Shown here piece by piece: positions 1 through 64,000 of a stretch of DNA of 64,000 nt. The stretch comes from Candidatus Woesearchaeota archaeon (GTDB lineage: Archaea > Nanobdellota > Nanobdellia > Woesearchaeales > GW2011-AR9): the NCBI GenBank assembly GCA_018302605.1, contig JAGVZN010000019.1, positions 29,803-93,802 on the forward strand. The letters run 5' to 3'. The translations under genes were made by a program, and so were the position numbers. Below the pieces are notes generated by a model. That model saw only the letters and a list, made by a program, of their open reading frames with translations. It had not been told where the DNA came from and made no database searches. Each line of letters starts with the position of its first letter. Within the stretch, counting starts at the first letter, position 1.

Positions 1-1369
1 ATTTCTTGTTCGAAAAATAAGAAAGGAATACTGCATTCTCGACCAGACGGATCTTGCGTTTGGAAAGCCAGCAAGGATACTTATGATACCAGGTATTATA
101 ATTAAAATCAGCCCACCCTTTAAGAGATAATGGAGGATGGAACCCTTCAGTTATCGCTAGCGAGAACATTTCCGTCCCAGGGAAAGGCGTATAGAAGAAA
201 ATCGGACATGTTGCATATTCATTTTCCTCATGAAGAGTCCTGCGGAAGCGCAGTGTGTCTAGGAATTCTTCTTCAGTTTCCGTCGGAAATCCTCCCATAA
301 ACGTATACTTGAGGATGATCGGGTACTTGTTAAGACGTTGATTTGCTTTCCGGATAATCTCTGGAGTAGTATCTTTCTTGATGACTTTAAGCATTCGCGG
401 ATTCCCCGACTCTACTCCAATGTCTAAGTTTCTGCAACCACTCTTCATCAATTTCTCAATACTGCTCTCCGGCAAGCGGAGGATATGGTCTGCTCGGATC
501 CCCGCCGTACCCCAATTCCAATCACGGCCTTGCTCATTTGCCTGTGCCAGTGCATCGATGAAGTCGATGAGTCGCTGATTGCTTCCCGAAATCAGATCAT
601 CATTAAAATAAAAATCTTTGATCTGGTAAGTATCATCAAGGTACATCAAATCTCTCATCAATCGTTCTACCGAATATCCTCGCCAAGAATTCGAGATCGG
701 TTGCCCCTCTTCATCCGTCCCCTTCGAAAGAGTAACAATGGAACAGAATGTACATCGAAATTGGCAGCCTCTACTCGTAATCAACGCCATTGATGATCTA
801 TCCGGACGAAATCCAACGGCAGCATAATCTTTCAAGTCGATGAGATGGTAAGGAATGGGAGGTAATGTGTCTAAATTCTTAATTGGCGGGCGGGGAAGTG
901 TATGTTTCGCCACTCCGTCAGGCAAACGGTAGACAATCCCTTTAATTTCATTAAGCCCAATCTTTTTCTCATGATACTTCATCAAATCGAATAAAAGATA
1001 ATCACCTTCACCTGAGCAGACAACATCGATATGCTTATCCTGTAAACACATCTCTGGCTCGATCTGTGCCCAGCTCCCACCAAGAACAACAAGAACATCT
1101 TTGCTCACTGATTTAATAAACGCAGAAGCTTCCATCATATTCAAGATTTGTTCACCAACCATTGTCGTGAGACAAACGATCTTGGCGCCGAGAGCAATAT
1201 GCTTCTTAACTTCCTCTTTCCAATCAAATCGTATTCTTTGATCGATCAGAACAACATCATAACCTTCACTAACCGGAGCGGCTGCGATGCTAAGCATCCC
1301 GGTAGGAGTCCTTACTCCCATGACATCCCAAACCCCGCACTTTGGTTGAAGAAGGATAATATCCACCAT
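1..1369 (-). CDS. B12-binding domain radical SAM protein, partial (3' end beyond left window edge)
   Basis: Reverse-strand ORF from ATG (revcomp of cat at 1367-1369) translating MVDIILLQPKCGVWDV... to the window edge with no stop. N-terminal Rossmann-like B12-binding region, then CX3CX2C motif SRGCQFRCTFCS. Not in ORF track because no stop lies in the window. Confidence 0.8.
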   Translation of the reverse strand, partial: MVDIILLQPKCGVWDVMGVRTPTGMLSIAAAPVSEGYDVVLIDQRIRFDWKEEVKKHIALGAKIVCLTTMVGEQILNMMEASAFIKSVSKDVLVVLGGSWAQIEPEMCLQDKHIDVVCSGEGDYLLFDLMKYHEKKIGLNEIKGIVYRLPDGVAKHTLPRPPIKNLDTLPPIPYHLIDLKDYAAVGFRPDRSSMALITSRGCQFRCTFCSIVTLSKGTDEEGQPISNSWRGYSVERLMRDLMYLDDTYQIKDFYFNDDLISGSNQRLIDFIDALAQANEQGRDWNWGTAGIRADHILRLPESSIEKLMKSGCRNLDIGVESGNPRMLKVIKKDTTPEIIRKANQRLNKYPIILKYTFMGGFPTETEEEFLDTLRFRRTLHEENEYATCPIFFYTPFPGTEMFSLAITEGFHPPLSLKGWADFNYNTWYHKYPCWLSKRKIRLVENAVFLSYFSNKK

Positions 1370-1436
1370 AAACGTAAATAATTACAAAAGATATATAAAT
1401 ATATTGTTAAACTCGTAGAGAGCAAGGTAAGAAAAC

Positions 1437-1790
1437 ATGAAAGGACGCTGGTTTAACATTGCTGAAGACGTTAAAGAAGAACTTGATGCCACGGGTTTCC
1501 AACAGAAATGGAAGCTAGACCAAAAAGGATATTTCCTTATTCGCATTAACAAAGAAAACAATTCTTTAGAGGTCGGACATTGCACTCCGGAGAACAAATT
1601 AGTCAGAGTGATCACTGGTCCAGATCCAGAAAGTATAATGTATAAAATGATTGACAATGGTTATGTATCCCTTCTAGATCATGCAGCATATCTCGGGAAA
1701 GAATTACAGAAAGCATATCTCGCGTTAAAGTATCCTTTCTTTGAATATGTCCAGGATTCACCCCTAAAATATAACAAAAAGCATGAGTAA
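1437..1790 (+). CDS. hypothetical protein (117 aa)
   Basis: ORF preceded by an AT-rich TATA-like stretch (atatataaatatatt) in the 1370-1436 gap; no recognisable motif. Confidence 0.45.
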   Translation: MKGRWFNIAEDVKEELDATGFQQKWKLDQKGYFLIRINKENNSLEVGHCTPENKLVRVITGPDPESIMYKMIDNGYVSLLDHAAYLGKELQKAYLALKYPFFEYVQDSPLKYNKKHE

Positions 1791-2556
1791 TAAAGAGAAC
1801 AACATCCCTTTTTCGTCTTTCATAATCTATATAAAAGAGCAAGGGCCTAGTTTAAAGATGGTCGTTATCACTGCCTCTTTGATGTGTGCGAGCCAGCTTC
1901 ATCTCTATCGTGACGTTCATTCTTTGTTAAAATCGGGAATCGATATGTTCCATTTTGATATCATGGATGGCGATTTCGTCGAAAACATCGCTTTGAATAT
2001 CGACCTCATCAAAGAATTAAGGACCGTAACACACAAGAAATTTGATGCCCATCTGATGGTACGCAAGCCATCAAAGTATATCCTTAAGTTAAAAGAAGCT
2101 GGGGTAAATATAATTTATTTTCACATCGAATCTTCTGAAGATCCGCATTACATTATCGATTTTATCAAGCGCGAGGGTTTAGAGGTAGGATTAGTGATCA
2201 ACCCGGACACACCTTTAGAGAAAGTCTTGCCCTATATCGAAAGAGTAGATTATTTTATGTTCATGACCGTCCGCCCCGGATTTGCCGGCCAGAAATTCGA
2301 ACAATCAGTCTTGCACAAGATTGAGCAATTCCAACAGCTCACCGCGGGAAAAGAACACATTCCCAAATTAGCTGCCGATGGAGCGATCAATGCAAAAACC
2401 CTACGGCTGCTCAGCGAACGCGGAGTAGAAGTCTTTGTGGGTGGGAGCGCCGGCCTGTTCAACAAAGAAGGCTTCAATAACAATCTCGATATCTTAAAAC
2501 AGAGAGATGAACTTCTCCCGTTAAAAAACAAGATCGAAGAGGAAATCAAAAGATAA
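1783..2556 (+). CDS. ribulose-phosphate 3-epimerase family protein (Rpe-like TIM barrel)
   Basis: Motif FHFDIMDGDFVENIAL matches the Rpe signature H-x-D-x-MDG-x-FVPN; length 257 aa. Confidence 0.6.
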   Translation: MSNKENNIPFSSFIIYIKEQGPSLKMVVITASLMCASQLHLYRDVHSLLKSGIDMFHFDIMDGDFVENIALNIDLIKELRTVTHKKFDAHLMVRKPSKYILKLKEAGVNIIYFHIESSEDPHYIIDFIKREGLEVGLVINPDTPLEKVLPYIERVDYFMFMTVRPGFAGQKFEQSVLHKIEQFQQLTAGKEHIPKLAADGAINAKTLRLLSERGVEVFVGGSAGLFNKEGFNNNLDILKQRDELLPLKNKIEEEIKR

Positions 2557-2557
2557 A

Positions 2558-3172
2558 ATGCTCATCATCAAACATCGCGTGAATACGATTGAAGATCTGA
2601 AAAGTACGCTGGTAGAGTACGGCGTAGAAATTGATATCAGGCCGGAAGGAAATAAGCTGATTCTTCATCACGACCCATTTACCCCAGGAGAAGATTTTGA
2701 AGAATGGTTGAAACACTATAAACACGCTTTCCTTATCCTCAATATCAAAAGCGAAGGTATTGAAAAGCGGGTTATCGAATTGATGGAGAAATATCAGATA
2801 CAAGCTTATTTCCTCTTGGATGTCGCGCCGCCCTTCCTCACAAAACTCGCCAAACAGAACATCGCAGGATTATCTACCCGCTTATCTCCTTTCGAATCAG
2901 TCAAGACGTGCCTAGAATATGCCCGTGCGTTCCCCGGCCAGTTCACGTGGGTATTTGTTGATGTAATGACCAAGACCGAGGGAAAAACAAAACTGCCACT
3001 AAACGGCAAAATGTCCCAACAACTCAAAGAAGCGGGATATAAAATATGCCTGGTCTCACCTGAATTATTAAACCGAGAAAATCAGATCGCAGCGTACAAG
3101 AAAAAACTAGGAGCAAAAGGAATAACTATCGATGCTGTCCTCACCAAAAAGCCGGAGTTGTGGTCAACATGA
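2558..3172 (+). CDS. glycerophosphodiester phosphodiesterase-like (GDPD/PI-PLC-like TIM barrel) protein, short
   Basis: N-terminus IIKHRVNTIEDL...GVEIDIRPEGNKLILHHDPF resembles the GDPD HR(G)..ENT..E-D..HD pattern; 204 aa is shorter than a typical GDPD. Confidence 0.45.
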   Translation: MLIIKHRVNTIEDLKSTLVEYGVEIDIRPEGNKLILHHDPFTPGEDFEEWLKHYKHAFLILNIKSEGIEKRVIELMEKYQIQAYFLLDVAPPFLTKLAKQNIAGLSTRLSPFESVKTCLEYARAFPGQFTWVFVDVMTKTEGKTKLPLNGKMSQQLKEAGYKICLVSPELLNRENQIAAYKKKLGAKGITIDAVLTKKPELWST

Positions 3173-4767
3173 AAATCATCATACCCATGGCGGGAAAAGG
3201 CAAGCGCTATAACGATGCTGCGTTCCACGGTCCGAAGCCCCTCGTCGAGATTGATGGCCGGCCGATGATTGAACATGTCGTCAACCTTTTCTCCCCAGAT
3301 GATGAATTTATCTTTATCTGTAATGAAGAACATCTCCAGAAAACACCGATGCGGCAGGTCCTCTCCAACATCGCTCAAAAACATAAGATAATTTCCGTAA
3401 CAAATGAACAGATTGTTGGCGGACCGATCTATACCTGCAAGACGGTATTTAATCTTATCAAAGACGATGAAGAAGTGATTGTTAATTATTGCGATTTTAC
3501 GATGAAATGGAATTATCTTCACTTTCTCCAGACCATACGTGCTTCCTCTTGCGCAGGAGCGATCCCCTCGTTCCGTGGCTTTCATCCTGCATCGTTAGGC
3601 GATACGTACTACGCCTATCTGAAAATTAACAAAGACAACCAAGTCACCGAACTCCGTGAGAAAGAACCATTCTCCAACAACCGCCTGGAAGATCATGCTT
3701 CCACAGGTACATATTATTTCAAGACCGGAGCAATGTTCAAAAAGTATGCTGAAAAAGTGATGGGGCTGGGAATGAATGCCAAAGGAGAAGCATACATCAC
3801 GCTGCCGTACACCCTTATGATCAGCGACGGCTTACCCGTCTTGTGCTACGAAGTAGAGAAATTTATCTGCTGGGGAACACCGCGAGATTATGAAACCTAC
3901 AAATTCTGGTCAGAATTCTTCTTCAAACGTGCTGGTCAGATCGTCGGCTTCAACAACGTCAACATCAAAACAACCAACATCTTTCCCCTTGCCAGCGATA
4001 AGCGCGACTTCAAAGATTTAGGATTTGATACACCCAACTTTCTTATCCCCCTGCTCAATCGTCCGCTCATCAATTCAACAGTAACCTCATACCCCAAAGG
4101 AGTTAGAAATATCTTCATCTGCCTGCAAGAGCACGAGCAGAAATACAATATCAAAAACCTCTTGCAAAAAGTCTTTCATCAACCGGAGATCATCCTCCTC
4201 GAACAGAAGACAGCCGGAAATTCAGCGACAATCTTAAAATCAGAAGAACATATTGATCAGAACACTCCTGTCTGTGTTTCAGGGAACACCTATCTCTTAG
4301 ATTATGATGAACGCCGTCTTTCACACCTCCTCGAAAAACAAGACATCGACGTAGTACTATTATCGTTTACTCACCACGAATGTATCTTGCGCGATCCCAC
4401 TAACCATTCCTATCTCAAAATAAAAGATGGTCGAGTCGAGCAAATTTGTGAAAAGACAACCATCTCAGAGCATCCTGACCGCGACGAGGCGTTTACCGGA
4501 ACAGCAATCTACCGTCGTTCCTCCGACCTCTTCCGCTCCATTAAACAAAACATGAATCTTGCCCATGAAGACGGGTACACCAAGTTCACAGCAAACTCGT
4601 TCCTTACCGCAATTAACGAGCTGATCAAAGAAGGAAAGAAAGTTGTCACTTTTGAAGTAGACAAATTCATCTCTTTATTTAGCTCGACTGATTATCAAGA
4701 ACTTGTTTATTGGCAGGAATATTTTGATTCGTTGCTTTACCATCCATATAGCAAGATGGTGCATTGA
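3160..4767 (+). CDS. two-module sugar/alcohol-phosphate nucleotidyltransferase (NTP_transferase family)
   Basis: N-terminus MKIIIPMAGKGKRY (G-rich nucleotidyltransferase loop). An internal second module ends FICWGTPRDYETYKFWSEFF, paralogous to the C-terminus of the 8525-9367 protein (FICWGTPAELEEYEFWERFF). Confidence 0.65.
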   Translation: MVNMKIIIPMAGKGKRYNDAAFHGPKPLVEIDGRPMIEHVVNLFSPDDEFIFICNEEHLQKTPMRQVLSNIAQKHKIISVTNEQIVGGPIYTCKTVFNLIKDDEEVIVNYCDFTMKWNYLHFLQTIRASSCAGAIPSFRGFHPASLGDTYYAYLKINKDNQVTELREKEPFSNNRLEDHASTGTYYFKTGAMFKKYAEKVMGLGMNAKGEAYITLPYTLMISDGLPVLCYEVEKFICWGTPRDYETYKFWSEFFFKRAGQIVGFNNVNIKTTNIFPLASDKRDFKDLGFDTPNFLIPLLNRPLINSTVTSYPKGVRNIFICLQEHEQKYNIKNLLQKVFHQPEIILLEQKTAGNSATILKSEEHIDQNTPVCVSGNTYLLDYDERRLSHLLEKQDIDVVLLSFTHHECILRDPTNHSYLKIKDGRVEQICEKTTISEHPDRDEAFTGTAIYRRSSDLFRSIKQNMNLAHEDGYTKFTANSFLTAINELIKEGKKVVTFEVDKFISLFSSTDYQELVYWQEYFDSLLYHPYSKMVH

Positions 4768-4801
4768 AAAAGAAGTATAGAGAAACATTGTGAAAAATAA
4801 G

Positions 4802-5068
4802 TCACTCTTTTGGATAGAGTTGTTCCCCTGTTTCCAGATCAATGATCTTAATAACGGCAACGGGACAGCCCTCTGCGGCCTCTAAATTATGGGACAAATC
4901 TTTTTCATCGAAAATGAGTTCTTCTTTATCTTTATCTTTTGTAGCTTTCTGGTTATTTATAGTTGCAACTGCACCATCCATTCGCCAAAATTCAGGAGCG
5001 ATATCCACACAGATTAGACCACCAATACAGTTCTTCTTATCATAAACTATTTTATACTTCTTTCCCAT
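4802..5068 (-). CDS. small ferredoxin-like protein (Cx5C...CP family), paralog 1 of 3
   Basis: MGKKYKIVYDKKNCIGGLICVDIAPEFW...EGCPVAVIKIIDLETGE. Start trimmed to the internal ATG (5066-5068) by alignment with the two 88-aa paralogs; the ORF track extends to 5143 across a C12 tract. Confidence 0.55.
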   Translation of the reverse strand: MGKKYKIVYDKKNCIGGLICVDIAPEFWRMDGAVATINNQKATKDKDKEELIFDEKDLSHNLEAAEGCPVAVIKIIDLETGEQLYPKE

Positions 5069-5182
5069 TTTTCTTTCAGATGCAGTTCTGTTCTTAAATT
5101 TTTTGAAACTAGATGATAGTCCCCCCCCCCCCAGTGAACCCAAAACATATTTATACGCTCAGACTTCATTTACTGCCTGAAA

Positions 5183-6628
5183 ATGAAAATCGCATTGATC
5201 TGGCCAAATGGCTTTGATGCTAGTTACGTTATGCCGCTCGCTTTGGGATACTTAAAGAGCAATCTTGATAGTAAGAAGCACGACGTAAAACTACTGGACT
5301 GTGCTTTTAAAAATATTACAGCATCGTCTAATGAATTCACAGAATTCCTAGAGAAGTTCAAACCAGAGGTTATTGGTACGTCGTGCTGGTCGCCAACTTA
5401 CGAGGAAACTCTCCAAATCCTTAAAATAGCGAAATCAATCGATCCCAACATTACGACCGTTCTTGGTGGAGCCCATGCTTCTTCTTACCCGGATTCTGCG
5501 ATAAATCACAACTTTGTTGATTTCCTGTTTAGAGGTGAAGCGGAGTTGTCATTCCCCATATTCTTAGAGGAGTTAGAGAAAGATAATCCAAACTGGTCAA
5601 AAGTAAAAGGTTTAGTTTACAAGTTGAATGATGGGAGTCTTATGAAGAATGAAATGGAGCGGGAGAGAAATGTCGATGTTATCAAGATACCCGATTATGA
5701 ATGGATGGAACTCGATCGTTATATTAAAGGAGGGTATCGGTTTAACACAACACATAAGTACAATGCGCCAGTGTGGGTAACTCGAGGCTGTCCTTATAGA
5801 TGTGGCTTCTGTTCTGCTCCTCTCCAAAATGGAAAGATAATACGGATGCACTCAGTAGAATATATGGTCAAATGGGTGAAATATTTGTATTCTGAAAAAG
5901 GGATTAGGCAAATCAACATCATCGACGATAATTTTACATTTCATAAAGAATACGCTAAAGAATTTTGCCGGGCGATGATTAAACTAAATTTAAAAGGTCT
6001 TACGTTTGGAACGCCCAATGCGATTAGGGCGCAAAGAACAGATTTAGAATTAATTCAGTTGATGAAAGACGCGGGCTGGGAACATCTTTTGGTAGCACCT
6101 GAAAGTGGTTCCAGGAGAGTGTTAGACCTGATGCATAAAGACTTAGATCCACAAGCAATACTAGAAAAAGTTAAGATCATTCAACAAGTAGGTCTGAAAA
6201 TCCATGGCGCATTTATTATTGGTTATCCTGGAGAGACAATAGAAGATATTAAAGAGACTGTAAAATTAATTCGAGAGTGTAAATTTAATTTCTTTTTCTT
6301 AAATAATTTTCAGCCACTGCCCGGTACGCCAATATATGACGAGCTTGTAGCTAAAGGAGAAATTGCGGACGGACTATTACCTAAAAATTATAGCAATGGG
6401 GAAAGGGCTTATACTCCTAAAGAATTAAAAAATTTCAACTTCAGTAAATTCGTACTCAAAGAGTACTTTATGTTAGCTTTGAGGGAGCCCTTGAATATCC
6501 CTTACATGCTTACGTTAATCGGTCCGGGAATGGTCGTTAAGAAATTATTTCATAACCTGAAAAATATAGTCAAACCGAACAGCAGAAAAGAGTCGATCAT
6601 TCCGAAAGTAATGATTAGCACGAAATAG
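5183..6628 (+). CDS. B12-binding domain radical SAM protein
   Basis: N-terminal B12-binding domain (…TTVLGGAHASSYPDS…) then radical SAM CX3CX2C motif VTRGCPYRCGFCSAP; 481 aa. Confidence 0.85.
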   Translation: MKIALIWPNGFDASYVMPLALGYLKSNLDSKKHDVKLLDCAFKNITASSNEFTEFLEKFKPEVIGTSCWSPTYEETLQILKIAKSIDPNITTVLGGAHASSYPDSAINHNFVDFLFRGEAELSFPIFLEELEKDNPNWSKVKGLVYKLNDGSLMKNEMERERNVDVIKIPDYEWMELDRYIKGGYRFNTTHKYNAPVWVTRGCPYRCGFCSAPLQNGKIIRMHSVEYMVKWVKYLYSEKGIRQINIIDDNFTFHKEYAKEFCRAMIKLNLKGLTFGTPNAIRAQRTDLELIQLMKDAGWEHLLVAPESGSRRVLDLMHKDLDPQAILEKVKIIQQVGLKIHGAFIIGYPGETIEDIKETVKLIRECKFNFFFLNNFQPLPGTPIYDELVAKGEIADGLLPKNYSNGERAYTPKELKNFNFSKFVLKEYFMLALREPLNIPYMLTLIGPGMVVKKLFHNLKNIVKPNSRKESIIPKVMISTK

Positions 6629-6656
6629 AATAGCAAAGCTAGTGTTATTATCCCTA

Positions 6657-6699
6657 AAAAATCGGTTTAAAAATTTCAATAGATTTATAAACCGATTTT
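6657..6699 (+). terminator. hairpin after radical SAM gene (possible intrinsic terminator)
   Basis: 12-bp perfect inverted repeat aaaatcggttta (6657-6668) / taaaccgatttt (6688-6699) with a 19-nt loop, 29 nt downstream of the stop at 6626-6628; the 3' arm ends in TTTT. Confidence 0.4.
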
Positions 6700-6715
6700 C
6701 AAAATAAGAAAGATT

Positions 6716-7690
6716 ATGATGAATCCGAAAAGACTGGAAGATTATTTGACGACTTTGGATATCAATGACAAAGCAGTTGTACTCGCTACAGCTTCATTCT
6801 TGGGAGGGCAGGCAATTCTCCGAAACCAACACCGTGCCGGAGAGAGACAAGCTATTAAATCTGATGGGTCTACAGTGGGCATACTTGACGAGACGAGTGG
6901 GAAGACGATGGTTAGGTATGTTAATAATAACCTAAAAGCAGCTGCTATTAAATTTAGATCGGAAGAGAAAATGCCTTTTGAAGAACCGAGTTCTTGGCAA
7001 TATGCTGGGCTGTTTGATGATTTAGACGGCAGCATAAATCCAATGGTAGGAGGAGTAAACCTCAATTTTGTTGGTGTTAGTGGAGTCATCCATACTCGTC
7101 AGGATGATCAACAAATAATGGCTGCAGGGTATTTGCCCTTTGCAAACCCAAGAATAGTGGTCGTTGCAGAGAAGACTAGAGGAACGTATGCAGTAACCTT
7201 ACCCCAAACAAGTAAAGACCAGTATTCCCACAAAAAAGTTGTACTTCCTCCAAATCCAGCTCAAAGAAATATCCTTCTCGAATCGGGGTGGATGACACCA
7301 GACTCTCTAGATGCAGAATTATCTCTCATTCAAGCAGGTTTTTACAATGAAATTGGTGTGACCACAAAAGACCGAGTTTGTGGAGGAGTATTTCAGACGA
7401 TCAGCGGCCTCTTGGATAACCGCCAAGTCGTTCTAAACTACGCAGCATCACATCCCGCTGACTACCTCTGGCTAATGTTAGAAGAAGCCGGTGCTGATGT
7501 CATTAGTCAACAAGGTACATCGATGCATTCTCTCAGTCACGCCATGCTTTCTATTGCTCCTTCCTTTACCGGGGATAGAGAAAGACTTAAAGAAACTTTT
7601 GTTCAAGCCATGAGATCAGAGACCGTGAAGACCAATTATGGAGGACACGACCGCCAAAAAGTGATTCTCGAAAAGTTAGGAAAAGATTGA
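6716..7690 (+). CDS. inositol monophosphatase / CysQ-family phosphatase-like protein
   Basis: Motif LFDDLDGSINPMVGG resembles the IMPase metal-binding D-P-[IL]-D-G-[ST] region; 324 aa. Confidence 0.5.
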   Translation: MMNPKRLEDYLTTLDINDKAVVLATASFLGGQAILRNQHRAGERQAIKSDGSTVGILDETSGKTMVRYVNNNLKAAAIKFRSEEKMPFEEPSSWQYAGLFDDLDGSINPMVGGVNLNFVGVSGVIHTRQDDQQIMAAGYLPFANPRIVVVAEKTRGTYAVTLPQTSKDQYSHKKVVLPPNPAQRNILLESGWMTPDSLDAELSLIQAGFYNEIGVTTKDRVCGGVFQTISGLLDNRQVVLNYAASHPADYLWLMLEEAGADVISQQGTSMHSLSHAMLSIAPSFTGDRERLKETFVQAMRSETVKTNYGGHDRQKVILEKLGKD

Positions 7691-7724
7691 TCTCTTTCTC
7701 TAAGATCAGTCCCATCTCAAAACT

Positions 7725-8441
7725 TCAAGCTAACGGAAACCGTTCATACGTTTCTAAGAAAAAGCCAGTCTTATCCACAGAAAAATAACCAACATCGATT
7801 GCCTCGGGTAGGCTTGTTCCTAATACGTGGGCATGTTCCATCTCTTTAAAGAAAGCAGCGAGATCAGAAGGAGAATGCTTCTCTAAAAAGCGTGCGATCG
7901 TAATATGAGAACCCCACGCAGACTTAACAGCTAAAGGAAAATCAGGGAGGCTCTTACACTGCTCCGTTACTGCAGTAACTGCGTCTACGAAATGAGCATC
8001 AGGAAAACCCGCCGCGATGACACTATCTCGATTATATAACATCTCAGAGTAGTTAATCGTCGGTCGCACTAATCTATCTTTCACGTCATGGACACGTCTT
8101 GCTAAGTTCTCAAGAAGAACACGATCTGGCTGCAGATCTGGCACTAAGTCCGTTGTCAACAGCGTCGTGTGAGTATTTTTATCATCATAGCGAATAATCG
8201 GAAGCAAACCAGCAAGTCCCAGCGAAAGATCTGTTACACCCTCGACAATCTCCCGCGGATGACGTAACACCACCGCATAAGAGCCATACGAACGTTCTTC
8301 ACCAAGATAAGCCGGAGGTTGCGTCCCCTGCTCTCTAAAGGAGGTTGTATCTCGAAAGCGAACATACACTTCTTCTTGCTTTCTAAGGAAATCAGTAAAA
8401 TTAGTCATCATCTTTACGGCAAGAGGCTCTCTTTTAAACAT
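7725..8441 (-). CDS. 2H phosphoesterase superfamily (LigT / cyclic phosphodiesterase-like) protein
   Basis: Two H-x-[TS]-x motifs at the expected spacing: NTHTTLL and GSHITIARF. Confidence 0.4.
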   Translation of the reverse strand: MFKREPLAVKMMTNFTDFLRKQEEVYVRFRDTTSFREQGTQPPAYLGEERSYGSYAVVLRHPREIVEGVTDLSLGLAGLLPIIRYDDKNTHTTLLTTDLVPDLQPDRVLLENLARRVHDVKDRLVRPTINYSEMLYNRDSVIAAGFPDAHFVDAVTAVTEQCKSLPDFPLAVKSAWGSHITIARFLEKHSPSDLAAFFKEMEHAHVLGTSLPEAIDVGYFSVDKTGFFLETYERFPLA

Positions 8442-8524
8442 TATGAAACATTCTTCACAAAATCATCTTGTCTAACACCTTATTTCCACAATCTTTTTAA
8501 TGACAACCTCATAAATCAAAGAAA

Positions 8525-9367
8525 ATGGCCAATATCATCCCCATGGCTGGACTTGGATCACGTTTTTCTCAAGAAGGCTATGCTTTGCCTAAGCCGCTCA
8601 TTCCTGTTTCCAGCAAGCCGATGATTCTTCAAGCGATCAAGCATATGCCTCCTAGCGACAAATGGATTTTCATCGTTCGACAAGAACACATCAAAGAACA
8701 TCACATCGATGAGATCATCAAAAGAGAAATTCCCAGCGCAATCATCATCGCCATTAGCACGACAACACCCGGTCAGGCAAATACCTGCCTCCTCGCCCAA
8801 GCCTACCTCGACCCCAACGAACCGCTGTTTATCGCTGCTTGCGACAACGGCTATGTTTACGACAAGAAGAACTACCAAGATCTGATCGCCGATCCCACCA
8901 TCGATTGTATTGTCTGGACATTTACTCATATGGAAAAAATGCGCACATCACCTCATTCCTACGGCTGGGCGAAAGTGGCAGAAGACGGGAAGACAATTAT
9001 CGACATGTCCGTCAAAGTTCCTGTTTCCAACGACCCTTACAATGACCATGCCGTCGTCGCTACGTTTTATTTTAAGAGAGCGCAGGATTTTATTGACGCT
9101 GTTCAATTGATGATCAAAGAAGGACACCGTATCAAAAATGAATTCTATGTCGATGCAGTCCCCATCTTTTTACACAAACTAAGCCGAAGATCAGTCATCT
9201 TCGACATCGATCAATTCATCTGCTGGGGAACACCAGCAGAATTAGAAGAATATGAATTTTGGGAACGCTTCTTCAAAGAAAAAAGACAAGTTGACCAACC
9301 GCCACAAGACCAAGAGAAATACCTATTTTGGCGAAAATATTTCACGGCTGTCACCGATGATCTGTAA
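8525..9367 (+). CDS. sugar/alcohol-phosphate nucleotidyltransferase
   Basis: N-terminus MANIIPMAGLGSRFSQEGYALPKPL; C-terminus paralogous to the second module of the 3160-4767 protein. Confidence 0.65.
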   Translation: MANIIPMAGLGSRFSQEGYALPKPLIPVSSKPMILQAIKHMPPSDKWIFIVRQEHIKEHHIDEIIKREIPSAIIIAISTTTPGQANTCLLAQAYLDPNEPLFIAACDNGYVYDKKNYQDLIADPTIDCIVWTFTHMEKMRTSPHSYGWAKVAEDGKTIIDMSVKVPVSNDPYNDHAVVATFYFKRAQDFIDAVQLMIKEGHRIKNEFYVDAVPIFLHKLSRRSVIFDIDQFICWGTPAELEEYEFWERFFKEKRQVDQPPQDQEKYLFWRKYFTAVTDDL

Positions 9368-9369
9368 AA

Positions 9370-10203
9370 ATGAAAACAAGACCACAAGTTTTAGAACCAC
9401 AAGCGACACAAGCACCAACATCAAAACCACAACTATCGATAATCGTCCCCTGCTACAATGAAAAAGAGAATATTCCTCTCATTCTTCAAAGATTTAAAGA
9501 AGTTATCGGCACCCTTGACGTAGAACTAATTCTGGTCAATAATGGTTCTACAGATAACTCACAACAGATCATTGACGAAGAATTAAAAAAGCCGGAATAC
9601 GCATTTGCCAAGACGATACTTGTGCCGAAGAACATTGGGTACGGAAATGGTATCACCTTCGGCTTAAAACATGCACAAGGGGATCTTCTCGCCTACACGC
9701 ATGCCGATCTGCAATGTGATCCCCAGGATGTCCTTCGCGCTTACGAAATCATCTCACAAGAAAAACAGCCAGAGAAATACCTGATAAAAGGTCGAAGAAC
9801 AGAGAGAAAAATCATCCCTCAGCTTCTGACAACCGGTTTCCAGATCTCCGCAGCAATCTTATTCTGGAAGAATTTCCATGAGATCAATGCCCAACCAAAA
9901 GTATTTCATCGCCAATTTCTCAGCGCCCTGTCCTCTCCTCCTCTTGATTTCAACTTAGATTTCTACGTGCTCTACAAAGCAAAGAAAGAGAAGCTGAACA
10001 TCGTCAGCATCCCTGTCCACTTCCCCGATCGCCGCTACGGGCAATCTAAATGGGCATTCAGCCATCTCTCCAAATTAAAAACCATCCACAAATTTTTAAA
10101 ATATCAAGCCCTGCTCCGCTTCAGAGGAGAAGAATATACAGCCGTCAAGAATCGTCAGTGGATGCAGCAAGAAGTGGGTGATCTCAACAATGAAACAATA
10201 TAA
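9370..10203 (+). CDS. family 2 glycosyltransferase (dolichol-phosphate sugar synthase-like)
   Basis: LSIIVPCYNEKENI ... LVNNGSTDNSQQII ... HADLQCDP: GT2 DxD-type fold motifs. Confidence 0.8.
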   Translation: MKTRPQVLEPQATQAPTSKPQLSIIVPCYNEKENIPLILQRFKEVIGTLDVELILVNNGSTDNSQQIIDEELKKPEYAFAKTILVPKNIGYGNGITFGLKHAQGDLLAYTHADLQCDPQDVLRAYEIISQEKQPEKYLIKGRRTERKIIPQLLTTGFQISAAILFWKNFHEINAQPKVFHRQFLSALSSPPLDFNLDFYVLYKAKKEKLNIVSIPVHFPDRRYGQSKWAFSHLSKLKTIHKFLKYQALLRFRGEEYTAVKNRQWMQQEVGDLNNETI

Positions 10204-10456
10204 GATTGTCTTTGATCGGAAAGCATGCATCGGCGCATACTCTTGCGCTGCTGTCGCAGAAGACATCTGGAATTTTGATAACAAAGAGAATAAAGTGGAT
10301 ATCAAATTAGCTGGAATGAAAGGAGACAAAGAAAAACAAGAAGTGATCATTGACGAGAGTATGCTCCAAAAAGCATTGGATTCCGCGGAAGTCTGTCCCG
10401 TCCAAGTCATCAAGATCATCGATCTTGAAACCGGCGAAGAAGTTAAGAGATCTTAA
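10190..10456 (+). CDS. small ferredoxin-like protein (Cx5C...CP family), paralog 2 of 3
   Basis: MKQYKIVFDRKACIGAYSCAAVAEDIWNF...CPVQVIKIIDLETGE. Start chosen at the internal ATG by paralog alignment; overlaps the GT2 stop by 14 nt. Confidence 0.55.
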   Translation: MKQYKIVFDRKACIGAYSCAAVAEDIWNFDNKENKVDIKLAGMKGDKEKQEVIIDESMLQKALDSAEVCPVQVIKIIDLETGEEVKRS

Positions 10457-10466
10457 AGCGTTATCT

Positions 10467-11369
10467 CTAATCAGAGATGTACTCACGCCAATAACGAACT
10501 GACTCTTTCAAATCATCCAAAATCCTGCTGTCAAACGGTTCCCGTTCTTTAAATGATAACTCTAAAAGTAATAACGCCTTAGTACACCCCGCCTGCTGTA
10601 ACGTCTCAACAACTTTCTGTGGCTCAACTTTGCCTTTGGCATTATATTCAGGAAGAAATGTTGCCTGTCCTCCCGACTCCAAACTCTGCTTGAGATGGAT
10701 CAACGGCGCATGAACCGCAAATTCACGCAGCCAAGCATAGGGATTTGTATCATCGGGATTAGAAGAAGAAACATCTCCATGTTCAACATCAAGACAAATC
10801 TTAATCGGAATCGCGCTACCCTCTAACATATTGTGAATTCTCTTTGCCTCTTTGATCGTCTCACCATACTCCCTTTTCACTGACATCGGCTCCCAAGTGA
10901 GATATTTCATCCCTTTCTGCTGAGCATAGACCGCGATTTCTTTCCAAGCATCGACAGTTTGCCGTAACACTTTCTGTTTCCTCTCAGGATTACGCAGGTC
11001 ATGATGCGACATGACCCCAAAATGACTGGACATATTTGTAGCTCCGACCGCTACACCTAAATCAATAAATTTTTTGAACCAGTTCAGCCAATAACTACTC
11101 ACTTTCGGATCAGGATGGGAAAAGTGATTGACCCGCGTAAACGCACCAGTCATGATACTGTCAATCTTAACATTATATTTCAGACAGAGAGCCTTGATTC
11201 TTTTCACGTGATCATTAATAATGTCATCACCTAACGCCGGATTGATCAGGTCAGCGGTGAGTTGAACGTACCGTAATCCTAAATCTTCACCGACAATCTT
11301 CATCCATTCTTCTGGCAGAGGAAAACGGTTTAACGCAAACCCAGTATTGATACCCAATCTCAAATTCAT
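10467..11369 (-). CDS. sugar phosphate isomerase/epimerase (xylose isomerase-like TIM barrel)
   Basis: 300 aa. LGINTGFAL near the N-terminus and E/D/H-rich interior consistent with the AP-endonuclease-2 / xylose isomerase-like fold. First gene of a 3-gene minus-strand operon with 4-nt overlaps. Confidence 0.6.
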   Translation of the reverse strand: MNLRLGINTGFALNRFPLPEEWMKIVGEDLGLRYVQLTADLINPALGDDIINDHVKRIKALCLKYNVKIDSIMTGAFTRVNHFSHPDPKVSSYWLNWFKKFIDLGVAVGATNMSSHFGVMSHHDLRNPERKQKVLRQTVDAWKEIAVYAQQKGMKYLTWEPMSVKREYGETIKEAKRIHNMLEGSAIPIKICLDVEHGDVSSSNPDDTNPYAWLREFAVHAPLIHLKQSLESGGQATFLPEYNAKGKVEPQKVVETLQQAGCTKALLLLELSFKEREPFDSRILDDLKESVRYWREYISD

Positions 11370-12403
11370 GGCTTCACCATCACTTTCAGGCCTTTCATCT
11401 CCTGCATCACCGCGAACGCTTCCTGCACCCGCTCCAATGAAAAACGATGTGTAATCACGCTCTTCACATTAATCTTTCCTGATGCAATAAAATCCATCGC
11501 TAACTGGTTATGTCGCGGAGTAGAACCATGCGAGCCCATCACAAAACATTCTTTGTAATGAATTAAGTTTGAATCAATCTGCGCTGGTCTCGTCCCTTTC
11601 GCCAACCCGCCGAAAAGATTTACTACTCCTCGTTTTGCCACAACGTGTAAAGCCTGCTCATGCGCTTCAACAGCCGGACACATCGTAAAGACTCTATCGA
11701 TACCTTTTCCCGCAGTCAATTCTTTAATTATTTCAATCATATTCTCTTTAGCGCTATTGATATAAACATCTGCACCAAAATTTTTTGCTTCCTCCAAACG
11801 TTGCCCATTCATTTCTGCAAGATAAACTTTTGAAGCACCGAGAGCTTTGGCAACCAGGATACCTAAACAGCCGATCGGCCCGGCGCCGATGATCAAGACA
11901 CTTTTCCCAGGCTGCATCTGTGCTAGCTCAAAACCATTAAGGATACACGCTGTCGGCTCCATCAACGCCGCCTCTTCGTAACCTACAAGTTCGGGAATTT
12001 TAATAATAGGACCATACTTTACCATCATTGGTTCGAGCAGACAATATTCGGCAAAGGCACCAGCAAATTGATAGCCGACCGCATAATTCGCATCACAGCA
12101 ATTGCCTCTTCCATTTGTACAATGCGCACATTCCCCACACGGCACATCCGCACCCAGCGCAACACGATCACCAATGTTCCATTTTTTCACATCATCACCA
12201 ACAGCTACAATCTCGCCAGATGCTTCGTGGCCAATAATTGCCGGATACGTCACACGCGCATTGCCCGACCCAAGGATGCGCATATCCGAACCACAGATAG
12301 CACAGGCATGGATTCTTAGAAGAATCGTACTCGGTTTAACGGAAGGTTTTTCTACCGTATCCAGACGTAAATCATGTAAGCCGTGAAGGACTGCAGCTTT
12401 CAT
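11366..12403 (-). CDS. zinc-dependent medium-chain alcohol/polyol dehydrogenase
   Basis: GHEASGEIVAVGDDV; structural-zinc cysteines CGECAHC; Rossmann GAGPIGCLG. Confidence 0.8.
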   Translation of the reverse strand: MKAAVLHGLHDLRLDTVEKPSVKPSTILLRIHACAICGSDMRILGSGNARVTYPAIIGHEASGEIVAVGDDVKKWNIGDRVALGADVPCGECAHCTNGRGNCCDANYAVGYQFAGAFAEYCLLEPMMVKYGPIIKIPELVGYEEAALMEPTACILNGFELAQMQPGKSVLIIGAGPIGCLGILVAKALGASKVYLAEMNGQRLEEAKNFGADVYINSAKENMIEIIKELTAGKGIDRVFTMCPAVEAHEQALHVVAKRGVVNLFGGLAKGTRPAQIDSNLIHYKECFVMGSHGSTPRHNQLAMDFIASGKINVKSVITHRFSLERVQEAFAVMQEMKGLKVMVKP

Positions 12404-13485
12404 GTTAAATCGCTCTCCGTTGCATTAACCACAAAAATCCCTTTGCAATAATGATCATATTTCCGTTCGTAGAGGTTATCAAACACATCTTTAATCTCTG
12501 AAAGAGGAAAGCGATGGGTAATCACGGGCATCGCTGAAATAGTCCCATCGCTAAGAGAATGTAAAACCTCCTGCCATTCGTTCTCTCCCGGAACAATTAA
12601 AGAATTCCAACTTCCAATCAGAGTAATCTCATTCCTCAAGAGCAATTGAAATGTTTTTTCAGAGAATGAAGTCTCCTTCTGGGGATTTCCCAGCAATGAA
12701 ATAACTCCCCCCTTCTTGACAGTAGTTATTGCCTGATCCTGAAACAAATTCGACCCACTGCATTCTAAGACAACATCAAAGGGGTAATCACTCTTTATGG
12801 AATGCAGTTTCTGGAGATAATCGCCTTCGTTTGAATTTAAAACAAAATCCGCTCCAAGACGCAAAGCAATATCAAGCTTGTGGGCATTACGGTCGATGCC
12901 AACAATTTTAACCGCACCATTTTTCTTTGCCCATTGAATTGCAAACAAGCCAATCGGTCCAAGACCAAAAATGATAACTCTGCCCCCCCTCTTAACTCCA
13001 GCTCGTTTTACCCCACGTAATGCGACGGACAACGGTTCGACGAGGGCCGCCTCTTCTAAAGAGACGTTCTCAGGGACTCTAATGACATTCCGTGCTGGGC
13101 AGACCACATATTCGGCAAACCCCCCATCACAACGCGACCCGAGATAATTATAGTTGCCGCAGAGATTTTCGTTACCATTTAGACAGTAAGAGCAGGAGCC
13201 ACAAGAAACAAGAGGATACACTGTCACCCGATCCCCTGGTTTAAAGCCATCGACTTGGGAACCTACTTGTGAGATTATACCAGAAAATTCATGGCCGGGA
13301 ACAGTCGGAAAAGAATACGTTCCTTTAACTTTAACACGGGGGATATCCGAGCCGCAAATAGCAGCATATTTTACATTCACAAGAATCCAATCATCTTTGA
13401 GGGGGGGTATTTCCCGCTCTTCGTAGCTAATATTATCAATGGCTTTCAAAACACCCGCAAACATAAAATATCCTATTAAAAGCAC
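12400..13485 (-). CDS. zinc-dependent medium-chain alcohol/polyol dehydrogenase (second paralog)
   Basis: PGHEFSGIISQVGSQVDGFKPGDRV; CGSCSYCLNG; GLGPIGLFA. The start could be the internal Met at about 13464. Confidence 0.75.
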   Translation of the reverse strand: MLLIGYFMFAGVLKAIDNISYEEREIPPLKDDWILVNVKYAAICGSDIPRVKVKGTYSFPTVPGHEFSGIISQVGSQVDGFKPGDRVTVYPLVSCGSCSYCLNGNENLCGNYNYLGSRCDGGFAEYVVCPARNVIRVPENVSLEEAALVEPLSVALRGVKRAGVKRGGRVIIFGLGPIGLFAIQWAKKNGAVKIVGIDRNAHKLDIALRLGADFVLNSNEGDYLQKLHSIKSDYPFDVVLECSGSNLFQDQAITTVKKGGVISLLGNPQKETSFSEKTFQLLLRNEITLIGSWNSLIVPGENEWQEVLHSLSDGTISAMPVITHRFPLSEIKDVFDNLYERKYDHYCKGIFVVNATESDLT

Positions 13486-13551
13486 TATATAATGCTTATG
13501 GATTATTATTCATATTACTATTCAGAAAAAGAGTAAGGAGACCAAATCGGG

Positions 13552-15177
13552 ATGTTTTTTAACAATTTTTATAACCCCCACGCAAGATTCAGGGGAATTG
13601 TGGAAAAAAGTGACGAGAACGAAATGATAATTGCAAACGAAGATCAAAAGAAAGATCTGCAGAACATAGCAAAAGGAGCTGGATTCCTTTTTGCCGGCAC
13701 TTTGATGGTCTATGTTTTAAAATTCTTCTATCGGTTACTTGTATCTCGTTATCTCGGGCCCAGTGATTACGGCCTTCTTTCATTAGGAGAAGCAATCGCT
13801 AATGTTGCGATCATCTTCACAACTCTTGGATTAAGTTTTGGCATCATCAAACTTATCCCCCATTATCTCAGTAGAGACGATCCTGCACGAGTACGCGGGA
13901 TGATTTTGGCTATTCTCAAGATTAGTGGACTGATGAGCATCTTCGTCGCCATCGTAACCATCCTCTTCTCACAATATATTGCCATCGGCATCTTTCATAA
14001 GCCATTATTTGTACCGATCATAATCATCACCGCCATCACCATCCCCTTCTTTACGGTCACCAATTCCATCTCAAATATTTTCCTCGCTTTTCAGAGAGTG
14101 AATTACCAGAATCTAATCAACGTTGCTGGACGAGGATTTATTCTCCTATTACTGACGGTAGTTGCGATTGCGTACGATGGAAAACTATTTTGGATAGCAG
14201 TTGCGTATCTTTTCTCTCACATCAGCTCATTGATCATAGGGCTCTACTTCCTTATCCGTAAAAAAATATTTATGATCAGCTCAGAAATTAAGCCCAAGTA
14301 CGAATACTATCAATTGATCAGTTTCTCTTTCCCCATCTTCCTGTCCGGCATCTTTGTACAGATCATGGGCTGGGTTGATACACTCTTTTTAAGTGCTTTA
14401 AAAGAAGCATCAGAGGTTGGGATCTACAACGCCGCCCTGCCGTTAGTCAGTACCCTCTCTATTTTTGTCTCTGTGGTTGGAAACATCTTCCTCCCCACCG
14501 CTTCAAGCCTGTATGCTAAAAACAAAACAGAAAAAGTTGCTGGCCTTTACGCCACCGTTTCCCGATGGACTTTCCTCTCCGGCCTGCCCATCATGTTATT
14601 CATGATTTTCTTTTCAAAACAGATTCTCACTATTTTGTTTGGTGCTGAATATCGGACAGGACATATTGCTCTCCAGATCTTGATCGGAGCGTACTTCTTA
14701 AGATTAAGCTTCGGGCCATCATCCCAAGCGTTGATGATGTTTAACGAGACAAAAAAAATATTTTATATCAATAGCTTCGCTGCCGTGGTAAATGTCATCC
14801 TCAATTATCTCCTCATCCCGCCTTATTCTATGATGGGGGCTGCCATCGCAACGACAGGGTCGATCATCATCCAAGAAGGGTTGATCTTCTGGATTGCGAA
14901 AAAGAAATTGGGCTTTGTCTTCTCCCTGAAAATGTATGCCCGCTACCTCCTCAGCGGCCTCATAGGAATAAGCATTATCTACTGGATGTCAACTCACATG
15001 TCCACCAATGCTTTGACAATCAGTGTGTTAGCTCTAACATACTCCACAATGTATTTTATAATGCTGATCATGCTGGGGGGATTCAGAGAAGAAGATTTGG
15101 TAATTATTCAGGCAATAGAAAAAAAGTTTCACATAAATTTAAATATCTTAACGATGCTTATTAAGAGATTTCTATGA
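13552..15177 (+). CDS. Wzx-like oligosaccharide flippase (polysaccharide biosynthesis protein, MOP superfamily)
   Basis: 541 aa, about 14 predicted TM segments. Preceded by a CTATATAA box and an AGGAG-like element. Confidence 0.75.
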   Translation: MFFNNFYNPHARFRGIVEKSDENEMIIANEDQKKDLQNIAKGAGFLFAGTLMVYVLKFFYRLLVSRYLGPSDYGLLSLGEAIANVAIIFTTLGLSFGIIKLIPHYLSRDDPARVRGMILAILKISGLMSIFVAIVTILFSQYIAIGIFHKPLFVPIIIITAITIPFFTVTNSISNIFLAFQRVNYQNLINVAGRGFILLLLTVVAIAYDGKLFWIAVAYLFSHISSLIIGLYFLIRKKIFMISSEIKPKYEYYQLISFSFPIFLSGIFVQIMGWVDTLFLSALKEASEVGIYNAALPLVSTLSIFVSVVGNIFLPTASSLYAKNKTEKVAGLYATVSRWTFLSGLPIMLFMIFFSKQILTILFGAEYRTGHIALQILIGAYFLRLSFGPSSQALMMFNETKKIFYINSFAAVVNVILNYLLIPPYSMMGAAIATTGSIIIQEGLIFWIAKKKLGFVFSLKMYARYLLSGLIGISIIYWMSTHMSTNALTISVLALTYSTMYFIMLIMLGGFREEDLVIIQAIEKKFHINLNILTMLIKRFL

Positions 15178-15953
15178 AAATAACTCAGCGTCTTGGACTA
15201 AACAGAATCAATGTGAAGAAAGAGAATATTGAAACTGTAAACCAAGAAAGATTCAAAACTCAGGAGAAGAGAAACCACCACCCTGACCAATCTGAGAAGA
15301 GCAAATCTTATTTTGAACAGGATTTATTCCCCCTTTTAAAAACAGAAGAATTTATTTTCCGGGAATACTTAAGAAACAAAGAAGCAAAAATTCTTGTTGC
15401 GGGATGTGGTACGGGAAGAATTCCTTTCCACCTCCTGCGGATGGGATTCACAAAAATAGTTGCTTTTGATATCATCCCAGAAGTCATTCAGATCGCCAAG
15501 AAAATAGAACCATCGCTTGATTTCCGCGTCCTTGATGCTACTAATCTAAACGAATTCAATGCTGAATCGTTTGATCTTGTCATCTTTCCGTACAACGGAA
15601 TCGACTATATCCATCCGATAGAAAAAAGAAAAAAAGCCTTGCGCGAGATCCATCGCATTTTGAATGTGGGGGGACAATTTATCTTCAGTTCCCATAATAG
15701 CAGGCTAATCAGCTATAAAAAAATACCAGTACTTCTACGAACTCTTCTCAGCGGCTTGCTTTTCACAGGATATTATGTTAATTATGGGGAACACGGCTTC
15801 ATTATCACAAAATACAGCTCGATAGGACGAATTAAGAAAGAACTTGCTGGATGCGGATTTAAAGATATCCATGTTAAAGGCGATTTTTCTTCAACAGTCA
15901 GAAATTACGTCTCTTGTAAGTATTGTCATTACATCGCAAAAAAGGAACCATAA
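15174..15953 (+). CDS. class I SAM-dependent methyltransferase
   Basis: Motif I KILVAGCGTGRIPFHL. Starts with a 4-nt overlap on the flippase stop. Confidence 0.75.
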   Translation: MKITQRLGLNRINVKKENIETVNQERFKTQEKRNHHPDQSEKSKSYFEQDLFPLLKTEEFIFREYLRNKEAKILVAGCGTGRIPFHLLRMGFTKIVAFDIIPEVIQIAKKIEPSLDFRVLDATNLNEFNAESFDLVIFPYNGIDYIHPIEKRKKALREIHRILNVGGQFIFSSHNSRLISYKKIPVLLRTLLSGLLFTGYYVNYGEHGFIITKYSSIGRIKKELAGCGFKDIHVKGDFSSTVRNYVSCKYCHYIAKKEP

Positions 15954-15978
15954 GAAAAAGAGAGAAAAGAAAGAGCAA

Positions 15979-16836
15979 ATGAAAAACACGACTGGAAAAT
16001 TATTGATCTATTGGGACTATGAGCTTCAGCAAGGAGCTGATGTTTCTACCCAGAAGTACAAAGATGGAGTAGAAGACTATCATCAAACAGAATTTATCTT
16101 AAACTATCTTCAAGATAAGCCGATCCCCACCTGTTTCGCCGTGGTTGGAATTACAGCGGAGAGGGGAGGACTTCCGTATCATGCGCCCCAACAATTGAAG
16201 AAAATGGCCAAACTGGGGCATGAAGTGGGGAGTCACACCTATTCTCACAAAAGAATCACCCAACTAAACTTTCCGGAATTAGTCGCAGAATTACAGAAAA
16301 GCAAACAAGCCATTGAGAAAGCAAGTGGACAGAAGTGTACTGCTTTTGTTCCCCCCTGGGATAAACCACAATTCTTCTTCAATCTGGCTATCGATTTTAA
16401 ACCCGGAACTATCTTTCCAAAGAACAGTATTCTCAACAAAGAAAAAATACTTCACGCACTCCGACAGACGGGTTATAAAACATATCGCACCTGCCCTCTA
16501 ACCTCCCGCTTCGCCCTTTTTCATCTCTCCAAGCCAAAATACTCCAAAGGGATTATAGAAATACCTTGCCGTCTGAGCAACGGGTTTTCCACAGAAGCAA
16601 AGAAATTAGTGAAGAAAGCCATCTCCCAACGCGGCATCGCCGTCATTTATGCTCACCCCCGTGGACTTGCTCATCCAGGGCCACAACATAAACACAAATT
16701 TATCGAATTCATTGATTTCGTCGAGAAACAGATCGAAAGAAAAAAGCTTGAAGTTGTTCTCCCACACGATTTGCAAAGAGAATCACTTCTCAAAAAAGAT
16801 TTTCCACAGCAACCAAGAAGAATAGGGAGAGAATGA
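15979..16836 (+). CDS. polysaccharide deacetylase (CE4 / NodB homology domain)
   Basis: HTYSHKRITQLNFPEL (NodB H-[ST]-x-x-H motif). Start moved from the ORF-track 15844 to the ATG at 15979 (MKNTTGKLLIYW) to avoid overlap with the methyltransferase. Motif 1 (TFDDG) is divergent. Confidence 0.6.
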   Translation: MKNTTGKLLIYWDYELQQGADVSTQKYKDGVEDYHQTEFILNYLQDKPIPTCFAVVGITAERGGLPYHAPQQLKKMAKLGHEVGSHTYSHKRITQLNFPELVAELQKSKQAIEKASGQKCTAFVPPWDKPQFFFNLAIDFKPGTIFPKNSILNKEKILHALRQTGYKTYRTCPLTSRFALFHLSKPKYSKGIIEIPCRLSNGFSTEAKKLVKKAISQRGIAVIYAHPRGLAHPGPQHKHKFIEFIDFVEKQIERKKLEVVLPHDLQRESLLKKDFPQQPRRIGRE

Positions 16837-17885
16837 TGAACCAAGAACAGAGATTGATTACAAAACGAGAAGAGTGGGAAGAGTTACTTGCCATCTTCGA
16901 AGTTAAAGAGAATCTTTTCTTAGATTTTCAAGTGAGTGATGGTCTTCGTAACTGTGATGTAGAGGTGTTTCGCTATGTGTACTATCCAGAAAATGATGCA
17001 GAAGAGAAGCCAACTGCAATCATCCAATGGAACATTGAGATCATCAAAGTACACAAAATTCTAGGAATTGCAAGGATTGCCTGCGGCTCACGTGAGGGGA
17101 ATGGTTTTTTTCATAAAGAATTAAGTATACCAGAACAGCAAATTTATTTGCAAAAATCTCTCAGGGAAACAATCAAACGATCAAAAAGAGGAATATCTTT
17201 ACTTCTCTTGCCAGTATACATCTCAATAGTCTCTGACTGCAAACGAGATATTCTTCCGCATAGCCTCGTCGAAGAAATTTTTTCTGTAGAACTAGACCTC
17301 TCACCATCGGTATTAGAATTAGAATCAAATTTTGACAAAAAGCGTCGGAATGGGATTCGAAAAGCACAAAAAAACGGTATTAGTACGAATATTGATAGAA
17401 CTAAAGAAGGACTCTCTTTCTTTTACGATCTCAAGAAATCACAATATTGGTCTGGTGATGAGAAGACTATTTGGACAAATAGGACAAAAGAAGCGTTTGG
17501 GGCTTACCATCAACGTGCAACAACAGTTGGTAAACATCTACTCTTCATTTCAAAGTACCAAAGAAATAACGTAGCATTTGCCAGTGTCTATTCTATCGAC
17601 AGAAAATTGTTCTACAAAGAGGGTGGTCTAGATAAATCATTTCAGGAATTTCGCCCTCTCGACAGGTTATTGATGGATGTAATCATATGGGGAAAAGAAC
17701 ATGGGTATACCTCTCTTGATTTTTGCGGAGCGAATTTTGATGAGGATAATAACCCCGATGCGAGAACAAAATTTAAGTTGCAGTTTGGCGCCATCCCTAA
17801 GCGATATTATCATTACCAGAAAATAACTCTTCCTTTCGCTGGAAAGAGAACGCCGTTACTCTTTACCCGTCTCTTGACAAAGTAA
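16833..17885 (+). CDS. FemAB-family / GNAT-fold acyl(aminoacyl)transferase
   Basis: 350 aa with internal duplication typical of FemAB / BioF2-like acetyltransferase domains. Confidence 0.5.
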   Translation: MMNQEQRLITKREEWEELLAIFEVKENLFLDFQVSDGLRNCDVEVFRYVYYPENDAEEKPTAIIQWNIEIIKVHKILGIARIACGSREGNGFFHKELSIPEQQIYLQKSLRETIKRSKRGISLLLLPVYISIVSDCKRDILPHSLVEEIFSVELDLSPSVLELESNFDKKRRNGIRKAQKNGISTNIDRTKEGLSFFYDLKKSQYWSGDEKTIWTNRTKEAFGAYHQRATTVGKHLLFISKYQRNNVAFASVYSIDRKLFYKEGGLDKSFQEFRPLDRLLMDVIIWGKEHGYTSLDFCGANFDEDNNPDARTKFKLQFGAIPKRYYHYQKITLPFAGKRTPLLFTRLLTK

Positions 17886-18509
17886 AGAGACGATTTTTCC
17901 CGCAAGATACACCAAACGTTTCTCGGGGAGCAAAACTTTCCTAATTGGCTTCATCTTAACGAATTCTTCTTTCGTCAGATGATCATAATGAATTTGCTTC
18001 TTGCCGAAAGTGCTATCGACAATAGAAGGTTGTCCCAGATCGCCGCGAAAAGGGAATAGTTTGAGATGGAGATGCTCTTTTTTCTCTTGCCAGGTTGTGC
18101 ATTTGCCATAGGCCGCAACGGCCGCGCCCGTTTCACGTGTCGGTGAGACTGCTTTAAATTCTGGCTGTTCTTCGGCCATAATCATCGTCATTGCCGCATT
18201 CAGCTTGCCAAAAGCAAGACCATAATTCTTTGCAAGTTTAGGATTCCCTGCCAGTTGAGCAAAATGAGAAAAATGTCCGAAGGTCATCAGTTGTACTGTA
18301 AAATCTCGCTGAGGATCCCCCCCCGTCTGGGGGGATAATGTTGCAAACCAGCCATTGTCAATGGAATCGCCGATGCGAAAGATGACAACCGCATTATATT
18401 TTGTCCGCGTTCCGATGGGCAACATTGCTTCTTGGCACCAAACGCAATTTTCTTGGAGAGAACTGTCTTCGGCTAAGAGAATTTTTAATTGCTGTACCGT
18501 ATTATGCAT
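17856..18509 (-). CDS. HIT-superfamily (GalT-branch-like) nucleotidyl transferase/hydrolase-like protein
   Basis: N-terminal Zn-knuckle CVWC plus HLHLKL histidine motif; paralog of the divergent 18571-19206 gene. Confidence 0.45.
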   Translation of the reverse strand: MHNTVQQLKILLAEDSSLQENCVWCQEAMLPIGTRTKYNAVVIFRIGDSIDNGWFATLSPQTGGDPQRDFTVQLMTFGHFSHFAQLAGNPKLAKNYGLAFGKLNAAMTMIMAEEQPEFKAVSPTRETGAAVAAYGKCTTWQEKKEHLHLKLFPFRGDLGQPSIVDSTFGKKQIHYDHLTKEEFVKMKPIRKVLLPEKRLVYLAGKIVSLLCQETGKE

Positions 18510-18570
18510 AAATCATCTAACATCAAAAATGCCGTAACATTTATAAAAGATGTGAAAGCAAAATGTTCTT

Positions 18571-19206
18571 ATGACACTTAATGACTTGTTAGGACAAGCA
18601 ACTACAACCAGTAGCGACTGTGTCTTTTGTGATTTCTCCACAGCCGATGTCGGAGAGAAAGATAGCCGCGGCGCAGTGAAAGTATTTCAAACTGGTTCTG
18701 GTTTAGGGCAGGATTGGTATGGTATCCTCCAAACAAGTGTGATCTCCGATCCAAAGAGTGGTTTTCAACTGCTACTTGTCCCTTTAGGTCATATTCAATC
18801 CTTTGCTGAAATCGCTAAGGACATACGATTAGCAGAAAATTATGGAATTGCAACGGCACGATTGAGCTTAGCGATGCAAAGAATCCGAGAAGAAGAATAT
18901 GCCGGTACAGACACATTTACGCCCGGTCAAATCATCTATGGAAAATGTCATACTCCCCAGAACTCACAATCTCATCTTCATTTAAAACTGGATGAATTTA
19001 GTGGGGGTTTAGCACAAGCATTTCCTACAGACCGGGGATGGATCGGAAAGCCCACCCATTACATCAACGAACCGATATTTGGGATATCAATGCAAGTAAG
19101 CGATACATACGTCAGAGCACGACCAGTCACAACCGCAAAATTAGAGTTGGAACGCATCACCGCTCTAGCTGATCGGTTGATTAACTATGCTAAAAGATCA
19201 ATTTAA
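18571..19206 (+). CDS. HIT-superfamily (GalT-branch-like) nucleotidyl transferase/hydrolase-like protein
   Basis: CVFCDF plus HLHLKL motif; paralog of 17856-18509. Confidence 0.45.
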   Translation: MTLNDLLGQATTTSSDCVFCDFSTADVGEKDSRGAVKVFQTGSGLGQDWYGILQTSVISDPKSGFQLLLVPLGHIQSFAEIAKDIRLAENYGIATARLSLAMQRIREEEYAGTDTFTPGQIIYGKCHTPQNSQSHLHLKLDEFSGGLAQAFPTDRGWIGKPTHYINEPIFGISMQVSDTYVRARPVTTAKLELERITALADRLINYAKRSI

Positions 19207-20266
19207 TATATTCCTTCTCCCTTCTCTCATCAAGATAAGCATCGAAATATCCAACAACAACACGGTAATAAAACTCTCCGTTCTCCTGATTAACTTTTTC
19301 CAACATCCCCGATGCTTCCATTTTTTCACCAGGAAAAGCGAGCATACAATAATCCCGGGAATAGAAAACAATCTTGGTGACTGGAACTTTTTCTTTTCCT
19401 TCACGCACTAGGGCATTACTGATCTGGTAACAGCCTGGCCTGACTACCGAACTAAAATTATCAACTACCGTCCCTTCCACAACGGCAGGGCCCAGAGAGG
19501 TGTATTTCTCCTCTCCCCATTTGAACCAGACTTCCTCTTCTTTTTCCGCTGCAAAGATCACAAACAGACTACCCTCAAAATAACCTTCCGTTTTTCGCCT
19601 CTTCATTGAATGCAAGAATTCTTTCTCACCAGAGATTGAGAAGCGATTGCGCTTCTTATGAAACACAAGCCACTCTTCATCTGTCTTCCAATGTAACAAC
19701 GGATGGGTTGCACGTTCGAGATAAGACATCAATTTCCAGAAGTTCTCTTTACCATACACCACAATATTAATATCTGAAATCGCAGGGTTATAATGACCCA
19801 TCAAAGTAGAATACGTTATCCCGAAATCTTTGATCCTCAGACCGCTTTGGAGGAGAAATTGAGAGAAAGAAAATACCCTCAAGAGATACTGGTCCAAAGA
19901 CGCTGGTGGCATAGACATGAGTTCTTTAAAGCCCCTACGCGGGAAATAAATTCGTTCAATCTTGTCGATCGGAATCGAAAAGAAAAGACGGTTCTGATCG
20001 TGAACAGGACTAGTATACACATAATTAGGATACGCTTCGCGAAAACGAGTGATATAGGCTCTCAATTCCTCTTTATCTGCCCACATATTCAGCCGATTCA
20101 TCTTTCGTCCCATGATGAAACGATACGCAAGAGCACTGCTCTCTACAGCTGTGGTAGGAATATATTTTGGCTTAACTAAAATAGAAGAAGAAGGATGTTC
20201 ATTACCATAGACTTGGCATTGCAGACCGTCTTTAGTGGTGATAATTGACGACTCATAAAAATGCAT
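19190..20266 (-). CDS. Pol-beta-superfamily nucleotidyltransferase-like protein (paralog of the C-terminal domain of the 1087-aa fusion)
   Basis: Central motif LMGHYNPAISDINIVVYG (G-x9-S-D-I-N). N-terminal ...IITTKDGLQCQVYGNEHPSS aligns with ...LITTKEGIQCKVYATHHPSG of the fusion. Start set at ATG 20264-20266 (MHFYESS), which has a GGAGGT Shine-Dalgarno 8 nt upstream; the track start at 20335 lacks one. Confidence 0.5.
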   Translation of the reverse strand: MHFYESSIITTKDGLQCQVYGNEHPSSSILVKPKYIPTTAVESSALAYRFIMGRKMNRLNMWADKEELRAYITRFREAYPNYVYTSPVHDQNRLFFSIPIDKIERIYFPRRGFKELMSMPPASLDQYLLRVFSFSQFLLQSGLRIKDFGITYSTLMGHYNPAISDINIVVYGKENFWKLMSYLERATHPLLHWKTDEEWLVFHKKRNRFSISGEKEFLHSMKRRKTEGYFEGSLFVIFAAEKEEEVWFKWGEEKYTSLGPAVVEGTVVDNFSSVVRPGCYQISNALVREGKEKVPVTKIVFYSRDYCMLAFPGEKMEASGMLEKVNQENGEFYYRVVVGYFDAYLDERREKEYIKLIF

Positions 20267-20291
20267 TTCTTCAAACCTCCGGTTACAACAT

Positions 20292-23200
20292 TCAATCGAG
20301 CAATGCTTTAAGGTATTCTTTTTCTCCTTGTTCATTGGTATACGTATTCATATAACCAATAACTAATTGATGAAACTCACGTCCTTTTGGTGTCGTCACT
20401 TTTTCCAGCAAGCCGCAGGCTTCTACTCTCTCCCCCTCTTTTGCTTGTAAAGCAAAAGGCCGCGACCAAAATACAATGCGTTCTATCGGGACCTCCTGAT
20501 AACCGTCCATAATTCTAGAGTTGGTAATTCCATAATAGCCCGGTCTGAGGTGAGAATAATTATAATCTCTCACGACACCCTGCACAGTGACTGTAGCCAA
20601 AGGCTCGTGCTTATCTTCCCAACCATACCAACCGGCAGTTCCCATCTCAACAACAAAGATTGAGAAGACATTCCCATCAAAAAAGCCGTCATCACGCTTT
20701 CGCACCATGTTATGAACGTATTCTTCTTCCGTAAACACTTTTGATACGACTCGATCTTTATAATAGCGAGCCCAATCCTCTCTCGACTTCCATTTTAAGA
20801 GAGGGTGCTGTACCATTTCCATATGTCTCAAGACCCGCCAGCCATTTTCGACACCAAAGATCAGAATATCGATGTCTGACTTTCCTGGAGTATAATTCCC
20901 CAACAACGTAGAATGGCTTATTCCCAGATCACTGACAGAAACCCCACTCTGTAAAATAAGATTAATGATCCCTCGTGTCGCTTTTAGGTAGGGATCTAAG
21001 TCTGCATCCGGAACTTTCATTAATTGCCGTAAACCAGCGCGCGGGTCATGAGTTGTTGCAATATCTGATTCAGGCACGGCAAAGAACCATTGCTGGTGAT
21101 GGGGGCAAGAATAGATTAATTGAGGAAAATTCCGTTCTACGATTGCCAGATTTTCTTTAACACTGTCTTTATCATTAAAGAGATTGAAACGAAATACACT
21201 TTTCTGAAAGAGAAAGCGTTTTTTTAGTTTCCTAAACGAATCTCCTCCCTGGAGTAAATCCTCAGGGATATATTTTGGTTTGATAATGACCCGTCCAGAT
21301 GGGTGGTGAGTAGCGTAGACTTTACATTGAATGCCTTCTTTAGTAGTAATTAACGATGATTCGGGATGGCGGGGGTAATGAACATCAATCGCTTTCCTCG
21401 GTTGAACAATCTCCATCTGTGCAGAAAGGTTATAGTTACTTTCCAATTCTTTCACTCTCTCATTAAAAATTGTGAGACACGATTGATGATAATCTGTTCT
21501 ACCAGCAGTAAGATTATCGACAAAACTGCGGACTTTCAGTAACTTTCCCTGAAGACGTATTTTTCTCTCTTGTTCCGGAAGTCCTAGCACATATTCCAGA
21601 TCCATCAAATCAGAAAATCGATCAAGAATCTCTGTGTTTACCACTTCACGCGGCGCGCCAATCAGGCGGGAGATATGTTCCCGATAGCGGGGGGGGAGGA
21701 GGGTGGGATGTGGATCACGGGAAATGGTCTTATCCTCCGTCAAGAGAGAAAGATTTTGGATAACCGTCGGATAACGCTGCAGAAAATGCTGTTGTGATAA
21801 ACTCTGAACATCAATCGAAGTATCTTCAATAACATCGTGTAACGCGGCAGTCAGGAGAGCTGAAACTTCCCTTTCACCGCAGGTGTAAAGCAATCTGACA
21901 AGATAGATCGAGTGAAAAACTAAAGGAGTGATACCATCATTCCTTTTCTGATTGCCAAATGCCGTTACGAGAAAATGAAAAACGTCTTTAAAGAAATCTT
22001 GCTGTTCACCAAAAGAATGCGCAACCTCATCCGCAGCTCGACTAACATCTTTCTGAAACAGTTCTTTAACCCGAACATAATCTGTACGTACCTCTTTTAA
22101 GATAGAATCTGATCCTAAAGCAATACGTGATTTTTCATCTAAGACCCGTGGAGGGATACTCGAAATCTCCTCTTCTCCAAAGCAATTGATCGGCTCAACA
22201 ACAATATCTTCAGGAACGGCAACATTCAAAGCAGTTAATATTGTTGGTGCGACCTGACGAATATCCACATCATTCATTAGTCCTCGTTTCTTAATTTCGG
22301 GTCCGTTAATGATAAAGAGGCCTTGCCGCGAATGCCCGGCGCTGTCCGCACCAATGGCTGTATGCCAGGAGTACAGACCTTCCTGCCCCAGATCAGGATT
22401 AGATGCCCAGCGTAGATCATCAAAATAGATCGTCAGATCGGGACATTCAGGATGAGAGGCATTCTGATAAATATCCTCGGCAGAGTAGACTTTGGTGTTA
22501 AGAGGATTGCCCTTATCATCGGGTATCTTTCGTATCTTCTCTGCAATTTCATCACGGATGTTTCTCCATTTATCTCCTGCTTTCTCTTTATTGATCTGGA
22601 TTCTCCCGTTATATGCCCCGCCTCCCCACGCTAAACTTCGTTCGCGATCAACAAGTTCCATCTTAAAACGCGTGCTCTTGCTAAGATCAACACTTTCTTT
22701 CAAGACGAGGTAGCCTTCTTTAATGAGCCAGTTGTTAATGTTGATCTTGCCTTCCTGTTTGATCATCCCATGATCTGATGCAACGATAACGGTGGTATCC
22801 TGCGGTAGAAGCTGTAGTACTTCCCCCAGTTTCTGATCAATATAAATGTAAAAATCTCTAATTGCATTTGCATGAGGAGAATTCACGATAAACCGACGAT
22901 GGCCTTCATCAAAATGGCGCCAGAGCATATGCTGCAGCCGGTCTGTTCCTAACATCACGGCCATACAGAAATTCCATTGTTTATGGGTGATCAAGTCTTT
23001 GAGGAGCGAGACCTGCATATCAGTCATCTCCATTGCTTTTTTGACAAGCTCTGCCGGATCAAGACTCTTATGGCCGCCGAGACCAACGGCAACATCAAAG
23101 AACCCCTCGGGATTGCCTAGTGCTTTGATCTTCTCTTTCAAATGTTCTGGATACGCACAGTTGCTTTCAATTCCTGGGGTCATGAAATCAGTGACGATAC

Positions 23201-23555
23201 AGCCGGGAAATGTCGTGACGGGATAGGAAAGGGGCACATAGAGGGCGATGCTCTTCTGATGTTCTTCTCCAATGATGTCCCAGATCAATCTTGCGTTATT
23301 GTTTTTGGAACTTACCAAACGGTAATCGCCTTGTTCGTCTTTGTAAGTATAATTAAATACCCCGATCTCGCTGGGATCTTTTCCCGAGATCATCGCATTC
23401 CAAGCAACAATCGTTGAAGGGGGGATGGTACTGTTCATCCGGGCATATGTCCCATTCTGCATCAGTTTCTTGATATTTGGCAGGAGATCATTCCAGCGTT
23501 CGAATACTAATTCGGGAACGCCGCCATCAATTCCAAATAAGAAGACTTTTCCCAT
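20292..23555 (-). CDS. three-domain fusion: alkaline-phosphatase-family phosphodiesterase/nucleotide pyrophosphatase + SpoT-type HD hydrolase domain + Pol-beta NTase-like domain
   Basis: N-terminal domain: VFLFGIDGG...STIPPSTIVAWNAMISG...VASDHGM (AP superfamily GxDG, T-P-x-S/T nucleophile, DHG). Middle: ITPLVFHSIYLV...LLTAALHDVIEDT (RelA/SpoT HD signature, near nt 21815-21860). C-terminal: LLGNYTPGKSDIDILIFG (near nt 20862-20890) plus sequence paralogous to the 19190-20266 protein. Confidence 0.7.
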   Translation of the reverse strand: MGKVFLFGIDGGVPELVFERWNDLLPNIKKLMQNGTYARMNSTIPPSTIVAWNAMISGKDPSEIGVFNYTYKDEQGDYRLVSSKNNNARLIWDIIGEEHQKSIALYVPLSYPVTTFPGCIVTDFMTPGIESNCAYPEHLKEKIKALGNPEGFFDVAVGLGGHKSLDPAELVKKAMEMTDMQVSLLKDLITHKQWNFCMAVMLGTDRLQHMLWRHFDEGHRRFIVNSPHANAIRDFYIYIDQKLGEVLQLLPQDTTVIVASDHGMIKQEGKININNWLIKEGYLVLKESVDLSKSTRFKMELVDRERSLAWGGGAYNGRIQINKEKAGDKWRNIRDEIAEKIRKIPDDKGNPLNTKVYSAEDIYQNASHPECPDLTIYFDDLRWASNPDLGQEGLYSWHTAIGADSAGHSRQGLFIINGPEIKKRGLMNDVDIRQVAPTILTALNVAVPEDIVVEPINCFGEEEISSIPPRVLDEKSRIALGSDSILKEVRTDYVRVKELFQKDVSRAADEVAHSFGEQQDFFKDVFHFLVTAFGNQKRNDGITPLVFHSIYLVRLLYTCGEREVSALLTAALHDVIEDTSIDVQSLSQQHFLQRYPTVIQNLSLLTEDKTISRDPHPTLLPPRYREHISRLIGAPREVVNTEILDRFSDLMDLEYVLGLPEQERKIRLQGKLLKVRSFVDNLTAGRTDYHQSCLTIFNERVKELESNYNLSAQMEIVQPRKAIDVHYPRHPESSLITTKEGIQCKVYATHHPSGRVIIKPKYIPEDLLQGGDSFRKLKKRFLFQKSVFRFNLFNDKDSVKENLAIVERNFPQLIYSCPHHQQWFFAVPESDIATTHDPRAGLRQLMKVPDADLDPYLKATRGIINLILQSGVSVSDLGISHSTLLGNYTPGKSDIDILIFGVENGWRVLRHMEMVQHPLLKWKSREDWARYYKDRVVSKVFTEEEYVHNMVRKRDDGFFDGNVFSIFVVEMGTAGWYGWEDKHEPLATVTVQGVVRDYNYSHLRPGYYGITNSRIMDGYQEVPIERIVFWSRPFALQAKEGERVEACGLLEKVTTPKGREFHQLVIGYMNTYTNEQGEKEYLKALLD

Positions 23556-23702
23556 TATTGATTTACACCCATAGTATCTGTATGGTAGATAATGCCTTTT
23601 AAAGATTGTGAAATGAGAACAAACAAGATGGCAACTCCAGCGGAGAGTATATTATACCAAAAATCCATAGATTTCGAACAAAAATCTTTGGATTCTGGTA
23701 TA

Positions 23703-23740
23703 TACCAAAAAAATTAGGTTCGAAACCTAATTATTTTTTG
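23703..23740 (-). terminator. bidirectional hairpin terminator
   Basis: Perfect palindrome aattaggtt-cga-aacctaatt (23712-23732) flanked by T7 on the minus strand (revcomp of 23703-23711) and T6 on the plus strand (23734-23739); directly downstream of the 23756-24115 minus-strand gene. Confidence 0.55.
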
Positions 23741-23755
23741 GGATACGACAGATCA

Positions 23756-24115
23756 TTAACCCAAATAACCTAATTCTTCCAGACGTTTCTTAACATCTTC
23801 CTCGTCAGCCTCGCTATAGGCTCGGGAGGATTTTGTGTTAATATTTATAGAGGAAGAACTATTCCCAGCTCTTTCAAAAGCGAGTCTTTCCAGATACTCA
23901 TTTAAAATTCGTTCGACACATTGATCAACCGTAAGTCCCGCCGCCTGCGCAACGGCTCCCACCTTCTGTCGGACTTCATCTGAAAGTAGAATTACCCGTT
24001 CAGAAGAGTGAATTACCTGACAGAGAAGGAAAAGCTGGCGAACTAGCTCATCAGAAGATAATTTCCTCTCTACAGCCATCGTCTTTAACTGTTCAACAAA
24101 TGCATGTTCATCCAT
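23756..24115 (-). CDS. small RHH-like (CopG/Arc-type) protein with acidic C-terminal tail ending ...RLEELGYLG
   Basis: 119 aa. RVILLSDEVRQKVGAVAQAAGLTVDQCVERILNEYL fits the ribbon-helix-helix pattern. The last ~12 residues share a motif with the C-terminus of the adjacent 24127-25668 protein. Confidence 0.45.
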   Translation of the reverse strand: MDEHAFVEQLKTMAVERKLSSDELVRQLFLLCQVIHSSERVILLSDEVRQKVGAVAQAAGLTVDQCVERILNEYLERLAFERAGNSSSSININTKSSRAYSEADEEDVKKRLEELGYLG

Positions 24116-24126
24116 ATTTCGTTCAC

Positions 24127-25668
24127 CTACCCCAAATAACCTAAATCTTCCAGACGCTGGATCACTTCCTGTTCACCTTTCTTTTCATCAAAATCACTCT
24201 TTTCCACTTGTTTTTCCGTCTGGTTTTTCTCCTCAAAAAAGCGTAAGATTATCTCATGAATGTCCATCAAAGAGTACTCCTCTTTTCCCAACGATTTCTG
24301 AGAAGAGATCAAGATTCCGTCGCTGTGATGGTCACCCGATTTAATCTTCCCTTCAGTTACTTTGTTAAAGAGTTGTGGGCAACGTACTGCGGTAATTGGC
24401 CAATGATGAAATGACCGATCAAACACCACTAGATCTGGAGCATCTTCAATGAAAGGCCCGTGAAAAAGCTCCTCTTTCTTTCTGATCACGAGTTCCCCAC
24501 CCGGGATCTTAATTTTCCGAAGAGACTCAATGACCTCTTCCCTGACATGATGATACTCCTCTTTTGTAACAGAACCTTGTTCTTCGCTATCATCATTAAT
24601 GTAAATGAACCCTTGATCAATCGCCGAGAACGCTTTTGTTTTCTTAAAATCAATCATTCCTTGACGAATCGCAGTATACCAACTTATTCCGTTGGCATCA
24701 GGGATAAGATCGCCAAGACCACTGCCTCTAAACCGAGAATAAACCAGTTTTTTGAGATGAAGAGTAGATAGAATTTTCTCCACTGACGTCTTATTGATTC
24801 CAAAGAAAGATAAGACTTTCTGTGGGCCTTTGCTGCGACCATGAACTGCTAAAAAACCTTGATCTTCCAACCACTTGTTTAACGCAAACGTACCGTGTAG
24901 GCTGGTAAACCCATGATCGCTGACAATCATTACTTCTACATCTTCCCCGACGACTTTCAAGAAGCTACCAATCAACGAATCGAGATAGGCAAAATAATCA
25001 TAAATCTTCTCCTCATATTTGTTACTAGAATAAAGAGGACTGGAATGATCAATATACTTTATCATGTTGTGAAGAAGAGAATCAGTGTTCGTCTCCACCA
25101 ACATGAACAGGTCTGGTTTTTGCTTAAGATATAACTTTGTCGCAATCGAAAAGCGCAACTCCGAAAGATGAAAGATCCGCCTAAGAAAATCATCATCATT
25201 ATTCCAACTCACACTGAACGCAAAATCTTTTAATTCTAATTCTATCTCTTTCTTAAGCTCGGCTGGATAAAGAAAATCGGATGCGCCCGTGGGGGTAAAT
25301 AACCCTGACATCATGAAACCATTCAACGGTTTAACGGGATACGTCCCGGGGATATTCATGATCCCACACTTCACATCAAGACCCTCCCAAAAAGGAACAA
25401 AATTATGAACCGGGCGGATAGTTTTATCATATCCTTTCTTAGAGAAAAGAGTGAAACAACCCAATTCCCCCGGATTCTTCCCCGAAACTAAACTCAACCA
25501 CGCAGGAATACTGACCGGAGGAGTCACGCTCTTTAACGTAGCGAAAAGACCATGATCGATGACTTTTTTGATCGTTGGGATCTTTTCTTGCGCCAGTAAT
25601 TCTTTAATCAGCCAGGGACTTACCCCATCTAGACCAATAATAACAAGTTTAGGCATTATCTTAACCAA
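24127..25668 (-). CDS. alkaline-phosphatase-superfamily type I phosphodiesterase / nucleotide pyrophosphatase family protein
   Basis: PKLVIIGLDGVSPW ... SVTPPVSIPAWLSLVSG ... MIVSDHGF; C-terminal ...IQRLEDLGYLG. Confidence 0.75.
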   Translation of the reverse strand: MVKIMPKLVIIGLDGVSPWLIKELLAQEKIPTIKKVIDHGLFATLKSVTPPVSIPAWLSLVSGKNPGELGCFTLFSKKGYDKTIRPVHNFVPFWEGLDVKCGIMNIPGTYPVKPLNGFMMSGLFTPTGASDFLYPAELKKEIELELKDFAFSVSWNNDDDFLRRIFHLSELRFSIATKLYLKQKPDLFMLVETNTDSLLHNMIKYIDHSSPLYSSNKYEEKIYDYFAYLDSLIGSFLKVVGEDVEVMIVSDHGFTSLHGTFALNKWLEDQGFLAVHGRSKGPQKVLSFFGINKTSVEKILSTLHLKKLVYSRFRGSGLGDLIPDANGISWYTAIRQGMIDFKKTKAFSAIDQGFIYINDDSEEQGSVTKEEYHHVREEVIESLRKIKIPGGELVIRKKEELFHGPFIEDAPDLVVFDRSFHHWPITAVRCPQLFNKVTEGKIKSGDHHSDGILISSQKSLGKEEYSLMDIHEIILRFFEEKNQTEKQVEKSDFDEKKGEQEVIQRLEDLGYLG

Positions 25669-25789
25669 AAAACGACTTCTTATAAAGGTTGTTAAAATAG
25701 ATTCATTTTAGATCACAGAACATTTTATCACAGAAAAATATGTACATTGTTTCAGAAGATATTTAAAAAGAGGTCATTATTCTGCAGGG

Positions 25790-27232
25790 ATGGCTTTAGG
25801 CACAAAACAAAGCAAGAATGAGACTCTCCAAAAGAAGAAAATAATCTATATCGGCGGTGATTCTGGAGGGAATGAACTTATGTTCAGAATCTCCCAAGAA
25901 GTCGAACAAAGACACAATACTACTTCTTTCTATATCTCCACGTCAAAGATTGGTTCAGCTAACTTTAAAGAACTAGGGGTCAAAAAAGAACAGCTCTATG
26001 AGATTGACCACCTTAATTTTAAGCTAACCAAAAACCCTGACAAGAACTATCTACATCATGCCGAAGTGAAATACGACTTTCGGATTTGGGATATCTGGCA
26101 AGTTGCCGCCAAAAGAAAGAAGAGCCGCCTAAAGTTAAGCGAGGATAGCATTCTTTCACTGATGGAAAGTATTTGTAAAAAAGCGGAATGGATCGCGCAA
26201 CACGTTAAACCAGACTATGCTATCCTTTGCTGTGTTGCTGGCTTCCACTTAGTAATGATGATCAGGATTTTTGAAAAGTACGGAATTGAAGTCCTCGACT
26301 TCTCCAACCCACGATTACCAGAACGATTTTGTTTTGCGAATGAGCTCGCGAGCAATTTTCCTCTTCTCAATAGGATATATAGTGAAAGAAAACAGAAAGG
26401 TCTTACCCCTTCCGAGATTAAAGAAAGCAAAGAGATCATTCAAAGATTCAAAGAAGAACATTTTAAGCCATCCGACTCCACAAGAGTGAAAGAATCGTGG
26501 CCACAAGTTGTACGAAAATATCAACGCTATCTCAAGATTATCTACCAAAGAAAAAAGATCCCAAACTTTGTCAATAACCTATATTATCCTATAAAAGAAA
26601 AAGTGATGCGCAGGTTTATGTCTAGATTTGAGAAGCCGGTTACAGGTGAAAAATATGTTCTCTTTTTTTTGCATGTGCAACCAGAAGCTTCAACGTCCAT
26701 TATGGGAAAGTGGTATGAGAACCAGCTGAATCTTATTGAAAATATTGTCCGCAGCTTGCCATGCGATTATAAGCTCTATGTTAAAGAACATGTCTGGAAC
26801 TTCTCTACAAGGCCTCGTGATTATCATCATGAGATCAAAAAATTTCCCAGCGTAAGACTGATCACTCCATTTTCTTCGTCATATGATCTTATCGCCAATA
26901 GTTCAGCGATCGTCACAATTACCGGAACCGTCGGCTGGGAAGGGATACTACTCCAGAAACCAGTGATAACTTTCGGAAACGTCTTTTATAATGTCTTTGA
27001 TCAAGTACAAAAAGTAGAAAAGATTGAAGAATTACCTGCGATCATAAAAAGAAGAATTGACACCGTTGTTGATCTTGACCAAACATTGACGTTTGTCAGT
27101 TCTGTTCTTGCTTCTTCGTTTCCCGGCTTGGGGATGATCCCTGCCGACTGCCAGAATAGATCGCTTGAGCCAAAAAATATCAAGCTCCTTGTCGACGGCC
27201 TTGAAAAACACGTAGCATATCTTCGGCTTTAG
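25790..27232 (+). CDS. putative capsule-polysaccharide-biosynthesis-like glycosyltransferase (KpsC/KpsS-like fold?)
   Basis: 480 aa soluble protein. C-terminal half LFFLHVQPEASTS...LYVKEHVWN...ITGTVGWEG...KPVITFGNVFYN is reminiscent of Capsule_synth-type transferases. Weak call. Confidence 0.35.
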   Translation: MALGTKQSKNETLQKKKIIYIGGDSGGNELMFRISQEVEQRHNTTSFYISTSKIGSANFKELGVKKEQLYEIDHLNFKLTKNPDKNYLHHAEVKYDFRIWDIWQVAAKRKKSRLKLSEDSILSLMESICKKAEWIAQHVKPDYAILCCVAGFHLVMMIRIFEKYGIEVLDFSNPRLPERFCFANELASNFPLLNRIYSERKQKGLTPSEIKESKEIIQRFKEEHFKPSDSTRVKESWPQVVRKYQRYLKIIYQRKKIPNFVNNLYYPIKEKVMRRFMSRFEKPVTGEKYVLFFLHVQPEASTSIMGKWYENQLNLIENIVRSLPCDYKLYVKEHVWNFSTRPRDYHHEIKKFPSVRLITPFSSSYDLIANSSAIVTITGTVGWEGILLQKPVITFGNVFYNVFDQVQKVEKIEELPAIIKRRIDTVVDLDQTLTFVSSVLASSFPGLGMIPADCQNRSLEPKNIKLLVDGLEKHVAYLRL

Positions 27233-27293
27233 ATGTATTTAGATTTAATAGGAAGCAATAGTCATAGAACCATTTATTAGAAATACAAAAAAC

Positions 27294-28415
27294 ATGACAT
27301 CAATTATCTATTGTAAGAAGTGTGTACAGCCAAATACGCGGCCAAATATCAAATTCGATGACGAAGGTATTTGCCCGGCATGCCAATACGTAGAGAAAAT
27401 CCCAAATATTGATTGGAAAGCAAGAAAAGAAGAACTAAAAGAGATCATTAAAACGTGTAAGAGAGAAAATGTTTCCGGATACGATTGTATCATCGGAGTC
27501 AGCGGTGGAAAAGATAGTACACGCCAAGTGATGTATGTAAAAGAATTAGGTCTTAAACCGCTACTCGTTTCCTGTACCTACCCACCTGAACAGCAATCAG
27601 AGAGAGGAGCGCATAATCTCGGCAACATGATCTCCCTTGGATTTGATACGATCACGATCAGCCCTGCTCCTGAGACCTGGAAAAAGATGATGAAACAGGG
27701 TTTCTTCAAGTACGGAAACATCTTCAAATCAACAGAAATGCCCTTGTTTGCGAGTGTCCCGAAAGTTGCCATTGCCTATCATATTCCTCTCATCCTGTGG
27801 GGAGAGAATCCAGCAACACAAATCGGAGAACTGGGAGCCGGATCTCTAGATTGGAATGGAAATAACCTTAAGCGGGCCAATACCATTGCCAGCGGACCCA
27901 GTGTCCTTTTTCAGGAGACTATTTCAAAAAAAGATACTTTGTGGTATCATTATCCTGAAGACTGGGAGATGGAAGCCGCAAACTTGCAGATTGTCTACCT
28001 CGGATATTTTATGGGTGATTGGAGCAAGACAAATAATGCGAATTTTTCCATTGCGCACGGGATCGAGATACGCGATGATACTTCAGAGGAAATGGGAGCG
28101 TTGCATCCTTTCGAATCTCTAGACGAAGATTTTGTTTTTGTCAACCAGATGATGAAATATCTTAAATTTGGATTTGGAAAAGTCACAGATGAGGTCTGTG
28201 AACTTATTCGCGCCGATAAAATGACCCGAGAAGAAGGAATCGAACTAGTTAGAAAATATGAGGGGAAATGTGCTCGAAAATATATCATTCAATTTTGTAA
28301 ATACCTGGAGATCACGGAAGAGCAGTTCTGGAAAGTTGCCGAATCTTTTCGAAATCGCGAGATCTGGCACCAAGATGGAAAAAGAAACTGGAAACTGAAA
28401 AATCAAATATTGTAA
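27294..28415 (+). CDS. N-acetyl sugar amidotransferase (WbuX / PseA / AglX-like, PP-loop ATP pyrophosphatase)
   Basis: N-terminal Zn-ribbon CKKCVQPNTRPNIKFDDEGICPACQY then PP-loop YDCIIGVSGGKDSTRQV. Confidence 0.8.
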   Translation: MTSIIYCKKCVQPNTRPNIKFDDEGICPACQYVEKIPNIDWKARKEELKEIIKTCKRENVSGYDCIIGVSGGKDSTRQVMYVKELGLKPLLVSCTYPPEQQSERGAHNLGNMISLGFDTITISPAPETWKKMMKQGFFKYGNIFKSTEMPLFASVPKVAIAYHIPLILWGENPATQIGELGAGSLDWNGNNLKRANTIASGPSVLFQETISKKDTLWYHYPEDWEMEAANLQIVYLGYFMGDWSKTNNANFSIAHGIEIRDDTSEEMGALHPFESLDEDFVFVNQMMKYLKFGFGKVTDEVCELIRADKMTREEGIELVRKYEGKCARKYIIQFCKYLEITEEQFWKVAESFRNREIWHQDGKRNWKLKNQIL

Positions 28416-28420
28416 GAAAA

Positions 28421-29101
28421 ATGGAAGAAGAACAAAACAAAAACAGCACAAAAGATACCAAGAAGCACGATATTTTAGTGATAGATTATCATGTGGGGAA
28501 CCATCGTTCAGTCCTTAATGCCCTTTCTCTTCTGGGATATCACTACAAAGTTTCCAGCGAGAAAGAGGAGATCGCAAAAGCACCAGCATACATTCTGCCC
28601 GGGGTTGGAGCGTTTAGTGAGGCAATGACTAATCTTCAGAATCTGGGAATTATTGATACACTCAAAGAGCAAATTCTTAACCATAAAAAGCCTATACTGG
28701 GAATCTGTTTGGGGATGCAAGTATTGGCAGAAAGTTCAACAGAAAATGGTTTCCATAAAGGTCTCGGCATCATCAAAGGGAGTGTGATGAGGATCGATTC
28801 TCACAAAGATATTAAAATACCCCACGTAGGATGGAATAATCTATCCATCCATCAAAAAGACCCGCTATTCACAAGAACAGATGAGGAAGCACACTTTTAT
28901 TTTGATCACAGTTATCATATTGCCTGTGATCATTCCATTATTTCCGCGACGTGTACCCATGGAAGCGAGATCACCGCAGCAATCCAATCAGACAACATAT
29001 TTGGAGTGCAATTCCACCCAGAAAAAAGCCAAAAAAATGGATTGCTCTTACTGAGAGGCTTTTTTAATTACATCAAACAGAGGGAAAGTAAAAATGCTTA
29101 A
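28421..29101 (+). CDS. HisH-like class I glutamine amidotransferase (WbuY / AglY-like)
   Basis: ILVIDYHVGNHRSV ... LPGVGAFSEAM ... ILGICLGMQVLAE (GATase triad region). Confidence 0.8.
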   Translation: MEEEQNKNSTKDTKKHDILVIDYHVGNHRSVLNALSLLGYHYKVSSEKEEIAKAPAYILPGVGAFSEAMTNLQNLGIIDTLKEQILNHKKPILGICLGMQVLAESSTENGFHKGLGIIKGSVMRIDSHKDIKIPHVGWNNLSIHQKDPLFTRTDEEAHFYFDHSYHIACDHSIISATCTHGSEITAAIQSDNIFGVQFHPEKSQKNGLLLLRGFFNYIKQRESKNA

Positions 29102-29978
29102 ACATCGATTGGTTGCCTGCCTCACGCTTAAAGAAAGAATAATTGTGCAGAGTATTGGCTTCGAAAAATACCTGCCTATCGGAAGACCAGAGATTACTAT
29201 AGAATTTCTCAACAATTGGGGCATTGATGAGATTGTGGTACTAGACATAGATGCCACTCGAGAAAGCAGGCTTGTGGATATCGAACTCGTACAGAGAATT
29301 TCAAAGAAGTGTTTTGTCCCATTAACGGTTGGAGGAGGAATAACCACTGTTGAAGAAATGAAAGAGCTTATTCGCCAAGGTGCAGACAAGATTTGTATCA
29401 ATACCTCGGCAATCCAAAATCCTCCATTGATCAGAGAAGCATCACACGTATTAGGAAGTCAGTGTGTTGTCGTTTCTCTCGATGTCAAAAAGAATGGCCG
29501 TGGGGAATACGAAATATTTACTCACTCCGGAAAGAAAGCAACAGGGATAAATCCTCGAGATTTCGCCCAGAAAGCCGAAGCACTTGGGGCCGGAGAGATA
29601 TTTATCACTTCCATCACTCGAGATGGTTCGAAACAAGGATACGATCTTGAACTGATCAAAGAGATCTCTCGTGCGGTCTCCATTCCCGTTGTAGCCTGCG
29701 GGGGTGTAGGAAACCCATCTCATTTTGTCGAAGCAATCAGAGAAAGTACGGTCAGTGCCGTGGCCGCAGGAAATTATTTTCATTTTACGGAACACAGCCC
29801 GATGATTACAAAAGCATTTATCAGCAAATGCCCAGATGCAAAAATAAGATTTGACACTTATGCAGACTACCGCCACTTTTCGTTTATGAATGAGAAAATG
29901 ACCCATCGGATCGATAAGAAAGAAGACCAATATTTGAAAGATACCCGGTTCAAATATCATCCAAAGGAGGTCATATGA
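29094..29978 (+). CDS. HisF-like cyclase/synthase subunit (WbuZ / AglZ-like)
   Basis: DEIVVLDIDAT ... LTVGGGITTVEEM ... VVACGGVGNPSHF (HisF TIM-barrel phosphate-binding motifs). Confidence 0.8.
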   Translation: MLKHRLVACLTLKERIIVQSIGFEKYLPIGRPEITIEFLNNWGIDEIVVLDIDATRESRLVDIELVQRISKKCFVPLTVGGGITTVEEMKELIRQGADKICINTSAIQNPPLIREASHVLGSQCVVVSLDVKKNGRGEYEIFTHSGKKATGINPRDFAQKAEALGAGEIFITSITRDGSKQGYDLELIKEISRAVSIPVVACGGVGNPSHFVEAIRESTVSAVAAGNYFHFTEHSPMITKAFISKCPDAKIRFDTYADYRHFSFMNEKMTHRIDKKEDQYLKDTRFKYHPKEVI

Positions 29979-31255
29979 GATATTGTCAGCGGTGTCTTTA
30001 TCCCAAAAACCACCCTTTGGGCATCATCTTCGATGACAAAGGAGTCTGCAGTGGATGTAGAATTCATGAAGAGAAGGACGTTCTCGATTGGAAAGAACGA
30101 GAAGAGAAACTAAAGATTCTTCTAGAAAGATATAAAGATAAATCCGGAGAGAACTATGACTGTATCATTCCTGTCAGTGGAGCAAGAGATTCTTATTATA
30201 TTGTCCATCTTGTAAAAAATGTGTACGGCCTTAACCCTCTATTAGTAACGTACAATAAACAGTACAACACGGAAATCGGCATTAGAAATCTAGCGAATCT
30301 CAGAACGATATTTGATTGTGATATTCTCACTCTCACCGTCAACCCCGAAACGGTAAAGAAAATAACAAGAGCAACCTTGGTTAAGATGGGGAGCATATAT
30401 TGGCATTGCTTAGCGGGACAAACTGTTTTCCCTGTTCAAGTCGCCGTCCGCTTCAAGATCCCATTGATCATTTGGGGGGCTCATCAAGGATGCGATCAGG
30501 TGGGGATGTTTTCTCATATAGATGAAGTTGAGATGACGAGAAGGTACCGCAAAGAGCACGATTTATTAGGATTCGAAGCGGAAGATAATATCTCAGAACT
30601 GATGCAAGTGAGTGAAGAAGATCTAAAACCATTTGTCTATCCCCATGATAAAGAGATAGAGAAAGTAGGGGTTCGAGGAATTTATCTCAGTAATTATATC
30701 CGTTGGGACTCGAAAAAACAGCATGAAGAGATGATCCAACGGTATGAATATGAAACGATCGCACAAGAGAGGACTATTGATACGTATAATGACGTAGACT
30801 GTTTCCATTATTCTGATCTCCACGATTATATCAAATTTTTAAAATGGGGATATGGAAAAATAACCGACCATGCCACACGTGAGATACGTCTCAAAAGATT
30901 AACACGAAAAGAGGGGATCGAGTTAGTAAAGAGGTATCAAGACCAAAAACCGCAAAATCTTCAGCTATTTCTGAATTGGATCGGGATGACAGAGAAAGGT
31001 TTTTATTACCTCGTCAACCAACATCGAGATCAGAAAATTTGGAAAGAAAAAGAAGGAAATCAATGGGAACTAAGAGATTCTGTGACCAACCACTCCGATG
31101 ATGCTGGTGCCAAAGAAGTAGCCCTCGATAAAGTGGAGAATTGTATCTTCCAACTAACTCATCTCAAGAAAGATCAACCTGAAGAGAAGAGATATACTCT
31201 TATTGGGAGGGGATACATCGATAGGGGTGGGAGGGGAAGAGAGATTAAGAGGTAG
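29975..31255 (+). CDS. N-acetyl sugar amidotransferase, second paralog (WbuX/PseA-like)
   Basis: CQRCLYPKNHPLGIIFDDKGVCSGCR Zn-ribbon then PP-loop YDCIIPVSGARDSYYIV. Strong AAGGAGGT Shine-Dalgarno 7 nt upstream. Confidence 0.8.
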   Translation: MRYCQRCLYPKNHPLGIIFDDKGVCSGCRIHEEKDVLDWKEREEKLKILLERYKDKSGENYDCIIPVSGARDSYYIVHLVKNVYGLNPLLVTYNKQYNTEIGIRNLANLRTIFDCDILTLTVNPETVKKITRATLVKMGSIYWHCLAGQTVFPVQVAVRFKIPLIIWGAHQGCDQVGMFSHIDEVEMTRRYRKEHDLLGFEAEDNISELMQVSEEDLKPFVYPHDKEIEKVGVRGIYLSNYIRWDSKKQHEEMIQRYEYETIAQERTIDTYNDVDCFHYSDLHDYIKFLKWGYGKITDHATREIRLKRLTRKEGIELVKRYQDQKPQNLQLFLNWIGMTEKGFYYLVNQHRDQKIWKEKEGNQWELRDSVTNHSDDAGAKEVALDKVENCIFQLTHLKKDQPEEKRYTLIGRGYIDRGGRGREIKR

Positions 31256-31263
31256 TACCAAAA

Positions 31264-31836
31264 ATGGAAGAAATAATCAAAAACAAAAAAGAGATCATTA
31301 TCACCGGAAACAGGATCAAATTAGTCTCGTTTACTGACCAGCATCTTCAGGACCCGCATTATTTAATGTGGTTGCGAGATTATGATATTGTCAAGTTTAT
31401 TAATCGGAGAGAATATCTTCAAAAGATCAGTTTTGATGACGTCAAAGAATACATCAAAAACATCAGGGCAAGCAAAAGAGATATATTCTTCGCCATTGAA
31501 ATTCTAGAAAATAACCGTTTCATTGGAACATTCAAGATCGCTGACATTGATATTTACACTAAAAAGGCGGGATTGGGAGTCTTGATTGGAGACAAATCAC
31601 TCTGGGGAAGCGGTCTGGCTAGCGAAGCTATCAGCCTGGGGATTGACTTCTGTTTTAATATCATGGGATTACACAAGATCTGTGGTGGATGTATCGAGCC
31701 CAACACAGGGATGAAAAAAATATTTGAAAAACTCGGCTTTAGCAAAGAAGGACACTTCAAAGAACATGATCTTTTTGAAGGAAGATACATTGATCATATC
31801 CATTATGGCTTATTACGAAAAGATTACCACCATTAA
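31264..31836 (+). CDS. GNAT-family N-acetyltransferase (RimL/PseH-like)
   Basis: 190 aa; GNAT core LGVLIGDKSLWGSGLASEAISLGIDFCF. Confidence 0.65.
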   Translation: MEEIIKNKKEIIITGNRIKLVSFTDQHLQDPHYLMWLRDYDIVKFINRREYLQKISFDDVKEYIKNIRASKRDIFFAIEILENNRFIGTFKIADIDIYTKKAGLGVLIGDKSLWGSGLASEAISLGIDFCFNIMGLHKICGGCIEPNTGMKKIFEKLGFSKEGHFKEHDLFEGRYIDHIHYGLLRKDYHH

Positions 31837-31879
31837 AAAGAAAGCTAACTGCACCCCCGCACTGTCAAAGTAGGCTGGG

Positions 31880-32818
31880 TCATTTTTTGACTGCGTGAAT
31901 CTGAATAAACGTTGGTCGTAATACTTTCTTCCGAATCAGATGGGAATCTAAGAATTTAAGGAAACGAGCTAAAGCATACTTATCATCTCCTCGCAACCCG
32001 CCAATCAACTTATCAATAAATGCATCCGAATATTCGACTCTTTGAACCTGAAAGTATTTCTTTATCCCGTCAAGCATTCCTTCTTCAGACGAATTGATAT
32101 TATCCATCGGAGACTGTTCATGCTCTCCCTGGAAAGTATATTCATTGTAGATATCATTAACATAAGCATCCCAAGAAGCAGGATCGCCGATCTTATTGAA
32201 TTTCTCCTCAAATGATATCCACGTTGGTAAAACTGCTCTGAGAATCGCAGCAAACTCCGCCTGATCTTTCGTAAAATTATCTTCTATCGGTTCACAGACA
32301 ATGAGGTTGCCCTTTTTCTTCAACGCTCGATGAACTTTCTGGAGGACACGATCAATGTCCGCAAGATGATGGAGGGATCCAAAAAAAATGATAGAATCAT
32401 AGGTCTCTGTTCCGAGATCGAACGAAAGAATATCAGCACATTGATAATGCAATTTCAATTTTAAATGGTGATCAGTGAATTCCTGAGCAATCTTAATGCT
32501 TTGAGGAGACAAGTCTACACCGAGGACATCAAGACCATTTCTGGCAAGTTCCAGAGAAAGATAACCATAACCACAGCCGAGTTCAACAACTTTTCCCCCT
32601 CTCTCTCGAGCAATATTTAGCACAAAATCAACTTTTGGTAATAGATGAATCTTCACAAATTCAGGATCACGCCAGACATTATTATAAAACCAATCCACCT
32701 TCTTTAAACGTCGAAGATCAGGAATAAATCCATTCTTAATTCTCTCATCAACTTGACGGTCAAAAGCTTCAGCCTCTTTCTTCAATAGTTCATTGGGGTC
32801 GGTGTTATGAAGATTCAT
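31880..32818 (-). CDS. class I SAM-dependent methyltransferase
   Basis: VVELGCGYGYLSLELARNGLDVLGVDLS (motif I) ... LKKKGNLIV. Confidence 0.7.
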   Translation of the reverse strand: MNLHNTDPNELLKKEAEAFDRQVDERIKNGFIPDLRRLKKVDWFYNNVWRDPEFVKIHLLPKVDFVLNIARERGGKVVELGCGYGYLSLELARNGLDVLGVDLSPQSIKIAQEFTDHHLKLKLHYQCADILSFDLGTETYDSIIFFGSLHHLADIDRVLQKVHRALKKKGNLIVCEPIEDNFTKDQAEFAAILRAVLPTWISFEEKFNKIGDPASWDAYVNDIYNEYTFQGEHEQSPMDNINSSEEGMLDGIKKYFQVQRVEYSDAFIDKLIGGLRGDDKYALARFLKFLDSHLIRKKVLRPTFIQIHAVKK

Positions 32819-34062
32819 GAAGACTTTTTCCTCTCTGCCTCAACTTGAAGAATCGTTTCACGCAAAGCTTTTGCCTGTTCCCGAGCTTCTTCTAAGTCAA
32901 GATAATTAGTTTTAAAATGCATTAACTTTGGCTGTAATCGTTCGGCAACAGGACAAAGGCCCGGCTTATATTCCTGTTTTTTTCCTTTATACAAATCCGA
33001 ATCGATTGGGAAAAAAACACCGAGGAATTGTCGGTTTTGAAAGATTGGTTCATTATACGTTAACTGCCAAGCGCCATAGAAAAAATCACCACCCAGAGAA
33101 TAAAACTTCTTACGGAAGTCCTGCCAGGAACAACCCGCTTCTTTCTCTTCAAAACGACAAACAAATGTCCAGTAGGAATTAATATAACCTGGAGGTGCAT
33201 ATTGTGGTACGAGCCAGGAACAGTCCCCTACAGCTTCTCTAAAGAGAGCGCCAATCTTCATCCTCATTTCAACAAGTTCATCAATTCTCTCAGTCTGTTC
33301 CAAAGCGACTGCGCCCTGAAGATCAGACATGCGATAATTCCACCCCATGGAATCATGACGAAGAGATGTTGGATCACCTCGATCTTTCTTGGCGATCACA
33401 CCTCCACTCGAACCAGTTAGTGTATGATATCCAAAACAAGAAAATTTTCGTACTGCTGTCGCTAATTTTTCATCATTAGTGATAACAATTCCCCCATCAC
33501 CACACGTGATGTGTTTAGAAGCTTGTAGGCTAAAGCTTGCCATATGACCTAAAGTTCCAACCAACTTGCTTTTATAGGTACTCAAAAGACATTCAGCGCT
33601 ATCTTCGATGACAGCCAAATTGTGTTCGCGAGCGATCTTCATGATTTCATCCATATCCGCGGGCAAGCCGTAAAGATGTACTGGAATAATCGCTTTGGTG
33701 AGAGGGGTAATTCTCTCTTTAATGCTCTTTGGATCAATATTGAACGTCCGTGGATCAATATCCGCAAACACGGGGATTGCCCCTTGATGTAAGACACAAT
33801 ACGTAGTCGCCGCTGCCGTCAATGGGGGGACAATAACCTCATCGCCTGGCTTCACACCGGCTGCCGCCAGGCATGAATGCATTGTTGCGGTACCATTAGA
33901 ATGCGCAATGCCATAGGTAACACCCATTCTTTTGGCAAAGGCTTTCTCAAAACGATTAGTACAGCCTGGACCAGAAGAATTGCCAAACCCATATTCAACA
34001 ACTTCTTTGAGATACGTTAACGCCTTAGAACTGACTCTTCCCGGATGACCTTTTTTTTCCAT
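32815..34062 (-). CDS. DegT/DnrJ/EryC1/StrS-family PLP-dependent sugar aminotransferase
   Basis: 415 aa; ...IAHSNGTATMHSCLAAAGVKPGDEVIVPPLT...; 4-nt overlap with the downstream methyltransferase. Confidence 0.75.
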   Translation of the reverse strand: MEKKGHPGRVSSKALTYLKEVVEYGFGNSSGPGCTNRFEKAFAKRMGVTYGIAHSNGTATMHSCLAAAGVKPGDEVIVPPLTAAATTYCVLHQGAIPVFADIDPRTFNIDPKSIKERITPLTKAIIPVHLYGLPADMDEIMKIAREHNLAVIEDSAECLLSTYKSKLVGTLGHMASFSLQASKHITCGDGGIVITNDEKLATAVRKFSCFGYHTLTGSSGGVIAKKDRGDPTSLRHDSMGWNYRMSDLQGAVALEQTERIDELVEMRMKIGALFREAVGDCSWLVPQYAPPGYINSYWTFVCRFEEKEAGCSWQDFRKKFYSLGGDFFYGAWQLTYNEPIFQNRQFLGVFFPIDSDLYKGKKQEYKPGLCPVAERLQPKLMHFKTNYLDLEEAREQAKALRETILQVEAERKKSS

Positions 34063-34067
34063 TGCAA

Positions 34068-35471
34068 TTATTCCCCCATCTTATCAAGATATGTTTTGTA
34101 ATTAGAATACTTCGCATGAGTATAATCATCATAACGACCTTTCTCTAGAGAATCCATGATCTCTGCAATTCCTTCCGGAACACTCCATTTCGCAACAAAA
34201 CCTAATTCGTCTTTTATTTTTGAAAACGAAACGCGATAGTTCCTTTTATCGACATCCTGGTCGTCCACAGAAACCATAGCATCATGGACCTTTTGGGAGA
34301 TTGCTTCCGCAACATGAAAAATGGTTAAATTATTCTTTTCCGTACCAACATTAAAGATCTGGCCACGAACTTTTTCCAACGGAGATTCCAAAGCCAAAAC
34401 AATCGCTTGCGCCACATCTTCAACATGGACAAAAGGACGCCACTGATCACCGCCAAAAACAGTTATTTTCTTCTCTTTCAGAGCTTTCGCCGTCAATAAG
34501 TTTATAACGAGATCAAAGCGCATTCTCGGAGAAACACCGAAGACCGTAGATAGTCTAAAGATTGTGGGAGAGAAAAAGCCATCATCCATGCTCAAAATAG
34601 CTTGCTCGGCTTGAATCTTCATCCGCGCATAGAGAGATACAGGATTTAAGTTTGACTCTTCATCCAATAATTGGTCATTAATGCTTTCACCATAGACACT
34701 ACAAGAGGAAGTGTAAATAAATCGATTGATCTGGAAATACTTACAGACCTGAGCAACCATTTGGGTAGAAAGGAAATTAACCTGTTGTGTCTTTTGTGAA
34801 TCTACTGCACAGGCAGGATCGCCGACGATCTCCCCAAGTTGGACAACCGCATCGACGTCTTTCGTCGCAGTGATAATATTGTTAATATTTCCAATATCTC
34901 CTTGAATCAAAGTAAAATTCTCATTTTGAAGATGTGGCTCGATCGCCTCTCGTCCAAATAACAGGAGGTCTAAAACCACAACTTTATAGCCACGAGCGAG
35001 AAGCTTCCCCACAAGCACCGACCCGATATACCCTGCGCCGCCAACGACAAGAATTTTTCTTCCTCCCTTGGGGTGGGACGAGAAGAACGATGGAGACAAA
35101 AGAGATTGCTTCGACGCCTCGATACGGCTCCGCAGAACAATATTTGTTATTTTTCCCCCTTGATTAACGATGGGAAGATGGTTTATATCTTTATCGTGTA
35201 ATAATTTCATGACTTCCTGTTGAGTAAACCCCTCCTGCAAAGAGACGGCAGACGTATTCATGATCGCATCTATCGAGGTAGACAGTCCAAATCCTTTGAT
35301 AATTGCTCTTCGAATGTCCCCATCGGTAACTAAGCCGAGAAATTGCTGAGTAGAATCTACAACAACAGCAACACCATGGCCGTGGTGGTCTATCTTCTTC
35401 ATCACTTCACGTAAGGAATGATGGGGTCCTACAAAAAAAGCGTTAAGCTCATCTTTGCTTACTCCGAGCAT
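34068..35471 (-). CDS. CBS-pair domain fused to NAD-dependent nucleotide-sugar epimerase/dehydratase (extended SDR)
   Basis: N-terminal CBS pair (…GLVTDGDIRRAI…, …ITNIVLRSRI…); C-terminal KILVVGGAGYIGSVLVGKLLARGYKVVVLD Rossmann motif. Confidence 0.7.
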   Translation of the reverse strand: MLGVSKDELNAFFVGPHHSLREVMKKIDHHGHGVAVVVDSTQQFLGLVTDGDIRRAIIKGFGLSTSIDAIMNTSAVSLQEGFTQQEVMKLLHDKDINHLPIVNQGGKITNIVLRSRIEASKQSLLSPSFFSSHPKGGRKILVVGGAGYIGSVLVGKLLARGYKVVVLDLLLFGREAIEPHLQNENFTLIQGDIGNINNIITATKDVDAVVQLGEIVGDPACAVDSQKTQQVNFLSTQMVAQVCKYFQINRFIYTSSCSVYGESINDQLLDEESNLNPVSLYARMKIQAEQAILSMDDGFFSPTIFRLSTVFGVSPRMRFDLVINLLTAKALKEKKITVFGGDQWRPFVHVEDVAQAIVLALESPLEKVRGQIFNVGTEKNNLTIFHVAEAISQKVHDAMVSVDDQDVDKRNYRVSFSKIKDELGFVAKWSVPEGIAEIMDSLEKGRYDDYTHAKYSNYKTYLDKMGE

Positions 35472-37392
35472 TTAATAGTTCACCTCTAATTTTTCCGATT
35501 GCATCGCAGATAAAATCTATTTCCTCAGGAGTCATATGAGAATAAAGAGGCAGACTGATGATATTCTGGGAAATCGTTTCTGTCAACTGAAGAGGATGAC
35601 GCGCTTCTGTATCACGATACGCATCCTGTTGGTGAAGAGGCGGATAGAAATAATTCTTTGTCTGGATCCCTTTTTCCAGTAAGCGGGAGGAAAGTTCATC
35701 ACGTGGAACACCAAAGAGAGCAGGATCGATCAGAAGCGAGAAGTCTTTGTGAGTACTCTCTGCTCCTTCACCGATTTTCTGGAAAGAGATCCCGGGATAT
35801 GACCCGAGCTGCTTCTTATAATACGCTACTAGCTCATTTCGTCGACGGATGTTTTCTTTTAACATTGCCAACGAATGCAAACCAAGAAGCGCATGAAATT
35901 CACTCATCCGAGAACTAAGACCGGGATAATGACAATTATAATCTCCGGGGTCTCCATAAACCCGACCGATTCTGATCTTCCGCGCAAGGTCATCATCATT
36001 TGTCGTGACAATTCCCCCTTCACCAGTTACTAATAACTTCGTCGGAGAGCAGCTGAAAACTTCGGCATCACCAAAAGTGCTTACATTTCTTGAACCAACC
36101 CTAGAACCAAGGGCGTGAGCAGCATCAAAAATCAATTTGATATTGTGTTCTTTGGCAATCTTCTCTAGCTCTATGACATTTGCTGGACAACCAAAAAGAT
36201 GGACACCTAAAATCGCGGAAGTTTTATCGGTGATCGCTTCTCTTACTTTCTGGGGATCAATAGTATAAGTCTCTGGATCTACTTCAACAAAAACAGGTTT
36301 TAGTCCGTTCCATAAAATAGCATGTCCTGTCGCAGAAAAAGTAAAACTAGGGACGATTACCTCACCTTTCAAGCCCAATGCTTTCATCACTAACATCAAA
36401 CCGGAAGTGCAGGATGAAACTGCGATGACGTGCTTGACACCAAAGAATTCTTGAAGAGAGCGTTCTAACTTCTGAACATATTTATGATTAGTGATCAATC
36501 CTGAAGCAAAGATAGAACGTAATTCCGGCTCAATTTCTTCATAAGAAGGAAGAGTTGGCTTTGTGATGGGAATCATCTCTCTTGGTTGAGATAGCCTTTC
36601 TCTCATTTCTTTCTGGAAAACGAGCATTTGGATGGAACTATAGTTGCCCATGGCCGGGAGAAAACTGAAGAACTCAACAAATTTGTTATTATAAACAATT
36701 CCTTTAGATTTGTCCATCAAACTAGGGTATAAGACGCGTGCTCCGAAGTAATAAGTACTCAAGAAATGAGCATCTTGCCCTACATTTACTTCTTTAAACA
36801 AGGAAGCATTATGTTCTCGCAATTTCTTTTTATCAAAGAAATGATTGTGAAAAGGCTGAGGGATAGGCTCAAGACCAACTACATCTCTTGCTTTGTTTAA
36901 CTCGTCCCAACCATCAGTGAAAGATTCAACCATCAAGAAATAACCGTTGGGTTTCAGAACACGAGCGATCTCTTTCAACGCCTGTTGTTGACTCTCCCAA
37001 GAGTCAAGATTGATTAAGCATCTCTCTGTGATGACAAGTGAAAAAGAATTATCTGGAAAATCTAAATGAAGAGCATCGCCCCATTGAAAATGGGCTTTTT
37101 TCAGATTTCTCTTTTTAGCGATATCTAATAACTCGTTAGAGAAGTCAACCCCATAATAGGGGTTGAGGTAATCATTTCTTTCTAGCTCGGAAGCAAAAAA
37201 ACCGTTGCCGCAACCAATTTCAAGAAGGGGCGGTGTCGAACCGAGATTCTTGTTGACTAGATTCAATACTTTAAGTAGTTCTTGAATTTCTTTATCACGA
37301 ATGATAACATCCATCATCGTTGATTGCTTTGAACCTTGAAACAATTCCGCCTGTTTTTTGTAATGTTCTTTAACTTCGTCCGACCACACCAT
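35449..37392 (-). CDS. fusion: class I SAM methyltransferase (N-terminal) + DegT-family aminotransferase (C-terminal)
   Basis: LLEIGCGNGFFASELE motif I in the first ~250 aa; C-terminal half HVIAVSSCTSGLMLVMKAL ... FSCSPTKLL (PLP-lysine region of the DegT family). Confidence 0.7.
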   Translation of the reverse strand: MVWSDEVKEHYKKQAELFQGSKQSTMMDVIIRDKEIQELLKVLNLVNKNLGSTPPLLEIGCGNGFFASELERNDYLNPYYGVDFSNELLDIAKKRNLKKAHFQWGDALHLDFPDNSFSLVITERCLINLDSWESQQQALKEIARVLKPNGYFLMVESFTDGWDELNKARDVVGLEPIPQPFHNHFFDKKKLREHNASLFKEVNVGQDAHFLSTYYFGARVLYPSLMDKSKGIVYNNKFVEFFSFLPAMGNYSSIQMLVFQKEMRERLSQPREMIPITKPTLPSYEEIEPELRSIFASGLITNHKYVQKLERSLQEFFGVKHVIAVSSCTSGLMLVMKALGLKGEVIVPSFTFSATGHAILWNGLKPVFVEVDPETYTIDPQKVREAITDKTSAILGVHLFGCPANVIELEKIAKEHNIKLIFDAAHALGSRVGSRNVSTFGDAEVFSCSPTKLLVTGEGGIVTTNDDDLARKIRIGRVYGDPGDYNCHYPGLSSRMSEFHALLGLHSLAMLKENIRRRNELVAYYKKQLGSYPGISFQKIGEGAESTHKDFSLLIDPALFGVPRDELSSRLLEKGIQTKNYFYPPLHQQDAYRDTEARHPLQLTETISQNIISLPLYSHMTPEEIDFICDAIGKIRGELLNARSKQR

Positions 37393-37668
37393 GACCCCTG
37401 AAAGAAGTAAGATGGTTTTTAAATTTTGTTAAATTAAAGTTCTACTAAACAGGAGTTCTGCTTCAGCTAAACCTTCGAAAAAGTCGCCATGACCAAGAGG
37501 TAGGAATTTGAACAGCTTTAGTTCCTCGTATTGGTGCCGCATCATTAATGGACAAACAGCCGGAGCGGCACAAATTCTACGGCCAAGGCGACATTTTCGA
37601 GATTTTCTACAGAGCTACTTAACTCCCATTGCATAATCTTTATAAGCGATTTTCGATCGGAGCAGTAT

Positions 37669-39819
37669 ATGGTTTTGAGGGTTGTGGGAAAAAGTGATTT
37701 GGTGAGGTTATGCTCGTTTACACCAACAGATTTTGAACGATACGAATTGTATTTGCCGCTTCTCGAAGAGAACATGATCTCAGAGAGAATAGCTGCACTC
37801 CCCAATCATCTCAAAATTAGTTCTATTCATAATCCCACCTGGATGAAAGTGAATGGTCGGTTGCATCCCTTCGATCTGTCTGCAGAAGGTGTGGTCGGAG
37901 AAGCTTCTGATCAATCTTTACGTGGAACGATCAATCTCGCGCTGAAAGTGAGTGCACGAGTCATTGTAATCCACGGTGCGACATGGAATATCTATACTCA
38001 AACGAAAGAGGAAGCATTTGGCCGACTGGCATCGCGAGTACTACCACTCATTGAAAAATATCCACAAATCTCTTTTTGCTTTGAGACAGATACGTTGTGG
38101 CACAATCTTTACTTTCATCGACGAGCGTTATTGACCGATGAAAAAGACTTCGCATATTTAGACTTGTTACTGGGAGGAAGGCTGAAGATAACGGCTGACT
38201 TTGAACACCTGAACATATCTTACCACTTTTCGGAATTTATAACATCATTGGGTGGGGAAGATGATTTCCTTAAACGCTATACTGCTGATGGACAAAAAGC
38301 ATTTGAGTTAGATTGCCAGACATTTATTAAAAAACATTTTGAACAGTTGCAAGTTGGATTTAAGAATCATTTGGAATCATTCTTTAGCCGTTTTCAGAAT
38401 AAGATTGAACATATTCACATCAACGGTTCAGATTGTTGCAACTTTATCTTCGATCCTAAGACGACACTGCCTCTTGTTGGGGAGCATTTACCCGTAGGCT
38501 TCTCTCGCGAGAATGTTTCAGATAAGTTGGATTATTCCTTTATTGCGCGGCTGCTTCATTCTCTCCCAACGGAAAAACAGATTGATGTTGTTCTCGAGGT
38601 GTGGATGAAAGATGAGCGTGATTTCAGGACAATCTCTGTGGAATCAAAGATATTTTTAGAAGAAAAATTAAGTTCTCGAGGTGGAATTATGAATAATATT
38701 AATAATAACGTAAGTATTGAAGCTGCTGCAGAAAATATGAAAAGTGTTCTCATCGGAAAATTTGAAATCAAAAATTTTGGAAGGCCATTTATCATCGCTG
38801 AAATTGGTGCCAATCATAACGGGAATATTGACCTCGCAAAGAAAATGATTGATGCTGCAGTTGCCGCTGGCGCGGATTGTGCAAAATTTCAATCATGGAC
38901 CAAGAAAAGTATCTTCTCACGAGGAGTTTACGAAAACAACGCCGCTTTAGAGAAAGATATTGATACATACAGCTTTGAAGCAGAAAAGTATCGCGAGCTT
39001 AAGAGATATTGTGAAGAAAAGCACATTTTATTTGGGACAAGCGTGTTCTGTGAAAAAGAAGCAGACTTTTTTGTAGACGAGTTAAATGTCGATTTTGTCA
39101 AAATTGCTTCCATGGACGTAAATAACCTACCCTTTTTAGAATACCTTGCGCAGAAAGGAAAGCCATTAATTCTCTCGACAGGCCTTTCCACTCTTCCGGA
39201 AATTGCCGAAGCAGTAGCCACTATCACGAAACATAATCAGAAGTTGATTATCTTACACTGCCTCTCCGTCTATCCTGATGATCCCAATAAGAATTCTCCT
39301 CGCGCGGGAGTTGGTGGTGAAGCTGAAAGGACATTTTTGCAGGGAGCGGGGATTAACCTCCTAAATATCGACATGTTGCGGAACAACTTCAGTTACCCTA
39401 TTGGCTTCTCCGACAATACACCGGGCGTCTTTATGCCTCTAGCAGCAGTAGCACGCGGAGCATGTGTAGTCGAAAAACACTTCACTACGGATCACCATCT
39501 GGAAGGCTGGGATCACGGAATCTCTGCGGATCCAACCGAGATAAAATTAATTGTCGATGGTGCTCGTGCAATCAGTCAAGGGTTGGGTTCTTACCAACGT
39601 TCTCTCTCTGCAAAAGAGAGAAATATGATCCCCATTTTTCGACGTAGTATCGTCATAAAACAGCCGTTGCCTGCAGGACATATCCTGCGTAGGGAGGATA
39701 TTGAGTTCAAACGTCCGGGGACGGGAATTGAACCAAAACATCTATCGTTCATTATCGGCCGCCAACTAAAACGAGCCGTTAGTAGTGATGTTTTATTGAA
39801 CAAAGAGGATTTAGTCTAA
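37669..39819 (+). CDS. fusion: xylose-isomerase-like TIM-barrel domain (N-terminal ~330 aa) + N-acylneuraminate (nonulosonic acid) synthase NeuB/PseI/LegI with C-terminal SAF domain
   Basis: C-terminal FIIAEIGANHNGNIDLAKKMIDAAVAAGADCAKFQ (NeuB signature) and SAF-like IVIKQPLPAGHILRREDIEFKRPG. N-terminal metal-ligand-like VIVIHG, FCFETD, ITADFEH, HIHINGSD. Confidence 0.7.
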   Translation: MVLRVVGKSDLVRLCSFTPTDFERYELYLPLLEENMISERIAALPNHLKISSIHNPTWMKVNGRLHPFDLSAEGVVGEASDQSLRGTINLALKVSARVIVIHGATWNIYTQTKEEAFGRLASRVLPLIEKYPQISFCFETDTLWHNLYFHRRALLTDEKDFAYLDLLLGGRLKITADFEHLNISYHFSEFITSLGGEDDFLKRYTADGQKAFELDCQTFIKKHFEQLQVGFKNHLESFFSRFQNKIEHIHINGSDCCNFIFDPKTTLPLVGEHLPVGFSRENVSDKLDYSFIARLLHSLPTEKQIDVVLEVWMKDERDFRTISVESKIFLEEKLSSRGGIMNNINNNVSIEAAAENMKSVLIGKFEIKNFGRPFIIAEIGANHNGNIDLAKKMIDAAVAAGADCAKFQSWTKKSIFSRGVYENNAALEKDIDTYSFEAEKYRELKRYCEEKHILFGTSVFCEKEADFFVDELNVDFVKIASMDVNNLPFLEYLAQKGKPLILSTGLSTLPEIAEAVATITKHNQKLIILHCLSVYPDDPNKNSPRAGVGGEAERTFLQGAGINLLNIDMLRNNFSYPIGFSDNTPGVFMPLAAVARGACVVEKHFTTDHHLEGWDHGISADPTEIKLIVDGARAISQGLGSYQRSLSAKERNMIPIFRRSIVIKQPLPAGHILRREDIEFKRPGTGIEPKHLSFIIGRQLKRAVSSDVLLNKEDLV

Positions 39820-39843
39820 TTGGAACATTACTGAGGACTATAA

Positions 39844-41067
39844 ATGACTAAGATCAATTCCTCGATTAAATTATTGGCACTAAGTTTTTTCATTATTTTT
39901 TTCGGGTACAATGGTGTCCAGCAATATGTAACAGTATTCTTTGCTGAGAAAGGAATGCTTTCAGTTGGTTTTTATTCTCTGATTATTATTTACGTACTTC
40001 TCTCTTTGTGTAGCCCCCTTGCTGGGGCCTTCGTTAGTAAATATGGTCCCAAGAAAGCGATGGTACTCGCCTCGCTCTTTTATGCTCTCTTTATACTTTC
40101 TCTCTTACCAGGTTCGCTATCATTAGTCTATCTCGGTTCGGCGCTGTTAGGCATTGCTGCTGCGTTCTTATGGAATGGACAAAATGTCTATCTCATTAAA
40201 GCCAGTACAGAGAACAGTGCTGGTAAAAGCGCTGGCCTGTTTATGGTTGCTCTTTCATCAAGTGCAGCCGCCGGGATTTTGACGATTTGGTATCTGCAAC
40301 AATCTCTGTCGTTAGCCACTATCTTCCTTATCTTTAGCATTCTTCCTTTTGTAGGGTTCTTTCTCCTACTGACTCTACCTTCTGTCCCGACAGAACATGT
40401 CCCAAATAAATTCCAGTTGATGAAACGGTCGTTGACCAGCCCTACTGCGTTTCGTTTCTCTTTACTTTGGTTTGGATTGGCATTTGTCTCTGGTCTGGCG
40501 CTCGGCTTTCTTCCCATCGATATCAAGAATCTCTTTGGTATCCACCTAATTGGACCCCTCTCCACTCTATTCTATGTCATGCCGATTCTTTTTTCCTATC
40601 TCTTCGGTAAAGTTTCAGATAAGCTTGGAAGAAAGCCGATGATTATCCTTTCTTTTGTTCTCTGCGGAATAAGTTTAATTATTCTGTCATTGGCAACAAC
40701 ACTTTGGTTGATGATACTTGGCATTATTATTTTAACAACATATTACGCAGCCACGCGAACGATTACGTTCGTTTTAGTTGGTGATATTTCCAGCCCACAA
40801 AATCTTGGATCACTGACCTCCCAATTCTGGGCAGTTCAGAATGTGGGCACAGTTGCAGCTTTATTTACGGCGATAATAATCCCTGGAAAAAATGTTTATC
40901 TCGTTTCGCTTGGTTTTCTCGTTTTATCAGCGGTACTTTTATTTCCGATTCTCAACCATAGTCTTCCCGAGACCAGATCTATTATTGAAAAGGAGATGGG
41001 ACTAGTGATGGAGAATCAGAATTTAGAGATAAAAGAACAGAACTTAGCTGATATCAAGCAGAACTAA
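39844..41067 (+). CDS. MFS-type transporter
   Basis: 407 aa, about 12 hydrophobic segments; GPKKAMVLASLFYAL between TM2 and TM3. Confidence 0.65.
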   Translation: MTKINSSIKLLALSFFIIFFGYNGVQQYVTVFFAEKGMLSVGFYSLIIIYVLLSLCSPLAGAFVSKYGPKKAMVLASLFYALFILSLLPGSLSLVYLGSALLGIAAAFLWNGQNVYLIKASTENSAGKSAGLFMVALSSSAAAGILTIWYLQQSLSLATIFLIFSILPFVGFFLLLTLPSVPTEHVPNKFQLMKRSLTSPTAFRFSLLWFGLAFVSGLALGFLPIDIKNLFGIHLIGPLSTLFYVMPILFSYLFGKVSDKLGRKPMIILSFVLCGISLIILSLATTLWLMILGIIILTTYYAATRTITFVLVGDISSPQNLGSLTSQFWAVQNVGTVAALFTAIIIPGKNVYLVSLGFLVLSAVLLFPILNHSLPETRSIIEKEMGLVMENQNLEIKEQNLADIKQN

Positions 41068-41124
41068 ACTCAAAGAGAACTATTCCTCAAAACATTTATA
41101 AATCAAATTCCATCGAGAACTTTC

Positions 41125-41565
41125 ATGATTTACGACCGATTAGATTCTTCACTTCCTTATCACGGCCTAAATCCGCATTTTCCCGCAGCATTCTCCTTTT
41201 TACAAAGATCAGACTTAGATATGTTAACACCAGGAAAGTACGATGTTGAAAATGGGCTTGTCACTATCGTTGTTGATGGTGATAATCTTGGTGAAGAGAA
41301 AGCAGAATTAGAGAGCCACCAAGAACATATCGATATTCATTATACGATAACCGGCGTTGACCGCATCGGTTGGAAGCCTGTTTCAAGATCAACTGTAAGT
41401 AAACATTACAATCCTGCAAATGACACGACTTTTTATAATGACCATCCGCAAACAGGGGTAGATGTAGCTCCTGGTTATTTTGCAATTTTCTTCCCTCACG
41501 ATGCCCATGCTACAATGGCTGGCACAGGAAGAGTAAGAAAAATCGTGATGAAGGTTCTGCTTTAG
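41125..41565 (+). CDS. YhcH/YjgK/YiaL (DUF386) family protein (NanQ-like sialic acid anomerase / mutarotase fold)
   Basis: 146 aa; ...HQEHIDIHYTITG...FAIFFPHDAHA pattern typical of DUF386. Confidence 0.5.
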   Translation: MIYDRLDSSLPYHGLNPHFPAAFSFLQRSDLDMLTPGKYDVENGLVTIVVDGDNLGEEKAELESHQEHIDIHYTITGVDRIGWKPVSRSTVSKHYNPANDTTFYNDHPQTGVDVAPGYFAIFFPHDAHATMAGTGRVRKIVMKVLL

Positions 41566-41572
41566 GTGTTCT

Positions 41573-42658
41573 ATGGACTCAGATCAAGCCGCATCATTAC
41601 TGAAAAAGAGTGGATATGATCTTAATGTTATCACCTTAATCCCAGAAGGGAGAAGTCACGATGTTTTTGACGTATCTCTCTCCGATGGCCGTTCCGTTGT
41701 TGCACGTTTCGGAAAACATTCCCCAGAAGGCCAACCGCGCCGTGACTTCCATTATAACGGAGTTCTCTCTCTTGAAAGAGAGAATTATCTTTGTCACTTT
41801 GTCCGTGCTGCTGGTCTCCCTGCTCCTAAAGTGGAAAGCACCCATCTCCTCAGCGAACAGGAATTTGTGGTAGTCGAGAAATTACCAGGCAAACACTGGA
41901 AAACATTTCTCGAGGAAAAAGGATATTCTCAACAAGCGTATCTAGATTCCCTTGAGTTTTTAGGAGCCGATCTGGCACAAGCTCATCAAGTCACATTCGA
42001 TTATTTCGGAAATCTCATGGCCGGAGGCGTTATCGAGCCGGCAGGAGTCACTAATTTTGCGCTAAGACTGAGGTCTATTCTCGATCTAAAGATTGGACGG
42101 GAAGAGAAAACGAACGCTCTTTCACCTCAGGAGTTAATGGAAGTAAAACAATATTTTACTAGCCGATTAGATAATTTATATCCTCTTTTCGAACGATTAA
42201 AATCTACGCCGCGACTTATTCTAACAGATTTGCATCCCATGAATTTCCTTGTTGATGATGCAGGTAAGCCTTCGGGTTATTTTGACTTGGAATTTTGTCA
42301 GGCCGGCCATCCGGCTCTTGAAATGTATTACCTTGAAGTGCAGTTATTCAACTATTTTAATCGGAATACAGCGGCGTTAGCACGTGATGCTTTCTACAAA
42401 GGTTATCGAAAATCTGGTGGAGAATATGAACCTGACGATCCCATCAACAAAGAATTAGAAACTATCCTCGCTGCTGGTCAAACGCTTACTGCTGTAACGG
42501 CATATCACGGAGTAAGAGATGGGGTAAGAGATAGATGGAGTGCTCAATTTAAAGAGATTCTTTTTGATGTAATCACTTCCGGTTCGATGGATACGGTCGC
42601 TTATGCTGACGTCATTCGACAGAAAACACAGCAACCTTCACAACCAACATTACCATGA
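41573..42658 (+). CDS. aminoglycoside/choline-kinase-like phosphotransferase (APH fold)
   Basis: Brenner motif LILTDLHPMNFLVDD and downstream DLEF. Confidence 0.6.
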   Translation: MDSDQAASLLKKSGYDLNVITLIPEGRSHDVFDVSLSDGRSVVARFGKHSPEGQPRRDFHYNGVLSLERENYLCHFVRAAGLPAPKVESTHLLSEQEFVVVEKLPGKHWKTFLEEKGYSQQAYLDSLEFLGADLAQAHQVTFDYFGNLMAGGVIEPAGVTNFALRLRSILDLKIGREEKTNALSPQELMEVKQYFTSRLDNLYPLFERLKSTPRLILTDLHPMNFLVDDAGKPSGYFDLEFCQAGHPALEMYYLEVQLFNYFNRNTAALARDAFYKGYRKSGGEYEPDDPINKELETILAAGQTLTAVTAYHGVRDGVRDRWSAQFKEILFDVITSGSMDTVAYADVIRQKTQQPSQPTLP

Positions 42659-43632
42659 AAATTGCCATCATCGGCGCAGGAGCGCTTGGATCATTAGTCG
42701 GGGCATATCTCTCCACGCAACATCAGGTTCTCCTCTATGGAAGAAGAGAACACGTTGAAGCTGTCAACAAAGATGGTCTGCATACTTCCGGAATAAGGGG
42801 AGAGATGGTCTATGATCTCCCAGCAACAACCGATCTCCGCGGCCAGCACTTTCACTTAGGCATCGTGGGGGTAAAGAGTTATGATACTGAACGAGTACTC
42901 GCTGATCTAGAGAGACAGGAAGCATCATTTGATTATATTGCATCGATCCAAAATGGATTAAAAGACGATGTTCTTATCCAGAGGTTTGGAATTGAACGTG
43001 TTTTAGGTTGCGTCGTTGATGAAGCAGCGAAGATGGTTGCTCCGGGCCGTGTTTGCTACACAAATAATGGGTGCAGCTATTTTGGAACATTTACTTCCGA
43101 AAATGAGAGGGGTATAAAGACTGCTGTTGCTAAATCCCTCTCAGAAACACTGCAACATTCCGGGTTAACTGCAAATGTTGCTGAAAATGTTGATACGATC
43201 ACGTGGTATAAATTCATGGGTGCAAATACCGTTTGTGTTAGCGGCGCGCTTGATCTAAACGCTGCACAAAAATTCACAAACCCGTACGCACGGAGCCTTT
43301 TTGTACGTACTATTGATGAAATTCTTGCTGTTGCTAATGCCGAAGGTATCCCCCTCACACCACATCCGATGCTCAGTCAAGTATTCCTCGCCGAGGCAGC
43401 AGGGAGAAAAGAATTAATTGATACGTTAACAAGGAAACATGAACAATCTACAAGTGAGCCGCATGTACCCTCTCTTGTCCAAGACTTAAGAAAAAGAAAA
43501 GCAATAACTGAAGCAGATGACACAATGGGTATTTTGCTCAAACATGCTGCTACCCATGGTATCAGAATCCCAACGATAGAAACCTGTTATCAAATCATAA
43601 AAGCAAAAGAATTCAGAAATCACTCCAAGTGA
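42655..43632 (+). CDS. ketopantoate-reductase (ApbA/PanE)-family NAD(P)-dependent oxidoreductase
   Basis: MKIAIIGAGALGSLVGAYL N-terminal Rossmann; 325 aa; 4-nt overlap with the upstream kinase. Confidence 0.55.
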   Translation: MKIAIIGAGALGSLVGAYLSTQHQVLLYGRREHVEAVNKDGLHTSGIRGEMVYDLPATTDLRGQHFHLGIVGVKSYDTERVLADLERQEASFDYIASIQNGLKDDVLIQRFGIERVLGCVVDEAAKMVAPGRVCYTNNGCSYFGTFTSENERGIKTAVAKSLSETLQHSGLTANVAENVDTITWYKFMGANTVCVSGALDLNAAQKFTNPYARSLFVRTIDEILAVANAEGIPLTPHPMLSQVFLAEAAGRKELIDTLTRKHEQSTSEPHVPSLVQDLRKRKAITEADDTMGILLKHAATHGIRIPTIETCYQIIKAKEFRNHSK

Positions 43633-43689
43633 ACCACTGTTCCTAAATCTTTTTAAACTATTCCTCCTCCCTTTTCAAACAATTTCCCC

Positions 43690-45255
43690 GTGATCCACAA
43701 CAAACGTGTCTTAGCGTACATCCCTGCCCGCAGTGGCAGCAAAAGTATCATTGATAAGAATATTGTTGATGTCTGCGGCAAGCCGTTGATTGCCTATACT
43801 ATCGAAGCTGCAAAAGCAAGCAAATATGTCGATGCTGTCATCGTCTCTACAGATTCTCTAAGATATGCCGAAATCGTCAAGAAACTCGGTGCAGAAGCGC
43901 CATTCCTCCGGCCAGCGGAATTGGCCTCCGATACAGCAGTGGAGATGGACTCCTGTCAACACATGATGAGTTGGGTTGAACAGAACTGGCCGGAAAAGTA
44001 TGATCTCGTTCTCAAGCTCGAACCGACATCCCCCCTCCGAACAGCTGATGATATTGATCAAGCGATCGAGACATTCGTAAAGAAAGATGCTAATACAGTG
44101 ATTACCGTTACGGAAGCATTCACCCATCCTTTCTGGATGAATACTTTAGACGATCAAAAATCAATGGATAACTTTATTGCAGAAGATGTTAAAAGAAAAA
44201 ACCGGCAACAGCTTCCCATCTATTACCAATTAGATGGATTAGTCCACGTCGCCAGCTGGGAATTCCTTAAACAACATAAAACCTGGTTCGCAACAGAAAA
44301 AAGCTATGCCTCGATTAGCCCGAATGCCCATGCTGTTGACATCGACGGGCCGACTCAATTAGAGTTAGTAAAAATCATTATCAGCCAACGAAATGAACAG
44401 AAGCATCCTGAACTCGCTCTGCCCAAAGGAGAAGAAAAAAAAGAGATGGCCGGAACAAAAGCAGTTCATTCCCTTTTCAATCTTACAGGAAAAGTCGTAA
44501 TTATCACCGGCGCCGCAGGATTGATCGGCATGCAATATGCAGAAATTCTCTCTGATGCCGGTGCCCACATTGTCATTGCTGATATCAAACAAGAGATCTG
44601 CGATGCCGCAGCAGAAAAGATCACGCAACGCAGTGGCATCAAAGCATTAGGCGTAGAAGTTGATATTTCACATGAAGAATCTGTCCAGAGAATGCTGGAC
44701 CGGATCAGCAAAGAGTTCGGAAGGGTTGATGTTTTGGTCAACAATGCTGTCGCCCGGCCACAATTCTATTTCAAGCCATTTGAAGAATATCCTGTCGATG
44801 ATTGGGAGATGGTCATGTCGGTAAACCTACGCGGCGTGTTTATCTGTTCTAAAATCATTGGAGACTACATGGTCAAGCAAGGAAAAGGGGTCATTGTCAA
44901 CATTGGGTCAACATACGGCATTGTGGGGAATGACCTTAGTATCTATGAAGGGCCAGAATCAAACGCCTTTCCTTCTGCAGTCTATGCAGCGAGTAAAGGA
45001 GGAGTCATCAATCTCACTCGCCATCTCGCAACATACTGGGCTCACAAAAGAATTAGAGTTAACTGTCTCAGTCCGGGGGGAGTAGAGAACAATCAGACCA
45101 AAGAATTCATCAAACGCTATAGTGCACGAACTCCGATGGGAAGGATGGCACGAAAAGACGAATACAAAGGCGCGTTATTATTTCTCTGTTCCGATGCTTC
45201 TTCTTACATGACCGGCGCAAATCTTGTTGTTGATGGCGGCTGGACCGCGTGGTAA
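43690..45255 (+). CDS. fusion: CMP-N-acylneuraminate cytidylyltransferase (NeuA/PseF/LegF-like) + short-chain dehydrogenase/reductase (SDR)
   Basis: N-terminal VLAYIPARSGSKSIIDKNI ... AVIVSTDS; C-terminal VVIITGAAGLIGMQYA ... NAV ... YAASKGG (SDR TGxxxGxG and YxxxK). GTG start per ORF track. Confidence 0.7.
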   Translation: MIHNKRVLAYIPARSGSKSIIDKNIVDVCGKPLIAYTIEAAKASKYVDAVIVSTDSLRYAEIVKKLGAEAPFLRPAELASDTAVEMDSCQHMMSWVEQNWPEKYDLVLKLEPTSPLRTADDIDQAIETFVKKDANTVITVTEAFTHPFWMNTLDDQKSMDNFIAEDVKRKNRQQLPIYYQLDGLVHVASWEFLKQHKTWFATEKSYASISPNAHAVDIDGPTQLELVKIIISQRNEQKHPELALPKGEEKKEMAGTKAVHSLFNLTGKVVIITGAAGLIGMQYAEILSDAGAHIVIADIKQEICDAAAEKITQRSGIKALGVEVDISHEESVQRMLDRISKEFGRVDVLVNNAVARPQFYFKPFEEYPVDDWEMVMSVNLRGVFICSKIIGDYMVKQGKGVIVNIGSTYGIVGNDLSIYEGPESNAFPSAVYAASKGGVINLTRHLATYWAHKRIRVNCLSPGGVENNQTKEFIKRYSARTPMGRMARKDEYKGALLFLCSDASSYMTGANLVVDGGWTAW

Positions 45256-45326
45256 ACATTCTACAAAATTCTAGCCAATTTCTGCTCGGATGCACGGCCT
45301 GTCGGAAAAGCTAAACAAATACAAAA

Positions 45327-47000
45327 TTATTCTTTTGTACAACGATAGACTTGACCGGTCAACTGGCTATGAGAATAAAAGTCTTTATCTAAATCACAAT
45401 ATTTAACGACGGCAAATGCCGGGCTCTGGGAAGGAAGAGGCGGCCAATACAGTAAGATGATCGTTCCTCCTCGCTGCCGAACAGCATCTATTGCTGGTTT
45501 CGGATAGTAACCGAGCTCATTATCGTCAAAGCCATATGTGTCTCCGTCTTCGATTCCCCAATAAGAATGATCGAAATACCACTGGATCCCTTGATCGTTA
45601 GTATGGATCGGCATCTCCAGATCATTATCTCTAACATAATTGATCATCTCCCACTTAACTTCACTGACATCGGAGCTCGTCGGATGAAAGAGATACTCTG
45701 TAGTCATAAAAATATTAAAAGCAAGTGACAGAGAAAAGAAGAAAACAAAAAAATAACGAGAATATTTCTTAGTAGAATAGAGAAGATAAAAGAACAATGC
45801 CATAAAACCGACTATAAACGCAATAAGGATCGTTGCCATAGAAACACCAAAAGTAGGACCGGAGGCAGAAGTATACGAAAATACGAAATGAAAGTTGCCT
45901 TGTAATAATTCTTTCAAATAAAGAGCAGGGATGCGAGGAACATAATTCAATGGAAAGCTATTGAGGACAAAAAAAGTGACCAGAGAGATGAGGAAAATGA
46001 TTACGCCAAATAGACGATGGCGATATCTTAAATAGATTTGAGAGAGATAAAAGCCGCCGATCATCGCTAATGCAGGAATTGTATTCATCAAATATCGCTC
46101 AATTGAACCATAATTTAATCCAAAAGTATAAAACAGAAGAGCGATCGTGACCCAGAGAACGAGTAAGAACAACTCTTTTTTTCTCTTGAATATCCCTAAG
46201 AGATAAAAACCGAATAATAACGAGGTTGACCATAAAGCGTACAACGTGATAGCTAGAGCGCTCACCATCTGAGGATGATATCGATGGAGAAGGACACCCC
46301 TGCCGATCCCCAGGGTAAAGACTAACCATCGCTCAGGAGAAATAAGCACCCCCAATAAGAGATAGCAAAAGAACAATAAAGAAGCAATCAGAGAGAGGAA
46401 GAACAAATCTTTGAACGATTCTGTAATCTTCCCCTCCCTCTTAAACAGTGAATAAAGAAAGAGAATGAGGATAATATAGATATTATTATATTTAGTTATG
46501 ACAGCTATAGCCAGACCAACACCAGCAAGTAACTGCCAGCCTCTCTTCTTCCTTCTCTCAACTGTCTTTTCAGATTCTAAGTATGCAAAGAACATTAACA
46601 GAACACAAAATAAGACTAAATTTCCTTCTACATCAAATTGTAGTGATGCCAAAGTAGGATAAAAAGCTACCAGCATCAAGAAAGTTGACCAGAATGCCGC
46701 ATTCTCACCAAAATTCCGCCGTGCGAACAGATAAACAAGAAGTGTATTGAGTATTCCAAATAACCAAGGAACAAGTCGAAATACCCACGTCTCCAATCCA
46801 AATAACCAAATCAACGGTTTATACAAAAGATTCAACGGCTGTGGAGAATAGTAATCCTCATTGAAGCCATAGGGATCCATCACGGTTAGAGAATATGCAA
46901 AATTAGATTCGTCATCATAAATGGCTTCATTAAGATTTGCCAAACGTAAGCCGAAGATGAGTATTCCGAAGACGATAAGGAACCATAATCTCCTAACCAT
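45327..47000 (-). CDS. GT-C family membrane glycosyltransferase (ArnT/PMT_2-like)
   Basis: 557 aa polytopic; N-terminal loop AIYDDESNFAYS (GT-C DE motif). Confidence 0.7.
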   Translation of the reverse strand: MVRRLWFLIVFGILIFGLRLANLNEAIYDDESNFAYSLTVMDPYGFNEDYYSPQPLNLLYKPLIWLFGLETWVFRLVPWLFGILNTLLVYLFARRNFGENAAFWSTFLMLVAFYPTLASLQFDVEGNLVLFCVLLMFFAYLESEKTVERRKKRGWQLLAGVGLAIAVITKYNNIYIILILFLYSLFKREGKITESFKDLFFLSLIASLLFFCYLLLGVLISPERWLVFTLGIGRGVLLHRYHPQMVSALAITLYALWSTSLLFGFYLLGIFKRKKELFLLVLWVTIALLFYTFGLNYGSIERYLMNTIPALAMIGGFYLSQIYLRYRHRLFGVIIFLISLVTFFVLNSFPLNYVPRIPALYLKELLQGNFHFVFSYTSASGPTFGVSMATILIAFIVGFMALFFYLLYSTKKYSRYFFVFFFSLSLAFNIFMTTEYLFHPTSSDVSEVKWEMINYVRDNDLEMPIHTNDQGIQWYFDHSYWGIEDGDTYGFDDNELGYYPKPAIDAVRQRGGTIILLYWPPLPSQSPAFAVVKYCDLDKDFYSHSQLTGQVYRCTKE

Positions 47001-47005
47001 TTTTA

Positions 47006-47995
47006 TTACTCTTCCCCCACGCTATCTCTTTTCTGTCCCATGACATCTAATGAAATACGCAGCGCTTCTAACCCAATCTCACCCGTTACCAAAGGTGTTT
47101 TTCGCGTTCTCACACACTGGACAAACGCCTGCAGTTCTAACAACAGCGGTTCGAATTGTTCTACCCCAACCTGTGTTTTGTTAGGAATACCAAATTTAAT
47201 GACATAATCACCATCTTCATCGATCATTTCTTTGGTATAGTTACTCTCATAGATAATCAACTCCTGTGTCAGATAATTTAATTCGGCATACCCTTTGCTG
47301 CCTGTCACACTTAAGTTTCGAATCTTGATAGGGGTAATCCAATTGACTTGAATAAATCCCGAACGGTTACCATACTTGAGGAATATTTCTGCATAATCCT
47401 CCCGCTTCTCAATCATTGCTTTACCGATATTTCCAAATACTTTCTCTGGCAGTCTTTCATAGAGGTAATTAATAATATCAATATCGTGGACCGCCAGATC
47501 GATGATCACATTCGCATCTCGTACTTGTACAGGAACAGCTCCTACCCGACGCGCAATGATAGAGGTGATCTCCCCTAACTTTCCCTCACTGATGACTTCT
47601 TTCAGTTTCTGGACCGCCGGATTAAATCGTTCAATGTGGCCGATCTGCAACACAACATTTTTCTCTCGGGCTGCTGCTATAATCTCTGTTGCATCCTCGA
47701 TTGTGCCCGCAATCGGTTTCTCAATCAGCACATCAATTCCACGCCGGATGCACGCCAAAGCTACCTCTTTATGATAGCTCGTCGGCACGGCAATACTTAC
47801 CGCTTTAACCTCTTCTTTATCAAGCATTTCAGAGTAATTATAATACGCCCGACAATTTGATTTCTTTGCCGTCGCGTCCGCTAATTCTCGATTAAGATCA
47901 CAAACCGCAACAAGTTCTACTCCGGTCATAGCGGCATAATTCCGCGCATGATGCTTGCCCATATTCCCCAAACCGATTACTGCCAGCCGCGTCAT
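47006..47995 (-). CDS. Gfo/Idh/MocA-family NAD-dependent sugar oxidoreductase (WbpB-like UDP-GlcNAc(A) 3-dehydrogenase)
   Basis: MTRLAVIGLGNMGKHHARNY; EKP motif LIEKPIA. Confidence 0.8.
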   Translation of the reverse strand: MTRLAVIGLGNMGKHHARNYAAMTGVELVAVCDLNRELADATAKKSNCRAYYNYSEMLDKEEVKAVSIAVPTSYHKEVALACIRRGIDVLIEKPIAGTIEDATEIIAAAREKNVVLQIGHIERFNPAVQKLKEVISEGKLGEITSIIARRVGAVPVQVRDANVIIDLAVHDIDIINYLYERLPEKVFGNIGKAMIEKREDYAEIFLKYGNRSGFIQVNWITPIKIRNLSVTGSKGYAELNYLTQELIIYESNYTKEMIDEDGDYVIKFGIPNKTQVGVEQFEPLLLELQAFVQCVRTRKTPLVTGEIGLEALRISLDVMGQKRDSVGEE

Positions 47996-49089
47996 CGTTG
48001 GGATAACTCCAAGAATACGTTTCCGATCAAATTGATATCCTGTTGCGTGACCGCGGGATGAACGGGTAAGGAGAGGACTTCTCTCGCAATTTTTTCTGTG
48101 AACGGAAAAGACAAGTGTTGATGAGAAGAATACGCTTCCTGGCGATGGATGGGGATGGGATAGAACACAGCACTGCCGATGCCGCGTGTCTGCAACTCTT
48201 CGATCAAGCGATCCCGTTTCAGAGAAAAATCTTCCGTGATGCGGATGGTATACTGATGAAACACATGACCATCAGTGACGGAAGGAGTGATAATCCCATT
48301 AATAGTTGAGAGTCTAGCAGTTAATTGTTTCGCATTCTCTCTTCGTGCCGTAGTAAATCGTCCCAATTTCTTTAGTTGTTCTAATCCGATAGCCGCGGCA
48401 AGATCAGTCATTCGATAATTATATCCTAATGAAGAATGAACATATTTTCGCTCCGAACCATGAGAGATTATTTTTCTTAATTTCACTGCTAATGCATTAT
48501 CATCAGTTGTAATCATCCCACCTTCACCAGTTGTCATATTTTTTGTACCATAAAACGAGAAACAGCCGATGCCAAAGGAACCAACTTTCTGCCCATTCCA
48601 CTCGGCACCATGCGCTTGACAGGCATCCTCTACAACGTGAAGGTGATGTTTTTCCGCGATCGCCATGATCATATCGATCTCTACAGGCAAACCAAACAAA
48701 TGCACCGGCATGATTGCTTTTGTCTGTGGTGTAATCTTTGCTTCAATCAAATGAGGGTCAATATTCATCGTCGTTTTATCAACATCAACAAATACCGGCA
48801 TCGCCCCACACATCTTGATCACATTCGCCGTTGCGATAAATGAAAAAGGTGAAGTAATGACTTCATCTCCTGCACCGATACCTAGCCCCACGAGCACAGC
48901 ATGCAATGCTGTCGTCCCATTCGATGTTGCAATCGCGTGTTTCACACCAATAAAATCAGCAAAGGCCTTTTCAAATGCCGCTACTTTCTCCCCTTGAGCG
49001 AGCATCCCTGAAGAAAGAACCTCCAAAACCGCTCTCTTTTCCTCTTCACCGATCAGCGGTTTTGCTATCGGAATCGTCATGGAAACCAT
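47992..49089 (-). CDS. DegT-family sugar 3-aminotransferase (WbpE-like)
   Basis: AIATSNGTTALHAVLVGLGIGAGDEVITSPFSFIATAN; 365 aa. Confidence 0.8.
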   Translation of the reverse strand: MVSMTIPIAKPLIGEEEKRAVLEVLSSGMLAQGEKVAAFEKAFADFIGVKHAIATSNGTTALHAVLVGLGIGAGDEVITSPFSFIATANVIKMCGAMPVFVDVDKTTMNIDPHLIEAKITPQTKAIMPVHLFGLPVEIDMIMAIAEKHHLHVVEDACQAHGAEWNGQKVGSFGIGCFSFYGTKNMTTGEGGMITTDDNALAVKLRKIISHGSERKYVHSSLGYNYRMTDLAAAIGLEQLKKLGRFTTARRENAKQLTARLSTINGIITPSVTDGHVFHQYTIRITEDFSLKRDRLIEELQTRGIGSAVFYPIPIHRQEAYSSHQHLSFPFTEKIAREVLSLPVHPAVTQQDINLIGNVFLELSQR

Positions 49090-49129
49090 TGAGAAAATGG
49101 GTCAAAATTTGTTTATAAAGTTTAAGGAA

Positions 49130-50785
49130 CTAAAGTTTAGTATCATCACTAAAAGAACATCGCGGGCAATTATCTCCTGCCCTCTTACCTTCCTCCAACT
49201 TCTTTCCACAATAACAGACATAACCATTCTTTCGTGCCGGATTGCCATACACCAAGCCGAAGTCCGGAACATCTTTAGTTACAACAGAACCGGCACCTAC
49301 TAGAGCAAACCGGCCGATGGTCACGTCAGGCAGCACAACGACGCGTGCGCCGAGAGAAGCTCCTTCCTTAGCAAGAATTTTCCCTTCCGTCCAATCGCTG
49401 TCAGTCTTTAATTTACCATCACAACCGATCGCCCGCGGATGTTTATCATTTGTCAACACACAATGTGGACCGATAAACACCCCCTCTTCTAATGTTACGC
49501 CGTGATAGATTGATGAATTATTCTGGATCTTACAATTCTTACCGATGATGACATTTTTATCAACGTAGACGTTTTTTCCGAGAATACAATTGTCTCCGAT
49601 AAGGGCATTCTCACGGATCTGTGAATGGTGCCAGACTTTGACATTGCTCCCTATTTTGGCTTGAGGAGAGACTTCGGCAGTAGGGTGAACTTGAAGTTCT
49701 TTTATTTTTTGTACGATATCTTTACTCGCGCCAAAATAAAATTGGTGGATATTGGCCCTAAGGTATAATAAAGCATCGCCTGCAAAAAAAGAATGGTAAC
49801 ACAAATTGATATTCTCGGTAGTAGTTCTCGCTAAAATATTCTTTCTATCGTTCACTGGTCGCATCCATTCAGTTTCATTACGCGGAATCAGACACGGTTT
49901 GTTTAAACTCACTGCTTCTTCCTGAACTCCCCCAGAATCAGTGATACAGAATTTACATGACAAAAGCAAAGCTAAGAAATTAAAATAGGATTGTGGTTCT
50001 ATAACTTTCACATTTTGAGGAAACGTAAATCCAGTTTGATCTAACTTCTTCTTAGTGCGTGGATGAAGAGGGAAAACTAAGTTTTTTTCAATACCGGAGA
50101 TGTGAACTAAAGATCTCATTATTTCCGTAAAGTTTGGTTCTTCAGTGTTCTCTGCTCGATGAATGGTGACCAGCACAAAATTATTTTCCGCCAGGTTCAA
50201 GTCTTGAAGAATAGTTTTATTTGCAAGTATACTATTTCTTTGAACCGTATCATATGCTGTACTTCCACAGGTGAACATTTTCCCAGAAAATTTCCCCTCT
50301 ATTTTCTCTTCATTTTCCAGATTATCTCGAGCATAGACGTCTGGTACCATCAAATAATCAGACAATCTATCAACCTCGATCCGATTAATCTCTTCCGGCA
50401 TCTCCCGATTAAACGACCGACAACCAGCTTCAATATGCATTAACGGGATTTTACTTTTTTTTGCTGCTCGAGCGCCGGCTAGTGTTGAGTTCGTATCACC
50501 TTGGACAATAACTAAATCTGGTCTTTCTTGATCGAGAAGTCTTTCAATCTTCTCTTGCACCAATGCCAACTGTTCCTCTCGTGGATGAGACCCGATGTTT
50601 AACATAAAGTATGGTTCTGGTAATTTCAATTCTTCAAAGAAGATTTTATCCATATTATAATCATAATGTTGTCCCGTATGGATAATCTTGTTCTCAAAGA
50701 AAGAGTCTTGTTCCAACAGATCGATTACCGGAGACAATTTAATGATCTCCGGCCTTGTTCCGAGAATAGTAATTATTTTCATCAA
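49130..50785 (-). CDS. fusion: UDP-N-acetylglucosamine 2-epimerase (WecB-like) + left-handed beta-helix acetyltransferase (WbpD/WbbJ-like) + C-terminal zinc ribbon
   Basis: N-terminal MKIITILGTRPEIIKLSPVIDLL; C-terminal hexapeptide repeats IGDNCILGKNVYVDKNVIIGKNCKIQNNSSIYHGV; terminal CYCGKK...CPRCSF. Confidence 0.8.
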   Translation of the reverse strand: MMKIITILGTRPEIIKLSPVIDLLEQDSFFENKIIHTGQHYDYNMDKIFFEELKLPEPYFMLNIGSHPREEQLALVQEKIERLLDQERPDLVIVQGDTNSTLAGARAAKKSKIPLMHIEAGCRSFNREMPEEINRIEVDRLSDYLMVPDVYARDNLENEEKIEGKFSGKMFTCGSTAYDTVQRNSILANKTILQDLNLAENNFVLVTIHRAENTEEPNFTEIMRSLVHISGIEKNLVFPLHPRTKKKLDQTGFTFPQNVKVIEPQSYFNFLALLLSCKFCITDSGGVQEEAVSLNKPCLIPRNETEWMRPVNDRKNILARTTTENINLCYHSFFAGDALLYLRANIHQFYFGASKDIVQKIKELQVHPTAEVSPQAKIGSNVKVWHHSQIRENALIGDNCILGKNVYVDKNVIIGKNCKIQNNSSIYHGVTLEEGVFIGPHCVLTNDKHPRAIGCDGKLKTDSDWTEGKILAKEGASLGARVVVLPDVTIGRFALVGAGSVVTKDVPDFGLVYGNPARKNGYVCYCGKKLEEGKRAGDNCPRCSFSDDTKL

Positions 50786-50828
50786 GAAGAGAGGAAAAAC
50801 TGCCTTTTTATGCTTTATGGGCTTGAAA

Positions 50829-50858
50829 CCCTATTCGTACCACCCCTATTCGTACCAC
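50829..50858. repeat. 15-bp perfect tandem direct repeat x2 (ccctattcgtaccac) in intra-operon gap
   Basis: Read directly: ccctattcgtaccac at 50829-50843 and again at 50844-50858, between the GT2 gene and the epimerase/acetyltransferase gene. Confidence 0.6.
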
Positions 50859-50876
50859 TCTAACTTCAAACGATAG

Positions 50877-51620
50877 CTATTTTTTCCTCAAAAGATGCAA
50901 TCTTCTGGCTACTGATCTTGGCGTTATCAACAATAAATACCTAGCATGACTCCTCATTACTCGCAATAGACGAATCTTGGAAACACCATATTCCCGCACG
51001 TGCAATACAGCCGGATATTCGCGAATTGTATGACCCGCTGCATGAGCATTTACCAGCACTTCTGCTGTCGCTAAAAAATCAGGAGAATGAAACTGAACAG
51101 ACTTCACGACATCTTTTGTATAGACTCTGAACAGGGCGGTGAATGTGTGGATCTTAATCCCCGTAACCAAACGATATAATAAAGTAATTCCCTTGCTGAG
51201 AAAAAGACGATATCCAGGGACATTCTCCACACCACCCCGTGGATGATAAGGAGAAGCAGTAACGATAGATGTACAATCATCAATCAATTTCATCATCTCT
51301 ACTAAACCTTGGGGATCATAGGTACAATCGCTGTCCATCGTCGCCACAAAGTCGCCTGTCGCGGCAGCAAATCCTGTCCGCATTGCCGCCCCAAGATTCT
51401 TGTTTTTCTCATGACAGATAATTTTTGTATCTGGACGAGAGCCAAAATAGTGATTCAACAACTCAAATGTCTTATCTTTACTCCCGTCATCAACAAAAAT
51501 CAATTCTAGCGCAAACTTCTGTCCCAACTCTGTTAAAACAGGAGCAATTTTTGCGGCAAGAGGTGGAATCCCTTCTTCCTCGTTATAACAGGGAATAATT
51601 AGGGAGAATTTTGGATTCAT
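50877..51620 (-). CDS. family 2 glycosyltransferase (polyprenol-phosphate sugar synthase, DPM1/ArnC-like)
   Basis: FSLIIPCYNEEEGI ... FVDDGSKDKT ... MDSDCTYDP. Confidence 0.8.
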   Translation of the reverse strand: MNPKFSLIIPCYNEEEGIPPLAAKIAPVLTELGQKFALELIFVDDGSKDKTFELLNHYFGSRPDTKIICHEKNKNLGAAMRTGFAAATGDFVATMDSDCTYDPQGLVEMMKLIDDCTSIVTASPYHPRGGVENVPGYRLFLSKGITLLYRLVTGIKIHTFTALFRVYTKDVVKSVQFHSPDFLATAEVLVNAHAAGHTIREYPAVLHVREYGVSKIRLLRVMRSHARYLLLITPRSVARRLHLLRKK

Positions 51621-53356
51621 TTTTTGGGTTTTAAAACTGCAAACATATTAGTATAAAACGGAAAGTTGTACTTGAAATTTTTTATTTCCGCTTTATCACC
51701 GATAATATCCATAAACATTTTCTTATCAAAAACATGGAGATGGCCAGGTGCTAAACCGATGTTCAGACCACCTAATAATGTTCCTAGACCCAGAGAGTGC
51801 AACATTCTTTTAAGGAAAAGAACTACTTTTTCATTAGGAACATTAATCACAATTTCTCCGCCAGGCTTAACAATGCGGTACAGCTCATTAAAGCCTTTCT
51901 GGGGAGAGGGAAGATGTTCCAAGACGTGAGAACTGATTGCTATATCCACACAATTATCGGGAAGATTAACCTGCTGGGCATCAGACTGAATAAAGTGTGC
52001 TTTATCAGAATTTATCTTTTTTCTTGCTACTGTTAGTAACTCTTCATCGATATCAACACAATAAATCTTCGAGCACTCTTTGACTAACTTTTGAGCATTA
52101 TAACCTTCCTCGCAACCAACATCTGCAATCACTTTCCCGGATGGCTGACGAACTAATCGTAAGATCATACTGCGACGTTGTTTCTCCTCTAGACGAATAA
52201 AAGGGTTCCTATTCTTCTCAAGCAGAGCCATCGAATTAGTCTTATTAAGCTTCTTATTCCAATTTTTGAGCTCTTGCTCGTCTCGAAGACCAAATTCCAT
52301 TATTTTTTTATTTTCATCAAAAGAAGATCGTGAAGCCATGATTCTAAACCCATTTTTTGGTTTTATAAACTTTCTGCAACAAGTATCCAAACCAGATATT
52401 CCTTTTGCTAAAAGTAGGATCACAATCCCGATAAAAGTTAAGAGATAGTACGTCAAAAGACGATCAAAAAGAACACCAGTCGTAAGCTTTGCAAGAGAGA
52501 GGGTGGTGACCGTTTGAAACAAGAACGCCTGTGATGCTTCTGTAACCCCAATTCCACCAGGCACAAAAGTAAATTGACTAAAGAGAATTGATCCACAGAA
52601 AGCAAAAGCAATATCTGCAAAACGAATGGGGAGTTTAATGACATTAAAAATAAAAGAGAGCCGCATCAACTCAAAAAACATCGCCCCAAATGAGCTGATG
52701 AGAATGATAATCAACACCCGCTTTTCCGTAAGCTTAAGTAAACCAACGAGAATACTCCTGTTGAGATTATGTATCTTCTCCGCAAGCACATGATTTTTGA
52801 TGAGCTTGGTAATCACCAATGTAGCAAATTGGTGGATCTTCTTTGGGTAAATAAAGAGTAAGACTATGAGGGATACAAACAGAATTAACAAGAAGTAAAT
52901 CGCCGACTGAAAATAATTCCCAAAATTAACAAATAAGAGGGAACCAAAGAAAAACAGCATCAGAGCAAGAAGGTCAAACAGGCGTTCTAGAAAAATAAGA
53001 GGAAGAGACTGAGAAACTCTAACACCATATTTCTCTTTAAGCAAGAGTGGCTTGGAGATCTCACCAACTCTCCCCACAGTGAAACTACCCGTCGCAAACC
53101 CAACAATAAAAGAGTAAAACGAGAACTTCCAGGGGAGTGTTATCCCTAGAGTCTCTTTAACTAAAAACCTCCAGCGGAAAACTCGTAGCCAAACGATGAT
53201 AAAGACAAAAAGAAGAATAGTTGTAAGAGAAGAGAAAGAAAAATAGTCGACGGTTGAAAGAACCAAACCATAATCCAACGTAGCGATCAACTGATAAAGG
53301 ACATAAATCCCAAAGAGAATCAGAAGAAAGTTAAGAATTTTCCGAAGATTAACCAT
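51617..53356 (-). CDS. fusion: polytopic flippase-like (UPF0104/LPG-synthase-TM-like) domain + C-terminal class I SAM methyltransferase
   Basis: About 330 aa with ~8 TM segments, then VIADVGCEEGYNAQKL (motif I) ... IVKPGGEIVINV. Confidence 0.55.
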   Translation of the reverse strand: MVNLRKILNFLLILFGIYVLYQLIATLDYGLVLSTVDYFSFSSLTTILLFVFIIVWLRVFRWRFLVKETLGITLPWKFSFYSFIVGFATGSFTVGRVGEISKPLLLKEKYGVRVSQSLPLIFLERLFDLLALMLFFFGSLLFVNFGNYFQSAIYFLLILFVSLIVLLFIYPKKIHQFATLVITKLIKNHVLAEKIHNLNRSILVGLLKLTEKRVLIIILISSFGAMFFELMRLSFIFNVIKLPIRFADIAFAFCGSILFSQFTFVPGGIGVTEASQAFLFQTVTTLSLAKLTTGVLFDRLLTYYLLTFIGIVILLLAKGISGLDTCCRKFIKPKNGFRIMASRSSFDENKKIMEFGLRDEQELKNWNKKLNKTNSMALLEKNRNPFIRLEEKQRRSMILRLVRQPSGKVIADVGCEEGYNAQKLVKECSKIYCVDIDEELLTVARKKINSDKAHFIQSDAQQVNLPDNCVDIAISSHVLEHLPSPQKGFNELYRIVKPGGEIVINVPNEKVVLFLKRMLHSLGLGTLLGGLNIGLAPGHLHVFDKKMFMDIIGDKAEIKNFKYNFPFYTNMFAVLKPKK

Positions 53357-55217
53357 TTTCTTTTTCTTTCTTAAAGATAAGGATTACGGATAATTTCGAA
53401 AGACCTTTATTGGTAGGAATTTCTCTTTCTACTGTTTTCACTGGTTTGAAACCAAGACTCAAGAAATAATTAATACTTTCCTGGGAGAGAGGATAATACC
53501 AAGAAGGTTGAGTATATTCCCACATATCAACCTCTAGATAAACATCGCTTGTTTTCGAAAGCATTTTAAGATCTTCCTCAAACGCAGTCCTGTTTTCAAG
53601 ATATTTTGTTCCACGAAGATACCAAATCGGCCCTCCCGTAAAAATATCAATAGCGGAATCAGCTTCCCCCAAAGAATGATATTCTCTCTCTGTAAAAGCT
53701 CTGATCATTCGTGGTGAACCGGCAAAGATGGGGATATCATTAGGAACATTTTCTGTTAACCACTGACCCGCCTCGGGATAACCAGTATAGCCATACGATT
53801 TTGCGGTGATAAACGCATTTCCGGTGTTATACTGATGAACAGAAACAAGAATGAGAGTCAGTAAGATCACTACCACTCGAATTTTTGCCCGCACTTTTGT
53901 ATCTCTCATCAGAAGAGAGAGATAATTCGCCGCCTCTTGTATTGCGAAGCTGCTGAATAGGATCAGGATAGGAACCATAAAGAGAAGATGCCGCGCATCA
54001 GGATTGTCCAACCCGACTTCTGAAAATACCCAATAGAAAAAGAACAGAAATGCAGGAAAGTAGAACTGCCTTAACCGGTAGGCGAGGACCAAGAGCAAAC
54101 CGATGACCGCCAAAGGTAGGAGATACCCGGGAAACACAAAAGGAAATAATTTAGTCGTATCCAGACCATAAGGCATTCCTCTAAAATTAACAAAAAGAAG
54201 CAGTGCTCTAAATAATGTTGGTGAACTACTGACAATCTGGGTTAAAACTGCAAACGAGAGAGGAATAGCCCAAGCGTAAAGATAAGGTTTCGAAAAAATA
54301 TTTTTTCTCTCAAAGAAGAGATAATAAATAATGAGGATCATAAAGAAGTGAGCCGCCTGAAACTTCGCAAATAGTGCAAGTATAAAAGAAAAGCCCGTCA
54401 TTACAGACCAGAACTTATTTCTCTTTTTGTTCATCATCACGAAACAATATAATATAAAGATCGTTGCTGTAGCAAGAGTTGGATCACCCAGAAAACGAGT
54501 ATTGAAGAACCAGAATAGATTATGGAAAGCGAGAAGTGTGGCTGCAATCAATCCGAGAGATTTATCTTTAATCTCTGAACCAAGAAGATAAATCAGGAGA
54601 ATCCCCAGCATGCCGAAAAAGAGCGCAGTTAACTTGCTCGTTAGAAATATGTCATGATTAAAAAAATAGAACACTAACGCAGTAAATTGATTAAGAATAT
54701 GGTCTTGGTAATAAAAGTCTTGGGATAAAAGGTATAGAGGTTCACGAGCAGCTTTGACTACGACCCACATATGTACTGCGGAGTCATTCCACAAGCTCTC
54801 TTGCCGAATAAATCTCCAGCGAATAAAGAACCCGATCAAGAAAACCAACGAAAACCCCAGGTTCCAAGGATTCTTAAAAAACGTAATTAGCTTTTGTTTC
54901 CGATCACCACTCGTTTTCCCAGGGGGGGTATGAACTTCGGAGGGATGGGGTGCAGGATGAGATGGAGATCGGAGAGTATCATCTGAGTGGGCTGTTTCAG
55001 AAATAGGAGCAGCAAGAATATCACTTGTGAGATTAAGGTCAGGAGAGGTAAAATCCATCACTTCATCGATATTAGTTTGTGCAACAATAAATCTAGCTGT
55101 CTTTGGATCTTGTTTAGCTATTCCCTCGACTTCTTTTTCCCGTTGAGAAGAACTTTCTTTTTTTTTAGTCTTTCTGATAGCCATAACACCCTCAAAACAT
55201 GATCCCTTCTTCCCCAA
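53349..55217 (-). CDS. GT-C-like polytopic membrane glycosyltransferase with Ser/Pro-rich N-terminal extension
   Basis: 622 aa; ~110-aa hydrophilic N-terminus then at least 11 TM segments, as in ArnT/PMT-type GT-C. The start may be the internal Met at about 55184. Confidence 0.55.
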   Translation of the reverse strand: MGKKGSCFEGVMAIRKTKKKESSSQREKEVEGIAKQDPKTARFIVAQTNIDEVMDFTSPDLNLTSDILAAPISETAHSDDTLRSPSHPAPHPSEVHTPPGKTSGDRKQKLITFFKNPWNLGFSLVFLIGFFIRWRFIRQESLWNDSAVHMWVVVKAAREPLYLLSQDFYYQDHILNQFTALVFYFFNHDIFLTSKLTALFFGMLGILLIYLLGSEIKDKSLGLIAATLLAFHNLFWFFNTRFLGDPTLATATIFILYCFVMMNKKRNKFWSVMTGFSFILALFAKFQAAHFFMILIIYYLFFERKNIFSKPYLYAWAIPLSFAVLTQIVSSSPTLFRALLLFVNFRGMPYGLDTTKLFPFVFPGYLLPLAVIGLLLVLAYRLRQFYFPAFLFFFYWVFSEVGLDNPDARHLLFMVPILILFSSFAIQEAANYLSLLMRDTKVRAKIRVVVILLTLILVSVHQYNTGNAFITAKSYGYTGYPEAGQWLTENVPNDIPIFAGSPRMIRAFTEREYHSLGEADSAIDIFTGGPIWYLRGTKYLENRTAFEEDLKMLSKTSDVYLEVDMWEYTQPSWYYPLSQESINYFLSLGFKPVKTVEREIPTNKGLSKLSVILIFKKEKENG

Positions 55218-55249
55218 CCTTTATAAAATTTGTTGAACCACAAACCCCT

Positions 55250-55738
55250 ATGCCTAAGAAGAAGATGCTGGTGGTCCTGGGTATGGGTGGACACACTTCA
55301 CAGATCCTTCACTTGATTGAAGCATTGGGCGATGCCTATGAATACAAATACATTCTTGGTCACGATGATCACACTTCTGCTGTCAAGATCAAACATGAAG
55401 GAAAGATCCTGACGATGCGTAATCCCCGCCTGATGACAGACCGAAGATTACTAAAAGTCGTATTTAATATGGTACCGGCGACATTCCAAGCTTTTTCCAT
55501 CCTGCGAAAAACAAAGCCTGATGCCATCCTCAGCGCCGGTCCGGCGTTGGCTATCCCGCTCTTCTGGCTGGCTAAAGCACGAGGAATAAGAACGATCTTT
55601 ATCGAATCTTGGGTGCGCGTTCATCATAAGTCATTGACCGGGAAACTGGTGTATCCGGTCAGTGATCTTTTCTTTGTCCAGTGGAAGAGCATGAAGAATA
55701 TCTATCCAAAAGCGGTCTACGCCGGCAGATTATCATGA
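55250..55738 (+). CDS. Alg14-like subunit of split UDP-GlcNAc transferase
   Basis: MLVVLGMGGHTSQILHLIEAL (Alg14 GGHT motif). Start trimmed from 55199 to avoid overlap with the divergent gene. Confidence 0.65.
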   Translation: MPKKKMLVVLGMGGHTSQILHLIEALGDAYEYKYILGHDDHTSAVKIKHEGKILTMRNPRLMTDRRLLKVVFNMVPATFQAFSILRKTKPDAILSAGPALAIPLFWLAKARGIRTIFIESWVRVHHKSLTGKLVYPVSDLFFVQWKSMKNIYPKAVYAGRLS

Positions 55739-56304
55739 GAAGACAACAGTTGGAGAAACAAAAGATGGGAGAATTAAATTCTCAAAAGCAGGAACGAAAG
55801 ACTTCGGAAGCAAAAGAACAAGACGACCAATCTCGACAAAAGAAAATATTGTTTGTGACTGTGGGAAATGGCAAGTTTGATCCGCTCATCCAGGAGATAG
55901 ACCGGCTGAAGAAAGAAGGAAAAATTTCTCACGAGATCATTATCCAGCTCGGCCACGGAACATATCAGCCGCAACACTGCCGCTGGTTCACTTTTGAACC
56001 GCATCTGGAAAAATATTATGAACAGGCCGATCTGATTATCAGCCACGGCGGACCGGGAACGGTCTTTGAGATCCTGCGCCGGAACAAAAAACTGATCGCT
56101 CTTCCTAACCGCGACCGCACTGATCCCCGGCACCAAGTAGAATATCTGGAAGCGATGGCCAAAGAAACGACGTCCCTGCTTTACTGTGACGCAGTAGAAA
56201 AAGTGGGAGATTTTGTAAAAAAAGCAGAGAGTCATCCGTTTGCAACATATCAACCGCCGTCCTCAACCATTCATCTTGTAATTAACCGAGCTTTACAGAA
56301 CTAA
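55735..56304 (+). CDS. Alg13-like (GT28 C-terminal domain) catalytic subunit of split UDP-GlcNAc transferase
   Basis: KKILFVTVGNGKFDPLI ... ISHGGPGTVFEIL. Start ATG at 55735 overlaps the Alg14 stop (ATGA). Confidence 0.65.
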   Translation: MRRQQLEKQKMGELNSQKQERKTSEAKEQDDQSRQKKILFVTVGNGKFDPLIQEIDRLKKEGKISHEIIIQLGHGTYQPQHCRWFTFEPHLEKYYEQADLIISHGGPGTVFEILRRNKKLIALPNRDRTDPRHQVEYLEAMAKETTSLLYCDAVEKVGDFVKKAESHPFATYQPPSSTIHLVINRALQN

Positions 56305-57581
56305 TGATCCATCGCCTCAAGAATTATCTTCAGCAAGGAAAGACTTCTTCTTATCTGATTAAGACTTTCTTGATGTACGGCTTAATCGCCGTAAGCATCA
56401 TCATCACAAAAGTTCTCATCGCTCGTTTTTATGGTCAGGAAGAGTTGGGGTTGTTTTCTTTTTTCTTCGGCCTGGTCAGTCTTGTCTTTTTGTTTACATC
56501 GTTCGGCTGTCCGGAAGCGCTGACTCAAGTCATCGTCAAAAATCCAACAGCTTTCCCCGATGCTGCCAAGAAAGCCGGGAGGCTGATCCTCATCTTTTCG
56601 GTGATTGTGACCATCCCTTTCTTGACTACCAATTTCTTTCTTCCAACAACAGGGTTGAAAATTAATTTTGCGTTATACCTCATGACATACACCTTCTTTT
56701 ATCTCAGCTATTCTTTCTTTCGCGGCCAGAAGCAGTTTGTCACCGGAACAGCGTATTCTTTATTGAACCGTCTGTTGTTTATCGGAGCGATCTTTGCGGG
56801 GGCGTATCTCTCTGCGCCATTTGAGATCGTCTTATCCGGTCTTTCCGTCGCGCTGCTCCTCTCCACGCTTCCAACCCTGCCCGCGCTTCTGCGCTCGTGG
56901 AGAGCAGCTGCAGAAAAAAGCACTATTCCTTTCCGGGAATTCTTGCTCCTCGCTTTTTCATTATTCTTGATGCAAGCGGGATTTTATCTCCTGCGTGAAG
57001 CAGACTTGATCATCATCCCTTATCTCACCGATTTTAAAGAGCTGGGATTATATTCTGCACATTCTTCGTTAAGCAATATCATCCGATTGATCGCCTACGT
57101 CTTTCCTGTCGTTGTCCTGCCTCTGGCGGTGGTCAACAAGTATAAACTGAAACAATCGTTAACGAAGATCCTACTCTTGCTGATTCCTTTCTCAACGATT
57201 ATCTTGGGAGCGACCTATCTGCTTGTTCCCCTGCTTTATGGTCCGGAATATTTCCATGGGACACTGCCGCTGGCTTTGGTTCTTTCTTCCGCGATCATGG
57301 TTGTCTATTCGTATTTTAATTCTGTCTTTGTCGGTGAAAATCGTGTTTCAGGAGCAGTCTTAAAAATCGTCGGACTGGACTTTGTCTTGTCTTTGCTGGT
57401 CAATACGGGGCTGACCATCCTCTTGGTGTGGTCATGGGGCATTATTGGCGCACCGATCGCGACGGCGTTGACAGTATTGCTGAAAATTTGGTTGAATGTC
57501 TACGGGATCAAGAAGCTGCGGCGCGGTAAGGAGAATAATGGGGAATTGGCGGCAGAGAATACAACGCCTGCGGCTCTGTAG
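56304..57581 (+). CDS. Wzx-like oligosaccharide flippase (second copy)
   Basis: 425 aa; ~12 TM segments; N-terminal ...KVLIARFYGQEELGLFSFFFGLVSL typical of Wzx. Confidence 0.65.
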   Translation: MIHRLKNYLQQGKTSSYLIKTFLMYGLIAVSIIITKVLIARFYGQEELGLFSFFFGLVSLVFLFTSFGCPEALTQVIVKNPTAFPDAAKKAGRLILIFSVIVTIPFLTTNFFLPTTGLKINFALYLMTYTFFYLSYSFFRGQKQFVTGTAYSLLNRLLFIGAIFAGAYLSAPFEIVLSGLSVALLLSTLPTLPALLRSWRAAAEKSTIPFREFLLLAFSLFLMQAGFYLLREADLIIIPYLTDFKELGLYSAHSSLSNIIRLIAYVFPVVVLPLAVVNKYKLKQSLTKILLLLIPFSTIILGATYLLVPLLYGPEYFHGTLPLALVLSSAIMVVYSYFNSVFVGENRVSGAVLKIVGLDFVLSLLVNTGLTILLVWSWGIIGAPIATALTVLLKIWLNVYGIKKLRRGKENNGELAAENTTPAAL

Positions 57582-57713
57582 AAAAAGTCGTCCGCCTGGC
57601 CTAAAGATTGACCGTGAGAAGCGATATGCTGGAACAGGTGCGAAAACGATCAGATCAAATGGCCGGTTCTCCTGCACATAATCTTTAAATAAAATCATTC
57701 CTCAATTTCGGAG

Positions 57714-58307
57714 ATGAATCACCTCGCCCTTAAAGTCCATCAGTTCCTGGCAGCGCGGACGCAAGGCCGGCCTTTAGAATTGGGGGATTATCTTCTGGAA
57801 AAGAGAGACAACGGGGCTTACCTTCACCTGATGGGAGGAGAATTAGCTGAATGCGGCGCTACACCGGGAGAAACGTGGGAAGCTGTTTTCGTTCCTTTCT
57901 CTGACGATTTGGAATATCTCCATCAATTCTTTGCCCAGCACTATGATGGAATCCGTCTGGGTGTGGAAGCGCAATATGATCATACGGGACATCTTAGTCT
58001 TGTTGCCGGAGTGGTCTATAATGGAATCACTGATTATTACCGCTGTTTGACCGATGCTGCGGGTATTTCCCGCTATTATGATCATCAGCGACCTACAGAG
58101 GTCGTGCCTAATCAAGATGATTGCTCTATCCAGATTGAGTTTGGCGCTGTCCAGAACGGATTTTCGGTCACTTTTCTTGATGTGGAGAAGAAAGAATTGT
58201 TCTCCAAATCGTTTCCTCAAACATATCTTGCGCTCGAGCAGCGGCTGAGTAGATTATTGAACGATTGTTCGAGAAATCGTCCGCCGAAAACATTCATTCA
58301 GGGGTGA
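57714..58307 (+). CDS. hypothetical protein (197 aa)
   Basis: ORF only; higher GC than the left part of the window. Confidence 0.4.
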   Translation: MNHLALKVHQFLAARTQGRPLELGDYLLEKRDNGAYLHLMGGELAECGATPGETWEAVFVPFSDDLEYLHQFFAQHYDGIRLGVEAQYDHTGHLSLVAGVVYNGITDYYRCLTDAAGISRYYDHQRPTEVVPNQDDCSIQIEFGAVQNGFSVTFLDVEKKELFSKSFPQTYLALEQRLSRLLNDCSRNRPPKTFIQG

Positions 58308-58564
58308 ATTTTCTGGCCCGTCTCCAGGTCATATATTTCGATGATGTTTACCGGACAGACTTGCGCTGCCTCCAGATGTCTCGCCAAAGCGGATTCTTCA
58401 ATGATCAATTCTTCCACCTCATCTGTTTTCACAGTTTGGACATCTTTTAAAGTGGCAATACTCTTCTCTTTGTCATAATGCCATAATTCCGGCGCGGCAA
58501 ACTCACAGGCGCCGGCGCCGATGCATTGACTTTTACGATAGATTATTTTGTATTGTTTGGACAT
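58298..58564 (-). CDS. small ferredoxin-like protein (Cx5C...CP family), paralog 3 of 3
   Basis: MSKQYKIIYRKSQCIGAGACEFAAPELW...QVCPVNIIEIYDLETGQ. Confidence 0.55.
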   Translation of the reverse strand: MSKQYKIIYRKSQCIGAGACEFAAPELWHYDKEKSIATLKDVQTVKTDEVEELIIEESALARHLEAAQVCPVNIIEIYDLETGQKIHP

Positions 58565-58810
58565 GAAGAAGAGAAAGAAAAAGAAATAGTTTAAATGGGT
58601 TGTGGAAGAAAAAGAGATTATTTTTCTTACAAAAGCTCTGAAAGCATTATTTCTGTTTGAGAGGAATGGAAACAGAGTGATTACGATTTGATCATTGTTT
58701 CGCCAAAGTAGGGGTATTCATTGGCTTCAAAGAATTCAAAGCGAAAATGAAGCATTCATTCATCGTACGCAGTGCTTTAAAATATGGAAAAATAATCTCT
58801 TCTTAAATGC

Positions 58811-59356
58811 CTACCTTTCCTGCGTAAACACCTTAAACTCCTCATACCCCGCCAAAATTTTTTCTAGTGTATAAGCACGCACTTTCCCGGCAGCCAACGC
58901 ATCAATCCTTCCCCGCATCAATCCCGGAACGACTAATGATTGGAAAGCCTGATAAATCTGTTCGTATTGATCGGCGGGGAGAACTTCATCAAGAGAGGGG
59001 CGTTTCCCCAGATAATACTGCGAGAGCTCATTCACAAACCGGTCCAGGCGCAGACCCTGGTACGGTCGAGTAAACGCATACCACTGCTTTAACAGATCTC
59101 GCTCTAATTCGGGAAAAGGCTCTTTAATTTCATAACAGCCACGCAGCCGATGGTATTCTGAGATAATCTGCAGGGCATCGAAATCTTGACCGAGCATTTC
59201 TGCGGCAGAAAAGCGCGCTACTTCATTAGTGAAAGAATCACTTTCCCGAGCCAGAAGTACGGAACGCGGAAGAGAATAATCTGGATGGTGCGGGTGATTC
59301 CCCCCCCGAAATGAAAGAGCACGATCTAAAGCCAGTGAAACCATCAGCAAGTTCAA
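58811..59356 (-). CDS. hypothetical protein (181 aa)
   Basis: ORF only; contains a C8 homopolymer at 59301-59308 near the 5' end. Confidence 0.35.
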   Translation of the reverse strand: MNLLMVSLALDRALSFRGGNHPHHPDYSLPRSVLLARESDSFTNEVARFSAAEMLGQDFDALQIISEYHRLRGCYEIKEPFPELERDLLKQWYAFTRPYQGLRLDRFVNELSQYYLGKRPSLDEVLPADQYEQIYQAFQSLVVPGLMRGRIDALAAGKVRAYTLEKILAGYEEFKVFTQER

Positions 59357-59400
59357 GAGGATTTTTTTTATAAAGATTCATTACAGGAAGCGGGCGGGTA

Positions 59401-59640
59401 TCATTTTCTTTTTGTCAGCTGAGCAGGATATTCCCTAAAGAAGTACTCTGCCCAAACATCACGATCGATCCCGACTTGATCGGCATGAATCCAAAAACCA
59501 CGCGCATCCTGAGTGAATAAATTATACGATTGCAACAAGATTTTGCCGGACCAAACAGTCTTTTCCCGATTAGCTGGGTCATAGATTGTCAGGAAATCGT
59601 CGTCTTTCAGGACATGGCACAAAACTAATGTATTGGGCAT
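59401..59640 (-). CDS. hypothetical protein (79 aa)
   Basis: ORF only. Confidence 0.25.
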   Translation of the reverse strand: MPNTLVLCHVLKDDDFLTIYDPANREKTVWSGKILLQSYNLFTQDARGFWIHADQVGIDRDVWAEYFFREYPAQLTKRK

Positions 59641-59890
59641 CCTGAAACGCCCAATGTCCGCCTTCCGTGCCCGTTTCGGAAAAAAAATGGAGGACTCCTT
59701 CCAGCGTCTTTGGGGTATTGGCCTCTGTTTTGTCCACTACCTGATTATAACATCAGCCATTAAAAATCTTATTTACTGAGTTCTGGCATTCCGGCACAAT
59801 CCGAAAATGAGTGATAGTTCAAAAAAGGAGAGTGCCAGCATTCCAAAAACTATATAAAACACGGCGTCCATTGATCAGATTAACAATAGT

Positions 59891-59920
59891 TAAGTTATGT
59901 TAAGTTATGTTAAGGTGTGT
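59891..59920 (+). repeat. 10-bp tandem repeat x3 (taagttatgt, taagttatgt, taaggtgtgt) overlapping the radical SAM start region
   Basis: Read directly at 59891-59920; candidate ATG at 59907 lies inside the repeat, and a second ATG (59922, MAPPTE...) lies just after it. Confidence 0.55.
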
Positions 59921-61457
59921 TATGGCTCCCCCTACGGAAACAGTTCAACGAGAACAGACGGTAACTGGCCTGCCTACGCAAGATGAGGCCGATGCCTGGA
60001 AGCCGGAATATCAGCCTCGTTTTAAACGGATTCTGTTTGTGGTGACCGAAGTATCGGCCAGCTACGGCCGGGCGCTCAACCCGCACTTGGGAGTAGCCAT
60101 GCTCATGGCCTATCTTGACAAGCACGGGATAGAAAATGCGGTCATCGATCTACAGCTGGATTACACCGTTGATGATGTCGTTCAGAAAGCAAAGGAGTCC
60201 AAAGCAGACGCGATCGGCATCACCATGTTTAGTTTCGATTTCGTCAACACCTACAATATTATTGACCAGATCCAGGAAAAGACCGGCTTGCCGGTCATTC
60301 TCGGCGGCGCGCACATTTCCACGGTCAAAGGCGAAGTATTGGAAAGAACAAAAGCCGAATACGCCATCACCCGCGACGGAGAGATTCCCCTCCTGCAGTT
60401 GTGTCTGGGATATCCTCTCGACCAGATCAAAAGTCTGGTCTGGAAGGATAAAGGGGGGAAGATTGTTGAGAACCAGATCCGAAAATTGAATTGGCAATTG
60501 GACGATCTCCCTCATCCAGCGTACCATAAATTTGAATTACAGAGATATATCCACTTTATTGACAAGCGTCTGCCAATCGAGACTTCCCGTGGCTGTCCTT
60601 ATAGCTGCACCTATTGCGATGTCAAGATCAGCATGGGCCAAGCCTTCCGCCCCCGCGGGCCGGAACATATTCTCACCGAGATCAAATACTTTTATGATCA
60701 AGGCTATCGTTTCTTTGAATTTGTCGATGATGTTTTTACCATGGACCTTAATCGGGCCAAGACCGTCTGCCGGATGATCCTCGGCAGCGGAATGAAATTT
60801 CGCTGGAATTGCGCCAATGGCATCCGCGCGGATCGGGTCGATGAAGAATTGCTCCGCCTGATGAAAGATGCCGGCTGTGAATTTGTTGCTTATGGCCTCG
60901 AAAGCGGCAACCCGGAAATGCTCAAGATCATCAAGAAAGCGATCACGCTGGAAAAGGCAACGGAGACGTTTCATCTCACTAAAAGAATCGGGCTGAAATT
61001 CGCGGTTAATTTCATCATCGGCCATCAGGAAGAGACTTTTGAGCGGGCGATGGATTCGATCAGGTATGCCCAATCCATCCCTGCGGATTATGTCAATTTC
61101 TCCAATATGATCCCCTATCCCGGCACGGAGATCTATCAGTGGCTCTGCAATAACGAGAAATCGGGGCGGGCGCGCTTTTTAGTGCCGAAAGAAGAATTCC
61201 TGAAAAATTCGACGACAAAATTAGGATTGCCCGTGTTTGAGACAGATGAATTCAGTTATGCTGAGAGGGTCAAGGCGTTGAAACTCGGCCGTGGGTTAGC
61301 GAAGAAGTCTCATCTAAAATACCGGCTGGGGCCGGTGATCGGCAGTGCGATTTATCAAATATCGCGCAATGATCAAGCGTATAACGCTTTAAGACGTTTT
61401 GCTACCGGGTCACATTTTGGGAAGAGGCTGTATAATCAGTTTAGAAGGGTGTATTGA
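59907..61457 (+). CDS. B12-binding domain radical SAM protein (third paralog, GC-richer)
   Basis: ILFVVTEVSASYGRALNPHLGVAMLMAYL (B12-binding domain) ... ETSRGCPYSCTYCDV (CX3CX2C). The true start may be ATG 59922. Confidence 0.85.
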   Translation: MLRCVMAPPTETVQREQTVTGLPTQDEADAWKPEYQPRFKRILFVVTEVSASYGRALNPHLGVAMLMAYLDKHGIENAVIDLQLDYTVDDVVQKAKESKADAIGITMFSFDFVNTYNIIDQIQEKTGLPVILGGAHISTVKGEVLERTKAEYAITRDGEIPLLQLCLGYPLDQIKSLVWKDKGGKIVENQIRKLNWQLDDLPHPAYHKFELQRYIHFIDKRLPIETSRGCPYSCTYCDVKISMGQAFRPRGPEHILTEIKYFYDQGYRFFEFVDDVFTMDLNRAKTVCRMILGSGMKFRWNCANGIRADRVDEELLRLMKDAGCEFVAYGLESGNPEMLKIIKKAITLEKATETFHLTKRIGLKFAVNFIIGHQEETFERAMDSIRYAQSIPADYVNFSNMIPYPGTEIYQWLCNNEKSGRARFLVPKEEFLKNSTTKLGLPVFETDEFSYAERVKALKLGRGLAKKSHLKYRLGPVIGSAIYQISRNDQAYNALRRFATGSHFGKRLYNQFRRVY

Positions 61458-61662
61458 GGGTGGTTAGGGGTAAAATGGGGTATAACCAATGTTATACGCA
61501 ATTCAAAAAATATTTTTCTACTATGAATAACAAGATAGGCTTTCAAAAGAAATGGATAAATTTGCTTTTTTCTTTTATTATAGAGGGGGATAATATGGTG
61601 TTTTCTCCGCTACGCTCCGAAAACGAATTATTTATAAAGTTCAATCATTAACTTAAAACATT

Positions 61663-63093
61663 ATGGGATACATCTCACAATCCGCAGGCTACTTGTTCTT
61701 GGCAATCTTTGGTATTGCTATGGTGCTGGTCACCTACTTCTTTGCCAGATGGAAAAAGTGGCATACAAAAGAGGGTTTTTTAGTGGCAGGCCGACAAGTT
61801 GGCTGGGGTATTGGAGCATCAAGCATCGCCGCCTCTTGGATATGGGCGCCTGCTCTTTTTGTTTCAGTTCAACTCTCTTATCAAAAAGGGTTAGCTGGTA
61901 TTTTTTGGTTTACTGCTCCAAACATTTTAGCATTGGCAATTTTTGCCTTCCTCGCTCCTCGCATTAGAAAATTATTGCCCGAAGGCTACACCCTTCCGCA
62001 ATATATTCGCCACCGTCTGCAAAGCGAAAAAGTGCACAAAATCTACTTGTTTCCCTACTTTTTTTATCAACTCATGGCGATAACCGTTCAGCTTTTTGCT
62101 GGAGGTAGTTTAGTTTCGCTTCTTACAGGTATACCGCTGACGATTGTTATGCCAATTTTAGCGGTTATCGCTTTAGTCTATACCCTCATTTCGGGGCTTG
62201 AAGCTTCAATCATTACAGATTTTGTGCAGCTTGCTATGATATTCGTTATCGGCGCAATTATTTTGCCAATGACTTGGGCGGCAGCCGGTGGCTCATCAGC
62301 AATCAGTGCAGGATTGAATGGAATCGAGGGAATCAAAAATATCTTTGATCCTGGCGTAGCCTTCTCGCTTGGAATTGTTACCGCAATCGGTTTAATCGCA
62401 GGCGCTATATCCGATCAACAATATTGGCAAAGAACTTTTGCTATCAAGAAAAATCAACTCGTTAAAGCATTCGTTGTCGGAGCATTACTTTTTGGCATTG
62501 TGCCAATCGCTTTATCGACTCTAGGCTTTTTGGCTGCCAACCCTGCGCTTGGTGTTGTTCTGCCAGCAGGTGTTGATGTTTCAATGATTGGCGTGCAAAC
62601 AGTCGCTAACTTATTGCCAACATGGGCGGTATTCTTATTCGTTGTAATGCTCCTCTGCGGTTTGAGCTCAACGCTTGACTCTGGTTTATCCGCTGCAAGT
62701 TCTTTGTGGGTTACTGATGTTAAAAAATCCAAAAACGATGATGAAGCGATAAAATCAGCGAGGGCGGCAATGATTGGAATCACAATTGTTGGTCTGGCAA
62801 TTGCCCCTCAATTTGGCTTATTCCATTTGTGGTGGATATTTAACACAATTGCGGCCTGTATCGTTGTGCCAACAATTCTTAGTTTGTACTGGAGCAGGTT
62901 AGACGCAAGAGGCGTGTTTTGGGGCGTACTTGTCGCCTTTGTAGTCGGCTTGCCACTCTTTATTTATGGCAATGTCATTGATAATCCAGTTTGGACTGTT
63001 GGAGCGTCGTTATTCATTATCGCTATCAGCACCGTTTTCTGTCTGGCAATGCCAAGAAAAACAGCATGGAAACCTGCGGAACTATCAGAATAA
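61663..63093 (+). CDS. sodium:solute symporter family (SSF/SLC5-like) transporter
   Basis: 476 aa, ~13 TM segments; VAGRQVGWGIGASSIAASWIWAPALF resembles the SSF signature region. Confidence 0.7.
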   Translation: MGYISQSAGYLFLAIFGIAMVLVTYFFARWKKWHTKEGFLVAGRQVGWGIGASSIAASWIWAPALFVSVQLSYQKGLAGIFWFTAPNILALAIFAFLAPRIRKLLPEGYTLPQYIRHRLQSEKVHKIYLFPYFFYQLMAITVQLFAGGSLVSLLTGIPLTIVMPILAVIALVYTLISGLEASIITDFVQLAMIFVIGAIILPMTWAAAGGSSAISAGLNGIEGIKNIFDPGVAFSLGIVTAIGLIAGAISDQQYWQRTFAIKKNQLVKAFVVGALLFGIVPIALSTLGFLAANPALGVVLPAGVDVSMIGVQTVANLLPTWAVFLFVVMLLCGLSSTLDSGLSAASSLWVTDVKKSKNDDEAIKSARAAMIGITIVGLAIAPQFGLFHLWWIFNTIAACIVVPTILSLYWSRLDARGVFWGVLVAFVVGLPLFIYGNVIDNPVWTVGASLFIIAISTVFCLAMPRKTAWKPAELSE

Positions 63094-63106
63094 GAAATAA
63101 TAATGT

Positions 63107-63155
63107 GTTTTGAAAAATGAAATTCACCCCTCACCCCTCTTTCATTTTTCAAAAC
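63107..63155 (+). terminator. perfect 16-bp AT-rich inverted repeat hairpin immediately after transporter stop
   Basis: gttttgaaaaatgaaa (63107-63122) / tttcatttttcaaaac (63140-63155) with 17-nt loop ttcacccctcacccctc containing CACCCCT twice; 14 nt after the TAA at 63091-63093. Confidence 0.4.
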
Positions 63156-63545
63156 GGAAAAAATCAAATTTATTCTTGAAAAAGAAAGCCTATCAAATAA
63201 ATGAGAACGAAAAATATTTTTTGAACTCTTCGCCAGCCCTTCGGGACGTTGCACTCTGGCTCGGCCTGCGGCGCGTATAACACAGAATATGCGGTTTCGC
63301 TCGGTTGCACCTCGCTACACTCATATTTGGCAGGGCTACCGCTTCGCGATATTATAGCCCTGCCAAACATCGCATATTCTGAAACGTTATACGCAATTCA
63401 CCTTCCCACCCACAATGGTTCGTTCCCAAAATATCAATCACCTCCCGGCCCAGCCACCAGCTAAACAGATACAATTATTCAACTTAATAGGATATCCATC
63501 TCTCAAGATATAAATTATTAAAAAGGGAACGATAACAATTAGATT

Positions 63546-64000
63546 ATGCCTACACTTACAGAATTAATTGACCATCAAAGGAATTATAATCTTGCTCTTA
63601 TTGAACAGCAGAGACAGGAAGCGCTTAAAGAACCAGACAAACTTTCATTAACATTGGTTAAAAAGCAATTGTATGTTACCAATCATGATAGTCCCAGTTT
63701 AGGGGTTTGGGAAGATGTGCTAGTTCGAGAAGATATTGTTGGTGTCTATCTTTCGACGGCGATGAAAAGCACAGAGATTCAAGATAGAAAGGACGAACTC
63801 CGGCGAGAACTTCGACAAAGAGATCAATTGGATCAAATGCGTGATCAGTGGATCAAAGGAGTCCAAAGAAATGCACGGTTGGAGTATAACACCGAGAGAA
63901 TAGACGTTCCAGTCGCACAAATGGTAGACCAACCAGATGGTGCTTATTGGTTAAAACCCACTAGCAAAGACGAATGTCGCCTATTTAAAATCGAGAATCT
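63546..64000 (+). CDS. hypothetical protein, partial (runs off right window edge)
   Basis: ATG at 63546, open frame to 64000 with no stop (MPTLTELIDHQRNYNLALIEQQRQEALKEP...); charged, coiled-coil-like composition. Confidence 0.35.
   Translation, partial: MPTLTELIDHQRNYNLALIEQQRQEALKEPDKLSLTLVKKQLYVTNHDSPSLGVWEDVLVREDIVGVYLSTAMKSTEIQDRKDELRRELRQRDQLDQMRDQWIKGVQRNARLEYNTERIDVPVAQMVDQPDGAYWLKPTSKDECRLFKIEN

Follow-up and report, generated by a model that had tools for sequence, protein, structure and literature searches.

A three-domain fusion protein of a woesearchaeon as Rosetta stone for a conserved operon and candidate sulfation module of DPANN archaea

The window analysed here is a 64-kb stretch of DNA from Candidatus Woesearchaeota archaeon. 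It contains a gene coding for one protein with three consecutive enzyme-like parts, an alkaline phosphatase-like domain (AP), an HD domain and a nucleotidyltransferase module (N1), accompanied by genes for a paralogue of N1 (N2), two HIT-superfamily proteins (HIT-A and HIT-B), a small ribbon-helix-helix (RHH)-like protein and a second AP protein (AP2); their positions are given in Table 1. An earlier note on this DNA had described the protein as a fusion of a phosphodiesterase, a SpoT-like HD domain and a nucleotidyltransferase. This division proved correct, the parts being an AP domain of NPP type, a divergent HD domain of Mesh1/SpoT type and a Pol-beta nucleotidyltransferase (NTase) module ending in an OB fold, and all three groups of motifs named there lie at the positions given when the ORF is translated. 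No tRNAs and no Rfam families were found in the window, and APS kinase, PHP, sulfotransferase, sulfatase and pyruvate kinase are absent from it according to tblastn and Pfam.

Table 1. Features around the fusion gene (positions counted from the first nucleotide of the window)
Feature	Position	Strand	Remarks
HIT-A, HIT-superfamily protein	17856..18509	-	elsewhere follows N2 or is fused to N2
HIT-B, second HIT-superfamily paralogue (CxxC...H...HLHLK)	18571..19206	+	29% identity to HIT-A, 9e-34
N2, N1 paralogue	19190..20335	-	BLASTP 5e-102, 38% identity to N1
AP-HD-N1 fusion ORF, 1087 aa	20292..23555	-	single uninterrupted ORF, ATG start, stop codon included
N1 module, aa 729-1087	20295..21371	-	N-terminal beta subdomain, Pol-beta NTase core and OB fold
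N1 C-terminal OB fold, about aa 980-1070	20346-20618	-	
HD domain, aa 482-715, Mesh1/SpoT (HD_4) type	21411..22112	-	family matches and catalytic residues
AP domain, aa 1-455, NPP/PF01663 type	22191..23555	-	PF01663 match, profile search
Small ribbon-helix-helix-like protein, ends ...RLEELGYLG	23756..24115	-	weak RHH and RelB-like matches
AP2, second PF01663 protein	24127..25668	-	PF01663, 1.5e-31

The first domain is a predicted enzyme of the alkaline phosphatase superfamily, assigned by Pfam to the NPP-type family PF01663 (Phosphodiest; aa 4-385, E=8.8e-36; score 124.6 bits, cut-off 23). The motifs GIDGG (aa 8-12), TIPPST (aa 43-48) and ASDHG (aa 259-263) are present in its N-terminal part, as had been noticed. 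In alignment, T48 takes the position of the nucleophilic threonine of snake-venom ENPP and D10 that of an ENPP aspartate. Putative metal ligands are D10, D205, H209, D261, H262 and H408, the metal site of each residue being our assumption modelled on NPP structures. These residues and T48 are invariant in five full-length fusion proteins; across 30 AP proteins the ligands, T48 excepted, are invariant or nearly so, and AP2-type members have serine at the position of T48. A profile of the domain matches ENPP4, PhnA, PafA, ENPP1-3 and Xac NPP at 1e-8 to 1e-6. The AP2 protein of the window is 23% identical to the AP domain of the fusion, has serine in place of the nucleophilic threonine and ends with ...RLEDLGYLG. 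The RHH-like gene lies directly upstream of the fusion; proteins of 81-98 aa are likewise encoded upstream of AP in 12 loci, they share its C-terminal tail, and one of them is fused into a longer ORF of 223 aa.

The HD signature FHSIYLV...ALHDVIEDT, also recognized previously, corresponds to aa 547-579 (nt 21819-21917). The HD domain matches spoT_relA at 1.8e-4 and HDDC3 at 0.0067; its score with PF13328 (HD_4) is 15.7 bits, the cut-off being 27.2, and 22 of its 39 close homologues match the same model at E<=0.01 (best 7e-09). When a profile was compared with the PDB, Mesh1, Lmo0812, HDDC3, Rel/SpoT and a (p)ppApp hydrolase were retrieved (best 5e-05), and outside the Mesh1/SpoT family only two marginal matches appeared (E 0.3-0.5). 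Residues R538, D540, H548, H573, D574, E577, D578, D645 and R646 do not vary among 39 HD sequences and align to the Mesh1/HDDC3 catalytic set (R-x-D, H, HD, ED, D-R).

The NTase motif claimed for the C-terminal part, GNYTPGKSDIDILIFG, was located at aa 886-901 (nt 20853-20900). It belongs to a longer segment, ISHSTLLGNYTPGKSDIDILIFG (aa 879-901), conforming to the Pol-beta pattern hG[GS]-x9-13-Dh[DE]h with a carboxylate in a later strand; the core consists of HS...G...SDID at aa 881-896 and of a third carboxylate, E970, at the end of strand FSIFVVE. Apart from a weak NTP_transf_2 match (PF01909, 17.7 bits, cut-off 21), Pfam returned nothing for the module, no PDB entry was matched by sequence with either a single N sequence or a 46-sequence profile, and a Foldseek search of the N model against the PDB gave only OB-fold fragments (best E 0.026). 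By fold, the NTase core resembles TENT2, TUT4/7, Pol X and cGLR, not RelP/RelQ, and the OB fold is nearest to those of SSB, RPA and anticodon domains of aminoacyl-tRNA synthetases (aaRS), i.e. of the type that binds single-stranded DNA or RNA. N1 is a member of the Pol-beta nucleotidyltransferase superfamily, and its activity is predicted. The analogies with RSH, GlnD and CCA enzymes drawn in the earlier note did not hold up: the module matches no RelA/SpoT synthetase, GlnD or CCA-enzyme family, it includes an OB fold and it probably requires a paralogous partner. This partner, N2, is encoded by the next gene and reads SDIN where N1 reads SDID, and the difference is conserved, with SDxD in 52 of 53 N1 genes and SDxN in 52 of 53 genes at the second position. 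Translation of N2 probably starts at M24 (nt 20266), judging from homologues that begin with MxF[YP]ES. The N family is a large archaeal group annotated only as "predicted nucleotidyltransferase" and has no Pfam model. Its distant members occur in Vulcanisaeta, Korarchaeota and Methanococcus voltae; since the M. voltae locus (L004) contains no glycan or sulfate genes, the family at large may serve other functions as well.

HIT-A and HIT-B possess a HIT fold and an H-x-H motif of histidine triad type, and neither matches any HIT entry of Pfam or the PDB by sequence. The HIT partner is predicted, with moderate confidence, to fold like Ap4A phosphorylase (pLDDT 46-60 around the HxH strand). In HIT-B, whose gene is co-located in the operon described below, C22, C25, H79, H146 and H148 are invariant.

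AP, HD and N are found as separate genes in other genomes and a G8 run (21689-21696) lies within the fusion ORF, so that joining of two or three genes by an assembly or frameshift error had to be considered. Two homopolymeric regions had been suspected. The G8 tract is the sole long run; the other region, 22621-22630, has no run of at least five. The G8 tract encodes Pro-Pro of an LPPRY motif, all five residues of which are invariant in the five full-length fusion proteins; in stand-alone HD proteins, too, L, P, R and Y (L-P-x-R-Y) do not vary, and the reading frame is conserved on both flanks of the tract. Full-length, colinear orthologues (P0001, P0002, P0004 and P0005) are 86, 85, 57 and 57% identical to the fusion, and loci L007 and L011 also code for AP-HD-N1. 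Intermediate forms, AP|HD-N and AP-N, exist as well, the combinations seen being N alone, HD alone, HD-N, AP-N, AP-HD-N and N2-HIT. Because the colinear full-length fusion is shared by at least five other, independent assemblies, an artefact is ruled out and we give it practically no credence. The architecture is rare: only a handful of AP-HD-N1 proteins was found by a database search among 5.8 billion proteins. The protein is a genuine Rosetta-stone fusion: its three enzymes are, in DPANN archaea, usually the products of separate adjacent genes.

The operon that the fusion brings together as a Rosetta stone, [AP]-N1-N2-HIT-[PHP or HD], was found in 72 genome loci, always within surface-glycan clusters and with tight or overlapping AP|N1|N2|HIT|PHP junctions. 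For the PHP partner, matches were obtained to RNase AM and to pAp phosphatases of the Cv1693 family (2yb1, 2e-18). HD and PHP exclude each other: among 39 loci with flanks of at least 4 kb, none has both, 7 have HD only, 29 PHP only and 3 neither (Fisher p=8e-6). AP is anticorrelated with APS kinase (3/18/13/5, p=3e-4), these tests overstating independence because the loci are phylogenetically related. AP as a stand-in for a classical sulfotransferase was not supported by distribution, the trend being not significant (1/20/4/14, p=0.16). In a variant of the operon with a single N gene, prolyl-tRNA synthetase is encoded between N and PHP, and a weakly matching CDP-alcohol phosphatidyltransferase-like membrane protein is encoded nearby in 22 loci. 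A second AP gene is present near the operon in many loci.

Several neighbours connect the operon with sulfate activation. In 24 loci a gene for APS kinase, which matches adenylyl-sulfate kinase of the PDB at 3e-39, stands beside the operon or is joined to the PHP gene of the latter; within 6 kb it is present in 0 of 7 loci of HD type. Genes for Sulfotransfer_2 proteins directly adjoin N1 or HD where AP is absent, and genes of the PF00884 sulfatase family adjoin the operon in 12 loci and pyruvate kinase in 6. Sat (PF01747) and CysD/CysN had no match in the fusion protein, the window or the 72 loci; no ATP sulfurylase was matched among the 2106 ORFs of these loci, a copy elsewhere in the same genomes being possible. 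Bacterial relatives of the AP domain, 35-45% identical to it, are fused to sulfate-activation enzymes. In one of them, P0017, the domain order is AP-PK-ATP sulfurylase-APS kinase-PHP, which is the order of the DPANN operon with N1-N2-HIT replacing ATP sulfurylase. One glycan cluster (L079) codes for AP-APS kinase, AP, ATP sulfurylase and TauE and has no classical sulfotransferase. A literature search on COG1665, COG3379 and sulfotransferases of the AP family yielded nothing relevant.

We propose that the operon is a PAPS-type sulfation module without ATP sulfurylase, a reading drawn entirely from gene context, to which we assign an even chance. Against it speak the anticorrelation of AP with APS kinase, the absence of APS kinase near the loci of HD type, and the window itself, in which APS kinase, PHP, sulfotransferase, sulfatase and pyruvate kinase are all missing. 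N1 would be the catalytic Pol-beta nucleotidyltransferase subunit (SDID...E), working with its pseudo-symmetric paralogue N2 (SDIN). Together with the Ap4A-phosphorylase-like HIT protein they would stand in for ATP sulfurylase and make APS from ATP and sulfate by transfer of AMP, with the P-O-S bond formed by one among the three; APS is known as adenylyl donor or acceptor for HIT proteins (PMC4613722). The APS would be 3'-phosphorylated by canonical APS kinase, encoded beside the operon in the 24 other loci, not in the window. HD would recycle the spent nucleotide, pAp, by removal of its 3'-(pyro)phosphate, in place of the COG0613-type PHP phosphatase of most genomes, as the mutually exclusive distribution suggests; because HD fills the slot of this pAp-phosphatase-type PHP, pAp, not ppGpp, is its likely substrate. 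At the weakest step, AP may transfer the sulfuryl group to a glycan or its precursor, or may hydrolyse PPi or nucleotide by-products to pull the reaction. NPP-type active sites normally attack phosphorus rather than sulfur, which counts against sulfuryl transfer. For the pulling of the reaction there is precedent in a documented ATP sulfurylase-pyrophosphatase fusion (PMC2275785). The fusion would keep activation, use and recycling together. The pppGpp, NDP-sugars and dinucleoside polyphosphates formerly suggested for assays are less likely substrates than APS, PAPS and pAp, judging from the operon flanks in 72 genomes. It had been imagined that one protein could make, trim and hydrolyse a nucleotide adduct. 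The idea fits in so far as several nucleotide-handling activities are joined in one chain; that of a stand-alone machine was not borne out, the fusion corresponding to three adjacent operon genes and probably working with N2 and HIT encoded alongside.

Other functions were weighed against sulfation. The most serious of them, though still improbable, is phosphodiester decoration of glycans, resembling that of teichoic acids. N1/N2 would then be a phosphotransferase with an NTase fold like that of LicD and fukutin, supplied with an alcohol in CDP- or NDP-activated form; HIT would serve as phosphorylase or transferase for NDP-X and AP as phosphotransferase or phosphodiesterase, and a terminal phosphate would be taken off by HD or PHP. 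Such chemistry is established for AP-superfamily and NTase-fold enzymes elsewhere, the operon always lies inside glycan clusters, the CDP-alcohol phosphatidyltransferase-like protein is found near it in 22 loci, and the IspD/NTP_transferase-like enzymes, two Zn-ADH and ribulose-phosphate 3-epimerase of the window could make CDP-alditol. These CDP-alditol genes, however, are specific to the window and are not conserved partners of the operon, and the N module has no LicD match. Moreover, phosphodiester decoration leaves unexplained why APS kinase and PHP-APS kinase fusions belong to the operon, why sulfotransferases adjoin it and why AP relatives are fused to ATP sulfurylase and APS kinase.

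Somewhat less probable still is a system for processing or repair of RNA or tRNA ends. NTase and OB fold would then add nucleotides to RNA, HD would remove 2',3'-cyclic or 3'-phosphate as in bacterial CCA enzymes, PHP would be an RNase AM-like 5'-3' exonuclease, HIT an aprataxin-like de-adenylylase and AP an end phosphatase. The prolyl-tRNA synthetase of the single-N variant speaks for this, as do the closeness of the OB fold to SSB, RPA and aaRS anticodon domains and of the NTase core to TENT2, TUT4/7 and Pol X, and the best match of the PHP partner, a 5'-3' exoribonuclease. It may be noted against sulfation that the OB fold of N and this PDB match of PHP also suit work on RNA. An RSH-like alarmone enzyme, whose NTase-like module would make a (p)ppGpp- or (p)ppApp-type nucleotide for HD to degrade, is very unlikely. 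HD matches only Mesh1/SpoT/Rel and (p)ppApp hydrolases, and in long RSH proteins, too, an NTase-fold domain comes after HD; yet the RelA_SpoT synthetase (PF04607) has no match after HD in the fusion protein, and the alarmone reading was rejected because there is no synthetase domain and HD can be replaced by PHP.

If the operon is a sulfation module, it would bring functions to the large archaeal family of "predicted nucleotidyltransferases", to a divergent branch of SpoT/Mesh1 hydrolases and to COG3379-type AP proteins, which are widespread and in bacteria are fused with enzymes of sulfate activation, the AP, HD and N parts being tied together by the window fusion as their Rosetta stone. It would also hint at sulfated surface glycans in DPANN archaea, whose cells live attached to those of a host. 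To our knowledge, only two kinds of sulfate-activating enzymes exist, Sat and CysDN. An operon that has APS kinase, pAp phosphatase and sulfotransferases, never ATP sulfurylase, but an NTase pair and a HIT protein, is therefore a testable candidate for a third route. A bolder version remains doubtful in our view: that the DxD/DxN heterodimer of N1/N2 with HIT might form a third class of sulfate-activating enzymes unrelated to Sat and CysDN, that PF01663 AP might represent a new cytoplasmic class for sulfuryl transfer, and that the window protein might be a self-contained enzyme for activation, use and recycling, with a SpoT-type HD recruited as pAp phosphatase.

Among solved structures, those of ENPP1-7, Xac NPP and the phosphonoacetate hydrolase PhnA are the best relatives of the AP domain, with which they have the threonine nucleophile and the two-metal ligand pattern in common; the relationship is remote, E being 1e-8 to 1e-6 even when a profile is used. 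ENPPs hydrolyse nucleotides extracellularly, whereas the AP domain appears to be cytoplasmic, no signal peptide being visible, and is tied to sulfate activation. The HD domain shares R-x-D...H...HD..ED...D-R with RSH and small alarmone hydrolases (Mesh1/HDDC3, PF13328). Hydrolases of Mesh1/SpoT type take 3'-pyrophosphate off a nucleoside 5'-phosphate, and Mesh1 also takes 2'-phosphate off NADPH. The window HD domain differs from Mesh1/HDDC3 in scoring under the Pfam threshold and in an additional C-terminal helical region of ~100 aa, and the whole protein differs from RelA/SpoT homologues in lacking the RelA_SpoT synthetase domain. Hydrolysis of pAp, the function proposed for HD, is that of CysQ and of the COG0613 PHP phosphatase (Cv1693, 2yb1), to whose folds the HD fold is unrelated; for an HD_4 domain this activity is our proposal. 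The closest HIT systems are Ap4A phosphorylase (Rv2613c, 3ano), the GalT branch and the HIT proteins that use APS, Fhit, Hint4 and DcpS; the HIT motif of the window is HxHxK, in contrast to HxHxH or HxHxQ of known HIT proteins, and, unlike known HIT enzymes, proteins of this type are fused to N2 in some genomes.

Class II CCA-adding enzyme and GlnD also combine a Pol-beta NTase and an HD hydrolase in one polypeptide. In the window protein, the order is reversed, HD preceding NTase, there is no sequence match to either of them, the NTase has its own beta subdomain and OB fold and probably requires a DxN paralogue, and the genomic context is one of glycan and sulfate genes. The putative bacterial PAPS "factories" of P0017 type resemble the window protein at the N-terminus, where both have a PF01663 AP domain from one subfamily (35-45% identity). 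In P0017, AP is followed by activation enzymes and finally by a pAp-type phosphatase, a layout to which that of the window protein may be likened, with N1 in place of ATP sulfurylase (PF01747) and APS kinase and HD_4 where P0017 has PHP. P0017, bifunctional PAPS synthases and, by our proposal, the window protein have in common that several steps of a pathway are carried on one chain.

The reverse-strand ORF 20292..23555 is a single unbroken frame of 1087 aa in the ORF listing, and it contains every one of the three motif groups (AP, HD and NTase) that the earlier note had read in it. The same note considered a frameshift or assembly artefact possible. Such an artefact is excluded by colinear full-length proteins of 86, 85, 57 and 57% identity and by the recurrence of the AP-HD-N1 fusion in loci L007 and L011. 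The sole long homopolymer in the ORF, G8 at 21689-21696, codes for the Pro-Pro of LPPRY, all five residues of which are invariant across the five full-length proteins, as are L, P, R and Y in the stand-alone HD proteins.

The N-terminal part, an NPP-type alkaline-phosphatase domain (AP), is matched by PF01663 over aa 4-385 (Pfam, E=8.8e-36, well over threshold), with GIDGG, TIPPST and ASDHG lying within aa 8-263. D10 and T48 line up with the metal-binding Asp and nucleophile Thr of a snake-venom ENPP, and a profile built from 30 sequences of this AP subfamily matches ENPP4, phosphonoacetate hydrolase, PafA, ENPP1-3 and Xac NPP at 1e-8 to 1e-6. As single sequences, the other two domains score under curated thresholds (HD: spoT_relA 1.8e-4, HD_4 15.7 bits; NTase: NTP_transf_2 17.7 bits), and both were therefore examined further. 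The HD domain, with its FHS...ALHDVIEDT signature at aa 547-579 (nt 21819-21917), has 46 homologues of ~238 aa that occur as separate proteins. A profile of 39 of them matches in the PDB almost only Mesh1, HDDC3, Lmo0812, the hydrolase domains of Rel/SpoT and a (p)ppApp hydrolase (best 5e-05); of the 39 sequences, 22 are hit by PF13328 (best 7e-09), and R538-x-D540, H548, H573-D574, E577-D578 and D645-R646 are invariant in the alignment. This domain is probably an active, divergent hydrolase of the SpoT/Mesh1 type.

The C-terminal N module combines a Pol-beta NTase (motif GNYTPGKSDIDILIFG, aa 886-901, nt 20853-20900) with an OB fold resembling those of nucleic-acid binders. DPANN archaea encode over 200 homologues of ~356 aa as stand-alone proteins; no Pfam domain was found in them, and some bear the label 'predicted nucleotidyltransferase'. 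In 1.84 billion representatives, a profile search picked up 918 relatives, extending to Thermoproteota, Korarchaeota and Methanococcus. Among them is P0379 (505 aa), a distant family member whose fused N-terminal region looks like bacterial HPPK (folK-type pyrophosphokinase: RVYLSLGSNLGDR...), which suggests other roles for the wider N family outside DPANN. The motif is SDID in N1 of the window and SDIN in its paralogue N2, the next gene. In 52 of 53 N gene pairs the first is SDxD and the second SDxN, a pattern that makes N1 and N2 look like one catalytic and one altered subunit. The listed N2 ORF shares 44 nt with the 3' end of the fusion gene; since homologues begin MxF(Y/P)ES, its true start is probably M24 (nt 20266), 25 nt past the fusion's stop codon.

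Catalytic motifs are intact in all three domains. The fusion protein belongs to the AP/NPP and Pol-beta NTase superfamilies and is a probable, divergent HD_4 member. Neither of the known sulfate adenylyltransferase families includes it, and it is none of the RSH, GlnD and CCA enzymes to which it had been likened.

The fusion is a Rosetta stone for the parts of an operon, which are met in every combination. HD-N proteins (~620 aa, 55% identity across fusion aa 482-1085), AP-N proteins (~815 aa) and fusions of N2 with the HIT-superfamily partner (HIT) occur, and AP, HD, N, N2 and HIT are also all found as separate genes. When one genome was scanned per species, 72 loci were obtained, related to one another so that counts are not independent, and nearly all from DPANN (Woese-, Nano-, Aenigmat- and Iainarchaeota). 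HMMs made from our alignments show [AP]-N1-N2-HIT-[PHP] as the order that recurs in them, with genes abutting or overlapping. A literature search on the component families found nothing. In L005 (12441-14879, +), L006 and L012, an 812-aa protein unites N2, a HIT domain and an additional stretch in which HAD-like motifs are weakly recognisable (DLNGTL, GDTFGDSQG; Pfam HAD E=0.028); next come a PQ-loop membrane protein of 87 aa and PHP. A variant in L066-L073 (e.g. L071:9986-13000) contains just one N gene (35-40% identity), lacks N2 and HIT, and carries a prolyl-tRNA synthetase gene between N and PHP, often with pyruvate kinase upstream and sulfatase-family genes downstream.

The surroundings are always those of glycan biosynthesis (glycosyltransferases, flippases, sugar epimerases/dehydratases, aminotransferases), and the partners specific to the operon suggest a link with sulfate. 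In 52 loci HIT is followed by a PHP-domain protein of 289 aa; among solved structures its relatives are RNase AM and the Cv1693-type 3',5'-bisphosphonucleotide (pAp) phosphatase, the best match being an exoribonuclease. Canonical APS kinase (PDB adenylyl-sulfate kinases, 3e-39) is found in 24 loci, after PHP, fused to it, or divergent upstream of N1. Sulfotransfer_2 genes directly adjoin N1 or HD where the locus is without AP, L001 has a weak Sulfotransfer_1/3 match, and PF00884 sulfatase-family genes and pyruvate kinase are adjacent in 12 and 6 loci. ATP sulfurylase had no match in the 2106 ORFs of the operon loci; its gene may lie in other parts of these genomes. APS kinase, PHP, sulfotransferase, sulfatase and pyruvate kinase were not found in the 64-kb window.

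Pol-beta NTases and HIT enzymes both transfer AMP. Because of this, and because HIT proteins are known to use APS (PMC4613722), N1, N2 and HIT would together adenylylate sulfate. APS kinase would then make PAPS, a transferase would consume it, HD or PHP would hydrolyse the resulting pAp, and pyruvate kinase would regenerate ATP. pAp is the inhibitory by-product of PAPS-dependent sulfation, and HD-type and PHP-type enzymes both dephosphorylate a nucleoside 5'-phosphate at the 3' (or 2') position of its ribose. No locus has both of them within 6 kb of its N genes (both 0, HD only 7, PHP only 29, neither 3; Fisher p=8e-6 without phylogenetic correction, over 39 related loci flanked by 4 kb or more on both sides). 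The simplest reading of these facts is that HD stands in for PHP as the pAp-clearing phosphatase. No APS kinase was found nearby in any of the seven HD-type loci.

The role of AP is the least certain part of the mechanism. It could be the enzyme that uses the sulfuryl group, because it occupies the sulfotransferase's position beside N1, each locus has several AP paralogues, and clusters such as L079 offer no other candidate. Alternatively, AP could pull the unfavourable activation step by hydrolysing PPi, since it is repeatedly fused to the PPi-releasing enzyme and ATP sulfurylase-pyrophosphatase fusions provide a precedent (PMC2275785). In its nearest further relatives (35-45% identity) the AP domain has ATP sulfurylase, APS kinase, pyruvate kinase, PHP or HD as fusion partners. 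Near the operon, an anticorrelation exists between AP genes and APS kinase genes (both 3, AP only 18, APS kinase only 13, neither 5; p=3e-4, 39 loci with full flanks), which may reflect phylogenetic structure or a different 3'-phosphate handling in AP-type systems. The glycan cluster of L079/L080 (GCA_037025425.1, JBAIHM010000040.1) contains TauE, an AP-APS kinase fusion, a second AP, ATP sulfurylase, a third AP, a class-V aminotransferase and a flippase, with no recognisable classical sulfotransferase; it would make a good independent test bed for the idea that activated sulfate is used by PF01663 proteins.

The window is one large surface-glycan island throughout (1..64000), also with two flippases and two PMT-family transferases; no tRNA or Rfam family was found in it. 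ORFs 2558..3172, 6716..7690, 7725..8441, 27294..28415 and 29975..31255 had no Pfam match at E<=0.05, nor had 57714..58307 at E<=0.001; these six encode 197-426 aa. A C-terminal tail ...(K/R)xRLxxLGYL(D/G) is shared by the small RHH-like protein upstream of AP, some second AP proteins (AP2) and some neighbouring sulfatase-family proteins, also in L008, L009, L014, L015, L019, L026, L028, L030, L032, L039, L051, L053, L061, L068, L069 and L071. The tail has the look of a docking or sorting peptide common to these proteins, and we know of no description of it.

Genes of the operon and of the surrounding glycan island in the window
Feature	Position	Strand	Remark
Small paralogue, CxxC...H...HLHLK	17856..18509	-	
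Small paralogue, CxxC...H...HLHLK	18571..19206	+	
N2	19190..20335	-	38% identity to N1
Small RHH-like protein	23756..24115	-	tail-bearing
AP2, second AP protein	24127..25668	-	tail-bearing
HisH/HisF-like pair	28421..29978		
CBS-epimerase fusion	34068..35471		
DegT-type aminotransferase-methyltransferase fusion	35449..37392		one of four DegT-type genes in window
NeuB-like synthase	37669..39819		long N-terminal extension
CTP_transf_3-SDR fusion	43690..45255		
LPG_synthase_TM-methyltransferase fusion	51617..53356		
B12-radical-SAM proteins (two)	5183..6628, 59907..61457		

We rate the system as a sulfation pathway partly assembled from unrelated enzymes, with a reasonable chance that a new class of sulfate-activating enzyme is hidden in it. 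Closest to the fusion protein in logic are uncharacterised bacterial fusions of AP, pyruvate kinase, ATP sulfurylase, APS kinase and PHP, the order seen in protein P0017. AP, pyruvate kinase, APS kinase and PHP are common to P0017 and the DPANN operon; when these shared parts are aligned, N1-N2-HIT of the operon takes the place held in P0017 by ATP sulfurylase.

Follow-up and report, generated by a model that had tools for sequence, protein, structure and literature searches.

Fusion Gene and Genomic Context

The window, a stretch of 64,000 nucleotides, contains the fusion gene P0001 together with the features listed in Table 1. P0001 encodes, from the N- to the C-terminal, a barrel domain, a linker, a NeuB domain and a SAF domain. 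These are encoded by a single open reading frame with zero internal stops, as the original prediction had it, and alignment shows that the start is kept in 10 homologues. A TATA-like TTTATAA is found ~30 nucleotides 5′ of the ATG, and the 276-bp intergenic region upstream of the gene has no second copy within the window. The identical protein is present on seven contigs from several sources, the barrel–NeuB–SAF architecture is common to 13 protein clusters, and open frames of 733–739 amino acids with the same fusion are found in three additional genomes from this archaeal family. As the fusion is carried by all of these, it is not an assembly artefact and is real, as was first supposed. The linker differs in both length and sequence between aligned homologues, and in the full-length AF2 model (pTM 0.48) the packing of the domains is predicted without confidence.

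Table 1. Positions of the fusion gene, its parts and neighboring genes in the window.
Feature	Coordinates	Strand	Residues and basis
Capsule_synth-type transferase, two WbuX amidotransferases with HisH/HisF-like partners, GNAT	25790..31836	+	
Divergent operon: methyltransferase-DegT aminotransferase, CBS-SDR, LegC-like DegT, methyltransferase	31880..37392	-	
Fusion gene P0001	37669..39819	+	716 aa, ATG to stop
Xylose-isomerase-fold TIM barrel	37669..38676	+	residues 1-336; AF2 and fold matches
Asn-rich low-confidence linker	38677..38736	+	residues 337-356; pLDDT <50, full-length model
NeuB-type alpha-carboxyketose synthase domain	38737..39618	+	residues ~357-650; PF03102
Gly-rich insertion splitting the NeuB match	39277..39354	+	residues ~537-562; pLDDT <50; alignments
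AAT codon, Asn583	39415..39417	+	SDH to SDN; aligns with N. meningitidis NeuB metal-ligand His215
SAF domain	39640..39816	+	residues 658-716; PF08666, 34.4 bits (cut-off 21)
Four-gene block: MFS transporter, DUF386/YhcH-like, APH-family kinase, ApbA/PanE-like reductase	39844..43632	+	
CMP-sugar-type cytidylyltransferase (CTP_transf_3) fused to SDR	43690..45255	+	
WecB-type non-hydrolysing UDP-GlcNAc 2-epimerase fused to hexapeptide acetyltransferase	49130..50785	-	

The divergent operon presumably encodes nucleotide-sugar tailoring steps. Synteny comparison indicates that the four-gene block following P0001 is missing from the close relative L086. A cassette swap has its breakpoint inside the fusion gene. 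The CTP_transf_3 and SDR domains accompany the barrel/NeuB pair at five other loci. At three of them, L002/L003, the P0006 context and L086, they are fused to each other; at the other two, L094 and L096, they are separate genes. The solved structure nearest to the window SDR is 6vo6, which we take to be the C4-dehydrogenase Cj1427 and not a 4,6-dehydratase; due to this likeness, the sugar made here may keep its 6-OH. The WecB-type gene is part of another gene set, of the UDP-ManNAc3NAc type, and thus serves a different sugar pathway.

NeuB and SAF Domains

The NeuB domain scores 217.2 bits with PF03102 (cut-off 22.1), with the match falling in two stretches. It scores 285.5 bits with the N-acetylneuraminate synthase equivalog TIGR03569 (cut-off 399.65) and 210.1 bits with the pseudaminate synthase equivalog TIGR03586 (cut-off 340.25), and because both values are under the equivalog cut-offs the product sugar is not nameable from these two models. 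Over its full length, the C-terminal half aligns with bacterial NeuB, PseI, LegI and SpsE (1xuz, 1xuu, 8h2c, 1vli, and 6ncs; E values of 1e-31 to 1e-40), keeping the motifs that bind substrate as well as the second His of the metal site, H604 (His236 in N. meningitidis NeuB). It differs from these synthases in its sub-cut-off scores, in the insertion of ~22 residues and in Asn583, which was placed at the position of His215 by residue counting on the 1xuu alignment, using what we take to be the numbering of the two metal ligands of N. meningitidis NeuB. A His is kept at the Asn583 position in 76 of 80 related NeuB genes, and the Gly-rich insertion is confined to the ‘SDN’ subtype. The C-terminal part had been called a canonical NeuB/PseI/LegI plus SAF; both domains are indeed found, yet the scores, the insertion and the Asn in place of a metal His set it apart from the canonical enzymes.

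In KDO8P synthases, a Cys-to-Asn switch separates the metal-dependent from the metal-independent enzymes. Metal-independent KDO8P synthases exist, and NeuB possesses two metal-binding His residues and an absolute metal requirement (PMC12531865). The fusion protein has an incomplete version of this two-His site, with H604 present and Asn583 as the His215 equivalent. By analogy with the KDO8P synthases, the Asn583 NeuB may depend on the usual divalent metal in a different way or not at all.

Fold of the N-Terminal Barrel

Residues 1-350 give no Pfam match even at E ≤ 10 and no NCBIfam match. PF01261 (AP_endonuc_2) leaves the barrel unmatched both in this search and in the scan of its own genome, but it is carried by homologous fusions, and the homologues P0069, P0070, and P0018 reach 34–44 bits. 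Modelled with AF2 (pLDDT 94.7, pTM 0.92), residues 1-345 match the xylose-isomerase-like TIM barrel with a Foldseek probability of 1.00, and the Foldseek list is headed by L-rhamnose/xylose isomerases and ketose 3-epimerases. When compared with 50 solved members of the fold, the model has VIA Z scores of 24.9 to 16.5 with 230–274 residues aligned. The TIM-barrel fold that had been proposed for this domain is thus well supported. The closest solved structures are MJ1311 (3wqo, Z 24.9), TM0416 and the endonuclease IV of E. coli and T. maritima (Z 21.7–21.8), and dehydratases, glucal hydratases, and 1,2-lyases (8ro4, 8tcd, and 3cny) are also found among the fold neighbors. A profile of the barrel family searched against PDB sequences matched MJ1311 best (E 3.9e-5) and, besides it, nothing but chains of endonuclease IV. 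The family is small, with 54 representatives among 1.84 billion proteins.

MJ1311 superimposes on the barrel with an rmsd of 2.6 over 251 residues at 18% identity, and the two have His, Glu, and Asp-x-x-His positions in common. MJ1311 is a stand-alone protein with no known NeuB link and does not have the 60-residue helical insert of the barrel (residues 181-241), whereas the barrel is fused to NeuB. The 3wqo entry is annotated as a ‘D-tagatose 3-epimerase-like protein’; Uechi and coworkers reportedly found in 2014 that epimerase activity is absent in MJ1311. In an earlier list the Methanocaldococcus jannaschii protein is given as a predicted EndoIV homologue (PMC2770678).

Conserved Residues and Metal Site

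Across 40 aligned family members, reaching down to 20% identity, the residues K8, E26, H54, H102, E139, D177, H180, H250, G271, E272, and E310 are invariant, and H273 is present in 31 of the 40. By hhalign, the barrel aligns with two Nfo (endonuclease IV) sequences at 88–91% probability, with H102/E139/D177/H180 paired with Nfo H109/E145/D179/H182. The second half of the barrel is mis-threaded by hhalign across the helical insert, and the match that it gives between H234 and Nfo H216 was rejected, as residue 234 is helical and unconserved. In the AF2 secondary structure, H54, H250, E272/H273, and E310 map to the 7–8 loop and to the ends of strands 3, 7, and 8, and strand topology gives H69, H216, D229/H231, and E261 as their Nfo counterparts. 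Four of the nine ligand equivalences are therefore placed by hhalign and five by strand topology only; the metal-ligand roles of the Nfo residues are described in PMC11621827. Eight of the nine positions (all but H273) are invariant in the 40 sequences. The Glu-Asp-His-Glu tetrad of ketose 3-epimerases is present too (E139, D177, H250, and E310, all invariant), and the counterparts of these four residues also belong to the Zn2 site of endonuclease IV. The ketose 3-epimerase/isomerase branch has a single Mn site formed by this tetrad, with both Glu residues acting as acid/base.

Judged from the alignments, the invariant residues appear to reproduce the His-rich metal site of endonuclease IV and MJ1311 and not only the epimerase tetrad. 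Such a site would favor phosphoester hydrolysis or nucleotide release over isomerization, and the sugar isomerase/epimerase chemistry that was originally suggested for the domain is not supported. Endonuclease IV is a trinuclear-zinc AP endonuclease and 3′-phosphoesterase acting in DNA repair, whereas the barrel genes sit among sugar biosynthesis genes. The Nfo equivalog TIGR00587 has no match at E ≤ 1e-30 in the barrel’s own genome.

Comparison with the Serratia-Type Fusion

A NeuB–SAF–barrel fusion was noted in the KL1/KL2 NeuB of Serratia marcescens, where it is needed for a Kdn-containing capsule (Anderson et al., 2022, PMC9000132). We find that this type of fusion (~630 amino acids) is widespread. 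As in P0001, a NeuB/SAF synthase is covalently linked to a xylose-isomerase-fold barrel, and the motifs DxxH, GE(H/G)L, and (L/P)E(V/I)W are common to both barrels. Yet, the domain order is NeuB–SAF–barrel instead of barrel–NeuB–SAF, the Serratia-type barrel is matched by PF01261 (~77 bits) whereas the barrel here is unmatched, and the Serratia-type family has Asn and Gln in place of H102 and E139. BLAST between the two barrels detects no similarity and hhalign relates them at 88% probability, no closer than endonuclease IV. The Serratia-type fusion is also usually found in two-gene neuA–neuB modules and not in Leg/Pse-like tailoring clusters. Joining NeuB to a TIM barrel is accordingly not new (PMC9000132, for a COG1082 barrel), and the first impression that the arrangement was undescribed stands only for the domain order and the barrel family. 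What is new here is the barrel-first order, the distinct barrel family, the replacement of a His metal ligand of NeuB by Asn, and a cassette swap with its breakpoint within the gene.

Barrel Loci in Other Genomes

In all nine contexts that were long enough to examine, the barrel is either fused to NeuB or found within ~7 kb of it (a tenth contig, L001, spans just 2 kb and is uninformative). At L071 a stand-alone barrel adjoins NeuB. A genome scan by full-length alignment returned almost only plain NeuB genes. The compact operons of L104 and L105 encode a dehydratase, an aminotransferase-acetyltransferase, a fusion of the barrel to PIG-L, a formyltransferase, NeuB and a CMP-transferase, and the L094 operon, with the stand-alone barrel P0014, resembles them. 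Operons of this type cover every Leg/Pse-type step except nucleotide release.

The barrel partner at L094 is a true dTDP-glucose 4,6-dehydratase, and SDRs of the Polysacc_synt_2/GDP_Man_Dehyd type found beside the barrel at L104, L096 and the P0006 locus are read as dehydratases. A GT-B or Capsule_synth protein is found in most barrel clusters as well. Such proteins could in principle be hydrolases, as PseG is, which counts against a releasing role for the barrel. A 521 amino acid ‘Epimerase_2’ gene beside the L094 barrel was considered as LegG and rejected, since it matches neither NeuC nor WecB; it looks like a BFO_1060-type glycosyltransferase.

Searches for a Releasing Enzyme

The original prediction found no hydrolysing 2-epimerase nearby, and this now extends to the whole genome, which is 90% complete. 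Its sole Epimerase_2 gene is the WecB-type gene of the window, which was ruled out as a hydrolysing NeuC (WecB 292 bits vs. 75 for NeuC model TIGR03568, cut-off 236), and no PseG (TIGR03590) was detected in the genome. NeuB is present in this genome and in five related genomes that carry the barrel, and in these six neither NeuC/LegG above cut-off (best 101 bits vs. 236) nor PseG is found.

The phylum sample of 401 genomes, in which related genomes are not independent samples, contains 92 NeuB-positive genomes. NeuC is found in 26 genomes of the sample, a PseG-like protein in eight and the barrel in six, and these three never co-occur. All three are missing from 55 of the 92 NeuB-positive genomes, and only about a third of the 92 have a recognizable releasing enzyme. 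Because of these 55 genomes and the relatedness of the sample, the argument from a missing step is statistically weak. PseG, LegG, and NeuC have a GT-B fold, unrelated to the TIM barrel and with no sequence similarity to it; they share with the barrel the proposed step and pathway position, and their occurrence in the sampled genomes is mutually exclusive with it. The barrel would thus be their equivalent in function only and not in family membership.

Proposed Function

Nonulosonic acids decorate the cell surfaces and flagella of bacteria and archaea. Their pathways are held to be well mapped, and to our knowledge nucleotide release is always assigned to the GT-B enzymes PseG, LegG, and NeuC. 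The fusion protein would combine two enzymes of a pathway by which a DPANN (Woesearchaeota-type) archaeon makes a CMP-activated nonulosonic (sialic-acid-like) sugar. No SSU rRNA is found in the assembly; the archaeal identity draws on Atlas taxon labels of the nearest cluster and on an S-layer domain at the related locus L084. The C-terminal NeuB–SAF part of the fusion is predicted to take a free, tailored hexose or hexosamine and condense it with phosphoenolpyruvate. The barrel at the N terminus, predicted to be a metal-dependent enzyme with a His/Glu/Asp metal cluster of the endonuclease IV/MJ1311 type, would most likely set this aldose free from a nucleotide carrier (or a sugar-1-phosphate), a job that elsewhere belongs to the unrelated GT-B enzymes, and the reactive free sugar would then be handed to the fused synthase. 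The barrel chemistry could be P–O hydrolysis, or elimination and hydration, with or without C2 epimerization. That the barrel supplies the substrate of NeuB, as was first proposed, stays the best reading, with both a hydrolysing 2-epimerase and PseG absent. As for the barrel being a metal-dependent hydrolase that frees the aldose from its nucleotide carrier for NeuB, the conserved residues, the structural model, the constant link to NeuB genes and the uncovered release step lead us to put it forward, tentatively, as the leading possibility.

Another option, which we consider rather unlikely, is that the barrel acts as an isomerase or C2 epimerase on the released hexose or hexosamine (e.g., gluco to manno), giving NeuB the form it accepts, while another enzyme strips the nucleotide. 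Leg-type synthases require a manno sugar, the fold is common to the ketose 3-epimerases and L-rhamnose/xylose isomerases at the top of the Foldseek list, and their tetrad is conserved. The L094 route also apparently starts from dTDP-glucose, which has a C2 OH, making aldose–ketose chemistry possible. However, the extra invariant residues H54, H102, and H180 appear to be those of the endonuclease IV zinc cluster and not of isomerases, the closest structure is that of a protein reported to have no epimerase activity, and nucleotide release would be left without an enzyme in every cluster.

It seems less probable still that the barrel is a phosphatase whose phosphorylated target, a product or a substrate, could be a nonulosonate 9-phosphate. 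Such a pathway would be similar to the NANS/NANP route of animals and to the Kdn-9-P route of Bacteroides, and it would fit a phosphoesterase-type metal site, the APH-family kinase two genes downstream of the fusion (L085 has one as well) and a local C4-dehydrogenase-like SDR that would leave the 6-OH. Yet, several barrel clusters encode 4,6-dehydratases, and 9-deoxy products cannot bear a 9-phosphate; if the SDRs of L104, L096 and the P0006 locus are dehydratases, this argues against such a role there. The close relative L086 also has the barrel without the kinase. Least probable is a role after condensation, as a dehydratase, lyase or hydratase on the nonulosonate, or another role or none: the fold includes such enzymes and the clusters hold extra late-acting enzymes (the CMP-transferase-fused SDR, a second DegT, GNAT, and WbuX), but the barrel is also fused to the PIG-L de-N-acetylase beside a formyltransferase, both read as enzymes of the nucleotide-hexosamine stage, and ten strictly invariant polar residues speak against a non-catalytic role.

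Returning to release of the aldose by the barrel, the family, joined to NeuB in one order or the other or else to a de-N-acetylase, offers a concrete candidate for the missing release step. We may go further, with more doubt, and suggest that it is a third, non-GT-B class of nucleotide-sugar-releasing enzymes, a multinuclear-metal phosphoesterase derived from endonuclease IV/MJ1311, paired here with an Asn583 NeuB whose metal dependence is perhaps altered or lost. If so, the barrel would replace PseG, LegG, or NeuC in the nonulosonate pathways of archaea and some bacteria, with the aldose passed directly to the fused synthase, and it would provide the first function for the MJ1311-like branch of the endonuclease IV fold. 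Should the barrel prove to be an isomerase or a phosphatase, it would still mark a route that has yet to be studied. How tiny symbiotic archaea generate diverse surface sugars is another matter on which the intragenic cassette swap and the Asn form of the NeuB metal site have a bearing.

Fusion protein and its N-terminal barrel

The fusion is encoded by a single ATG-to-stop frame of 716 amino acids with no internal stop, and it is the sole NeuB in the source genome. In Pfam its C-terminal half matches NeuB in two stretches (217 bits) and residues 658-716 match SAF. The top NCBIfam model is N-acetylneuraminate synthase (285 bits), followed by pseudaminate synthase (210 bits), and both equivalog cut-offs are missed by a wide margin. 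With residues 1-345 as query, a word-indexed search gave 11 barrel-NeuB-SAF relatives at 48-78% identity, 10 of them 704-731 aa long and many with a precomputed PF01261 match; the C-terminal half as query added two more. The identical protein has been recorded on seven contigs, which come from several sources, the layout is common to 13 clusters (90% level), and open frames of 733-739 aa occur in three more species genomes of the same family. Because of these contigs, clusters and further genomes the fusion is no assembly artefact, and the uninterrupted NeuB-barrel frame of the original prediction is borne out.

The claim that the N-terminal part (residues 1-336) is a TIM barrel failed in direct profile search, since residues 1-350 have no Pfam or NCBIfam match even at E<=10. 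It stands nevertheless, because relatives of the fusion carry PF01261 (34-44 bits in our own scan of three of them) and because the AlphaFold2 model of the domain, built on 40 family members, predicts an eight-stranded TIM barrel (pLDDT 94.7, pTM 0.92). A full-length model (pTM 0.48) gave nothing usable on domain contacts.

Fold and conserved residues

Among 1.84 billion representatives, an exhaustive HMMER search identified just 54 sequences related to the N-domain; most of these stand alone and are 320-345 aa long. When 40 of these sequences, with identities as low as 20%, were aligned, eleven positions proved invariant (K8, E26, H54, H102, E139, D177, H180, H250, G271, E272 and E310) and three nearly so (D285 in 39, D255 in 35 and H273 in 31 sequences). 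Foldseek relates the barrel model, with a probability of 1.00, to ketose 3-epimerases, L-rhamnose isomerase and endonuclease IV (Nfo). In an exhaustive structural scan fifty fold members score above Z 16, with MJ1311 (3wqo; Z 24.9), TM0416 (Z 24.3) and the E. coli and T. maritima endonucleases IV (Z 21.7-21.8) among them. MJ1311 reportedly conserves all nine endonuclease ligands and has no epimerase activity, according to its 2014 structure paper.

A comparison of the barrel-family profile with all PDB sequences gives no matches other than MJ1311 (E 3.9e-5) and chains of endonuclease IV (1.2e-4 or weaker). In these alignments H102 is the HPG histidine and E139 the (L/I)EN glutamate; D177-x-x-H180 corresponds to the DxxH of MJ1311, the only alignment that extends so far. 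With hhalign, the barrel aligns to E. coli Nfo and one archaeal Nfo at 88-91% probability, and H102, E139, D177 and H180 pair with Nfo H109, E145, D179 and H182. The barrel has a 60-residue helical insert (residues 181-241), after which this alignment slips by one strand; its pairing of H234 with Nfo H216 was dropped, as H234 is an unconserved helix residue. By the strand topology of the model, the counterparts would be Nfo H69 for H54 (end of strand 3), H216 for H250 (end of strand 7), D229/H231 for E272/H273 (loop after strand 7) and E261 for E310 (end of strand 8). The matched Nfo residues bind three zinc ions (PMC11621827).

The Glu-Asp-His-Glu tetrad of sugar epimerases is a subset of the same conserved residues, and an isomerase or C2 epimerase would agree with the fold matches. 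The predicted barrel site exceeds this tetrad and is His-rich, as is typical of phosphoesterases, with five of the nine ligand equivalences set by model topology and not by measured geometry. This site would make isomerase or epimerase activity, the chemistry proposed originally, rather unlikely. The source genome has two further barrel genes: an ordinary PF01261 barrel (51 bits), which shares the glycan island of the fusion and adjoins two zinc alcohol dehydrogenases, and a third barrel on contig 31.

Gene neighbourhood and the nucleotide-release step

The fusion gene is located in a large glycan island (table below). The original prediction had noted no hydrolysing 2-epimerase nearby, and this absence holds genome-wide: a single Epimerase_2 gene is present, of the WecB type, and PseG was not found in the 1.16 Mb, 90% complete assembly. 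The WecB gene carries a fused acetyltransferase and lies in one group with genes for a UDP-GlcNAc 3-dehydrogenase and an aminotransferase; the group is predicted to be a separate diacetamido-sugar pathway. The best solved relative of the CBS-SDR protein is 6vo6, the GDP-heptose C4-dehydrogenase Cj1427. The CBS-SDR motif SSCSVYGE is without the Asp-Glu dyad that marks 4,6-dehydratases as a rule, so C4 oxidation of the sugar may take place with no loss of the 6-oxygen.

Features and coordinates (window positions unless a related locus, L0xx or L1xx, is named)
Feature	Position	Strand	Remark
NeuB fusion	37669..39819	+	barrel-NeuB-SAF
Gly-rich insertion	39277-39354		22 residues
Asn583 codon	39415-39417		SDN
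MFS transporter, DUF386/YhcH-like, APH-family kinase, ApbA/PanE-like reductase	39844-43632	+	downstream of fusion
CMP-type cytidylyltransferase-SDR fusion	43690-45255	+	downstream of ApbA/PanE-like reductase
Methyltransferase-DegT fusion, CBS-SDR, LegC-like DegT, methyltransferase			divergent genes
CBS-pair domain fused to SDR	34068-35471	-
Capsule_synth transferase, two WbuX amidotransferases with HisH/HisF partners, GNAT			further upstream
2,3-diacetamido sugar set: GFO-type UDP-GlcNAc 3-dehydrogenase, DegT, WecB-acetyltransferase	45327-55217	-	flanked by PMT-like transferases and LPG_synthase_TM-methyltransferase fusion
Sole Epimerase_2 gene of genome	49130-50785	-	WecB equivalog, 292 bits against 75 for NeuC
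Second PF01261 barrel and zinc alcohol dehydrogenases	10467-13485	-
Barrel-PIG-L de-N-acetylase fusion (P0018)	L104:3324-5012, L105:1035-2723
APH and DUF386 genes	L085:12257-13773		downstream of Asn-type synthase
DUF386/APH locus	L104:109-546
Four NeuB-family genes	L095:1-21023		bacterial or archaeal
Putative replaced segment	38600-43632		counterpart L086:10001-13838

The barrel family is tied to NeuB elsewhere too: nine contexts were of sufficient length (a tenth contig, of only 2 kb, was left out), and in each of them NeuB is either part of the barrel protein or encoded no more than about 7 kb away. The usual companions are a 4-aminotransferase, an N-acyltransferase, an SDR and a CMP-transferase. 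A stand-alone barrel (25% identical) adjoins the NeuB gene in a Nitrospinota genome. The L104/L105 operon is compact, in the order barrel-PIG-L, formyltransferase, NeuB and CMP-transferase, faces a dehydratase and an aminotransferase-acetyltransferase, and probably serves an N-formyl nonulosonate. It encodes every Leg/Pse-type step bar nucleotide release, and the barrel is its sole domain without an assigned step.

We therefore tentatively favour, as one possible role, a metal-dependent nucleotide-sugar (or sugar-1-phosphate) hydrolase, a functional analogue of PseG, LegG and NeuC; that the barrel feeds NeuB, as originally proposed, is probably right. A phosphatase acting on the phosphorylated sugar acid would also be a phosphoesterase, yet it is quite improbable: several barrel partners read as 4,6-dehydratases, so that these clusters would give 9-deoxy products, which speaks against a phosphatase for nonulosonate 9-phosphates. 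Slightly less probable still is a role after the condensation, or another one altogether.

The locus L094 is similar to L104/L105, and its dehydratase is a dTDP-glucose 4,6-dehydratase equivalog (444 bits); an 'Epimerase_2' neighbour there is neither NeuC nor WecB and was set aside as a BFO_1060-like glycosyltransferase. The cytidylyltransferase-SDR fusion is a conserved partner of the barrel/NeuB pair (window, L002, L086 and the context of the related protein P0006), and a second DegT and a GNAT mostly go with it, which suggests that oxidation, transamination and acylation follow CMP activation. L095 encodes several CMP-transferase domains, of which one is joined to NeuB, and its barrel lies directly 3' of a PglD-like acetyltransferase. 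An archaeal S-layer domain is encoded in the related locus L084; this and the Atlas taxon labels of the nearest cluster agree with a Woesearchaeota-type DPANN archaeon as source.

Distribution in the phylum

We searched 401 genomes of the phylum for NeuB, NeuC/LegG, PseG and the barrel. NeuB is present in 92, NeuC/LegG above cut-off in 26 (23 also with NeuB, typically adjoining), a PseG-like gene beside NeuB in 8 and the barrel at high score in 6, with no overlap among the last three sets. On direct inspection NeuB is present in each of the five barrel-bearing relatives, and in none of them does NeuC exceed 101 bits or PseG 21 bits. The pattern agrees with non-orthologous replacement, but weakly: zero overlap would be expected by chance about 7% of the time, related genomes in the sample are not independent, and many NeuB genomes have none of the three genes. 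These make up 55 of the 92 NeuB genomes of the phylum, and so in most of the 92 the nucleotide-release step is without an assigned gene.

Comparison with NeuB-SAF-barrel proteins

As an architecture, the joining of NeuB to a xylose-isomerase-fold barrel has precedents. The search of long NeuB-containing proteins found a large group of NeuB-SAF-barrel proteins of about 630 aa (PF01261, 77 bits), and in Serratia marcescens NeuB, required for Kdn production, an extra COG1082 domain was remarked (PMC9000132). In the literature searched, the N-terminal-barrel form is not mentioned. The domain order is reversed here, the two barrels have no BLAST similarity, profile comparison (88% probability) places them no closer than to endonuclease IV, and H102 and E139 are replaced by Asn and Gln in the Serratia-type family. 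For these reasons we regard the fusion as a second, probably independent, joining of NeuB to a barrel that belongs broadly to one lineage with the Serratia-type barrel, and this strengthens the case for functional coupling.

Variant metal site and a possible cassette replacement

NeuB has two His metal ligands and an absolute metal requirement (PMC12531865). By residue counting on the alignment, Asn583 (SDN) lies at the position of N. meningitidis NeuB His215 (SDH), the first of the two metal-holding His residues, and just downstream of the Gly-rich insertion. The Asn is common to six barrel-NeuB fusions and one gammaproteobacterial NeuB (L064), whereas His is kept in 76 of 80 related species-level NeuB genes. 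Together with the insertion, this may mean that the enzyme depends on metal in a different way or not at all.

L086, a locus of a close relative, is syntenic with the window, and its neighbour proteins are mostly 80-95% identical (range 69-95%). Its fusion is about 78% identical in the barrel but only about 50% in the NeuB-SAF half and is of the His type; the MFS, DUF386, APH and ApbA genes are missing from the locus. The difference resembles the replacement of a cassette, one end of which would fall at the domain junction; synthase type and accessory genes would have been swapped together and the barrel retained. The DUF386/YhcH-like and APH-family kinase genes recur beside Asn-type synthases, as in L085, and the ApbA/PanE-like reductase recurs at L094.
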